Source of the DNA: Octopus bimaculoides
Lineage: Eukaryota
Reading direction: 5' to 3'
NCBI RefSeq assembly: GCF_001194135.2
Contig: NC_068983.1
Location: forward strand, 103,004,451 to 103,068,450
Length of the DNA stretch: 64,000 nt
Positions within the stretch are counted from its first letter, which is position 1. Each line of letters starts with the position of its first letter. The position numbers and the translations under genes are program-made. Below are positions 1 to 64,000 of this stretch, one piece after another. The notes below the pieces were generated by a model. That model worked only from the letters and a program-made list of their open reading frames with translations, searched no databases and had not been told where the DNA came from.

Positions 1-204
1 ATTTTCGTGCGGGTGACACGTAAAAGCATCCACTACACTCTCTGAGTGGTTGGCGTTAAGAAGGGCATCCAGCTGTAGAAACTCTGCCAAATTAGACTGG
101 AGCCTGGTGTTGCCATCCGGTTTCGCCAGTCCTCAGTCAAATCGTCCAACCCATGCTAGCATGGAAAGCGGACGTTAAACGATGATGATGATGATGATGA
201 TGAT
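1..204 (+). mobile_element. 3' part of a SINE/LINE-tail repeat ending in (GAT)n (RTE-like tail, family B); truncated by window start
   Basis: Near-identical to 36870-37063 and ends ...ggaaagcggacgttaaac(gat)n. Degraded copies lie at about 19480-19590(+), 49850-50110(-) and 52620-52800(-). The RTE affinity is recalled, not tested. Confidence 0.75.
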
Positions 205-1225
205 ATTCATATGTGCATGTGTGTGTATGTGTATACATGTATATTGCATTTGACCCTTTGGCCAATAATTGATGAGGAGTTGGGGACCTTCTGTGTGTGT
301 TTTCTGTTCATTTGTGTGTTTACTATACATTTTTTAAACTTTATGCATGTGTATGTGTGTATGTGTGTGTAAATATGGCGAAAAATTAAAAAGGGGATAA
401 TAGGAATAAAGCTTAGTGAATAAGATATTCGCTTAAAGCTTTGATGGAAAGAGAAAGCATCTTAATGTTTTGGAAGTTTGCACTTCACCAGAAGCAAGAG
501 AGAAGCATATAGGGAGTGATCAAGAGGAATAGTCAGTGAAAAGGGTAAAAATGAGTAATGGGTTAGAAACCAGGTAGGAATAATGTTTTATGGGTGGGTT
601 GGATTTTAGAAAGGAGGAAGGGACAGGTATGAAGGTGCAAGTATAAGAGTGTAGAGTGTTAGAAAGAGGGCGTAAAAGAGGAGTGGTGTACGTGTGTGTG
701 TGCATGTGCTTTAGTGTGGTATATGTATGTTTGTGTGTAGAGGTATGCAAATGTTGAAGATAGTGGTGTAGGTCAATGGGGTGTGGAGTATTGGTGTGTG
801 TGTGTGTGTGTGCGTATGATTGTTAAGTGGATGGTATGAAACTGTGCATGCTAAGAGGTGAGAATGTGAAGGCAAAGGATACTGGTGAAACAAGATCAAT
901 GTGGAAAGTGTGACAGAACTGTAAAGAGGTGAGGGGTGGAACAGTTTGTAACAAATAAAGTAAGTTTAAACTAGAACATATAAAAACAAAAAGAGAAACA
1001 CATATCCCCCACCCATCCCTAGATGACTCAAAACTTCCTTAAGCATGAATATAAACTGGTTAACTCAGGTGAGCTCATTTAAGCTTCCTTAATGCATGCT
1101 GTGTCACTTTCTCTTTATTACACACTCACACTTCCCCACCTTCTCATACCTCCCCATTATCAATCTTAGCCATGTCATTTGCTATTTCCTTTAATCGTGA
1201 TTCACTGTAACCGCAGCTACATGCT

Positions 1226-1514
1226 ACCAGTAATCGCCTAAGTCAGTACAAATCTGTTTTATCTTCTGAAATTGGGATTTTGGATTTGACCAAATTATAT
1301 GATGTGAATGATCAGAGTAGCAGTGGAGGCAAATGTGGGATGACGTGGGCTTGCAAAATAATTCTGTCACTATTCTGCCTCCAGAAAACTTAACTCTTGT
1401 GTCCAAAAATTCAACACTAGTTTTTGAATAACTATACATAAATTTTATGTTGGACTTAAAGCCGTAGTTTTTAGCGTAACAGTTATACAGAAATGCAAGA
1501 TGTCATCAATGAAC
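1226..1514 (-). repeat. Inverted duplicate of the Penelope RT segment (fold-back arm)
   Basis: ORF 1224-1439(-) is a diverged copy of ORF 1574-1942(+). The symmetry centre is catcaatgaac-a-gttcattgatg at 1515. Confidence 0.9.
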
Positions 1515-1515
1515 A

Positions 1516-3071
1516 GTTCATTGATGATGTCTTTTTTGTCTGGGAAGGATCATAGGATAGTTTAATTGACTTCTTGCATTTCTGTGACTGTTATGCTAAA
1601 AACTATGGCTTTAAGTCCAACATAAAATTTACGTATAGTTTTTCAAAAACTAGCATTGAATTTTCGGACACAAAAGTTAAATTTTCTGGAGACAGAATAG
1701 TGATAGAGTTATTTTGCAAGCCCACATCATCCCACATCTACCTCCACTGCTGTTCTGATCATCCACATCATATAATTTGGTCAAATCTGAAACCCCAATT
1801 TTTGAGGATAAAATGGATTTGTACTGACATAGGGGATTACTGGAAACATGTAAATGCTTTTGGTGTACCTGTTGTACCTGTATTTCAAAGGGCCAGTCTT
1901 GTCACACTGTGTCACGCTGAATATCCCCGAGAATTGCGTTAAGGGTACATGTGTCTGTGGAGTGCTCAGCCACTCACGTTAATTTCACGAGCAGACTGTT
2001 CCGTTGATTGGATCAACTGGAACCCTCGACGTCGTAAGCGACGGAGTGCCAACAATGTCAAACACAGTTACAGTGAATCACAATTAAAGGAAATAGCAAA
2101 TGACATAACTAAGATTAGTAAAGAAAGCCAAACTTTCATGCATAATTTTAGCAAACAAAGTACAATATGTAACAGAATTCCTTCAATGATTAACTGGCAC
2201 CAAAATTCCATTGGCATTTCAAAAGTGTTACATGAAAGTTACCAGCATGTGGAAAAATATCTTTGTTTCAAACAAATATTTTCTCAGCTCCTATTGTAGC
2301 CTTTAGATGGAATAAAAATATAAGAGAACTATTAACCTGTACTTCTGACTCCAAGGAAACTAACATTGGAGTTTCTGCATGTTGTACCTTGGAAAACAGC
2401 CGCAAAAGAGGTAAGCTTTGTGAATTGTGCAGCATGAGTTAAGTCAATTCCGTCGGGAATCATAACAGAAATGTAATGATTTACACGGAAGGTGAGACAT
2501 GTAGAGATTCCCATTTGGTGTATGCAGCAGAATGCACCAATCACAACTTGATTTATGTTGGTTGTACAACAGAACAATTAAACAAAAGATTCAATGGACA
2601 CAGATATGACATTAGACACAATAACAGAATCTGCCAAACATCCTACATCAAATGACTGCAATTTTGAAAAGGACTTGAAAGTGTATATTCTCAGAAAACA
2701 TTCTGAATATGCTACACTTTCAGTTCTCAAAATGCATGAGGAGAAATATGTTTATGAGTTATTAACATCACATCCTGGAGGGATGAATAAAATGACAGAA
2801 TTTCATCATATTTACACAAAACTGTTTGATTAAATATTCTTCCTTTTTCTTTTCTTCTCTTTTTTTTCTCTCTATTCTTTTGTTCTTTTTTTGCCAGTTG
2901 TAAACTTGAAAACTGAAGACTGATGATGTCATTCCATCAACATGGAAACACTGGTTGCCCTTGTTCAAATTTTGGATTTGAATTTCTATAATTTTGAATT
3001 TCTATGCATCACTTTTCAATTTGAACTTGACAAAGACATGCTAGCTGTCAAAACATCATTCAACCAATAAA
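1516..3071 (+). mobile_element. Decayed Penelope-like retroelement (RT C-terminus + GIY-YIG endonuclease), 5'-truncated
   Basis: Reads FIDDVFFVW (RT catalytic motif) from 1518. Thumb-type KPTSSHIYLH..SDHPHH at 1574-1850, KLCELC near 2420, GIY-YIG-type VYAAECTNHNLIYVGCTTEQLNKRFNGHRYDI from about 2518, and a C-terminal E..YVYELLTSHPGGMN at about 2740-2790. Stops and frameshifts are present. AATAAA at 3066. Confidence 0.85.
1862..2054 (+). mobile_element. 5'-truncated SINE (family F, (CAA)n tail) inserted into the Penelope ORF
   Basis: Reverse complement of 42350-42545. It interrupts the Penelope reading frame and ends gagtgccaacaa. Confidence 0.8.
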
Positions 3072-3214
3072 ATATTTATTGCAATTGCATCGCGCTGTTT
3101 GTATTGTCTAATAATAATAATAGTAATAATAATTATAACTAGCTAGACCCGTGAAAAATTCACGGAAAACATAAAAAATGTAAGCGTCTGTAAACAGTGT
3201 ACTGGTGCCATGAG

Positions 3215-3365
3215 AAATGTTTGTATATTATGACCGTCTGTCTTTACGTTCTGAGTTCAAATTCTGCCAAGATCGACTTTGCCTTTTGTCCTTTCAGGGT
3301 CGATAAATTAAGTATCACTTATGTACTGGGGTCGATCTAATCAACTGGCCCCCTCCCCACAAACA
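3215..3365 (+). mobile_element. tRNA-derived SINE (family C: ...ttctgagttcaaatt..gactttgcctttcatcctttcggggtcgataaa..aagtacc...)
   Basis: Same consensus recurs at about 31300-31410(-), 36350-36530(-), 40560-40765(-), 53325-53520(-), 54710-54915(-), 62250-62430(+), 63205-63330(+) and 63735-63930(+). B-box-like gagttcaaattc is present. Confidence 0.75.
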
Positions 3366-3982
3366 ATTCAGGTCTAGAAAAATATATTGTGACAGTTACA
3401 GAATATAGTAAGTAATGTAACACCAATGACTATATAATCCAACCAAAATATCTGTTACACAAACATAAACAGAATTACTATTTAACCTTAACATCGTACA
3501 TGTTCAAAGAAACCTCAATGTACAAATTGAAATGCAAAAGAACGAAATAAAAAATGGATTTATGAATGAAAGTTTGGTAATTGCGTTTATTTCCACCATG
3601 CGACACTTATTATTGCAAACATGTTTTAACTAACTATACACACACACAAATACATTGATATATATATATGTTTCAAGTTGTAGCTGTAATTAAAAGGGAC
3701 CAGCCTTGTCATATTCTGTGTGAAGTTGAGTCTCCCTGAGAACTACGTTAATGTTATGCATGTCTGTGGAGTACTCAGCCATTTGTGAGTTAATTTTATC
3801 CTTGTATGGTAATGAAAACTGAAATTGACAATTGTGTGTATGCATGAACTTTTCTTTGGATTTATGGATCTGCTGTCTCTCTCACTTTCTCTTTCACTTC
3901 TTTTGTGTCCTTCTTCTCTCCTGCTTTTGATTTAACGATGTCTATATGTATCTATGTATCTACTTCTCTTGCGATGTGATAA

Positions 3983-4160
3983 ACATTTAAAAACACAAAA
4001 TGAACGCTGTCACCACTCACTGTCTCTTTCACTCTCTCACTTTTTCTCTCTTTCTCACGTCCTCTCTGATACATTTAAAAACACAAAAGGAACACCATCA
4101 CCGCTCACTGTCTCTTTCACTCTCTCTCTGACTTCCTTTCTGTCCTCCTCTCTCTCGCTT
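3983..4160. repeat. Tandem duplication, period about 88 bp
   Basis: acatttaaaaacacaaaa..gaac..tcacc.ctcactgtctctttcactctctc starts at both 3983 and 4071. Confidence 0.8.
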
Positions 4161-4856
4161 TGCCACTTTTTTTAAGTAAGTGTGATGCACACAACAGGTA
4201 CGTACAAAAACAAAAAGTTAGCGTATTAATATTATTGATAAATGCCCTAATGCAGTACCAGGCCAGGCACTGGCTCTTATGGCTTTTGATCTTAAATGAT
4301 TAAAAGTGTTATCATGTACATGTTTTGTCTTGATATAAAAGATAGACTACAGCCAACAATCTGCTCAATACCACAGATTTGCTCGTCAGTTGTTTGACCA
4401 TAACCAGTTGAGCATGTCCCTTAGTGGCTGACAAGTGCATCTTTGATCACAAGTAGAGTAGTTGGGGAGCATCATAACCATGTGTTGAGAGGAACCCTTT
4501 GGGATTTGGATAATTCACCACTGGAAACATGAGTTCATCATCCTTAAACTGTCATTCAGAAACTTTTTGAGCAGGATAGGCTGCACAACCTGAAGTAAAT
4601 TCTAAATAGGCTGTTTATCTTGACATGAGATCACCATGTTGCACGCATATGGCTGTGATGCATGTACCTGGTGTATTCTTATGAGATGGGTAGTCATGAT
4701 GGGTATATTGGGCTTCATATATTTGTACTCCAGTGTCTCTTTGATGGCATGCACTACTCTCTCATTCAATAATAATAACAATAATAATAATAGGTGTAAT
4801 ATTTACTTACAATTTTTTTAAAAGGCAAAAGATATTGAGAAGAATATTCAACTTAC

Positions 4857-5090
4857 ATATTTGTAATTCAGGATAACTGGGTCCATACATGATCTTGAGC
4901 AAACGCGATAACAGTGCATGGTTGATGCGATGCCACTGTTGGACAAGGGCATCATGATGGCGCCAATCAACACACATATTACGGAAAGTCTTCCATAAGG
5001 AAGGGGATGGAAAACATCGAGCACATGCTAAAATCCAGATCTCGAAAAGAACACTTAGGACTCGTTCACACAGATGTTCGGCAATGTCAG
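4857..5090 (-). CDS. RALGAPB: RALGAPB coding exon 4 (phase 1-1, 234 nt)
   Basis: Encodes (A)DIAEHLCERVLSVLFEIWILACARCFPSPSLWKTFRNMCVDWRHHDALVQQWHRINHALLSRLLKIMYGPSYPELQI, matching my recollection of human RALGAPB [46 protein letters not shown]. Acceptor ttcttttcttcatcag; donor T|gtaagt. The next exon is outside the window. Confidence 0.95.
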
Positions 5091-7627
5091 CTGATGAAGA
5101 AAAGAAAAAAACTGCTGACAATATATTTTGAATAAACATTAAAGTAAGTTCAACATAATGAGATTTAGTTTGGTTAATATCTGTTTGGCTCTCTTGGTGA
5201 CCATATTAGTCTGATGAATGTTCTCCCATTAAAATAGGAAGATTTTCACCAGAAAGTTACTTTACCCTTTGCCTGTCCAAAACATTTTCATAAGTTTGTC
5301 CTAAATGCCCATGCTTGTTTTCAGACTTTTAGTTAGCCTTTGTTTCATACATTCTGAGTAATATAAAGGTTTCCTTTCATAAGTCTCAAGTTACTCTGGT
5401 AGTTGAAAAAAAATTGAGAATGTGTATCATAAATGCATGGATGCCAGTGATATAAGCCGTGTGTGTCACGTGTGATACACAGAACAGGCATAAGGTTAAT
5501 AATAAAATAAAGCTTTGATAGTATTTTCAATAATATTAGTAAACTATGCACATAACAGCACTTTAACATTACACAATCATCAATTTAATGTTTATACACA
5601 TATTTGTTTTAGGCTGACATGGACAAGCTAAGTTTGTTCACTTCATCTATAACTATCAAACAGTTATGTTGTACTGCGACTAAAGTAGTTTGATAATATC
5701 TTTTGATTTGCAGAGTTAAATTGGAGAATTTTCAGCAATAGCTTTTTAGTATTAATTTAATACAGTAAAAAGTTATTTACAATGTTTTATTTAATTTAGC
5801 AGAAAACCACTTTCATAGAAATAAGGATCAAACTTGGCTATGTGATCAAGAAGTTGACACCACAACCATGTGAGTTTGATTTCACTGTGGAGCACCTTGA
5901 GTGTCTTCTATTATAGCCTTGGGTTGTCTAAAATCTTACAAAAGAAATTTAGTAAACAGAAACTGTGCACAAGTTCTTCAAATACGTATGCTAATTCTGA
6001 TATATTGTGACCCTTTATATCCCATAACTTAGTAGTTTATTGAAAAGAAATCAATAATATAAGCCTTAGACCAAAATAAGTACAGGGGTCAATATGATTG
6101 ACTAAGCTCTTGAAGGTGGTACCCCAGCATAGCTGCAGTCTAATGACTGAAACTAGAGGTAAAATATAAGAATCAGATATATAATAATAATGATACCTTC
6201 GTATTTAATTCAATTTTACTTAACTGATATGATTAAACCATGCTTTCAAGATATGAAATAGTTATGAACTTACTAAAATACAAGTTTGTTTTAGACTGAT
6301 TAAGCAATTACAAGTTTATATAGAACTGGTTCAAGTATTTCCTTAATTCTATCCCTTCTCCTACAGGTTCACACAATAGTTGTGAGGCAAAGATGTAAAA
6401 TAACTCTACAAACAATATTCAGTTTATCAAAAAATAGTTTAAGTCAAGATCAAATGAGATTAATTTATTTCACAGAACTGTTTAAGTACAAAATACATAT
6501 ATAGAAGAATTAATATTTCTTGCAATTTAATAGGAAAAGTAACAATCTAAAGTTCATTTCCTCAACTGATACTAAAAAATTATTCATGGATGATGAGGCA
6601 CTTAGCTGAATACATAGTGAAGTAGACTCCTGTGTCATATTGAACATCACTTCAACACCACTGGATGCTATTTGCTTAAAAACTAAATAGAAATGTTGAA
6701 TCTGTTTAGCTTAAAAGTAGTATAATCAAATGACTGTATGTTCTATTACATTATAATTCACAGTTTTAATGGTAATGAAAGATAATTGGTGAGAATCCTA
6801 TGAGGTAATAACAATAGTGATAGAAGGCTAGGTTTTATCAACTGAGTAGTTTTAATGAAAAATATTTGTCAATAAATCATTGAGTTAATTCTTTTTGGAA
6901 TAAAATCTTCCAAACATTATTTTCAAGACTGATGTAAACATGTTTGTATATTACTGAACTGATGCTTTGTGGCTTTCTTAAAAATGTCAAGAGAGATACA
7001 CTGTTGTGGTATCTTGTTGCCTTCTCTGGGTAGGCATGAAGCCAAAGATTGCGTAGTGTAGATAAAAGTTAAATGCAATGTTCACAAACCTACATGAGTC
7101 AAATAAAATGGAAATAAAATGGTATAAAGAGCAGTTCAAGTAATCAGCTTAACAGGAAACAACCTTTGTATTATATGGTGATTGTCAACACTTAATAACT
7201 AAATATTTCATACAGTTACGTCTTTACATCAAGTGGGGATCTTAAGACACTGTTGATTCTTGTTCATCACAGAGTAGGAAACCACTCTTTGTTTACACTT
7301 CCATATATTTATTGAGCTTTGCAAAGTTTAAAAAGGAGTAAAAAATTTGAAATACATGATACATGCTTATACAGGTTAAACTAATACTTTTATAATCATA
7401 CTTACTAAATCATTTTACTATATTTATTGTGGCACTGAAGATACAAGAGTAAACTTTCACATTCATTTCTTCAAATTAATATAGCTTTTTAATACAAACA
7501 ACAAATAAGAAAATAGAAATACCTCCAACCAATATCCAAAACGAATCTACTTGCATGTGTGAGAAAAACAATATACATACATTATATATGCATCATCATT
7601 TAACATCGACCTTAAATGATGATTATA

Positions 7628-7664
<37 letters not shown>

Positions 7665-7912
7665 NNNNNNNNNNNNNNNNNNNNNNNNNNNNNNNNNNNN
7701 NNNNNNNNNNNNNNNNNNNNNNNNNATATAAATATATATATATATAGTCTGATGATGCTTAGCTGAAACAACAGTGGCCATGTAAGAGTATATGAACAAA
7801 TACATTTACACAGTATGCAGTGTTCAACATTCAGTTCTTTCTTAACCATGCAAGAAGATCATATCTTTGATATCTAATATCAATGTCTTTCTAATTTTTT
7901 TTTTGTCAGCAT

Positions 7913-7917
<5 letters not shown>

Positions 7918-7968
<51 letters not shown>
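7918..7968. repeat. (GT)n microsatellite; representative of many SSRs
   Basis: Read directly. Others: (GA)n about 18684-18724, (TA)n about 18902-18963, (TAC)n about 26314-26363, (GT)n-(AC)n about 29356-29422, (TTA)n about 63155-63198. Confidence 0.95.
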
Positions 7969-7971
<3 letters not shown>

Positions 7972-8698
7972 TGTGCATGTGCACACGTACCTGCATGCAC
8001 ACACGTAATCTTAATATCTAGCCAATAACATCAATGCCAAAAACAGATTCATGTGAATAATATAAATTGATTGATGATATTCTGAAATACAAAGTATAGA
8101 TCAACTAAACCTTCACCACCAATGTCAATTAAGAAAATAAAAATTATAAATTATTAGTAGTAGTAGTGTTATGACTTTTGGAAGCAACCCTGTCACCAGT
8201 TGAAGCAATAGTCTTAAGCTATTTGCAAGAAATGCTTTGAAAATAAGTAGTATTAGCAAAGTTATTTTTTCATGATTATGAAAATGATAGAAATATAAAG
8301 TAAATGAAGAAATGAACAAATAACAACAAAAATATAACAGTAATAATAAAAGATAATTAGCTATATAAATTCTTGGAATAAGTAAAACATCTTTTAGATG
8401 TATATCATTTTTAACCTACATTTTTAATACCAACACACTTCTATTTCTAGCCCACATACTATGCTATCTCCTCACTGTCTTTTTCTGCTATTACTATTAT
8501 TACTATAAAAGCCTCTACTCTTCAGAGAGGGTTAGTTGTATACCCATGATATACCCATCATCCAGTACCTATACTGTCTTCCCTATCAATGTCCTATTCC
8601 AACCAATATAAGGCAAGCCTTCCTCCCTAGGATATAAACCATTTGGAATTCCATCATTTCCCCTAGCCATCAACTTCAAACTGATTATCAGTTAACAG

Positions 8699-8972
8699 TC
8701 TGTATACACACTGAGTGTGTATATGCTGAAAGTCTTTTAAAGTGTGGTCTTTGTCTTGAGAAAGCATCTCTTACAGACATAGTGTTAGATACACAGAAAA
8801 ATAACAGCAGCAGGCAAAGGTTGCCCAGCATCAGTGGTAGAATTGCTGGAATCAGTTTTCTGCTGCTATTTTTCTGTTTTTAACATTAAACATCTATAAG
8901 AGAGGTTTTTTCAAGATGACTACCACACTTTAAAAGGCCTTCAATATATACAAATTTTAAGTATGTATACAG
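8699..8972. repeat. Degenerate palindromic (fold-back/MITE-like) element
   Basis: Left arm ttttaaagtgtggt..gtcttgagaaagcatctcttacag..cagaaaaataacagcagcag is mirrored by ctgctgctatttttctg..ctataagagaggttttttcaagatgactaccacactttaaaag. Outer tctgtatac/gtatacaga also pair. Confidence 0.75.
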
Positions 8973-9510
8973 ATTGCAAATTTTGAATTAATACTGCTTC
9001 CATCGCTAATAATGAATGACTATCAAGCACATTATCTGACCAGTCACAAAGCCTTTATAAAAGTCGTGGGTATAGCACTCCCCTTCTGAATAAACCATGT
9101 TTTAACAGTTCTTATCATTCCAAACCCCTCATGTGAGTGAAAAGATAAAATCTCAACACAAAAATGAGAAACTGTAAAATACCCAGCACCTCATTAAGTC
9201 AATGTTTATGTTTGTGTGTAAGTGTGCATGTGTAGAACTATTTCAGCTGGCTTAACACATCAAAAACAACATTATCATATCAGTTGTTCGCCGTCCCATA
9301 TTTCCTTTCCTTATGGTTAGGCAATTAATATTAAAAAAAAAACAAAAAAAACCCAGAAAATTAGATAGTTTACTTATGATAATTGCGACACTGTAATTAA
9401 TTTTGAAACATAATTGCTTCAAGCAAACATCTTGAATTAAAATAGTGTGTATAGAAAAGACTTCATATAACAGGTTATGAGTTTAATATTACATGTGTTT
9501 TATACATATA

Positions 9511-10772
9511 CTGGGTCATCCCATAAATAATGCAGTTTTTTCAATTGCATGAAGTAAAAGTTGGAGGAGTAAGCGATAAACTACCTGCATCAACTTGCTA
9601 TAAAAGCAGGTAATTTTACCTTGTATGTATTCTTAGTGTGAGTTTTGAAGAGTGCAATTTGATTTTAACAGTTAGTTTTTCAAAGCTATAATGGAAGTGA
9701 CAAAGGAGCATATTCAGCATATTTTGCTTTATGATTTCAATAAAGGCAACAAAGCGACAGAAAGTGTGAGGAATATTAATGCAGTATACGGGGATCAGAC
9801 AATAAGTGTAAGCCAGCTTCAACAGTGGTTCCAGAAATTCTGAGCTGGAAACTACAGCCTAGAAGATGAGCCTCATCCTGGAAGATTTGTAGAGCTCAAC
9901 AAGGACATCCTGCAAACCCTGGTGGACAAAAATCCCATAGTAATTGTTGAGGAACTAACAGAGAAGCTTGAATTTAGTCATTCAACCATTCATTGACACC
10001 TGTGTGCGTGCTGTCGGAAAAGTCAGCAAATTGGGTCAATGGGTTCCTCACAAACTTTCCGAGTCTAATCATGCGCAGAGAGTGAATGTGTGCTCTTCTT
10101 TGCTGTCACATCTCATGAATGAACCTTTTTTGGACTGAATAGTGACTGGTGACAAGAAATAGGTTCTCTATAAAAATGTCAAGCAATGTAGGGAAAGGAG
10201 AAACACTGATTCCCCAGGCTAAAGAAGGTTTTCATCCACATAAGGTGTTGTTATCTGTTTGGTTGGATATGAAAGGTTTAATCCATTTTGAACTTTTAAA
10301 CCCATAATTAAACAATAACAAAGGAGAACTACTGTGAGCAGCTTNNNNNNNNNNNNNNNNNNNNNNNNNNNNNNNNNNNNNNNNNNNNNNNNNNNNNNNN
10401 NNNNNNNNNNNNNNNNNNNNNNNNNNNNNNNNNNNNNNNNNNNNNNNNNNNNNNNNNNNNNNNNNNNNNNNNNNNNNNNNNNNNNNNNNNNNNNNNNNNN
10501 NNNNNNNNNNNNNNNNNNNNNNNNNNNNNNNNNNNNNNNNNNNNNNNNNNNNNNNNNNNNNNNNNNNNNNNNNNNNNNNNNNNNNNNNNNNNNNNNNNNN
10601 NNNNNNNNNNNNNNNNNNNNNNNNNNNNNNNNNNNNNNNNNNNNNNNNNNNNNNNNNNNNNNNNNNNNNNNNNNNNGGAGAGTATATTTTAGATTAAAAA
10701 ATTAATAACTTTGGTTATATTTATTTTGAAAAATAAAAGTATAAAAAAACTGCATTATTTATGGGATGACCA
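9511..10772 (+). mobile_element. Full-length mariner transposon, inactive transposase
   Basis: TA then TIR ctgggtcatcccataaataatgcagtttttt at 9511. The reverse-complement TIR aaaaaaactgcattatttatgggatgacc is at 10743-10771, with its last bases lost to a (TC)n tract. ATG at 9691 gives MEVTKEHIQHILLYDFNKG..WFQKF*AGNYSLED..WVPHKL..FLD*IVTGDKK*VLY (WVPHEL and TGDEKW mariner motifs) with stops. An internal N gap is present. Confidence 0.92.
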
Positions 10773-10791
10773 TCTCTCTCTCTCTCTCTCT

Positions 10792-10844
<53 letters not shown>

Positions 10845-11370
10845 TATATATGTATACACACACACACATACATATACATATATCCATACAATATATATCA
10901 GATAAATATTTCAGATGTACTGATAATAAAGTGAAACATAAATGGAAATGTGGAGAAGTTTTAACACACTACATATTTTTGGTATAGTGGAATTTTAAAA
11001 ACTACAATATGTATGTGTACACGCACACACATATATACATATAAAAACTCAATTTATATCATTAAATTTATTCAATTTACTAACTGTTAACTAATATGAA
11101 TGAGGAAATTATCAAAAATCATATAATAAGTAAATGATGTCCAATTAAACATGAAAATAGGTGTATGAATTGTACAGTAATCATATAAATACTAGATGTC
11201 AACACCTGTGGAATCTCATGTAAATAATGTCTGGGAATCAACAAAGAACAATCACAAGACAAATGAGATATCAATATGAAATTACTAACAAAATCTTAAA
11301 CTAAATGATTGATACACAGTTTCCAAACCTAACTGTCTAAAACTACTTCGCCATAAAATAAAACTACATA

Positions 11371-13110
11371 CAGTGTGTGTGTGTGTGGGGGGGGGATAAA
11401 TATTCATACATGTCAAAATTCTTTATTTATTTAATTTCTAATGAACATAAATGGGTTATACCAATACTATATTTGCATACACAAGCATAAACTAAGAATA
11501 TGCAAAAAAAACTAATAAATTATAGTAACTAATGAATTTATATACAATTATAAATATTTAGAGGTGAAAAAAGGTATTCATACAGAACATAAATAACTGA
11601 CAATTCTGATTTAATACTTCGTAGCATAACCATTATTCAGTTCCACTTCAACCAATCTCTTCTTGTAGTTCTTAATCAATGACTCGCATGTTTCTTTAGG
11701 AATTTTTGCCCATTCTTCTTGACAATTTTTTTTCAAATCTGGAATGCACGTTGGGGCTCTTGAATGAATCTTAATTTTCAAATAACACAAATTTTCAATG
11801 GGGTCCAAGTCAGGTGACTGGCATGGCCATTCTAATAATTTTATATTGTGGTTGACAATCCATTTTATGGTAGATTTCACCGTGTGCTTAAGGTCGTTAT
11901 CCTGTTGTAAAACCCACTCTTCACAAAGCTGGGGCTTTTCTACAGAATCCCATAAATTATTGTTCAAAATATTTTGGTACATCTCTGCATTCATTCTACC
12001 ATCTATTACATGTAAATTGCCAGTGTCATTTGCAGAGAAACACCCCGACACCATGATGTTGCCACCTCCAAACTTTACAGTAGGAATTGAGTTTTTCGGC
12101 AAATAGGCGGTACCATCTTTCCTCCAAAGATAGCTGCATGAATTTCGTCCAAACAATTCAATTTTTGACTCGTCTGTCCAAAGAACATTTTCCCAGAATG
12201 TATCAGATTTATCTTTATGTTCATANNNNNNNNNNNNNNNNNNNNNNNNNNNNNNNNNNNNNNNNNNNNNNNNNNNNNNNNNNNNNNNNNNNNNNNNNNN
12301 NNNNNNNNNNNNNNNNNNNNNNNNNNNNNNNNNNNNNNNNNNNNNNNNNNNNNNNNNNNNNNNNNNNNNNNNNNNNNNNNNNNNNNNNNNNNNNNNNNNN
12401 NNNNNNNNNNNNNNNNNNNNNNNNNNNNNNNNNNNNNNNNNNNNNNNNNNNNNNNNNNNNNNNNNNNNNNNNNNNNNNNNNNNNNNNNNNNNNNNNNNNN
12501 NNNNNNNNNNNNNNNNNNNNNNNNNNNNNNNNNNNNNNNNNNNNNNNNNNNNNNNNNNNNNNNNNNNNNNNNNNNNNNNNNNNNNNNNNNNNNNNNNNNN
12601 NNNNNNNNNNNNNNNNNNNNNNNNNNNNNNNNNNNNNNNNNNNNNNNNNNNNNNNNNNNNNNNNNNNNNNNNNNNNNNNNNNNNNNNNNNNNNNNNNNNN
12701 NNNNNNNNNNNNNNNNNNNNNNNNNNNNNNNNNNNNNNNNNNNNNNNNNNNNNNNNNNNNNNNNNNNNNNNNNNNNNNNNNNNNNNNNNNNNNNNNNNNN
12801 NNNNNNNNNNNNNNNNNNNNNNNNNNNNNNNNNNNNNNNNNNNNNNNNNNNNNNNNNNNNNNNNNNNNNNNNNNNNNNNNNNNNNNNNNNNNNNNNNNNN
12901 NNNNNNNNNNNNNNNNNTTTTTCACCCCTAAATATTTATAATTGTATATAAATTCATTAGTTACTATGATTTATTAGTTTCTTTTGCATATTCTTAGTTT
13001 ATGCATGTGTATGCAAATATAGTATTGGTATATCCCATTTATGTTCATTAGAAATTAAATAAATAAAGAATTTTGACATGTACGAATATTTATTTCCCCC
13101 CCCCCCACTG
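11371..13110 (-). mobile_element. Full-length Tc1-family DD34E transposon with long IR/DR terminal repeats
   Basis: TA|cagtg at 11369-11375 and cactg|TA at 13106-13112. The roughly 200-bp inverted arms are 11371-11572 and 12918-13110. The transposase reads WENVLWTDESKIELFG...QQDNDLKH...SPDLDPIEN with 34 residues between the second D and the E, and stops at 11611. The N-terminal half is in the N gap. Confidence 0.93.
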
Positions 13111-13117
13111 TATATAC

Positions 13118-13523
13118 GTGGAGACGTGGCTGTGTGGTAAGAAGCTTGCTTCCCAACCACATGGTTCCAAGTTCAGTCTGACTGCATGACATCTTGTGCA
13201 CACATCTACAATAGCCTTGGGCCAACCAAAGCCATACAAGTGGATTTGGCAGAAAGAAGCCCCGACCAAAGCCTTGTGAGTGGATTTGGTAGACGGAAAC
13301 TGAAAAGAAGCCCATTGTATACATATATATATATGTATTGTATATACATGTATATATCTATGTGTGTGTGTCTTTGTGTCTGTGTTTATCCCCCCCACCA
13401 CTGCTTGGCAACCGGTGTTGGTGTGTTTATGTCCCTGCAACTTAGTGGTTTCGGTAAAAGTGAGCAATAGAATAAGTACTAGGCTTAAAAATCCACAGTC
13501 AAATGGCTGAAAAAGATAAAAGA
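13118..13523 (+). mobile_element. Composite tRNA-derived SINE (family A: tRNA head + CORE-like segment + microsatellite + second module + (AAAAGA)n-type tail)
   Basis: A-box-like tggctgtgtggt, B-box-like ggttcc..gttcagt, and ...cttg.gca..tct..tatagcc. Carries an internal duplication of about 40 nt (ccaaagcc..gagtggatttgg twice). Confidence 0.8.
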
Positions 13524-13921
13524 TCACCCTTGGCTAGTACAAAAACTCATAGGCAACTGATCAGAGTGAATGCCTGACACAAATTCTTGCAACCGACTCA
13601 CATAAATAGTTCCCTCCACTTTGTTAAATCTGGCAAGTTGTTAGGAAGAATAAGTAACATCAAACTTCTTAAAAGATTTTCAAGTTATGTTTTTAATTAG
13701 GCACACAAACACACGACAGATTTTTAATATAAATAATATTTTAGACGTCATAAGCATCAACCAGTGCTTGTAATATCATCCAGCATCACGAATACACACA
13801 TGCACAGTATATAAACATACATATATACACATTTGAAGCTGATGTTTACAGTCTTCACTACATCACTATGTGAGTTCTTTTGCTTTATTTGTATACCCAG
13901 ACACACATACATATATATATT

Positions 13922-13952
<31 letters not shown>

Positions 13953-13958
13953 ATATAT

Positions 13959-14170
13959 TCTTTTACTCTTTTACTTGTTTCAGTCATTTGACTGCGGCCA
14001 TGCTGGAGCACCGCCTTTAGTCGAGCAAATTGACCCCCAGGACTAATTCTTTGTGAGCCTAGTACTTATTCTATCAGTCTCTTTTTGCCGAACCACTAAG
14101 TTACAGGGATGTAAACACACCAGCATCGGTTGTCAAGCGATGTTGGGGGGACAAACACAGACACACAAAG

Positions 14171-14203
<33 letters not shown>

Positions 14204-15191
14204 CATACATATATATATANNNNNNNNNNNNNNNNNNNNNNNNNNNNNNNNNNNNNNNNNNNNNNNNNNNNNNNNNNNNNNNNNNNNNNNNNNNNNNNNN
14301 NNNNNNNNNNNNNNNNNNNNNNNNNNNNNNNNNNNNNNNNNNNNNNNNNNNNNNNNNNNNNNNNNNNNNNNNNNNNNNNNNNNNNNNNNNNNNNNNNNNN
14401 NNNNNNNNNNNNNNNNNNNNNNNNNNNNNNNNNNNNNNNNNNNNNNNNNNNNNNNNNNNNNNNNNNNNNNNNNNNNNNNNNNNNNNNNNNNNNNNNNNNN
14501 NNNNNNNNNNNNNNNNNNNNNNNNNNNNNNNNNNNNNNNNNNNNNNNNNNNNNNNNNNNNNNNNNNNNNNNNNNNNNNNNNNNNNNNNNNNNNNNNNNNN
14601 NNNNNNNNNNNNNNNNNNNNNNNNNNNNNNNNNNNNNNNNNNNNNNNNNNNNNNNNNNNNNNNNNNNNNNNNNNNNNNNNNNNNNNNNNNNNNNNNNNNN
14701 NNNNNNNNNNNNNNNNNNNNNNNNNNNNNNNNNNNNNNNNNNNNNNNNNNNNNNNNNNNNNNNNNNNNNNNNNNNNNNNNNNNNNNNNNNNNNNNNNNNN
14801 NNNNNNNNNNNNNNNNNNNNNNNNNNNNNNNNNNNNNNNNNNNNNNNNNNNNNNNNNNNNNNNNNNNNNNNNNNNNNNNNNNNGAGCCTAGTACTTATTC
14901 TATCAGTCTCTTTTTGCCGAACCACTAAGTTACAGGGATGTAAACACACCAGCATCGGTTGTCAAGCGATGTTGGGGGGACAAACACAGACACACAAACA
15001 TATACACACACATACATATATATATATGTATATACATATATATGACGGGCTTCTTTCAGTTTCCATCTACCAAATCCACTTACAAGGCTTTGGACGGCCC
15101 GAGACTATAGCAGAAGACACTTGCCCAAGGTGCCATGCAGTGGGACTGAACCCAGAACTATGTGATTGGTGAGCAAGCTACTTACCACTCC
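13959..15191 (-). mobile_element. Family A SINE copy spanning an N gap
   Basis: Tail tcttttactcttttacttgtttcagtcatttgactgcggccatgctggagc at the left end; head ..cttaccactcc at the right end. Confidence 0.8.
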
Positions 15192-16033
15192 TACGTTTAT
15201 GTGTGTGTGTATATGTCTATATATACACACACACATGCAACACAAACACATATATACACAGACATCTCAAAAGTAAACAGACACCCCACCATTACACAAT
15301 TCAGTCTGTGAATAGTAGTAGTAGTAGTTGCATGGGGGGATATGGGGCATGTGCTGTAACAGCATGTCACTGCATCCATCATTTGTTGGTGATCCCCCAA
15401 CTCCTAGCAGATGACCCATCTGCACCATTCAGGGGGACGACCCTTCATCCCATGGGTCTGTTTTTGGTAACTCAGTGTTGATGAGGGATTTTATGAGGTC
15501 AGAGTGCAAATCTTACCTCAATCTCATTTAGTTGCCTTTTTACGACACAGGAAATGTTGCATCTATTCTTTGGCATACTGGTCCACACACACACAGCACT
15601 AGAGCAATGTGAAATGAAGTGTTTTGCTCAAGAATACAACACACCACCTGGTCTGAGAATCGAATCGGCAATCTGATGTTGAAATCACGATTGCCAGATC
15701 ATAGGTTTAATTCCCAACTGGACAGTATGTTGCGCTCTTCAGCAAAACACTTCATATCAAATTGCGTTAGTGCTGTGTGGAGACTGGCATGCCAAAGAAA
15801 TATCTGTGAAGATACTGCTTAATTAGCACAGTGCCTAAATCAGTCATGTCATTAAAAAAATGTTCAAGGAGGTCTACTAAATACTACACTAAGTATTTAA
15901 ATGCATCAAATAACATTACTTTGTTTCTAAAAATAATATACACACACAAATGTACATGCATACACACACACACACACACACAAATGTACATGTATACACA
16001 CACACACATTCTCTCCCTGTTTATTTTCTATTC

Positions 16034-16069
16034 CTTTCTGTTGAAGAGCGTAGGCTCAAAACGTAAAAG
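16034..16069 (+). ncRNA. Degenerate minimal type-I hammerhead ribozyme motif (likely Penelope pLTR/retrozyme-type repeat)
   Basis: CTTT-CTGTTGA-A-GAGC-GTAG-GCTC-AAAAC-GT-A-AAAG: stem I CTTT/AAAG, stem II GAGC/GCTC, palindromic ACGT helix III, GUA triplet. Two core deviations from CUGANGA...GAAA. Confidence 0.5.
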
Positions 16070-16435
16070 ACTTTTTCATTTTTCCTGAGCATCAAACTAA
16101 TACACTTGCTTGTTGTTCATACACCTGTCTTTGTCTTTTGTTTTTATATAAATTTCAACTATATATATATATATATATATATATATGAATAAAACAAATT
16201 CAATTTTAAGAATGACCATTGCTTGTTAGTGAGCTGTAAACCAATATCTATAAAATGATTGGCAAACACGTGTTTCTTCAGATGGTGAAAATTTATTAGC
16301 TTGTTTTGGTTCATGTACTATTATGTTGCTAACAAGCCCAGCCTTAGAAAGACAACATTTGAAAGAAATGTTACTATTCATAGGAGTTCCTTTCCTTAAA
16401 ATTTATTTTAATTTCAAATGTTTAATGGATACACT

Positions 16436-16663
16436 CTCTACTCTTTTACTCCTTTATTTGTTTCAGTCATTTGACTGCGGCCATGCTGGAGCACCGCCTT
16501 TAGTTGAGCAAAACGACCCCGGGACTTATTCTTTGTAAGCCTAGTACTTATTCTATCGGTCTCCTTTGTCGAACCGCTAAGTGACGGGGACGTAAACACA
16601 CCAGCATCGGTTGTCAAGCAATGCTAGGGGGACAAACACAGACACACAAACACACACACACAA

Positions 16664-16718
<55 letters not shown>

Positions 16719-16880
16719 TACGACGAGCTTCTTTCAGTTTCCGTCAACCAAATCCACTCACAAGGCTTTGGTCGGCCCAAGGCTATAGTAGAAGACACTT
16801 GCCCAAGGTGCCATACAGTGGGACTGAACCCGGAACCATGTGGTTGGTAAGCAAGCTACTTACCACACAGCCACTCCTGC
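16436..16880 (-). mobile_element. Family A SINE, complete and close to consensus
   Basis: All modules are present and CpGs are largely retained. Further minus-strand copies lie at about 17126-18110, 43965-44355, 47340-47505, 50410-50810 and 51810-52197. Confidence 0.85.
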
Positions 16881-17331
16881 GACTCTGTATATTTTTTCTT
16901 TATGATGCACAGTATAAGTTCTCAATATTCTCCATGAATACTAGTTTTCTTTCAATCTGATTTAAAGCAGCCCTGAACTTCATTTTCCTCCCAGAAATTA
17001 GCTCTCCATAGAGTAGAAACTTTGGAATTTCTATCATCTTCCACATTAACTGCATGGACAACTCAATTCAGCCTGGTATGCTGTAGATACATACTCTTAC
17101 CTGTATGTATGTATACATACATACATTTTATTCTTTTACTTGTTTCAGTCATTTGACTGTGGCTATGCTGGAGCACCGCTTTTAGTCAAACAAATCAACC
17201 CCAGGACTTATTCTTTGTAAGAGTAGTACTTATTCTTTCGGTCTCTTTTGCCAAACCACCAAGTTATGGAGACATAACCACACCAACATCAGTTGTCAAG
17301 CAATGGTGTAGGGACAAACTCAGATACACAA

Positions 17332-17363
<32 letters not shown>

Positions 17364-17927
17364 NNNNNNNNNNNNNNNNNNNNNNNNNNNNNNNNNNNNN
17401 NNNNNNNNNNNNNNNNNNNNNNNNNNNNNNNNNNNNNNNNNNNNNNNNNNNNNNNNNNNNNNNNNNNNNNNNNNNNNNNNNNNNNNNNNNNNNNNNNNNN
17501 NNNNNNNNNNNNNNNNNNNNNNNNNNNNNNNNNNNNNNNNNNNNNNNNNNNNNNNNNNNNNNNNNNNNNNNNNNNNNNNNNNNNNNNNNNNNNNNNNNNN
17601 NNNNNNNNNNNNNNNNNNNNNNNNNNNNNNNNNNNNNNNNNNNNNNNNNNNNNNNNNNNNNNNNNNNNNNNNNNNNNNNNNNNNNNNNNNNNNNNNNNNN
17701 NNNNNNNNNNNNNNNNNNNNNNNNNNNNNNNNNNNNNNNNNNNNNNNNNNNNNNNNNNNNNNNNNNNNNNNNNNNNNNNNNNNNNNNNNNNNNNNNNNNN
17801 NNNNNNNNNNNNNNNNNNNNNNNNNNNNNNNNNNNNNNNNNNNNNNNNNNTTATTACATTAAAGGCTGTTACTATCTATAAGTAAAGCTATATGTTGAAA
17901 ATGGATGCTAAAATCAGCCGTTAATGT

Positions 17928-17972
<45 letters not shown>

Positions 17973-18110
17973 CACACGATGGGTTTCTTTCAGTTTCCAT
18001 CTACCAAATCCACTCACAAGACTCTGGTCGGCCTGAAACTACAGTAGAAGATGCTTGCCCAAGATGCCATGCAGTGGGACTGAACCTGGAACTATGTGGT
18101 TGGGAAGCCT

Positions 18111-18295
18111 GACTATGAATTCTCATTTGTACCTATCATCATAGGTGCATTAGGTTATATGCCAATAGATTTGCACAAGAACATAAAAATATTCGGTTTC
18201 ATGGAGAAAGTGCAATAGAAACTGATGCGGATTCTCTAAATCCAATCTATTAGCAGTAAGTCATTCCAAAAATTCTCCATTTGAGATTCTTATAG
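18111..18295 (+). mobile_element. C-terminal fragment of a restriction-like-endonuclease LINE (R4/Dong-like)
   Basis: Translates DYEFSFVPIIIGALGYMPIDLHKNIKIFGF, resembling the PIIIGALG motif at the end of REL-type LINE ORFs. Stops follow downstream. Confidence 0.5.
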
Positions 18296-18680
18296 GAACA
18301 GAGGCACACACACTTCTGTGTATGTATCAACATTTCAACGAACACATCAACTCAACCACATATGTACAAATACCAGGAACTCTCTTAACTCAAAATGCTT
18401 TGTTGCTTTGTTAGCAACTGGCTTGAACTCTCTCAAGAAGGACTTAAATAATACATAGATATATAAGTATGTGTGTAAGTATTATACAAATGTATGCTTT
18501 GTGCTTATGAATAGGTAAGAACGAATATATTTTAGCAATGAAATTTGAGTTTTTTTTAACATTTCTTTTTCAATGTAAGATTCTAGCACCAAGCTTTTTT
18601 ACACATAATAAAAGAGAGTTGATATCATATCTGGAATATAGTAAATGTATTGCATATATAATGAGGTTATTTATTTAAAT

Positions 18681-18726
<46 letters not shown>

Positions 18727-18894
18727 GAATAAAAGGAAAATGATAATTATTCAAGCTGCAATTAAAAGATTATAGGTTAGTTAATTGCAATAATACTAAC
18801 AGATGTGTCAACACTGACTGCAGAAATTGTTCACAAGACCCATGTAAATAAAAAGCAAAAATAAGTTTGAAGAGTATCTCAACTGAAGAGAGCA

Positions 18895-18971
<77 letters not shown>

Positions 18972-19720
18972 CTATGACAATAACAACAAAAAAAACATCG
19001 ATAAACTTGACCAGAGTGAAATAAAAATAGCATTCCAACCATTGAAGCCACACAGATTAATTACAATTAAGGGTCGTACTTTGTTTATTATTATTTTCCA
19101 GTAAGAGAATAGTTAACAGATTAGATGTAGTTCCATGGGAGACAGACTGGTTGGTGTTAAACAGAAACATGTGACATGCAGCTCAGTGAAGGGAAAAGGA
19201 AATTGTACTCACACATGTGTGCCTGTACATATACACACACGTGTGTGTAAATACTTGTATGTATTCACGTTTATACATTTGCTTATATGTGTGCATGTGT
19301 ATACATTTATGTCTACACATTTATACACTATATGTATGTTTATACATTACAATATATTTATGCATGTTTAAACATTTACATGTATATATGCATGCTTATA
19401 CAATTCATATATATATGTTGAAGCAGATCTTCTACAGCTGACTGCCTTTCCAGTCACCAACCTTCATCTGCTTACTTTGTTTAGAAGCAAGTAAGGGCAG
19501 CAAGAAGACAATTTGGCTGTAGAGAATTTACCTCAACAAATTTTGTCTGAACCATGCAAGCATGGAAAATTAGACGTTAAATGATGATGATGTATGCATG
19601 CTTATACAATTACATAAACATATGTTTATACATAGATATATACATATATGATTGCATGCTTATGTGTGTATGCGAGTGTATTTGTATGTATGTGTGTGTG
19701 CATATATATGTGTGTATGTA

Positions 19721-19770
<50 letters not shown>

Positions 19771-20639
19771 TGAAGGCATGTTTTAATTTATATACACGTA
19801 TATGTATATATAAATTAAAAGATGTATATTATTTGTGTAAATATATGGTCTAGTTGCACTCATGATTACCAGATTGTAATTTTGATTCTCAGATCGATTG
19901 CAGGTTGTGTTCTTGAGCAAAACACTTTATTTCACATTACTTCATTTCACATTGCTCCAGTCCACTCAGCTATAAATGAGTAACCCTGCAACAGACTAGC
20001 CTTCCAATCAGACATCTTCTAAGCATCATTAGCAGTTTCATCTGAATAATTAATATATATTTGAATAACTTAAAATAAGAAATTTCACTGATAATATGTA
20101 TTTGGGTGCAAGCATGGACATATGGTTAAGAAGTCCACTTGTAAATCCTACTGCACTGCACTTTGGAGCAAGTGGCTTCAACCATAGCCTCAAGTCAACC
20201 AAAGTAATGTTAGTGAAATTTAGTAGGTAGAAACAGTAGAAATCCACCCGAAAGGCCATTCTTGGAATTGGATGGTAGACTCAGTCTACTCTCTAGTTTA
20301 AGATAAACACCTAACCCTTAGTTGCCTTTAGTAGAGTCTGCACTGCTGCTAATATTTGGGTCAAATCTGCAGTTTGAGGGTAACATCCTCCTGTCATCCT
20401 ATCAGTATTCGAGACCCTGATAGAATGTCAAGGGTGCTGACCATTCTCCTTTTACTATCTAAAGTAACTATGAGAGATAGAAATATAAATACTAATGACT
20501 TCTAAGAATTACATTACAGAAGTAAAGACACTGGTTCAATCATTTATTTTGCTTTGGTCATTGGAACACAGCCATATTGGGGCACCTCCTTGAAGAATTT
20601 AGTCAAACAAATCAACCCCAGTACTTATTTTAAAATTAT

Positions 20640-20674
<35 letters not shown>

Positions 20675-20816
20675 NNNNNNNNNNNNNNNNNNNNNNNNNN
20701 NNNNNNNNNNNNNNNNNNNNNNNNNNNNNNNNNNNNNNNNNNNNNNNNNNNNNNNNNNNNNNNNNNNNNNNNNNNNNNNNNNNNNNNNNNNNNNNNNNNN
20801 NNNNNNNNNNNNNNNN

Positions 20817-21126
20817 ATAGAAGTCAATTTCATGTTGCCTATAAATGTTTCAATTCCTAACTTCATTCATATTTTCATTCATGAATTTAAAAGGTAAAAG
20901 TCTCTTTAGGGCAAAAATTGACATAAATTCATTTACATTCTAAAAAGATGGAGAGTTCCTTACAGTCTGTAAGGAACTCTCCATCTTTTTAGGATGTAAA
21001 TGAATTTATGTCAATTTTTGCCCTGAAGAGACTTTTATCTTTTAAATTCAAAATGCAATTTAATTGTAAAATATGAATGAAGTTAGGAATGGAAACATGC
21101 GTGGGCGACATGAAATTGACTTCTAT
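20817..21126. repeat. Near-perfect long palindrome (arms about 150 bp, 1-nt spacer at 20966)
   Basis: ...aaaaagatggagagttccttacag-t-ctgtaaggaactctccatcttttt..., with arms pairing out to atagaagtc/gacttctat. The left arm runs into an N gap. Confidence 0.92.
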
Positions 21127-21847
21127 TATATAAATGAATTGATTTTCTGTGTTCACACTCTCCATTTTTTTTATATATTGTATTAATAATTCTGTTCTCC
21201 TATAGTGGATAGATGAAAACATCTATAATGACCACTGGAACTTCATAAGTGTTAAGCACTGATGTCGAAGAAGAACCATCAATAAATACCAATACTAACA
21301 CTAATTAACAAATTCCAGGAAAATGAATCAATATGAAGCTAAACCAGTGTATGCTAGGAGGAAATGCATTCCTGTTGAAAGAGCAACCCCTTTCTATCTG
21401 AAACCTCATAAATACTCTATATATATATTCATAAAACACACACACAATTACTAGAAAGAAATTCACATTTTTGAGGCTTATTGAAGTAGTCTAAGGCCAC
21501 AAACACAAGCAGGAAATCTAAGCCAAAATGCGAAAAGAAACAAAATCTTATCACACTATTTCTTAAAAATGATTTACTTCAATTACAAGGTTAGATCTTT
21601 TTCTGGATACTGGAGGTTGGATATCTTAACACTGCACAAATAAAAATCATAGATAAAATACTAACAAATGATATTCTGAAAAGTAAATGTTATCAATGGA
21701 GAAGTAGTCAAAAGACATTACGTAAAGGATCAAACTATTTTATTGACTCCTGGAGGATGTAAGTGTAAGGCATTCTTGATACAGCTTAATCTGAGAGCTG
21801 CGAAGGACCAACTCATATATATATATCACTTCACACACTTTAATGAA

Positions 21848-22204
21848 GGAATGGAAAATATAACAATTTTCATTGTCATTTAGACAGTGTGAAAGCTGAA
21901 TAGCCATCAATAAGACAGCAAAAGCAGAACAGTCTGAAAGTCTTTATCCTTTTTACATTTAGACTGGCCATATCAAGCCTCTCACACCTACCTTACAATG
22001 TCATTCTAAAACTATAAGAATCACATGGAATGGAAAATATAAGTTTTCATTGTCATTTAGACAGTGTGAGAGTTATATAGCCATCAATAAGACACAACAA
22101 AGGTAGAACAGTCTGAATGTCTTTATCCCTTTTGTATTTAAACTGGCCACATCAAGCCTCTCACACCTACCTGACAATGTCATTTTAAAACTGTAATGAT
22201 CACA
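21848..22204. repeat. Tandem duplication, period about 179 bp, including part of a piggyBac-type MITE
   Basis: ggaatggaaaatata..ttttcattgtcatttagacagtgtga starts at 21848 and 22027. Each unit contains actggcca.atcaagcctctcacacctacc..acaatgtcatt. Confidence 0.85.
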
Positions 22205-22538
22205 TCAATGAAATCTCAATGCTACAAGATAATGCATGATTAATTGAAAACAATGGGAATAAATAGACTTAACATTTGACAGAGTTATCTGAATACTAAA
22301 AGGTTATATAAAGATAACAATATGGAGATATTAAATAGAAAAGCTGGTACGATATTGCTCCTTAAATGTCCTTAATTGCTATAACAGACATGGTAATTCT
22401 ATTAGTAATTGAAATATCTCCAAGGTAAAGAGAAATTAGATTGGATGTGAATTCAAAGAAGCAAAACAGAATTAAAACTTTATAATTATCAACTTCTATA
22501 CATAACTGCTGATGTTTTGTGTGTGTGAGTGTGTGTGA

Positions 22539-22599
<61 letters not shown>

Positions 22600-22640
22600 G
22601 TTGACCACTAACGTGGACATTCAATGTGCTAGAAATAGAT

Positions 22641-22833
22641 CACATCTTGTGTCTACTAAGACCTAAATTGTTCTCAAAACAAAATTTAACGGAATACCAA
22701 AGCGTAAGCGGGCAAGACATTTAAAATTACCGAAAAAATCATTATTAAAACAGGGACTGGTTTCGAAATTAACAATCTTACCGACTGTCTGTCGTTTTGA
22801 GAACAATTTAGGTCTTAGTAGATACAAGATGTG
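22641..22833. mobile_element. MITE with 40-bp terminal inverted repeats
   Basis: cacatcttgtgtctactaagacctaaattgttctcaaaac versus gttttgagaacaatttaggtcttagtagatacaagatgtg (1 mismatch). The right flank is a gap, so the TSD cannot be read. Confidence 0.85.
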
Positions 22834-25800
22834 NNNNNNNNNNNNNNNNNNNNNNNNNNNNNNNNNNNNNNNNNNNNNNNNNNNNNNNNNNNNNNNNNNN
22901 NNNNNNNNNNNNNNNNNNNNNNNNNNNNNNNNNNNNNNNNNNNNNNNNNNNNNNNNNNNNNNNNNNNNNNNNNNNNNNNNNNNNNNNNNNNNNNNNNNNN
23001 NNNNNNNNNNNNNNNNNNNNNNNNNNNNNNNNNNNNNNNNNNNNNNNNNNNNNNNNNNNNNNNNNNNNNNNNNNNNNNNNNNNNNNNNNNNNNNNNNNNN
23101 NNNNNNNNNNNNNNNNNNNNNNNNNNNNNNNNNNNNNNNNNNNNNNNNNNNNNNNNNNNNNNNNNNNNNNNNNNNNNNNNNNNNNNNNNNNNNNNNNNNN
23201 NNNNNNNNNNNNNNNNNNNNNNNNNNNNNNNNNNNNNNNNNNNNNNNNNNNNNNNNNNNNNNNNNNNNNNNNNNNNNNNNNNNNNNNNNNNNNNNNNNNN
23301 NNNNNNNNNNNNNNNNNNNNNNNNNNNNNNNNNNNNNNNNNNNNNNNNNNNNNNNNNNNNNNNNNNNNNNNNNNNNNNNNNNNNNNNNNNNNNNNNNNNN
23401 NNNNNNNNNNNNNNNNNNNNNNNNNNNNNNNNNNNNNNNNNNNNNNNNNNNNNNNNNNNNNNNNNNNNNNNNNNNNNNNNNNNNNNNNNNNNNNNNNNNN
23501 NNNNNNNNNNNNNNNNNNNNNNNNNNNNNNNNNNNNNNNNNNNNNNNNNNNNNNNNNNNNNNNNNNNNNNNNNNNNNNNNNNNNNNNNNNNNNNNNNNNN
23601 NNNNNNNNNNNNNNNNNNNNNNNNNNNNNNNNNNNNNNNNNNNNNNNNNNNNNNNNNNNNNNNNNNNNNNNNNNNNNNNNNNNNNNNNNNNNNNNNNNNN
23701 NNNNNNNNNNNNNNNNNNNNNNNNNNNNNNNNNNNNNNNNNNNNNNNNNNNNNNAATACAAGAGTTTTGTTTCCAATTGAGAACAATTAATAACACAACA
23801 GATTTATGGTGCATGAGTGAAGGAGATGAACCTGAAAAATAATAAATAGGAGTATAGAAATTCCACTTTTTTTAAAATTTATAGTTGAGGTGTTACTGCT
23901 TTAAGAATATACAGAATGATAAATGAAGAATGCAAAATACAACATTTGGTTGCTCACTTTCCAAACTGTAGAAATATTTTTGATTATGAAAACTACTAAT
24001 TGAAGAATAGCTATTAAATACTACTGTTTAAATATTAGACCACTATTTATAAATATTTCTTTGCTAAATAAAAGATGTGCTTGAATATGTGTGTTTCTGT
24101 GAGGTTATGTATATGTATATACACACACAGATGTCACTACAAACACACACACACACATCAAAATTACTTTCACTCAAATGCTAATAGAATATATTCAGAA
24201 TAACTCAATTCCCCACAGAAATAAATCTTTTCCAACCCAAACGTTTCCAATTTATATGAAACACTTGATTCTAATTATGCCTTCTAAAAACTCAAATACC
24301 AATAATTTTGACACTGCTTGCTGAACTTATTCCTTTTCCTTACAAGTAACAGTAAAAATGTTGTCAAAATTATACCATCACTACTGCACAATTTTCTGTT
24401 TGTTCATCCCCAAGAATAGTTGAAGCCTACTGACATCAACACATTCTACTTTGCTTTGCATCAGTCCAAACTTGATACTCAGGTACTTGAGGTCAAAGCT
24501 GATACAGCTTTATTTGTGATTATTTTTCTTTCTTGGTCTAATCTCTTCATTTAAAAATATTTTACAGCTTTTTCTTTCATTACAATACATGAATAGTTTA
24601 TATTTATGTGGTTTTATTACATGACTGGTGTAACTACTCCCATCTGAACACGGATGAGCTAAATTCATTTCTAGTCATCATATAATTTGCCATGCAAATC
24701 AATTTCTGCATAATTTTAACAGTATATTAAGCACTGACAACTACCTTCAATGCTTCAAAAAAAAATAATATGAGTTTCCATTAAGATATTTATAAAAGAA
24801 CAATAATAATAATTTGCAATGTCTGTTTAGCAATTAAGATCTAAGCACCTTTGACAGAGGTAACACATACTTCACATAACCGAACTAAATGTTAGGTTTA
24901 CACTTCAGAATGAAAAGGATACATCTGTTCTAGGCAGTAATTACCATTACAGTTTTACAAAACCCAAATATACTTTACATCAGATATTAGCCACACATCT
25001 AGATTGGTGTACTAAGTCACATTCTAGACCATGTCCAAAAAAACTGCTATCCTTCTGATAATCAAATCTGCACTCAACCAACATTATACAACCAGTAGCT
25101 CTCTATTGGGTTATATAGTTATCTCTGGCCTCCAACTTCTGTTATAATGACTATACTCTTCTAAATCTATTTGACATTCTTTATACTGAAATATATTGTT
25201 GAAAATATTCAACATAGCTAACAAAGAAGCCTTTTGTTAAATGCTGAGCTGGCATTTCTTAAAAGATCAAGTACTTTAAACATATTAAAAGCAACACAAC
25301 TACTTGATATTGAACTTGCATTTCTTCTAAGAGAATTAACAAATTTTCTTTTTAATCAATAAATATTGTTTCCATAAAGTAAATATTTTCCATTTGTAAA
25401 CATGCCATGAATTTTGTTACATGAATCCAATATAACAATTTCACATAATCTTCTGTAGAAAACATTCTGAGCAAGATAACAGTTCTGGGTAACCTTTGAA
25501 TATCTAAAAGCCAAGCAGCTGAAATCAATCTCATATTAATGACATCAAATAGACAAAAATTCATTGTTGTTTCTACAACAGAACTATGTATTTATTATTT
25601 TTAATTCTACTGATTCAATATATATATATATATATTTAATTTTCTCTTTGAATTAGTTTTATTTCATAGTGGCACCCCAGCATAGCCATGACTAGATGGC
25701 TGAAACCAGTAAAAGAATGAAGAAACAGGTGAAATTTTGTTAATATCATTGATGTTTGTAATAATTCTATAACAAGACAAGTTATTATTGGTTTTCTCAA

Positions 25801-26065
25801 ATGGAAACATAAGAATGTTTGAAATTATAGAGAGAGACCATAGAGTTTCACATACTTTAAGTTAGAAAGACTGGTTGCAATTTAGAGGATGTAAAACTCT
25901 TTAATTTCACTTCTGTCAAATCTTCATAGAAGGATTCTCGCCAAAATGTTGCATTTTCCCTTCCCAAAAGCAAGTTCACAGTACTTGTTTTGTTGATTTT
26001 ACTAAATAATACAAGTCTTGCTAACACAGACCAACACCAGTCTCTTGGGTGAGTGAGTGAGTGAG

Positions 26066-26124
<59 letters not shown>

Positions 26125-26146
26125 TGAATAGAAATGGCTTTTCTGA

Positions 26147-26244
26147 TAATTTTTCCACTTTAAATAATTAAATACTTGTAAGATATTAGGTGTTTTAAAC
26201 ACCTAATATTTTATAAACATCTAATAATTAAAGTGGAAAAATTA
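26147..26244. repeat. About 98-bp imperfect hairpin
   Basis: Core atattaggtgttt-t-aaacacctaatat (26183-26209) and outer aatttttccactt/aagtggaaaaatt. Confidence 0.8.
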
Positions 26245-26313
26245 ACAGACAAATCATTTCCATTCATTTTTTTAAATATATAATACTGTACCAAGGACTT
26301 TCTATCTCTTATT

Positions 26314-26365
<52 letters not shown>

Positions 26366-27066
26366 ACACACACAGAGTAATTTTTAACCACTCAAACATC
26401 AACACAGTAGACATCTCTGAGACTTTTTCAATGCTTACTTTTTCCCAGATGTAATAAGTACAAGCATATATTTATAAAACATAGTAACATTGTATATGTA
26501 GTCAATTCCAGTCTAATTCCAATATGGCAGTCACAGATATCTACTTCAGATTAACTAAAATATATAGTGCTATGTGCTTTGATCATGGGACTGGATTTTT
26601 TTCAACTTACATTCTGAGGCTTAGTGCCATGTTAATGCATATAAAAATAATATACAAGCTTCCTGGGACCCAAGGACCAGTTCACAGTTCTGGTTTGATG
26701 GCATTTAGCAGAGAAAAAATAAATCTTGCCCATGTTATAAGGTTAGCTTATTGTTAGGAGCATTTTCAGCTGATCACTGATACCTAATCTTGATATCTAA
26801 GTGATCAGGAATGAAGGTGCATGGCCTGGTGGTTAGGGTGCTTGGTCCACAATCAAAAGATCATGGGTTCAATTCCCAGACTAAGCAGTACATTGTGATC
26901 TTGAACAAGGCACTTTATTTTACATTGTTCCAGTCAATGCAGCTATAAATGTGTACCAGTCAGATACTGGGACAGCTCCTTCTCTCCCTCCTCTCTCTAT
27001 TACATTCTCCTCCCTATTGCACTTTGTCTCTCTCTTCTCTCTTGCATTCTGTCTTCCCTCTTGCAT

Positions 27067-27098
<32 letters not shown>

Positions 27099-28359
27099 AA
27101 ACTGTCACATCCTGGCCGTGCCACTGAATCAAGGGTGAGGAGGTGGGAGCAAAGGGGATGCCTACATCAGTTTGCAACTACATAAGCACCTAAAACAATT
27201 AACGAAAGCAGGGTACACATTGCCAATCCACACAAGTGACAGCTAGCTGTGTTGTGCCATAAGTGACTAGAACACAGAATCAAATAGATATATTGGATAT
27301 GAATCTATGCACAATTGATCTAATACCATATTCATTGATATTTTACTTTCTCGATGTGAACTTGCTCAATTATCATGTTAAATTCTAATAAGCCAATGCC
27401 TTTATATAATTTCAATAAATCAACCACCTCTTGAAAATTCACATCATTACTAACTCAATATCGCAACAACTTAAATCTATTAATAATTGAAACAAACCAC
27501 AATAATGTCAGCCATTAAAATTCAATGAAGAATATTAATTTCCTGAAAATATCATTATTTTTATTATATTTTATCTTATTTTACTTAAATTATTTTCAGA
27601 AAATTTTTGAGTGTTTAAAATTTCTGTTTGAATGTTAATTTGATAACTTAAGTAAAAAAAAAAAATCAATTTGATCCCTTAGTATTTAAATGGGGCATAA
27701 CTAACTCAAATATTCTATCCATTTTATGTGCAAACTGACCAGATCTGATCTCTCACACCTACCCTACAATGTCATTCTAAAAATAAACAACCACATCATT
27801 GAAATCTTTAAGCTACAAGATAAGGCATGATTAATTCAAAACAATGTGAATAGATAAGTATTACATTTGACAGAGTAATGTGAATGCTAAAGGATTAATT
27901 TTTAAAAAAATAATAATAAATTCCATTTTTCTGTCTCTCATAATTGATATTTATTTGCAATGTGATCATTTCAGTGATGATACCATTATTTTACCAAATA
28001 GCCCAGTGTTAAAGAGAAGAGAAAAAGACTAATGAAAGAAAATGCATATTTTTAGTTGCTGTGATCAATATTTGAGATATGAGGGAAGGGTCAGTGAAGC
28101 AAGGCAAGCTGGAGGAGTGGGGGTCATATTACAACACCAACAATAAGAAATACAACTATGCCATAAAAGAAACAAAAAATGGGCCGGAGGGGGGGGGAAT
28201 GCCATCAATAACAACACCAACAACAATAACAACAACATCAGTTAAAAATGAGAAAGAAGCAAAAAAAAAAATGTTTGAGTGAGAGACACAAAAATAAAGA
28301 TTGATAGACAAAAAGACAAGTCTAAAAGGAAAAAAATGAGTTTTAGTCAAGACACTTAC

Positions 28360-28380
28360 GTGAGCTCAGTCCAATGTCAT
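28360..28380 (-). CDS. RALGAPB: Candidate 21-nt alternative microexon of RALGAPB (phase 1-1)
   Basis: tgtttttgtatgcag|ATGACATTGGACTGAGCTCAC|gtaagtgt. It is open in the frame set by exons 3 and 4 (K-DDIGLSSP-DIAEH). No transcript evidence is available. Confidence 0.5.
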
Positions 28381-29354
28381 CTGCATACAAAAACAGTGCA
28401 TGCTATAAGAACATCATAATTATTGTCATAATAATTGTTATTATTATTATTATTATTAACAAGTAATTAGGTTTTCAATACACTAATAAAATCTAAATTA
28501 TTTCTATTCTACTTTATTGGTGCCTCTCATAGCAAAAATAGAACAAGGAAAAATATTAAAAAAATTAAAACTCCAAAATTCCTCTGTGTGTATGTGTGTG
28601 TGTGTGTGTGTGTGTTGTTTTAGTCTGTTACATTAGTTAATATTTTGTTCTTTTACACTAAAAATTAAAAAAAGAAATGAACCTTAATAAAAATTTAAAA
28701 GTTCAGTATTATAAATATCTTAAATTTTTAAAATTCCATATGTACCCACTTTCCAAGAACAGAGTAAGACTAGATGAAGGCTGAATAATAAATCTATATA
28801 ATTATGTGCTGTTTGTTACACTTGGATCATGCATGCAAAACAGGGTTTTAGATTTTAATTGTTTAAAAAAAAATGTGTCTAGTCTGAAGGTCAATTTTCT
28901 TATTGTTCTTATTTTTCCGTTTTCCATTGGTAATAATATCTATCATGAGATATATTATTGGTAATAATGATTTATGAAGAAGTTATATGATGCAACATCA
29001 TCATCTCTGTTCACTGTGTATGTATGTATGTGTGTTTACACACCGATTCAATTTGAACATACATAAATCTCAATATTTAAAAAAGAAGAACAGAAGGCAA
29101 TTTTGAAGACTTTTTTTTTACCTAATAATGGGATGGGTATAAAAAGTATTAATATTATAAAACAAATTAAACATGCCATTGGCAGAGGGAGGTAAACAAC
29201 AAAACAAAATGTTTTCTGCAGCATTAAAAAGAAATTAAAATATATATATTTTTTTTAAATATTCAAAATTGTATAATTTCTCAAAAGAACAAACCACTAC
29301 AATTTAGACAGTAAGTAGTTTAGTAAACTAAGCAGAACAAACAACTATATGTAA

Positions 29355-29407
<53 letters not shown>

Positions 29408-31789
29408 TACACACACACACACAAATGTATTTGTATGAAACAATGTTTCAGATTAAAATAGCATGCTGAGCATCAGAAATTACACAAAATATCTAACACA
29501 AGTGTGTGTGTGTGTGTATTATTCCATGTATGAAGCTGCTTTGGTTGGTGTGCTATAAAAATTATTTTTTAATCTGATTCATTTCAATAAAACGATGACT
29601 GATATTTTAATAAACCAGTTTAATTTTTCACAAAATGATAATTTTTTTTCTTCCTTTTCATGATGAGAGCAATGAAAGACGAATCTCTATTCAGTGAAAT
29701 AATTCATAGCTAAAACTAATCTATTTTCATACATAGATTTCCATGTTCTATGTTTGAATTTAATTTTTCTAAGCTAGCAGCATTGAAGAAATAGATTAAC
29801 TCTTGTATTACCATATTTCTGTTGAAATGTACAGTTATTGTTTCAGTTATTTTTGAAAATGATAAAGAATTTATTAAAACACATTTTATCATTATTAAGC
29901 TGGTGTTTGAAACACAGATTAGCATGAAATTTTGATGGAAATTTTTAAAATCATTTTAAAACAGGAATTGTATCATAAAACAAGTGGCAGTTTCAGGCAG
30001 CTGCTATCAAAAGGATTAAATAAAAATTTGGATATTAGGTTATTGTTGAAGCAAATGTTTTTAACAAGGATTCATGTAACAAAGAAATGTATGTGAAAAT
30101 TATTGTTAATTACACAGATTAAAACAATACAAATTATATCCCTTGAACAGAGACAACTGCCTTTCCTTCGATTATTATCTTCATGATATCAGACTCCACT
30201 GTTAAACATTGCACTAAATATTTTACCCAGTCCTTCATAAAACTGCATCTTCTGCAAGACCCCCAAATACCCAGGGGTTTTAAAACTTGTTCTGCAATGC
30301 ATGAAAACTTAAAACATTTCTATGAGTAATAAGTAAAAAAATAAAAAAAGGAGGGGAGGATGTAGAATGAAATATGAAATACCAGTAAATATGTATGAAT
30401 TTGTGTGGTTTCCATGTGATCTAAGTTATTGATTATAAACAATTTTTCAGCAAGCAAATTATTATATACTGACATATAAAAACCACAAAATTTACACTAT
30501 AATGAAGAAATAGGAAAAACATCAAATTCATTAGTATCGACTTGTCTCTTTTACAATTCAGTCACAGTTTTAAACCCTTTGATCTAAGTCACAGTACTGT
30601 AGGTATTCTTCCCAAAGGTGAAAGGACTCTGGAAATTATTCTCAAATTTAACTTAAAATTTAATAACTAGAACTCAAATTTAATAAATCCAATGATGAAG
30701 AATTTCATCATCTACAAGCAGAATCATTGAATATAACCAAATATATACAGATGCTTGGAGATTGACTGATTGACAGATAAAACTCACCACTGTGCTAAAT
30801 TTACACATTTAATTGATAGAAACAAACGGTAATATTTTTGTAGTTAGTATGAGGAAAGCAAGACTCATCTTATTGTCCTGTTACAGACAATAACTTTAAA
30901 TATATATTTCTCATACAACATACGTAATATATAAGCCACATGCATACATATTATGTATGCTGTGTGAGAAATATATCTTCTTAACCACTTTGCTGCAGAA
31001 AGAAAACAAAATCTAGCAGTAACTGTTAATGACTTTCAGAAAAGAAGGGAGACAATTTCAAGAAATTAGACCTAATTTCTCAAAAGTTAAATTACATGCT
31101 TAGGGAAATGAAAGTTTGATCTTTATTTGCAGACTAAGGACAACTAGGGAGGTGTTTCAGACTATTAAAGCTCATCAGTATTTTAAATTTCATCCACTTA
31201 CTTTCTAAATTGCCTTGCCTTAGGCCTTCAACTCCTGGTGGAGTCACAGAGATACCTTTGTAATAAACAACATGTCTTGGGTAATTTTAACTTGGTAGAG
31301 TTCATTCCTCACCAAGTCTGCCTACAATTGATTTCTTCCAGAAAGAGAAGAATTGACCATAGTATAGAACTGGTATTGTATTTATTAACCCCAAAAGGAA
31401 GTAGTTTAGCATATGAAGTGCATGCACAGAATATGTATAATTCCTAGTAGTATTATTTTCTGCATTTTGTGTCTATTTATAAGTCCCAGGATTTGAGTTA
31501 TGTAATTATCTAAATGATTTTTTTTAATCATTGCTGAGGCAGGTACCTATTATTATCATTATTAATGGGGAAGATCTGGCATTTCATCTCTTTAAACTTC
31601 AGTTGAATTTGTCTTTCATTCCTCTATGGTCAATGAAGTAAGTAGAAACCAAATACTAGGTTGATTAAATTGACTAAATTCTATTCAACAAATTCATGGC
31701 TTGTACCAATATCAAAAAAACTTTATTACTGTTATACAAAAACAAATACATATTAATTTAGTTAGCAGAGATGTTTGGTGACAAGGCTC

Positions 31790-33440
31790 CTCAAATCTCA
31801 AGAATCTTGAATTTTTGCAAAATACAAGATGGGGATTCCTTGCAGGATGACAATATGCTTTTCAATTCCAATAATATTCAGCTCTTATGTAGCAGTTTGG
31901 ACATTAAGCTGAGTGTGCCAATTACCACAGAAACAATTTTCCTCTTTATGTTCTACAATTTCTTCTCTCTAAGTCTTGATATTTCTCAATTTTCTCAGCT
32001 TCCTTGACATCCACTATACAATCAAATAAGATTGCAAAGTCAATGATCTTACACTGTTTGTATTCCATGATCATATCTCATCTCCTTGCTTCAATAATAT
32101 GACCTACGTCTATGGAGGAATTCCATAAAACCAAATAATCATTGTTTACCATGAGAGCCTCTGACTTGTGTTCACAAAACTTTTCTGTTACTTCAAATCC
32201 ACAAACTCGGCTAATATCTCAATGCACTTATTTACCAACACAATCATGCTTGTATTTATACTCTTTTTGTGCTTGCTTACTCCCTCTCCTTAAAAGATGA
32301 TTAATACTTTAATTCTCTTTTCCACATACTCTGAATTTACTATCTGGCTAAGTTTTATTAATGTTTATTTTTATCAAGTTTGTTCTTATAGCTTGTTCTT
32401 TAGAGGCTATAAATAGTAATTCAGTTTCTTGTTTCAGGCTCCATCTCATGGCCCTAACCATCATCCTTCATTTACACCATCCTCACTTTGTTACATGAAC
32501 TGGTTAAGTAGTTCTTTCTTTCTCCTATTATTCTTTTGATTCTCACAATCCTTCACCATTTTAGTGATTTCTTTGATATTTCTACTTGCAGACAATAGTC
32601 TTTCTTGACTTTGCATAACATAATTTTTCAAACCTCAAACTTCAACACTGTTGGTGTCTTTTAAATTTAACAAATTTCTGCCTCCTTCTCTTCTTGATAA
32701 TCATTATGCCTTATTTCCTACTTCTATCTAATTCCAGTAACTCCTTGTCCCTTTTAAAAAATAGAAGCGGTGTATCTCAACACAATACTCCTTTTTGAGG
32801 TAAAATTATGAAGGCAATTCATATGTGGGCATGACCCATGACCTCTGTTTAGTTTTATTTTTTTTTCAAATACCCTCCTAACCTTTACCTTGTACTTTTT
32901 GAAGACTTTTTCATTTCTTTTTCTATTACCCTCCCATCCTGCAGCTACCCTAGGTACTTGAATCCCTCATTCTCTTTCTGTAATCTGATATTATCATCTT
33001 GCAATACTTTTATTCCAGATTTAATTTTTTGAGTTCTTTTCATAATTAGTACTGCACACTTATTCATGCCAAACTACATACCAATAGCCTTGCTTAAAAA
33101 TCCTTACTGTTTGAATAAAATAATCAAGGCATTTTCCATTTTTGGTGTATAATCTGGATTCATCCATAGAACCTCCAATGTTTAAAAAAATTTTTACACT
33201 GAATATAGGTTATTTAATCACCATACATAGTGTATCTACATTACCCTTTCCTTGATTGAAGCTGTTGTTTCACATTTATCCCTGTTTCACATTTATCCCT
33301 TCTCAGAGGTAAGTACATGGGGATAAACATGATCAACATCCACTGGCAAGTGATAATTCTCTTCAAAACTCAAAAGTTATTAAACTTTCTTCCTTGCAAC
33401 AATGGTCAATAATGGTTTGGATGGCCAACAGTACAACACA
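31790..33440 (-). mobile_element. Decayed R4/Dong-like non-LTR retrotransposon (RT + restriction-like endonuclease), 5'-truncated
   Basis: Minus-strand translation across frameshifts: MDESRLYTKN..FIQTVRIF..IGM*FGMNKCA..FKYLG (RT domains 5-7), LRYTASI..ELLELDRSRK, QKEYKYKHD.VGK*VH*, and IEARR*DMI..CKIIDFAI..DVKEAEKIEKYQDL (REL PD..D..K motif). Confidence 0.75.
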
Positions 33441-36400
33441 ATTTAATTCAGAGAGACCAGTGAATGAAGTCCTATATAGTTACTCATCCCAAATCATCTA
33501 TGATCAATTCTAACTCGTGTGACCTTTTTTACCAACACACAGTGTGGAACCTCATCTTTTCCCTGTTACTTGTCTACACCAGCTATCATCTGACCCATAT
33601 AAGTTGGCCATATCAACCAACGCAGAGACAAAAGGCTATATCAAGAAGGCCAAGCTATGCAAGAAGATACTTATGACTAGTTGCTACAAAATGCTTGTGT
33701 AACATTTCCAATACCAGTTTAATCAAGGTTTATTGAAGCAACTCAATAACAATATATGTAATTACAAGCCAATGAGGGGAACCTCTACATGGTCAATTGA
33801 TCTGTTAGAAACAGCAGCCAAAATTCCCTTAAATCACACATACTACCATTTCAAAAAAAGGAAGTCATATTTGGTAAAAAAAAAATTTAACCACTTAGTG
33901 AAGGAAAAGCAGAACCCATGCCTCTTAAATTTTTCAGAGCCTCTGAGACAGGTGGTAAGAAGGGAGGAAGATATCCTGAAATCAGGGCCTTTGCCTGAAT
34001 GCTTGCAACAGAGCAAATGCTGCTAAAAACATTCTAATACCAGTGGTGTGATGTTAAACTGGATGTGATGTTAAATTTACTACCCAAGAACTCAGGGTAC
34101 AAAAAGCTGGAACAAAAACCCCAAAGGGAGTTTATAACATAAAGTAACTTGATGAGATTTGAACTCAGAGTACAGACAGTCAAAACAAATGTCATAAGGC
34201 ATTTTTGTCTTCTGTTTTAACAACTCTGATAATTTGCCATTCATTTCTTAAAATTTAGTTTTTCATGCTTAATGATCATGTCAGAGTTCTAATTAAGAAC
34301 AGAACAAATATCACCTTTCTTTACAGTTCAAACAATGACGATTTTTTTATTTTAGAATTCAAAAGATGAAGGACATGTTAAAAAATTTCAAAAAAGAATT
34401 TTCCAAAATTAGTAATGTTTATTGGAAATGCATCATGTGGAGAATAAATGAAACTGGAAGGAAAAAAAAAAAAAAGAATCACCATCAAACATAATAGCTG
34501 GTATCATCCTCGCTATAGTTATTAGATTTATTTTGCCCTTTAAGTTGCTAAGCTTATGCTTTCACACAAATATATGTGTAAAAATATCAAGTAACCTCTT
34601 CAGTTAAGGTTTATCCTATAAAAGGTGATTGTCAAATAAATTTCCATTAATCTTATACACTGGAGATTGATTTCAGACATAAATATGACTAGCAAGATTT
34701 TAGGATCCATTTTATGTTTTTTCAACCTGAAAACAGATCATTTCAAGCTATCATAGACAATTGTATTATGATATACTGTGAACTTTGCTTTGCTGTGTGT
34801 CAACAAAGGATAAATGCTATGTAAACAAAGGATAAAAGCATGATACAATTTAAAAGTCAGTTGCTTGACTTTTAATGATCAGATACAAGCAAATAAACAC
34901 TCAGTAAAGAGCCATTCTGACTTCAAGCAAAAGATACGGAGTGGTTCACACCTATCAGCTAAAGTTGAAGTTTGTTTTGAGTCTATAGGTTCATTAAGTG
35001 GAGCGTTCCCCAGTTTCTAAGGTGATTAAGCCTTCAGCTTTTAAATCAACCATATCAAGCCCAAATATTCTATGCATTTTACATTTTAAGCTGACCAGAT
35101 CTAGCCGCTCACATTGACCTTACAATAGTATTCTAATAATAAACAATCATATCATCGAAATCCAGAAGCTATGAGATAATGTAAAACAATTTAAATAAAT
35201 AAGCATCAAACTTAAAAGAATAAAAAGGTAAAGACACCCTTAAGTCATGAATGACCATGGGATTTCACCTAGAAAGTTCTCCTCCAAGGCACAAGTCCAG
35301 GCAAGGTTGTTTATGGAAGACCAGCAATCACCCATGCATACCATCCTCCCCTTTCCATGTCAGCAATGTCATGCAAGGGAAAAGCAAAGGTCGATACAGC
35401 TTGGCACCTGTGATGTCTCAACTCATTTCTACAGCTGAGTGAACTGGAGCAATGTGAAATAAAGTGTCTTGCTTAAGAACACAACACAGCCCAGTCCAGG
35501 AATCAAACTCACTACCTGGTGACTGTGAGCCCAACACTCTAAGCACTGAACCATGCACCTTCAGATGGCACATGGCTAAGTGAATAACCTGAATACTAAA
35601 TGGTTAAGGGGCTGAGAGTACAAGAGTAAAAATAATCCATTGTAGGGTTAACTCAACTATTGTGGCAATCACTTTTAGCGGAGGAGACTGAAGTAATATG
35701 GAAGTGACTTGCTCAAAAACACAATACACTACTGGATTCAAGAATTGAACACTTGGCCTAAAGATTCCCAGCTCAACATCCAAACAACAGCAAATGGAAA
35801 CCAGCCTGGAGTCATAGACTTGGTTTAGAAAAATCTTACTTCTGTGTATAGCATTGATACATAATAGAAGGTAATACGCTAAAAATAAAATATTAATATT
35901 TTAATAATTGTTATTCATAATGTTTCAGTTAGGTATATTGCTTCAGACTTCTATCAGAGATGAAATGGGATTGTGTGATACTCATGCCTCTACCAACAAT
36001 GTATAAGAAATGAGTTGATCATAAACAATAAATTTACGAGAGCTTCATGATTGCTTAAACCTCTAGAAATAACAACCAAATCACTCTTAATGGCTTAAAA
36101 GAGGTTATATTGAATAATGTAACCATGGAAATACACTATAGTCAAAAACAAGATAAAGTAGCTGAACATAATGGATAATAGGCCTGCTCAATCAGAAATG
36201 AACTGGGGCCAAACAACAATGACAATCACTAGATTCATCACCATGCACTTACCATTGCACTGTACACACAACTTAATGATAAGGATTTCTTTCAGCTACG
36301 CATAAGGCTGATGCTTTTTTTTTGTTTTGTTTCTTTTGCAGTTAACTGTGATATCTAGTATATCACTGGTACTTATTTTACTGGGTCCAGTGGGATGAAA

Positions 36401-36710
36401 AATAAGGCGCAGTTAATTTAATGGTGCTCAATTATTGACTGGCAATGATTTTATCTTTCCTGGAGGGATGAGAAGTTACAGACAACTCCTGCTAGATTTG
36501 AACTCAGAACATGGCCAAATACCATAAGGCAACATGTCTGACATTTCTGCAACAATGGTTCTCAACAAGGGTCCATATAAGATTTTTGGCAGTCCATGCA
36601 AGCAAAACAGTAAACTGGAGATCCACAGTAGTATTTTAAGGGTCCATGAAAAATTTTTACTTTAGATGTAAGAAACAGCTAAATTTCTTTTGCAAACGTT
36701 TTACATAGTT

Positions 36711-37063
36711 CTGTGCCCAGCGTCGCCTTTCTGGCACTTGTGCCCGTGACATGTATAAGGATTTTCGAGTGAGATCATTGCCAGTGCCCCTGGACTGGCT
36801 CTTGTGCGGGTGGCACATAAAATACACCATTTTGAGAGTGGCTGTTGCCAGTACCACCTGACTGGCCTTCGTGCGGGTGACACGTAAAAGCACCCACTAC
36901 ACTCTCTGAGTGGTTGGCGTTAGGAAAGGCATCCAGCTGTAGAAACTCTGCCAAATCAGATTGGAGCCTGGTGTAGCCATCTGGTTTCACCAGTCCTCAG
37001 TCAAATCGTCCAACCCATGCTAGCATGGAAAGCGGACGTTAAACAATGATGATGATGATGATG
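36711..37063 (+). mobile_element. Family B retroposon with (GAT)n tail, young-looking copy
   Basis: Matches 1-204 closely. Internal gccagt.cc...tggc..gtgcgggtg.cac subrepeats and the tail gttaaacaatgatgatgatg are present. Confidence 0.8.
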
Positions 37064-37479
37064 AACCTACACAAGTGAATTTGTCAAAAACAAAAAAAAA
37101 GGAATCTTGAAAAATGTATTTATAAAACTAGTTTTTAAATGTCAAATGGCTACAGGGGTTCACTAAAATATAAATAGTAATGAAAGGGGGTTCTAAGAAT
37201 AAGGATAACAATCAAAAACTCAGCTGGCCAGCAATGTATTCTAACTGTATTCCTCCTCTCATCTGTTATCCTTGTGGTAAAAATAAAGAAATCAATTGTT
37301 GCCACTATCATCATCATCATCATCATCATCAATGTCATCAGTAGTTCACATCCTGTTAGTGCTAATGTTTGTCTTTCTTGCATCTTGGTTTGATAAAATA
37401 AGTTCTGGACATACACTGGAGTTGATTCAGCTAGGATAAAGGCTAAAGTTCCTTCCTGAGTAACATAGACTTATAAGGC

Positions 37480-37690
37480 AGTTTTCCTGGTTTCCATGGC
37501 ATATATATGCCCCACCTGGATGGGACACCAGTCCAGCACAGGATTACTCATTTTTGCCAGCTGAGTGGACTGGAGCAACATGAAATGAAGTGCTTTGCTC
37601 GAGAACACAACGCATCACCCAGTCCAGGAATCGGAACCACATTTTTATGATCATGAGTCCAACACTCTAACCACTAAGCCATGCACCTCT
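37480..37690 (-). mobile_element. tRNA-derived SINE (family D)
   Basis: Head on the minus strand: gcatggcttagtggttagagtgttggactcatgatc..gtggttccgattcctgg (A/B boxes), then gtgttctcgagcaaagcacttcatttc. Other copies at about 15590-15700(-), 19860-20000(+), 26815-26960(+), 35260-35560(-) and 40240-40480(+). Confidence 0.8.
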
Positions 37691-39475
37691 ACAGAGTTGA
37701 TCCAAGTAACTATATATTTCTCTTGCATAATTATGACCCCCTTGTGCCAGTGCAAGAAATCATCAATATTATTATTGGTGAGGTGGTGATGGTGATGATA
37801 ACAGTAATGAATGGTGAGAAGTATGTTGAGATTAAGTAGTAACATAGTGCTAAGAAGAAAAACTAAATAATCATAGAAATTTTCCTTTCAGTATCTGGAC
37901 TGCAGAAAAGAGATACTGACTAAATAAGGACATTTCTATTTATTATCTTGACTAATGATTATTAAGTACTATTCCTACAAGCATAAATGTAACAACATAT
38001 AAATTTTCTTATTTACATATATTTAGATGAAGTTACATCAATTTATTTGTATTCGAGATTTGAATATAAGAACATTTGTCCCTACAAATAAATTGGAAAT
38101 AAAGAGAGTATTTGCACAAAGTCTTTCTGTCTGCAATACTCATATCACTAGCAGATAGTTACATCAAATACTGCCAACATCTAAACCTCAAATATTAACA
38201 GTATCACTAATAGCAACTGAGTTATTGAGAGCATGCAAAAGCTGAAATGACAAATGAGAATGAATGTGTATGATCAATAAACTTATCAATTGAAAAATAT
38301 ATATATGTATATANNNNNNNNNNNNNNNNNNNNNNNNNNNNNNNNNNNNNNNNNNNNNNNNNNNNNNNNNNNNNNNNNNNNNNNNNNNNNNNNNNNNNNN
38401 NNNNNNNNNNNNNNNNNNNNNNNNNNNNNNNNNNNNNNNNNNNNNTATATATATAGATGTCTTAGGAGTTAGAGTCGGTCTACAAGCCTACAAAACTTTA
38501 AGTTGCATGAAGCTGAGCTGAACTGTTATGTAACTCCCTGTGTTGAGTGCTACTTTCTTTTGTTTGTCCACTCACCTTTGTATCTGTTTCTTACATCTAG
38601 ATATACTGGCACAATAGAAATGACTGTCATTAATGTACAGTGTAATCATCAAATAAAGATGTGATTTTCTCCACTCATGTTCATGTTGTTATATCTATGT
38701 ATCTATCTATCTATAGATATATAGATAGATAGATAGACAGATATAGATATATAATTGGGGTGAAGTTTTAAAATTCAGATATCCTTTCTAACGCTAGTCA
38801 TTCAACCATACAGAAGAAGTGGTTTTATTTTTAATCAGTAAACTGTGACATATAATCTATTATCCTTAGATTGTGATACAATGACTTAGATTAGGATCTG
38901 AAAATACTGTCTTCTGCTACAGCACCTTAACCTCACATACACTGTGCATTTTTACATATACATACATGCATACAATGCATGTATGTCTATTGAAGTGTAA
39001 TAATATCAATGTATGTAGAGCCTTATCATTCTTTCAGCTTTCATTATTACATTAAACAAGTGCCTCTGGAAGCTGCATGATGGTTAATTCATTACTCAAT
39101 TTTTCATGAGATGAAATTTGAAGGACAAATGAATACACATTACATTAGAAATATGAAGAAAATAAAACACATGAACAACATTGCCTAATAAGAAAAAAAA
39201 AAAGATGACAATGATAGTATGGAAAACTTAATGAAGCACAAAGGCATTATCTCAAAAGTAACTTCAGACAAATTATTTCTAATTACTAACGAGCGTTCAC
39301 AAAATACAGCTTTACCACCTCGATAAAATGAACAATTCTAGAAAGTAAAAAAAAAAAAAAATACATTTAGTAATATGTGTTTCAGTTCAGATAACAAATC
39401 ATGAAATAGTTTTTCTTCACTTATAATCTTTCTATAACTAATAAGTGAAGAGTATTAACAATGAAAATATGTTAC

Positions 39476-39640
39476 CTTTCTCAGCTGGTGGTGCTAATAG
39501 GCTATCATTAGCAGCAAGAAGAAACTTCAGCATAGTTTCCCACGTACTTCTTGTGAGTATAGTTGAGTCCAAAGCAACAGTTTCAATACTGCGCAACACT
39601 CGCTGACACTGTGCTGACTGGCGTTTAACATGGTCCACAC
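39476..39640 (-). CDS. RALGAPB: RALGAPB coding exon 3 (phase 1-1, 165 nt)
   Basis: (S)VDHVKRQSAQCQRVLRSIETVALDSTILTRSTWETMLKFLLAANDSLLAPPAEK, compared with human [42 protein letters not shown] (recalled). Acceptor ttaaag; donor G|gtaac. Confidence 0.92.
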
Positions 39641-41683
39641 CTTTAACGAGAGTTTGAAAAATATAAAAGCGTATAAAATAAAGCAAAGGAAAAAGTTGGA
39701 AACAAAATCATAATTCACTGAAATAAAAATTTAAAAAATACCAAATGTCATTGATCACTAATTCAGCTTAATTAATCAAGAACTTCCAATTTCTACCTTA
39801 AAACTAAAAACAATTTACTTTTGTCATACCCGTCTTTACGGTTGAAGCCTTGATTGATTACTATATTTGCAATAGGCACAGTTATGATTGTGTTGACACA
39901 GTGTCTACTTCGTAACCATGTGGTTTCAAGGTTTCAAGCTATATCCACAGCATGGCACGGAGTGCCAACAAAACAACAACAGTGCAAAACAGGAAGAAAC
40001 TATTGTATATTCATGATGTTGAGATATGGGCATTCTTTGTTTCATGGCTGCTCATAGTTTAAAATAGCAATTCAATAATGAGCATTTAAATGAAAAATTA
40101 ACTCTAGATAAATGAATCTTACCCTTCCTCAAGTGTTCATGATTCCTGTCTTGGAAGACTCCTATGAATCTCTTTGCCCTAGTATCAGACATACAATTAT
40201 GTATATTTACTTTACATAAAGATAAATTCATCTGTGTGAGGGCGAATGCTCTAGTGGTTAGGATGTTGCTCTCATGATCACAAGATTGTGATTTCAATTC
40301 CCAGATCAGGCAGTGCTTTATGATCACTTCAGCATCTGACATGTGACACACCATGCACCTGTACAGGCAATGGTCAACTTGATGGAGTGAATCAGCTAAT
40401 GTACAATACAAACGTTGGATCATTATAAATTAATCATCTGTGTAGGTTGTTCAGCAAGAAATTGAAGAACCCTCATCTGTCATCTACAATGTGACAGTCC
40501 ATCATATTCATGTGTTTGTATATAAAATACACACGCACACACATTTCTTAACATTGGTTTCAAATTTTGGCACAAGGCCAGTAAGTCTGGGGGAAGGGTT
40601 AAATCAATTGCATTCACCCCAATGCTCAACTGATACTTATTTTATTGACCCTGAAAAGATGAAAGGCAAAGTCAACCTTGGCAGAATTTGAACTCAGAAT
40701 GTAAAGACATACAAAATGCCGCAAAGCATTTTGCCCAGCATGCTAATGATTCTACCAGCTTGCCACTCTTCACATTTCTTAACTCTCAAAGTAAAAAATC
40801 ATTAGAGTCATTCTGGCCATTTGAAAATAAACAAAGGTTGTCAAGTTCATTTTTACTTTATTTTAATGAGCTGTCAAAATTTTCACTGCAAAAGTGCAAT
40901 GTGGTCTATGACCGAGGTCCACTGCAGCTGTTTGAAAGTTTGTTTATGGCCAGTATTTATAGGTCTCAGTTTTCCATTGTGTAGAACATAGGTTAAACAT
41001 TGAGACATGAAGAGTAGTTGTATTCATTGGTTGACTTTGAATTCATAACATCAATCAGTTAAGTCATTATTAGTCATTTTCAGTTATTAATTAATTTTTT
41101 ACTTACTTACAACACTATATATATATCATTGTTATCATTTCAATTTTTTGCCCTTTATTCCTATTCTTTTCTTCTTTCTCATCTTGGAAACTAGTTTTTA
41201 ATTTATTCCTACCATATTCACTATATATAAATAAAAGATTTATTAGAATAATTCTCTATTATGGTTTATATTTAAGATTAAATGTGTTTTAAATATGTTG
41301 TTACAAAGAAGGAGTGGGGAATAAAACATGGGCATATGTTAATCTGAAAATAATGTTAATAAATTTATATGTATCTATCAGATTCAATGTAGGTTTATCT
41401 ACATATCTGTATGATATAATGTTTGAACAGGTATCTGAATCAGTTTGCAAACAGGAATAGTCTCAACTGAAAGCCTGAATGGGGTAACAACAAAACACTA
41501 CACACAAGAAATGTATAATATATGGTCATAGTTCAAGTAAAAAGAATTTGGAGAAATGATTAAATTAAACCAATTGAAACTTTATCGTTATTAAACAGAT
41601 ACACCATATAATATTTTAGAACAGAAACTTGATTTTCGTTCCAATAATTTGATAAGAAGTAAGAGTGAATAAACAATACATAC

Positions 41684-41882
41684 TCGATCCAACTCTTGGT
41701 ACAAACAAGTTCAGCAGATGATGGATAATTTCTCGTGCATAGAGGTTGGGGTTTTCAATAACAGGTTTAGGTACACTTTCTAGCGGTGATGTCAGAGATG
41801 TCAACCAATCACAATAAATATTCACACAGTCACGAATGGCTTCATGCTCAGTCAATGGTAGGCTGAGGCCAAAGCAAAGCAC
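41684..41882 (-). CDS. RALGAPB: RALGAPB coding exon 2 (phase 0-1, 199 nt)
   Basis: VLCFGLSLPLTEHEAIRDCVNIYCDWLTSLTSPLESVPKPVIENPNLYAREIIHHLLNLFVPRVGS, compared with human VICYGLTLPL..CVDVYTDW..IPLPVIKEPNQY..HLQNLFVPR. Acceptor tcatttag; donor A|gtatgt. Confidence 0.95.
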
Positions 41883-41921
41883 CTAAATGAAATAATAATG
41901 ATAATGATGATGATGATGATG

Positions 41922-41967
<46 letters not shown>

Positions 41968-42347
41968 TAATAATAATATACCGAGTGCAAGTTAATAGCA
42001 ATAATGAAAATATGTTAGTTTTGATGAAATTATAAGCATACCATTTTGTAAAATATACATACAAAAGCAACTATTTGTAAATAAAGTAAATATATAACTT
42101 ACTTTAGACTGAAGTCAAGAATGGACAGTTTAATTTAAATATTTACTACCTTGAAAATATTCTATTACTTCAAATTAAATTATCAGCCACTAATCTATCA
42201 TTAGTCAATACTCAACATATTCACATCAATACAATAAAACAATAATCGATATTTCTACTTAAAACAATTCTGTGTGTCTGACAAGTGACAGACTTGTTAG
42301 GTTCTCAGTGATAAAATGTATTTGAAAACACACTATAAGTCAAAGTC

Positions 42348-42680
42348 GTTGTTGTTGGCACTCTGTCGCTTATGATGTCGAGGGTTCCAGTTGATCCGAT
42401 CAACAGAACAGCCTACTCGTGAAATTAACGTGCAAGTGGCTGAGCACTCCACAGACACGTGTACCCTTAATGTAGTTCTCGGGGATATTCAGCGTGACAC
42501 AGTGTGACAAGGCTGACCCTTTGAATTACAGGTACAACAGAAACAGGAAGTAAGAGTGAGAGAAAGTTGTGGTGAAAGAGTACAGCAGGGTTCGCCACCA
42601 TCCCCTGCCAGAGCCTCGTGGAGCTTTAGGTGTTTTCGCTCAATAAACACTCACAACGCCCNNNNNNNNNNCGCCTCCAC
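42348..42680 (-). mobile_element. Family F SINE with (CAA)n tail and 12-bp target-site duplication
   Basis: taagtcaaagtc flanks both ends (42336-42347 and 42681-42692). The tail gttgttgttggca is at the left end; the head is partly hidden by a 10-N gap. Confidence 0.85.
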
Positions 42681-42738
42681 TAAGTCAAAGTCAACAAAAT
42701 GATATTTAAAACTAGAGAGAAAAGGAAAATAATATTAC

Positions 42739-42933
42739 CTCTATTGTCCATTTTACATCCTTGTCTTCCTCAAGATCAACAGCGATTGTTGATGTTGAGC
42801 AGTTTTTTGCAAGATGTTTTACAACAGAACAAACTATTTCTTTCCCAGCAGCTGCTGGGAACTTCTGTAGGACACTTTGGTTGGCTTTGTTACATTGAAT
42901 CTCCCGTTGAAGCGGAGCCCACTCTGAATACAT
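42739..42933 (-). CDS. RALGAPB: RALGAPB first coding exon (195 nt coding, 22-nt 5'UTR portion to 42955)
   Basis: MYSEWAPLQREIQCNKANQSVLQKFPAAAGKEIVCSVVKHL..EEDKDVKWTIE, compared with human MYSEWRSL..SVLHSYPESVGREVANAVV..KTDKEVKWTMEV. Acceptor tctcctctag at 42956-42957; donor GAG|gtaata. Confidence 0.95.
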
Positions 42934-43139
42934 GATAGCCAACGATGAAGTAAATCTAGAGGAGAGAAAAAAAAACAAAAAAAAAAACAATTACAAGAAA
43001 TACTAAAGTGAAATAATCAAAACATAAACCGATGAACAAGTTGCAATGTAATTTTGATACACAGAGATCACTCAGCTTAGAATTTTATTTCAGTGGATCA
43101 AATTGCAATCTTTGATCTACTTTGCATTCATCCATTTTT

Positions 43140-43630
43140 TCTGCCCACTATTCCTGGGTGGGTTTGTGGGAGTAGTCCTCAGGTATCTCTTCCATAGGGT
43201 CCTATCAGAAGCAACCCTCATTACACTTTCCAGTTGGATTCTCAAGCATGACCAACTGAGACTATAGATACTATCCAACTGTCACATTCTTGGTCTACCT
43301 TTGAGTCTCCTACTGGTTGGCTCAGCTTGAAGGATCTGTCTTGCAATCCATTTTTGTGATATTTTAATCCCCTGTCCATAGCACAAGACCTCTCAATTCA
43401 AAAAAGTAGTTATTTAACCTGGAGAGACTCCTTGATCTCCACGCTAAGAACTCTGTTGAGCAAGTTACTCCAGAGATCTTCCAAGGAAGCCTCATTTTGG
43501 TCACTTGTATTCAAAAGCATGCTCTTCCAGTCACTATACAAAATAGAATTACTACCTATCATCCATACTATATACAATGATACAGCTAAAAATGTTAACT
43601 GATGTTTTCCAAGAATGTTGTACATCAATG
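43140..43630 (-). mobile_element. 3' fragment of an RTE-type LINE
   Basis: Translates NRVLSVEIKESLQV and WIARQILQAEPTSRRLKGRPRM*QLDSI..VASDRTLWKRYL, resembling the RTE C-terminal GRP..W.D and DR..W motifs. Confidence 0.65.
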
Positions 43631-44366
43631 CTATCTAGCACAAAGTACAGTAGTTGAGATAAAGACTAAGTATCTTGTGAAGAGACCAAGAGCAATGAGA
43701 CAGCTAAAGCCTTTGTAGTTATGCAAAAGAATTTAGAAGGGCATGGAAAATTATGGGCATTGCCCTCATACAGAAATTAACTACTTGAATTATCAATGTA
43801 ATGAGTTTAGGGATTGAACTGGAATGGTTATGCCCACAAACTGAATGTTGTAGTAAATACCATTAGAAACAGGGACCATCAAATATCTCTAAAATTCCTA
43901 TCACAAAAATAGAGACTATGAATGCAGAAAGAACATTAAATATCAAATATGACATGCTGAATATTATTCTTTTATTTGTTTATCATTTGACTGCGGCCAT
44001 GCTGGAGCACTGCCTTCAAGGGTTTTTAGTTGAACAAACTGAACCCAGAACTTATTCTTTAAGCCTAGCACTTATTCTGTCGGGGTCTTTTGCTGAACCG
44101 CTAGGTTAAAGGGACGTAAACACACTAACACCGGTTGTCAAGCAGTGATTGGGGAACAAACACAAAGATGCACACAAGATATGTACATATATAAATATAT
44201 ATAAAACAGACTTCCTTCAGTTTCCATTTACCAAATCCACTCACAAAGATTTGGTTGGCCTAAGGCTATAGTAGAAGACATTTGCCCAATGTGGGACTGA
44301 ACCTGGAGCTGTGTGGTTGGAAAACAAGCTTCTTACTACACAGTCATGCCTGTGCCTATACTTTAG

Positions 44367-44465
44367 AAATATTTAATTAGTCCAAATTTAATTAGTCCAA
44401 ATATTTAATTAGTCCAAATATTTAATTAGTCCAAATATTTAATATTTAATTAGTCCAAATATTTT
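44367..44465. repeat. 17-bp minisatellite (aaatatttaattagtcc), about 5 copies
   Basis: Head-to-tail units with small indels and no spacers. Confidence 0.9.
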
Positions 44466-45659
44466 GAGTTAAAATCACTTTTCAAAGTATTTAGAGAACA
44501 AGAGAGAGATATAAATTATATATCCATTCTTTTAGCATGTTGAGTTTTTCTGTGATATTCAAATTACCACGTGCATGCAGATGTAGAATTTGAGCTTGTG
44601 TATTATGTTTCAATGGGCTGGATGTGGTCCTGAAAAAGGAGCAAGATCTCCTGAAACATGCTTAGACACTACCAATTTTTCTATCTTCAATCACATTATT
44701 TACACAAATGTATTCATATACAAAATGTTGTAACTTTCAGTACTAGCCATAAATTCAATAGAAAATCTGTAGAGAGAACTTAACAGGTACTTTTAATACA
44801 CTTTAGCACACATTCAATTTTAGCTAGTCAATTACTAGCTTTGTTTTTTTTTTCTTTCTTTTTCTTATTGGATTCTTGTTTCTTGGGCTTGGGACCATAA
44901 CGACAACTGGTACAGACACTGAGTATCCACTGGCTTTTAGGAACTTTTTGGAATTGTGTAGTATGGATAGCCTGATCTATTTTGCTGCATTATTGCTACA
45001 TATGGGTAAGTTTGTTTTCTTATTTTTATGTTACCCTACCTTGACACTGAATGTAGGGTGATCTGGACAGGAAAGGCTAAATATGAAGCTGATCCACTCA
45101 GGGAATGTTCTTATGGAAGTGTTTATCAAACAGATACCTAATGACAAAAACCTCTGTGATGGTCAACAGCCCCACCCACAACACAGAAATGTGGCTGCAA
45201 ACATCAATATATGAGATCCAGAGCATCTTGTCCGCAGAATGTTTATATCAGTAACACAGTTTGGCTGTTGCATGTCTGAATCAAAGAACATTGCAACATA
45301 TACATATTAGAGTTTAAAAAAACCCTGAAAATGCAAGAAGATGAACAGGAACATTGCAATTACCATTAAAGCGATAAGCTGTAATATTGGTAAACTGCTG
45401 CCATTTTGATAATAATAAAAAAAATTAACATTTAGCAACCAGCTAGAGCTGAAGGAGTATCAACTGGTACTATAAAGACCATGCATCACAATACTTGCCC
45501 CATTTACTCCTTAAACACATCAGCCCATTCAGACACTGCTAATCCTCAAAACATAATCCACCTACCCTAAATTCTATACCACAATTCTAATATTCCACAC
45601 AAATTTGGCACATCAGTGGAATGGATATGTAATTTATATTTATTTTCCTTGTTCATTGA

Positions 45660-45879
45660 CCCTTTAGCATTTAAACTGGCCACATCCAGCCAAAATATTC
45701 TGTCTGATTTATGCTCAAACTGGCCAGATGCAGCTTCTCACACCTACCCTATATTGTCATTCTGAAAATAAACAATCACATCATCAAAATCTCAAAGCTA
45801 CGAGATAATGCATGATTAATTCAAAATAATATGACTAAATAATCAATACAGTTGACAGAGTAATCTGAATGCTAATGGG
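45660..45879. mobile_element. piggyBac-type MITE (about 220 bp)
   Basis: ttga|ccctttagcatt ... aatgctaatggg|ttaa: CCC..GGG TIRs with a TTAA target (left site mutated). Related copies at about 27671-27898, 21950-22300 and 35070-35210; a different TTAA-bounded degenerate element at about 29796-30019. Confidence 0.75.
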
Positions 45880-48800
45880 TTAAATCTTTGTAAAGCAGTT
45901 TTTAACTCTAGATTTCAGGCCTAATCAAATACTTCCAAGGAAAAATTCCAATATCATTGTTATTGATATTTTATGTTCTACCTGCATTGCCACTGTATCT
46001 TAATTTTTTAGAAGAAATATTAAATAAATTTTTGTAGTAAAGGAGAAAGAAAAAAACCTCACAATACGTTTTTCAATTTGCAGACAGATATTTGGTTTGT
46101 CACATTCTGTAATTTGGTGTCATTGAAACGTATATGTGGATGAATGGCTTCAGATAATAGTTCAAGTCATATAAAAAGTGCAATTAGCAAGATAATTTAC
46201 CATGCAGATGGATGTTCACTGGGGCTTTGTCCTCAGCCCTCTTTTCTTCATTATATATTTGAAGTGAATAAGCAGGTGTTCAGAACTGGCTGGATCTCGT
46301 CACAGAATCTATCAGAGAGCTACAGAAAAAGTTTGAAATGTGATAAAGTAGCCAAGAGATAAAAGGCTTAAAGGTCATTATGATTAAGACAAACTATTCA
46401 ATAACTATAAGACTCAAACCCCAGTTCCATTTAGTGTACACAGAATGTAGGCATGGCTAAAATACAAATTTAGTACTGTGTATTTGATGCCAGCAGTGAA
46501 TATAAGAAATAGAAAGTTAGATTTCAGAGAAGGGGAAGGGAGAGAGAGAGAGATTATAAGGTGTCCAGAACTTTAGACAGCCCAAATTTATAGAGTATTA
46601 TGTAATCATACAATATAAATCAGAGCTACTAAGTTTGTGACAAGTTGTAGATAAGTTCTGCTTAAGAGATGTATTGGAGAAAGAGTAGAATGTAAGAGAC
46701 ATGCATAAAATGTGAGATGCTATAAAAGGGTGACAGATGAGCCAGGAGTTCCACAGATCTACAGTGGTCAGAAAGAGATGAACAAAATATGGCCAATGAA
46801 TGCAATATTTTAATTTAAGAAAGACTGGACAGTCAAAAGAGCAGCTGGATAAGAAAGGTAAAGAACAATGTGATCAGGAGAGACAGTTATGCTTGTATGG
46901 ATATGTAAAGGAAATGAGGAGTACATGCTACAAGTTGGTAGCAAGAGTATCTACCTGTAGCAGAAGAAACTACTAGAAAAATTATGGGAGGAAATGTTAT
47001 GGTTAAGCTTTATGAAAGACAAGTTGTAGGATGAGAGACTGAAAGATAGAGAGATTTTATATTGTAGACTTGCTCACTCATTTGTTGGCTTAAAGTCTGT
47101 TTTCCCCAGCTTAGTCCAACTCATCTGAAGCAGGATTTTATGGCTGAATGTGCTTCCTGTTGACCCATCCTTACCTGTTCTTCAAGCAAATGATTCTTTT
47201 TTTTTATTCCACAGTTCCTCAAAATCATCAAACAACTATATATTATCAACAAGGGAAGTAATCATGTCACTGCTTTACTCAGCCAGTCACAAACAAAGCT
47301 GTGAAATGTAAATATTCATACACAAACACACACACACACATATTGTAGGTTTCCATACAGTTTCTGTTTCCCAAATTTATTCACAAGATATTGGTCAGCC
47401 TGGGGCTATAACAGAAGACATTTGTCCATGATGCTGTGCAGTGGAACTGAATCTGGAACCAGTTTTTTGCAAAGTAAACATCTTAAGTACACAACCATAC
47501 CTGCTCCTATATAGACATTTGTCCAATGGTTGTGAAGCAAACTTCTGAACCACACAACAATGCCTATGATGATGAAGATGATTTTTGTCTAATACAAGAC
47601 CCATTTTTGTAAAAGGGAGATGACTGCTAATTATTTATGTCCTATAGTCTACTTAATTATCAATAAACCTTGGTGGGATTTGAACACTGAAAAGCAAAGC
47701 ATAAAACTAGTCATTTACTGTTTATGTCAATGCATCCACTTTATATTAAAAGAAAAAAAAATACTGACTGAAGTAAAACTTTGAGCATTATCTATCTGAA
47801 TCAGATAAAAACAGATCTAGTTTGAGCAAATTGGTATTAGTATGATAATGCAATCCAACTCCCATCTTTATTACTAAGTTCTCTCTTAAATTTGGTACAA
47901 CTTGGCAAATTATGTTTCAATTCTATAATTTTTTTTTTCCTTTGACAATATTCAAACAGAGAATTGTATGTAAATTAATTCCTTGCTGACTATTTAACTG
48001 GTTTTAAGATAAACCAATACACTAATCTAAAACTTTGGTAGATCTAGTTAAATGCATTCCTAAGACTCAAGTTTACAATCCAAGACTTTATAGTGTTGAC
48101 TCTTTGATCAAAACTAATTGGTTCATTTTCAATTTTTGTTTTTAAGATAAAATCTCAAAAGAGCAAAGTGACCAGAATCAACACACTTTCCAATTCTCAA
48201 AGATTTATTACAAGAAGAAAACAGTTGTAAACAAGTGTAAATGAAGATGAAACCTTCATAAAACCACTAATTTAATTGTTATGCTAATATCAATTTTTAC
48301 TTTTTTTTATTTTTGTGCTAGCAAGTGAAAAATCATGTGAAAATCATGAGGGGAAAACAATGTGATGGGAAGTGGATGAAAAATACAGGAACGAGTTAAG
48401 AAAAATGACACAAGGTCAGTATGTTTGGCAAATATTCATTGAATCCCTATGCATCCTATGACTGCAAAAGGATAAGAAGTGCAAAACAGCAGCCTGACTA
48501 TTCAGTTGAATAAAACTTTTTGAATATCCATGCTCATGTGCAACTATGAATGTATTTGGATAAATTCTGTACAACATGATAATGGCATTGATGGATAGTA
48601 TCAATGAACATCCACTCAATGACCCAGATGTAACAGAAGCTTGGCTGCTACATTTTGCTTCCAGGCAAAATTGGAAGATCTGGATACCAATGACAAAAAG
48701 CAACTCATTTTTATCTAAGACAGAAATGATGGTCATACAAAAAGTTTTGGTGAAACTCTGGGACTTGACAATGAATTTTAGCAGTACAAGATCTGAGATA

Positions 48801-51800
48801 ATGTCATTAGTTTGTCCTCAAAAGAAATTGTTAATTTCTGAAAAGGTCAGATTCTTACCACAAAATCGAAACCTAACTAAATCAATTCAAAGTATTCTGA
48901 AAGATCACATGAGTCAGTTTGCTTTTTAAGAATTTGATAAAATTGGAACTAAAGGACAGAAGGCAGAGGATGATATTGATTCAAATGAAACTCATGACAT
49001 GTAGTCATGAAAACATTGTATGAAAGTATTAGAAAATGTTGAAATGGGTCGTTTAAAGCTTACTGCATTCATTGAATTCATCTAACAGCTCAAAATAAAT
49101 TTTTAATTTCAGATCATTGAAATGTTAAAAATAGAAAGTAAAAATGATCTTGATGGTATCATGGGCAGAAATAAGCATAGATCTGATTATATATGTCACT
49201 TTTGCAGATATAAGCATGCACCATTAAGATGTTGTGCATCTTATATTCAGTTGAGAAAAATTTTGTAGTGAACAATTCAATGCTTTGCAAATTCTGTTTC
49301 ACAAGGATATGAAGAGTTGATATTGAAAGATCAAAAAATGATGCTGCTGTGAACACTTGGCTGCCACAAGTCAATTATCCCTGTGGTGACTTTTCTGAAA
49401 GGGATTGATGGGCCAAGCTTTCACTATAAAATTGGCAAAAAAAAAAAAAAAAAAAAAAAAAAAACCACTCAGTGACAAATGTGAAACCCAATAATGTTAA
49501 TAAAATAAATACAAAATGATAATAGCAGCTAGATAACTCTAATATTTCAGAACTTGTGGACAGACTTGAACAAACCAATCTTTAAGGAAATGTGGTACCA
49601 AACTAAAGCAATTTGGTGGAGAATTGATAAGAGAATACAAGTTGAGAGTGTCACTGTCTTTGAATGTGAATAAATCATTCTTTGCTTGATATGAACCTAA
49701 GAATTGTCAATAGTTTAACATTAACTTGAAAAGTTTAAGCTTGAAGACAACTAGGGAAATTTATAAATGAAGCTCTTCTAGAGGAAGCAAATGGCCTGTC
49801 AGAATATATAGAGACTATACCAAGAAGATATGAATTTGTTGAGAAGATCATCATCATCATCATGATATTCACTTTCTATGCTGGCACAATTTGAATGAGT
49901 TGTCACAGCTCATGTCTGTTTTTATTCAGAACTACTGCCTTCCTAAGCATAGTTGGGGAACCACATCTCGCCTGTCCATTTCATTCTTGTACATTTACTA
50001 TGGTTGGATGTCCATCCTCACACCACCCACTTAACAGTGTGCACTGGATACATTTTATAATGGCACCAGCACCTAGCAAGGGTGTCATGTACTTGGCAAG
50101 ACAATACTATATGGCCCTCCTGATGCTATAATGTCTTGCTCAATTGACAACCATTTAACAAAGTGTACTGGATGAATTTTATCATTGTACCAGCTCAAGA
50201 TGAGACTAAATGGTGACCCTGAGCCTACAACATTTCCTCTCATTCACCAATAACTTTACAAAGTGTAGCGTGTGCAATTTAATGTGAGACCAGCACTAGA
50301 GAAATTGACACATCCTTAACAAGTCTAAAGTGTTCTCTTAAGCTCAGTTGTCAATCTCTTTACAAAGTGTACAGGGTAGGAGGAGACATTGTATTTTCTG
50401 ATATTCTTTTCTTTCTTTTATTCTTCTACTTATTTCAGCCATTTGACTGTGACCATGCTGGAGCACCACCTTAAAGGGTTTTAGTCGCAGGAACTGACCC
50501 CAGGACTTATTCTCTGTAAGCCTGGTACTTATTATATGTCTCTTTTGCCAAACTGCAAAGTTATGGGGACATAAACACACCAACATCAGTTGTCAAGCAA
50601 TGGTGGAGGGGACAAACACACACACATAAATATATACAAATATCTATATGGTGGGCTTCTTTCAGTTTCTGTCTATCAAAATCCACTCACAGAGTTTTGG
50701 TCAGTCCAAAGGTATAATAGAAGACACTTACCCAAGGTGCCATGCAGTGGGACTGAACCCGGAACCATGTGGTTGGGAAGCAAGCTTCTTACCATACAGC
50801 TACATCTGCACCTGAATTATTTTCCTAATGCCAACCACTCTACAAAGTGTACTGGGAGCTTTTTACATGCCACTGGCATTAGTGAGACCGCCATGCATCT
50901 CGCAAGACTATGAAACCCAAAACAGGGGCTTTATACTATGAGATGAGGGGTTAAAAGTATGAGAGAAGTTGGGGTGGCAGAGCAGGTTCTCGTAGAGAAG
51001 CTGCATGACCACTCACATTTCAAAGAGAAGGTGAGAATGATCAGTAGGAGCTGCAAAGAGATAATGGTAATGAGGTATTCAGATGACTCTTCAAGGTGAG
51101 TCGAAGTGAGCGAGGGTAGAAGTATGGGTGGGTGAGGGTTTTCAAGAGTGTATGGAAGAGCAAGAGATGAGGGAATAGCAGAGGGAAGAGGAAGTAGGCA
51201 ATAACTACAAGGTCAAAAGGTGATTATAAAAAGCAATGAATAAGAGGTGGGGAATGATCAATGAAGCACAAGTTGGAGAAGGCAGAGGGATTCTGAAGAG
51301 AGGGGGAGTGCAACAGTACAGTAACAGTGATATACTGACAGGGGGAGGACAAGAGAGAGATGACATGTGGTTGTGGTCCGGTAGGCAGTTGGAATAGAGA
51401 AGGGGAGGGGGCTTCTTTCAGTTTCTCTTTACTAAATCCACTCACAAAACTTAAGATATAAAACTACAAAATAATAAAAAGCAGTTAATTTCTATGAAAA
51501 ATTTAATGATCATTATTAAAAGCCCACAATACCTCTTGCAGCACTTCATAAACTTGATGCTTCATTTTTCTTGAAAGATAAAACAGAAAGTTTTCAGGTA
51601 TCTAAAACCCAGTGAGATTCAGTGAGACCATTGTTGTCATTATTTTTAATGTCCACTCCTATACACTCACAGATTTTCTATAGCTGGATGTCCTTCTTGT
51701 CTCCAGTCCTCTCCATGTCCACAGATGCTTTCACAAAAAACTGGAAAAGGACACTGCCTCTATGATGGTGATATTCTTTAAAGACAATCACCAACATACA

Positions 51801-54800
51801 TATATATACATATGATGGGTTTCTTTCAGTTTCTGTCTATTGAATCCACTCACAAGACTTTGGTCAGCTTGGGGCTATAGTAGAAGACACTTGCCAAGTT
51901 GTTTGGTACTTATTCCACCAGTCTCTTTTGCTGAAGTGCTATGTTACATGGATGTAAACACACCAACACTAGTTGTGAAGTAATAGTGAGGGACAGACAC
52001 AGACACAAAGACATACACATACACATATATATATGACAGGCGTCTTTCAGTTTCCCTCTACCAAGTCTACTCGTAAGGCTTTGGTCAGCCCGAGGCTATA
52101 GTAGAAGATACATGTCCAAGGTGCCATGCAGTAGGTGTGAATGTGGAACCATGTGGTTAGGAAGCAACCTTCTTACCACACAGCCACACCTGTGCCTAAA
52201 ACATTTCCGCTTTCGAGCTCAGGATTATTTTCACAAAATGGTCATTTTGTATTATATTGTTCAAAAGTATTAACCACAGCTGAAGCCAGATACTTAAATA
52301 CTGAAAAGGAAGCTTTGACAATTGTATGATGTACTTGAGAAGCATGGTTTTTTTTTTTTCTTCTTCTGATTGACAAAAATTTAAATTAGTCTCATATCAT
52401 AGGCGATATCTTTGGCAAAAAATGTGGTTTACTAAAAATAACATCAGCTCGTTTTTTTTTCAAACAGGAATTATAAATAATGGCATTCGAAGTATGAAAT
52501 ATGTAAAGGGATGTCAAATATCACATATTGATGTATTGTTACAATTGAACTTTTTTAATGTTGGTTTGAAAGAACTATGATTCTGCTGATGAAGATTCTT
52601 TCATTCAGCTTGTTGAAACATTGATCATCATCATCATCATTTAACATCTGCTTTACATGCTGGCATAGATTGGATGGATTGACCAGAGCTGGCAAGCAGG
52701 AAAGCTGCACCAGGTTCCAGTCTGATTTGACTGGGTTTCTATGGCTGGATGCCCTTCCTAACACCAACCACTTTACATTTTTATATGGCACCAGCACAGG
52801 TGCCCTTATGTGGTGCCAGTATGGGTATTTTCTATGTCACACTGACACAGGGCCCTCACAAGCCAATCCTCTTTAGCAGGAGGAGTAGCACTAGCAATTC
52901 TGCTGTGGATGATGGGTTTTCTTGGACATAGCAAGACACTAGGTATTTTAATCTAGTGAATTAAAAGTTTTTTTTTTAAATAATTGGAGTTATTGTTCTG
53001 TGGTTGAAAAGCTATTCAAATCATTGAAAATTAAGTTAACGGTTGAAGATGGTAAAGGGAATTGTTCCACCAACTAGTTTGATAACCTTAATTATGCTGT
53101 GTATGGTGGCATACATTGTCTCCATTGCAATAAGGAACTGCTTGAAATTAGAAGTATGGCAGTCTGATGAGAGTTATATGAGGAGCAATATGTAAAAAGA
53201 TGTCCAACATGTGCTAGACTAAAACTGGAATAACCTCACAGAATGCACATGTGGCCTAAAGAAATTAAGTATAGATATATATGCATATGGATAACACTTA
53301 TGTAAACAATTATGGAATTATGAAATTTTGGCACAAGGTCAGCAATTGCAGGGGACAGGGTAAGTCAATTACATCAAACCTAGTGTTTAACTGCTACTTA
53401 CTTTATCAATCTTAAAAGGATGAAAAGCACCTTGGTGGAATTTGAACTCAGAGTGTAGCCAGACAAAATGCCACTAAGCATTTTGCCAAGTGTCCTAAGG
53501 ATTCTGCTAATTCACTGCCTTTGAAATAAGGGTTAATAATGAAAAGCAGAAACAGATATTAAGTGTGTTTCCCAGAAACATTAGTGTCGAGGAACGTGTG
53601 ATTTCAGGATAATGAACTAGGTATAAGGCATAAGATCAGATGTAAAACTATGAAACATCTTCATAGCATCCAGGATCAAATGAGATTGCCAAAAGAAAGA
53701 CTGTGTTAAGTGCATTTTTAATATTCACCATGTAAAGGTTATATGAAATGCATACTGGAGTCACATACTTTTCAATTACAGAACACTCCCTCATTCAAAA
53801 ATTCTTCTTAGTGTATCTACTTTGATGGTCAGACAAATACAATCACCAATAGCAATGTATTATGAAACTGTAACTTCAGTTTGGTATTGAAGTAAAAGAA
53901 ATGATAATCATAACAAGCTAAATTTATATTTCAAGTAGGAAACAGTATAGAGGTGATTCTCAAGTGCAAACGGTATGATATTATTGCAATTCAAATAAAC
54001 AATAACACAAATATTGACAGTCAACAAAATGTAGAATCATTTCCTTAAACTTTGAATGATTTTCCAGGCCATTAATGAAGATTGTGATTTGAACAACTGA
54101 TAAAAGAACAAACATAACAAATGATGTTACACTGTTCTTGAATAGCAAAGGGAATTAAATCAGTTCAGTCTGGGTAGTGTTGTGTCATCGTTACACTAAT
54201 ATTACTGCAGGCTTTTGACATTCTTGAATGTAACTGGGTCCGAAATGAATAAAACTTCTGAATGTAAAGAATCATGTGCACTATGACTGCATTTAGATAA
54301 ACTTTGTATGACTAGAATGACAACATTTGTGAATACTAGGCTCATGAGCTTGTTGAAAATTCAATCTCCTGCATATGTTAAATTGAGGTCTTTTGAAACT
54401 CACTCAACTTTGGCTCAATTTACTCAACTAGGAAATAAGTAGTCCAAGAAATCTAAACTATTATAGAAGAGCATATTAGGGAAGATTTACTTCAACCAAC
54501 ATAATCATAAGAAAATTAGAAATTAATCCTACTCTTAAGAATCATTGTAGCTAAAGACAGGAAAGTGATCTCCAGTTTTGTCACTTCCTTGATCAGCTGT
54601 ATTCAGAACAGTGGCCAAAATACAATATCTATGGAAACATTCTAATCAAAATGGAATATCTTTGGAAACTTTAAACGTTTCAGTAGGTAAATAATAATCA
54701 TTGTTAAATAGAGGCACAAGGCTTGAAACATAGAGGAAGGGGGGCTAGTTGATAGCATCAACCCCAGTACTTGACCGGTACATATTTCATTGACCCTGAA

Positions 54801-57800
54801 AGAATAAAAGACAAAGTCAATCTCAGCAGAATTTGAACTCAGAACATAAAGATGGACAAAATACTGCTGAGCATTTTCTTTGGTGTACTAATGATTCTGC
54901 TAGTTCACCACCTTTATAATAATAATAATAATAATAAAGCACTTATATGGTACCATAAATCTTTGAAAACAAGAAAATGTTTATAGGTGTCCTTATCATC
55001 TATTCATATACACACATATAAACATAAAACTTTGGAAAATGGTTCACTACTGGTGTTTCCTAAAAACATGTTTTCAAATTTGTTCTGAAAGCCAACACAA
55101 ATAACTGGTGCAATTCATACAGACAGAAGAAATTCAGTTCAGATAGCTGAAACCAACTTAAAGAAAACCTGATCACCTCAGTACATTATTTTAGTGCCTG
55201 GTATAATGAGTAATTCAATTCCACTTGATCTTAGATACACAGTTTACTCTATCCTCTGAAGCAGTTCACTTATGTATTGAGGAGCAAGCTCATGTGCAGC
55301 TTTGACTGTCAGCAAATTGAGCCATTACATTTATAGAGCTCTCATGAACTTGGAGATATGGTCGAATTTCTTTCTCTTCACACTTATTCTAACTACAGTA
55401 TTTTGAATGAGTTGTAATCATCTGATCTGAAGTGCATTTCCATTGCTCAGCCATGATGAAACATAAACATGCTCTGCTGTTTCAGTCATCTTCTGATTCA
55501 AGTATTTCCCAATCACACCAATATTTTTCAGGCACACATTTACTGACCAACACACCATGTTGATATACTTGACCTCCTCATGTCAGTATCACCATCTCTA
55601 ACCTACCATTTTACTGGGATTATTAAACAACAATAATACTGTATATGGTAGAGTAATGATAGTATCAGCACAGTTAGGTTAGAATTTGTTTTTACTTCTA
55701 TGTGAAGCAATCTACTGATGCTGCTTTGTCCAAGATATTTATTAGTCTTAAGTTTATGCTTTCCCTAATTATTTCATGTAAATTGAAATGTCACAGAGAT
55801 TCAACAATTTATGTCAAGCAACACAGGTGAAACAATTTGTACATAAAAAAGAAATTAAAGATAAACATAATAGCAACCAGACTATTTCTGAATGAAGAGT
55901 ATAATATAATAGCTATAGTATTACAGTTTCGTACAAGTATTTAGGCAAAAATTTCCCTTAACAAGATAAATGTGGGCTAGTTAACTACAAGCAACACCTG
56001 TCAGTTTGAATGTATAAAACAAGAAAAACAATTAAAAATTATGATACCTCTTACCAATAGATAGTAAAGGAATGTAATGGTCAAAATCTTTTAAGCATTT
56101 GTTTAATTTTGACAAAAGTCAAGAATTGATTGAAGATGTAAAAGAAGGGAAAAAAACAGCCCAAAATGTTTTCCTTTTTAAAATGAAATTATCAATGTTT
56201 ATGAATAAATGATAAATACTAATGTTTATAACATACTATTATTACTGATAGGCAGAGATTGAAAGACAGAAGTATAGCAAGTTAATTAAAATCATACAAA
56301 CAATTTAATAATATTAATTACCAGGAACTTGGAAGCGATTTGCTGCAGCTAGAGTCAAACTAATATTTGAATAAAAAATCAACTTTAAAAGGATTGCTGG
56401 TAGGTTTTTCTTCTTCTACTGACATAGTGCTGAGGGAGATAGTGAAAAGACAGAAATTTCCATATGTTGATAACACTTTCAACAGCTGAATTTAATTCTG
56501 ATGTTCGAAACTCTCGTCATTATGGCGAAAATAGTGAAAGGATCCAGCGGAAAAGATACTGGACAGTCAGTCCACGTATCATGGGATCAAATCTATTGCA
56601 AGCATTTGATTATTTCTATATAACTTCATTTCATATTCACTCAGTTCACAAAACTGAAGAAACTAGATGATAGGCTGTTCTGGGAAAATTAACTTTGATA
56701 AACTAAGATGATTAGATAACTGAATTAACAAGGAAGAATTCATCCACCTTTCATTTGCTCAACACACTGAAGTTGTTGAGTCCCGGTCACAGTGGATCCT
56801 TGTCGGTGTTGACAGGATTGTTTTTATTAATGAAATGTTTGTATTATTGGAATAGCCAGATGTAAAAATTGAGTTTGTTTCTTTTTGAAGAACTTTCTTG
56901 TGTTAGACATTATATCGTAAATAATGACACAATACTTGAAGTTATGGAGAGTGGTACTCAGTACAAGTTGTAAAACAACAGTGTAGTAGTTATTAACACT
57001 GAAAACTAATTGCTTTCAAAACCTTAATAGTTCTAATTAAAAACAAAAAAAAAATAAAGATGCAGAACTCCCACAACTCAAGCTATATAAGTGGAAACGA
57101 AAGAAACACTGAAAGTTTATATAAAACCCAAAATAAATGTTTATTCATAGGAGTAATTAATAAACAATTTGTTGCACAGTGCTTTATCTAAAATATTAAA
57201 TCAAAGTCCCAATTACATGGGCGTCGGTGGGTTGATTAGGACCCAACTCAGACTCATCATTGCTGTTTAATAAAAGATCAAGTTTAAAAAAAACAATCAA
57301 TCAAAGGAAATCATATTTACTAGACTTCGATCTCGGGGAGGGACAGATGTGTCAGAGTTTCAAGTGCGACGTAGTCAATACATTCGAATATACGTTTTGC
57401 ATGGCTTACTTAGACTAAAAAATTTTAGCCAAAACATTTGACTGGTGGTAAGGTTGTTGGTTTTGAGAGTATAAATGGGCAATGATAACAAAATAGGTGG
57501 CGCCCGACAAGAATGTTGTTGCTACTCTAAACAACAAGAGTTATAACCGTCATTGCAAGTACATACTTCCCAACAACAGATGGTTACAAGAGCCAACAGT
57601 TTCAACTCTGTTTGAAATCATCCAAAATCACATGAAAACTTAGTATTTACTCCAGAAATAAATCTACTGAGAAATAAAAAAATGTATTAAAGAAGAAAAA
57701 TGAAGCAAGATGAAGAGACTGTAAATGTGTGAAGGGGGAGTAGAAACGATAACAAAAAACAAAAAAAAATGTAAAATCAATATCATATTTCAAAATTACT

Positions 57801-57919
57801 TTTTATCGATAGAAAAACTGAATACGCATGATGAATATGAACAGTTATTCAACAGTTGCAGTATATTTGGCGAGTGCATTATTGTATAAAAAGGGGATAA
57901 AGAAAGTGAAGGAACTTAC

Positions 57920-58000
57920 CATCAATTCAATGCCATAACCATGTACGATTGGCGGCCATTACATTTTGTCTGCTATGACAGAAGAAGTCTACTGTCAAGG
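57920..58000 (-). other. RALGAPB: Probable non-coding first exon of RALGAPB (left end = donor; right end/TSS unknown)
   Basis: Strong donor ATG|gtaagt at 57920/57919 in a CpG-retaining, repeat-free zone. The first coding exon has an acceptor 22 nt upstream of its ATG, so an upstream exon must exist. The pairing of the two is inference. Confidence 0.55.
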
Positions 58001-59000
58001 GCAAATAACTATGGTCCGAAGTTTTCATAACTCGCAGTGACCAGACTTTATTTTCCAAGTTATATTAACTAATATGTATTGAAATAAAGTCGTCAAATTC
58101 ACATTTAACAACAAAGTACAATTCCACAAACATATGTGTATTTTCTAGACTGAACCTTTTACATATTTGTTTAGATTATTGATGAAATTATTTGACAATG
58201 CAAAATATACACAATTTCTAAAATAAAAAGGGGGGGGGCGAATGATAATATTGATGTGCTATTTGATGACGCAGTTTAAAATTTGTAATGAATTAAAAAG
58301 TGATTTTGAAAAGATGGTTTGAAATTAACAGCATTTTAAACTTTGTCAAGTCTCCGTCAGACCTTGTTTAAAAAAGAAAACAGAATGCTTTTGAATTAGG
58401 AAAAGACATTAAGCTTTTAATTTATTTACATATATTTTCATGAGTTACTTAAAAGTGGTTATATATTAATATCCTTATCCCATTATTGGTGTCATTAAAA
58501 ATTACAGCAGTTACTCTACCCAGACAAACAGCCACAAAGGTTTGCTCGCCCGGTTACTACGAGGAGCAGATAACTCCGATCAGTCTTTTCAAGTATTAAA
58601 GAGTAAACCAAGGGAGATTATTTCACCTAGCTGTCTGAAATGACGTGTACGTTTAAACTACAAATGGATTACTAAATGCGACTTGTTATGACAGATTTAT
58701 AACTTACTTTATAAATATTTATTCTTTTCAGTTCGTTAATTTTTTCTTTGTTGTTTCCAACTTCACATATATGACTGCTGTTCTAACATTTTATAACATA
58801 AGTTGAATTACCAATCTTTACATTTGGAGCTGATAACTGTTTGAAACAAACAGAAGTGGTAAAATAAAGCAAAGACTGTCAGGATACGAAAGTCATTTCA
58901 ACATTATCCCTGTATACTGCTCTACATATGTTACATAGAAGATGTGTCAAAATCAAATGATAAAAATATTCGGATTATATTCATACTTCTAACCGCGTCT
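58000..59000. promoter_or_regulatory. Putative bidirectional promoter region RALGAPB/STX5
   Basis: Divergent gene orientation, free of SINEs and microsatellites, and CpGs retained. A YY1-like ggcggccatt (57951-57960), TGACGT (about 58641) and a DRE-like TATCGATA (57804-57811) lie nearby. The motifs alone are not significant. Confidence 0.5.
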
Positions 59001-59072
59001 TGGGAACTGTGGTAGAGCGATATTCCTATTTTTGCTTGGACCCTCTTTATTCACTCAAATACAAGGATACAG

Positions 59073-59170
59073 GTTTGTTTCCTTAAAATTTTCTCAAAAC
59101 ATATTCTATCAACCAAATTGTTTTATATATTTCTCTATTTCTCTTTTACTGCCAATAATAACTTTCTAAG
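59073..59170 (+). other. STX5: Probable 98-nt 5'UTR intron of STX5
   Basis: acag|gtttgt donor, pyrimidine-rich body, and ctttctaag| acceptor 1 nt before the ATG. Confidence 0.55.
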
Positions 59171-59171
59171 T

Positions 59172-60089
59172 ATGACGTGTCGGGATCGAACTAATGAATT
59201 TCTGTCGGCAGTTGAATCAATACAGTCGCGACAAAACAACACAGTTGTCACATCACGATCTCCAGTTACCAAAAGTAAGCTACAACGAACTGAGTTTACT
59301 GTTAAGGCGAAGCATATCGGCCGAGATTTAGCTAATACTTTCGCCAAACTTGAAAAGCTTACTTTATTAGCCAAACGGAAATCTTTGTTTGATGACAAAC
59401 CCACAGAAATTCAAGATCTTACGTTTATTATAAAACAAGATATCACTTCTTTAAACAAACAGATTGGTGAGTTGCAGGAAATAGCACGAGCCCAAAAATA
59501 TCATAATGGTCGTCACCAACAAACGCATTCTTCTTCGGTGGTGGTCGCTCTGCAGTCAAGATTGGCCACAATGTCTAACGAATTCAAAACAGTCCTAGAA
59601 GTACGTACGGAAAACTTAAAGCAACAGAAAACACGCCGTGAGCAGTTCTCTCAATCAGCTGTTTTCCCACTTACGACCATGTCTGGGGAGGGTTCGGTGT
59701 TATTAAACGAAGATGAAGCCGATCGGACAAAACCAAACGACTTGTCAATTGATATGAATTTTTCACAACGGCAACATCAAGACCAAATTCAACTAATTGA
59801 TGAACAAGATGCTTACGTTCAAAACCGGGCAGAAACAATGCAAAATATTGAATCTACCATTGTGGAATTAGGCACTGTTTTCCAAAGACTTGCTACAATG
59901 GTAAAAGAACAAGAAGAAATGGTAAATAGGATCGACTCAAACGTTGACAATGCTGAGCTTAATATAGAAATGGCTCACGGCGAGATATTGAAATACTTTC
60001 AATCTGTTTCTTCAAATAGATGGCTCATGCTCAAAATTTTCTGTGTTCTTATAGTATTTTTCATTATATTTGTTGTATTTATGGCCTGA
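59172..60089 (+). CDS. STX5: Syntaxin-5 (Golgi Qa-SNARE), 305 aa, single coding exon
   Basis: MTCRDRTNEF N-peptide (human short form MSCRDRTQEF; Sly1-binding), Habc region (IGRDLANTFAKLEKLTLLAKRKSLFDDKP.EIQDLT.IIKQDI), SNARE motif RAETMQNIESTIVELGTVFQRLATMVKEQEE..RID.NV, and a C-terminal TM helix WLMLKIFCVLIVFFIIFVVFMA. AATAAA at 60267-60272. Confidence 0.97.
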   Translation: MTCRDRTNEFLSAVESIQSRQNNTVVTSRSPVTKSKLQRTEFTVKAKHIGRDLANTFAKLEKLTLLAKRKSLFDDKPTEIQDLTFIIKQDITSLNKQIGELQEIARAQKYHNGRHQQTHSSSVVVALQSRLATMSNEFKTVLEVRTENLKQQKTRREQFSQSAVFPLTTMSGEGSVLLNEDEADRTKPNDLSIDMNFSQRQHQDQIQLIDEQDAYVQNRAETMQNIESTIVELGTVFQRLATMVKEQEEMVNRIDSNVDNAELNIEMAHGEILKYFQSVSSNRWLMLKIFCVLIVFFIIFVVFMA

Positions 60090-63000
60090 GGAACTGATAA
60101 CCGAACATTCGTTTACTGGTGGTTTGTTTTCAGTTTCAATTTGAAAGTAGAGTGAACAGAAAATCAACTGTTGGTTTTCAATAATCGGTATGTATGTGTG
60201 TGTATATATATATATATNNNNNNNNNNNNNNNNNNNNNNNNNNNNNNNATATATTCCGAATTCATGAATAAAATAGTAAACTACTTTCAAAAGACATTAA
60301 CTTTGGTGGGACCAGATATTTAAATTACAACAAATCATTGACTCATGTACCTGATTATATTTGAAAAGTTTAGTCTGAACTCAAATCCATATATAAAATA
60401 TACACAAACATGCTTACTAACTTAAAATATGAAACGACTTTAAAAAGAAAATGACAGAATTCATCATCAGTAAATAAGGGAGAACATACTTTTAAATTTG
60501 ACAAATAACTTTCTACTTTGAGTTCATTTTTTTTCTATTTTCTTTTCTTTTATTTATTTATTTTTTTTTTGGTGCTTCAGAGATATTATTCAATTGATTT
60601 GTCCCTTGTGTAAAATCCCTATTCCATCATTATCCATGTATGGTTATAGACATTTTTCAAAGTGCAAATATTTCCTCCAAATACAAATTCTTGATTAGTT
60701 TATCAGTAAGTTCTCAACAAAGCAACTTTACAGATTGAATATACTGGTTTTTGAAAGTAAAAGCGAAGTTTTTATTTTGAATTTACAAGAAAACAAAAGA
60801 GAAAAGCCTTACATTTCTTAGTATTTTAAATACAAGTGTTTTTTCTCACTCATTTCTCTTTTTGTTGTTGTTTATATGTAGGGAATCCTCACAGAGTTGG
60901 TGCAAACATCTGTCATACAGATGTAATTTAATGTTTTATTATTATTTAAATTTGATTGTTTTTTATAACAAATAATTAGATGCAATAAAAGGTTTCCAAT
61001 AGAGCCATACCATTTTTAGAATAGCCTTAGCATTTTCAGAAAGACATCAACAACATACCATTTTATTCATTAGAAAGGACTGCATTATATGATGATTAAA
61101 TTTTGAAAAGGGAGTCTGGTCTAATTTCAGTTACAAGCTAGAGTATCTTTATTATGAATCCAATGCCAAAAAGAAAATGCTACAGTTCATAAAATGACCA
61201 CCTGTCTCTTTATTATTGTTGTTGTTGTTAGAGTTGCAGAAACAAGTGTACCTGACTAAATTCCTTGCAATATTTAGTTTGATATATATGAGCAAAAATT
61301 TGTCAGGGTTAACTTAGTTTTGCATTCCTTTATAGTTGATAAAACAAGCACCAGGTATGTACTGGTATTGATTCAGTACAAATTTGTAGGTTTGTGCTAA
61401 TGTTTTTTTTTTGGGGGGGGGGGGGTAGCAACAGAAACAGTAGAGTGCCAAGCTAAAATACATAATGACATTTCATTTCATACCTCTACATTCAAAGTTC
61501 AAATTTCCCTGGGATTGTCTTTGTCTTTCATTGCACTGGAGTTTTCGAAATAAGCACCAGTCATTTACTGAGTGATTTCATTGACTTGCTCCCTCCTTGA
61601 AAAGTATGTGGTCTAGTGCTGCTAATATGAAATATTACTATTATTGTAGGTGTGTGTGTGGTGGGTAGGAATAAGATTTTGGAAAGCCTATTCCTAAATG
61701 TTGTTTTTGTTGTCAATTAGAAACATTTTATTGATAAGCCATGAATGCCACATTTCCATATTCCTGTATGTCTTTAAATCAGAAACTTTCTACCTATAGG
61801 TACAATATTACTGATTTAAGGTACTGTATTCTTGGACTTTGTCCTTTAAGTCAATATCTATAGCAGATATTGAGTTTTACCTTTGAGAACAGTATCTATG
61901 CTTGCCAAAGGTTCCATGCTTAGCAAATATGCAAGATGGCTGTGTGGATTAAGCATTGAAGAACCTGCTTCAAGGTTGTGAGTTCCAATTCAGTGATAAT
62001 GTTACCTTCTATAGCTTGGCGTGCTATCCAGAGGAAAGATTTTATACACCACTTGCTAAAAGATATAAAACAAGAGCTAAGTATGAACAGTCATATTTTT
62101 CTCATGCATTTACCTAAAATACGTTTAGCAAATAAATAGATTAGACTTCTATTGCATGTTAGATGTTTGTGTTCAGTTGCAAACATTGTTGGGTGTTTCT
62201 TGACAAGACACTTAAGTAGTTTCATGCCTTATATATAATATTATTATTATTGAAGGTAGTGGATGGCAGAATTGGTAAAACACTGAACAGATGGCTTGTG
62301 ACATTTTCTTTGTATTCTGATGTAAAATCTTACACCAGTATTAACCTTAGCTTTCAACTTTTGGGGATCTATGAAATAACTACCAGTGAAGTACTGGATC
62401 AAGTTGACAGAACCTCTTTTGAAACATGTGGCCTTAAGTCAATGTTAGAAATTATTATTGCATTTGTGAATGAACAAATTGAGAGAAAATTGGATAAAAA
62501 GAACACTTTAGTCTTGTTGGTAGTAAGACAAACTTTCTGGTGTTGGTGTTTGTTATGATATGGGTATACATGTCTGGTGTAGAATGGTATTACACGAATA
62601 AATGGTTATTGTTATCTAAAAATAACCTAACACAGAATGCAGTCTGTACTACTTGAACATAGTTTCAATACTCAGTATTCACTGTTCAACTACCAATTGT
62701 TAAGCCAACATGGTCGAACTAACACCATCAGCTACCCACACTGACAGTCCACTCAGTTCTTATTTATTGTAATCAGTTAGTCTACCTTCAGTCACGTGGA
62801 GGTGTTCAGAATTCTCCCATAACAGTGTTACAATAAAACACACACCCAGTACACTCTGTAAAATGATTCAAAAAGGAACAGTGGCAATGTAGGGAGGACT
62901 TTGTCACCTTGATGGAGACAAAGCAACCTTAGTACTGAATGCATCCTGTCCACTCTGTAAAGTTGTTGGCATTGTGACTGTGTAAGCTAGAGCAAACTCT

Positions 63001-63166
63001 TTAATCTGGCTAGAGACAAAGTAACCTCATTGTAATGATACCACAATAAAATGTATCCTGTATACTCTGTCAAGTGATTGGTAAACAAATGGAGACAGCA
63101 CTGGACAACAAAAAATCTTTAATTTTATTGTGGTCAATACTTATGTCACAATAAATATTATTATTA

Positions 63167-63198
<32 letters not shown>

Positions 63199-64000
63199 GT
63201 TAAATTCTGTTGAGATTGACTTTACCTTTCAGGGTTGATAAATTAAGTACTGTTGAGTACTGGGATTGGTGTAATCAACTTAACCCTCCTCTAAAATTTC
63301 AGGCCTTGTTCCTTTAGTAGAAAGGATTATTATTATTGTTATCATTATTATGATTACTATTATTACGATAGTGAAGACATTGGATAATTAGTCATAAAGA
63401 CAATGTGTATGAAAATAAAATAAGGTGAGATGATCACAACTGGATTACCTTTCATCATTGGTCTGCTTGATGAGAGTTCATCTAGGGCATAAAAAGGGAA
63501 CACATTGGGTAATATAGTCCCAGATACTGTATACAATCCTTCATTATAGTCATATGAATTCGAGTACTTTAAAGTGTTTGACGTCCTGCTATTCTGAGTT
63601 TAAATTACTGTAGGATAAATTTTGCATCTTCATCCATTGGGAATCAACAAAATTAGAACCAATAAGGTTGCAGAATCAATTTAATCATTTATAATTCCTC
63701 ACCAAGATAAAAGTCATTATTGGAAGAATTGGAGATGGCGAACTGACAAAGTCATTAGCATGCTAGACAAAATGCTTAGTGGCATTTTTCCATCTATACA
63801 TTCTGAGTTCTAATGCTGCTGGGGTTAGCTTTGCCTTTCATCCTTTTGAGGTTGATAAAATAAGTAGCAGTTGAATATTAAAGTAATCGACTTCGCCTCT
63901 TCCCATGAAACTGCTAGCCATGTGCCAAAATTTGAAATTATTATTAGAAGAATTTAAGGTGTTGAGCTGGCAGAACTGTTAGTGCAAACAAAGTGCTTTG

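Follow-up and report, generated by a model that had tools for sequence, protein, structure and literature searches.

A conserved 21-nt coding microexon in a 34-kb intron of octopus RALGAPB, probably spliced as a regulated cassette

The neural microexons of bilaterians that are activated by SRRM3/4 (eMIC) proteins fall into the class of 3-27 nt, preserve the reading frame and extend a surface loop of a signalling protein by a few residues. They have a strong 5' splice site, a UGC within about 10-20 nt of the 3' splice site and conserved flanks; in cis, eMIC-activated microexons are marked by UGC motifs beside the 3' splice site. The motif (U)GCAUG is the site of RBFOX, and its position upstream of an exon goes along with repression more often than with activation. 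Regulated microexons typically have flanks that are more conserved than constitutive exons and a UGCAUG on the 3' splice site. To our knowledge, the well-studied microexons come almost all from vertebrates and flies. In mouse, Ralgapb contains a microexon that belongs to a brain-specific programme, and its deletion led to premature neurogenic gene expression in a CHyMErA-seq screen (PMC12868881).

The exon described here lies in octopus RALGAPB, the gene for RalGAP-beta. It resembles the neural eMIC microexons in its length of 21 nt, in preserving the frame, in the few residues it would add to a probable surface loop of a signalling protein, and in its strong 5' splice site, the UGC near its 3' splice site and its conserved flanks.

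Our analysis started from a window of 64,000 nucleotides of the Octopus bimaculoides genome. RALGAPB is encoded on the minus strand of the window with its start ATG at 42933, and its exons match fragments of PF20412 (RALGAPB_N) in a protein search. About 16 kb upstream of this start and on the opposite strand, at 59172-60089 (plus strand), the window contains an intron-less 305-aa ORF for syntaxin-5 (MTCRDRTNEF...). The exact protein is present in NCBI/eukprot, and its cluster at 90% identity or above also contains O. vulgaris CAI9719964.1 and O. sinensis XP_029634023.1. The features around the microexon are as follows, in the order of transcription; here and below a slash marks an exon border.

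39476 to 39640, minus strand: upstream constitutive coding exon, 165 nt, phase 1-1, encoding ...LLAPPAEK, end AAAG/gtaaca
28405 to 28409, minus strand: putative branch point cttat (YTNAY) with its A at 28406, inferred from reading the sequence
28398 to 28403, minus strand: GCATGC from a motif scan, giving GCAUG at -23 and UGC at -20
28381 to 28395, minus strand: 3' splice site region tgtttttgtatgcag, a T-rich tract plus TTG-Y-ATG(G)CAG with UGC at -5, delimited in a five-way alignment
28360 to 28380, minus strand: microexon ATGACATTGGACTGAGCTCAC, 21 nt, phase 1-1, with homologous 21-nt exons in four further loci
28349 to 28359, minus strand: 5' splice site gtaagtgtctt, GTAAGT followed by a T-rich stretch
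4858 to 5090, minus strand: downstream constitutive coding exon (exon 4), 233 nt, start CTGACATTGCC, encoding (A)DIAEHLCERV...

With its flanks on the minus strand the microexon reads ...gcatgcactgtttttgtatgcag/ATGACATTGGACTGAGCTCAC/gtaagtgtctt, the acceptor side ending in ttgtatgcag, or, over a longer stretch, ...tcttatagcatgcactgtttttgtatgcag/ATGACATTGGACTGAGCTCAC/gtaagtgtcttgac... The upstream exon (39640..39476) ends ...CCAGCTGAGAAAG/gtaaca (...GAGAAAG/gtaaca), and exon 4 begins cag/CTGACATTGCC, also read as cag/CTGACATTGCCGAACAT. The final G of the upstream exon, the microexon and the first CT of the downstream exon together encode D-D-I-G-L-S-S-P. The skipping product is ...LLAPPAEK-A-DIAEHLCERV and the inclusion product ...AEK-DDIGLSSP-DIAEH, which is free of stops; inclusion replaces the junction Ala by Asp-Asp-Ile-Gly-Leu-Ser-Ser-Pro, a net gain of seven residues. 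In the octopus 21-mer the phase set by the flanking exons is open and the other two frames contain stops. A sequence-only reading of this DNA had already drawn attention to a stop-free unit of 21 nt, i. e. 3n, in phase 1-1 with a GTAAGT donor, with TGC and GCATG within 25 nt upstream and located outside recognisable repeats. All of this was found in place: the unit is present as described, GCATG is at -23 and TGC at -20 and -5, and the 21-mer belongs to no repeat detectable within the window.

The host intron (5091-39475) is 34,385 nt long, of which 3,431 nt (about 10%) are N from assembly gaps; its A+T content is 67% of the called bases and 61% with the N runs counted, and further hidden features in the N runs are possible. 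The repeats nearest to the microexon are a SINE-like element at 27671-27918, with copies at 45656-45883 (81%), 22124-22322 (77%) and 35040-35223 (70%), and microsatellites at 28413-28461 and 28585-28615. At 11611-12156 (minus strand), adjoining an assembly gap, a 181-aa ORF (...DNDLKHT...WPCQSPDLDPIENLC...) resembles by eye a fragment of a Tc1/mariner transposase. A sub-threshold Rfam match to SNORD38 at 27969-28037 (24.8 bits against a gathering score of 44, E = 0.03) is located on the plus strand, opposite to RALGAPB, and is probably due to chance; no Rfam family was found at the microexon site. A dispersed intronic repeat family yields in-frame decoy exons with GTRAGT donors, which read VSGRPESS, ALGRPKPS and VSGRPKPS.

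18038-18018, 16782-16762 and 15104-15084, minus strand: decoy exons of the dispersed repeat family, with related ORFs at about 13055-17862 and at 50590-50913

Considered by itself, the window gives little reason to single out the microexon. The same intron contains 27 in-frame, stop-free AG..GTRAGT units of at most 60 nt, 14 of them with GTAAGT. The acceptor of the microexon has pyrimidines at 11 of 17 positions, and several decoys are as good or better. Exon 4 and the microexon are the two places in the window with the pattern AG-N-TGACATTG, against an expectation of 0.40; 7 of 100 shuffles reach two. At this level the unit is an attractive yet unproven decoy that departs from chance only weakly. 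We take it to be more than chance because a homologous exon is present in four other loci, and not on account of its splice motifs and open frame.

Homologues were looked for in RALGAPB loci of other animals. The congener (P0001, contigs L001-L005) is 87.6% identical over exon 4 and its flanks, and its contigs span exon 4 only. More distant loci are designated by their handles where they have to be told apart. L006 is the region around the exon-4 fragment P0022 on a 1.58-Mb ENA contig, with 10 kb on each side of the fragment. The 10 kb upstream of its exon 4 contain seven in-phase AG..GTRAG units, one of which is the homologue of the microexon; a 21-nt AG..GT unit matching DDIGLSS at five or more of seven residues arose in none of 2000 dinucleotide shuffles of these 10 kb. 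A degenerate pattern made from the octopus and L006 microexons was then scanned over 241 million metagenome records and returned exactly two loci, L010 and L011, both of them RALGAPB; the exon sequence of these two was partly ascertained by the search pattern, their position inside RALGAPB was not. With octopus codons only, the metagenome pattern found nothing, and bacterial and archaeal genomes scanned for host contamination gave nothing either. The four homologous exons are:

L006, 6574-6594: ttgttgcatgcag/AGGATACAGGATTAAGTTCAT/gtaagt, encoding EDTGLSS, 3.5 kb upstream of exon 4; with an alternative flank extent acatttcttgttgcatgcag/AGGATACAGGATTAAGTTCAT/gtaagt, 21 nt
L010, 1497-1517: ttttgcatgcag/AAGACACTGGACTAAGCTCAT/gtaagt, encoding EDTGLSS, after exon 3 (357-515) and before exon 4 (from 2965)
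L011, 2914-2894: tttttgcatggcag/AGGATACTGGATTGAGTTCAT/gtaagt, encoding EDTGLSS, after exons 2 and 3 (exon 3: 4680-4522)
L020, 2566-2586: ttgttcttgcatgcag/ACGACACAGGATTAAGTTCAT/gtaagt, encoding DDTGLSS, 7.5 kb upstream of exon 4 on a 4.7-Mb ENA contig

The downstream exon follows the microexon in L006, L020 and L010, and the upstream exon precedes it in L010 and L011; the 3.2-kb locus of L010 contains exon 3, microexon and exon 4 in this order, with an intron of only 2.4 kb. Over the five loci the peptide is [D/E]D[T/I]GLSS, with the same length and phase and in the same intron. L006, L020, L010 and L011 are the sequences closest to the octopus gene. Their exon 4 has 74-79% amino acid identity to octopus; Strigamia, a centipede, and Acanthaster, a starfish, reach 69%, and insects about 55-60%. 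Judged by their sequences, the four loci are probably molluscan. The conservation of the 21-mer and its splice sites, named at the outset as one check on the candidate, was obtained in four other RALGAPB loci, and the proposal of an in-frame RalGAP-beta microexon holds up with it: size, phase, position, peptide and splice signals are kept in all four genomes. Comparison across these genomes indicates that 28380..28360 (minus strand) is a genuine coding microexon of RALGAPB, and that it is ancient and deeply conserved.

The substitutions within the exon have a coding signature. Over the five loci it varies at 8 of 21 positions; third codon positions are variable in 5 of 7 cases and the others in 3 of 14 (one-sided Fisher p = 0.04), and one of the three variable non-third positions is a synonymous first position of Leu. 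L006, L010 and L011 differ pairwise by 2-5 nt and still encode the same seven amino acids. Phase 1 alone is open throughout the five loci; the other two frames are closed or not conserved. The pattern argues for purifying selection on the encoded peptide.

The exon also stands out from its surroundings. When 20 kb of L006 and L020 were compared by blastn, the only colinear blocks were the microexon block (57 nt, 87.7%) and, with 82-85%, exon 4 and four exons further downstream; the introns around the microexon were unalignable. L010 compared with L011, L006 and L020 gave 84-86% for the microexon block and 78-79% for exons 3 and 4. Altogether the microexon block (43-57 nt) is 84-88% identical, which equals or exceeds the 78-85% of the adjacent constitutive exons.

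In the five-way alignment the donor GTAAGT and the acceptor AG are invariant, and the T-rich tract and the TTG-Y-ATG(G)CAG acceptor are invariant or nearly so. L006, L020, L010 and L011 have a UGCAUG at -9/-10, which overlaps the 3' splice site. In octopus this copy reads UGUAUG, and a GCAUGC is found instead 15 nt further upstream. UGC motifs are located at -20 and -5 in octopus, at -9 and -5 in L006, L020 and L010, and at -10 in L011. A GCAUG occurs within 25 nt upstream of the microexon in five of five species (the background density of GCATG in the host intron is 1.42 per kb), and none of the five has a downstream GCAUG within 300 nt of the microexon. This cis-anatomy fits regulated splicing without pointing to a direction or a tissue. 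A cassette exon would also be in line with the length of 21 nt, which is too short for ordinary exon definition, with a flanking-intron block that exceeds the neighbouring exons in conservation, and with candidate UGCAUG and UGC motifs on or beside the 3' splice site, of the type that is read by RBFOX-type and SRRM(eMIC)-type factors. From these motifs and their conservation we lean towards an exon that is alternative and regulated. That its inclusion is enriched in neural tissue is a tentative suggestion, to which we give somewhat less than even odds.

Outside the five loci the exon was not encountered. There is no microexon candidate in L008 (intron of about 390 nt), in L021 (intron of 1.3 kb) or in the insect-type loci L009 and L016; all four have short introns and belong to other lineages. 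L007, L012-L015, L022 and L023 offered too little upstream sequence for this comparison. RALGAPB of L008 is flanked by retroelement ORFs (RVT_1, HTH_animal) at 3426-9227 and 16822-20708. Many insect genes that do not have this intron read LLAPP-TVK-DDVGDQ-LCERV, i. e. they have the length of the skipping isoform, and the full-coverage matches to inclusion-isoform queries are insect genes of this intron-less type (P0090 is from Choristoneura). A GLSS peptide at the junction is absent from the about 400 RalGAP-beta fragments and proteins retrieved, among which no mollusc transcript-derived protein spanned the junction. The full-length annotated representatives that were retrieved have no insertion at the junction, except for a different one in Acanthaster planci XP_022103685.1.

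In the protein, no gap is needed to align the skipping isoform with human RalGAP-beta (9qwp_B, residues 171-295), and therefore the microexon is an insertion into a loop of otherwise fixed length. The insertion point corresponds to about Q218/G219 of 9qwp_B (numbering of the deposited sequence), within the RALGAPB_N domain (PF20412), and the seven additional residues fall between a helix that ends with ...LLAPP and a helix that starts with LCERVLSVLFE. The length of this inter-helix segment, which we infer to be a surface loop, is conserved from insects to human, with indels only in RalGAP-alpha2 and in Acanthaster RalGAP-beta. Speculatively, the conserved G-L-S-S-x-D could serve as a phospho-acceptor (S-x-x-D; Ser-Ser-x-Asp). 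The octopus microexon product additionally has S-P.

The residues that follow this insertion point are unusual in octopus. The sequence-only reading had proposed that some invertebrate orthologues read K-DD-x-G at this junction. The motif is real (K-DDVGDQ, K-DDIGDH), but exon 4 ordinarily begins with it in orthologues that have the same length as the skipping isoform, and it says nothing in favour of the microexon. Nearly all other animals retrieved have DD[IV]GD[QH] at the start of exon 4. Octopus exon 4 begins with (A)DIAEH, both in the window and in the congener (P0001/L001), which amounts to three substitutions in a near-invariant loop motif, and in octopus only the microexon supplies K-DDIG. 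The microexon opens with [D/E]D[T/I]G in the five species and so resembles the ancestral exon-4 start DDIG. In octopus its first nine bases match the exon-4 start at eight positions, as had been pointed out before, and its opening ten (ATGACATTGG) agree in full with the beginning of exon 4 in L006 and L010 (10/10). Beyond about 10 nt no similarity between the microexon and the exon-4 region was found by self-blast, tblastn or local alignment with shuffles. A longer segmental duplication of exon 4 was set aside, as there is no extended nucleotide or protein similarity. The microexon may still have arisen by duplication of the 5' end of exon 4, for which four codons are no proof.

These findings may also be read in terms of an ancient regulated microexon, shared by all molluscs or more widely, that switches on or off a conserved motif in a loop of RalGAP-beta. 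Splicing, possibly neural via readers of UGC and UGCAUG, would then set the presence of K-DDIG together with a Ser-Ser-x-Asp phospho-acceptor. We consider this full version of events rather improbable.

Several other explanations have to be weighed against a genuine coding microexon. The unit could be a pseudo-exon that owes its existence to the AT-rich composition of the intron and is never used by the spliceosome. The 27 comparable units in the same intron, the unremarkable pyrimidine content of the acceptor and the post hoc choice of the candidate would all be expected of such a decoy; a homologous 21-nt exon in four other genomes, with variation at synonymous sites and invariant splice sites, would not, and neither would the result of 0/2000 shuffles nor the finding that this is the sole conserved island in otherwise unalignable introns. 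Because this island of conserved splice sites outdoes its constitutive neighbours in conservation, a chance origin is ruled out for practical purposes. It is very unlikely, too, that the unit is a non-coding splicing element, i. e. a recursive step or a decoy exon for the removal of a long intron that is absent from the mature mRNA. Its location in a 34-kb intron, the splice signals as its most conserved part and a peptide that occurs in no protein of the databases searched would agree with such a role. Yet the upstream exon (...AAAG) joined to the microexon (ANGA...) rebuilds no GT 5' splice site, the conservation is equal in L010 despite its much shorter intron, and the substitutions are of the translated type, with no amino acid change against 2-5 nucleotide changes among three species. 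A recursive splice site or RS-exon had also been examined as a candidate in its own right and was rejected; the junction reads AAAG/ATGACA in the window and AAAG/A[GCA]GA in the other loci, and no GTRAGT is regenerated. An exon that functions in other molluscs and was recently inactivated in the octopus lineage would explain why the UGCAUG abutting the splice site is lost (UGUAUG) and why octopus has two lineage-specific residues (I for T, and P for Y at the junction). We consider such a relic very unlikely: the AG, the GTAAGT, the open frame, five to six of seven residues and the T-rich tract are all intact after very long divergence, and a GCAUGC is present 15 nt upstream.

A more serious question is whether the microexon is constitutive, that is, part of essentially all RalGAP-beta mRNAs, in which case the skipping isoform would be a mere annotation assumption. 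The conservation of peptide and splice sites would be expected under constitutive and regulated use alike, the donor matches GTAAGT perfectly, and the loss of DD[IV]GD from octopus exon 4 (ADIAEH) in combination with a microexon that gives K-DDIG is sensible if inclusion is the default. On the other hand, the flanking block is better conserved than constitutive exons and the UGCAUG sits on the 3' splice site. Exon 4 of the four related genomes keeps the ancestral start; in L006 and L010, where at the nucleotide level exon 4 is read to start with AT, skipping restores the ancestral K-D-DIGDH. Moreover, lineages that do not have the exon keep the exact length of the skipping product. We therefore regard constitutive use as unlikely, with an appreciable residual chance. 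The best explanation overall is a genuine ancient coding microexon of octopus RALGAPB that probably acts as a regulated cassette and not as a constitutive exon, to which we assign a probability of roughly 0.8.

Raw sequence was enough to recognise a 21-nt exon within a 34-kb intron, and comparison between genomes was enough to validate it. The microexons described so far are joined by a deeply conserved lophotrochozoan one whose 3' splice site carries a conserved UGCAUG. The gene models of mollusc RalGAP-beta are worth checking for it; it may already be annotated in RefSeq or Ensembl isoforms and hence be known in a narrow sense.

Compared with the neural eMIC microexons, the RALGAPB exon differs in that its motif is a full UGCAUG, the RBFOX consensus, over the splice site, which could equally repress. 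Like RBFOX-regulated cassette exons it has a conserved (U)GCAUG within about 300 nt, namely the UGCAUG at -9/-10 in four species and the GCAUG at -23 in octopus. The motif is upstream of the exon with none downstream, and this upstream position predicts repression rather than activation. The insertion in Acanthaster planci XP_022103685.1 (P0128) consists of eight residues at the same inter-helix loop (...APPLEP-GALSMVPV-PDSLAEQLCER...). In the related genomic fragment P0105 it is contiguous with exon 4 and there is no separate exon, and its likeness in sequence to the mollusc microexon is unconvincing. An independent shift of the acceptor could account for it, and so could an annotation artefact.

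The closest relative by gene is the mammalian Ralgapb microexon. The alternative segment of mammalian RalGAP-beta is located further downstream. The two microexons share the gene family, yet human 9qwp_B has no insertion at the octopus junction, and PMC12868881 gives no exon position; probably they are not homologous. The mammalian orthologue nevertheless has a brain-specific microexon that is tied to the timing of neurogenesis (PMC12868881). If inclusion of the octopus exon were neural, it would provide a test case for a microexon 'code' that is shared by cephalopod nervous systems. And if the microexon indeed toggles the loop motif of RalGAP-beta, molluscs would offer a parallel to the brain-specific microexon of mammalian Ralgapb, maybe of independent origin.
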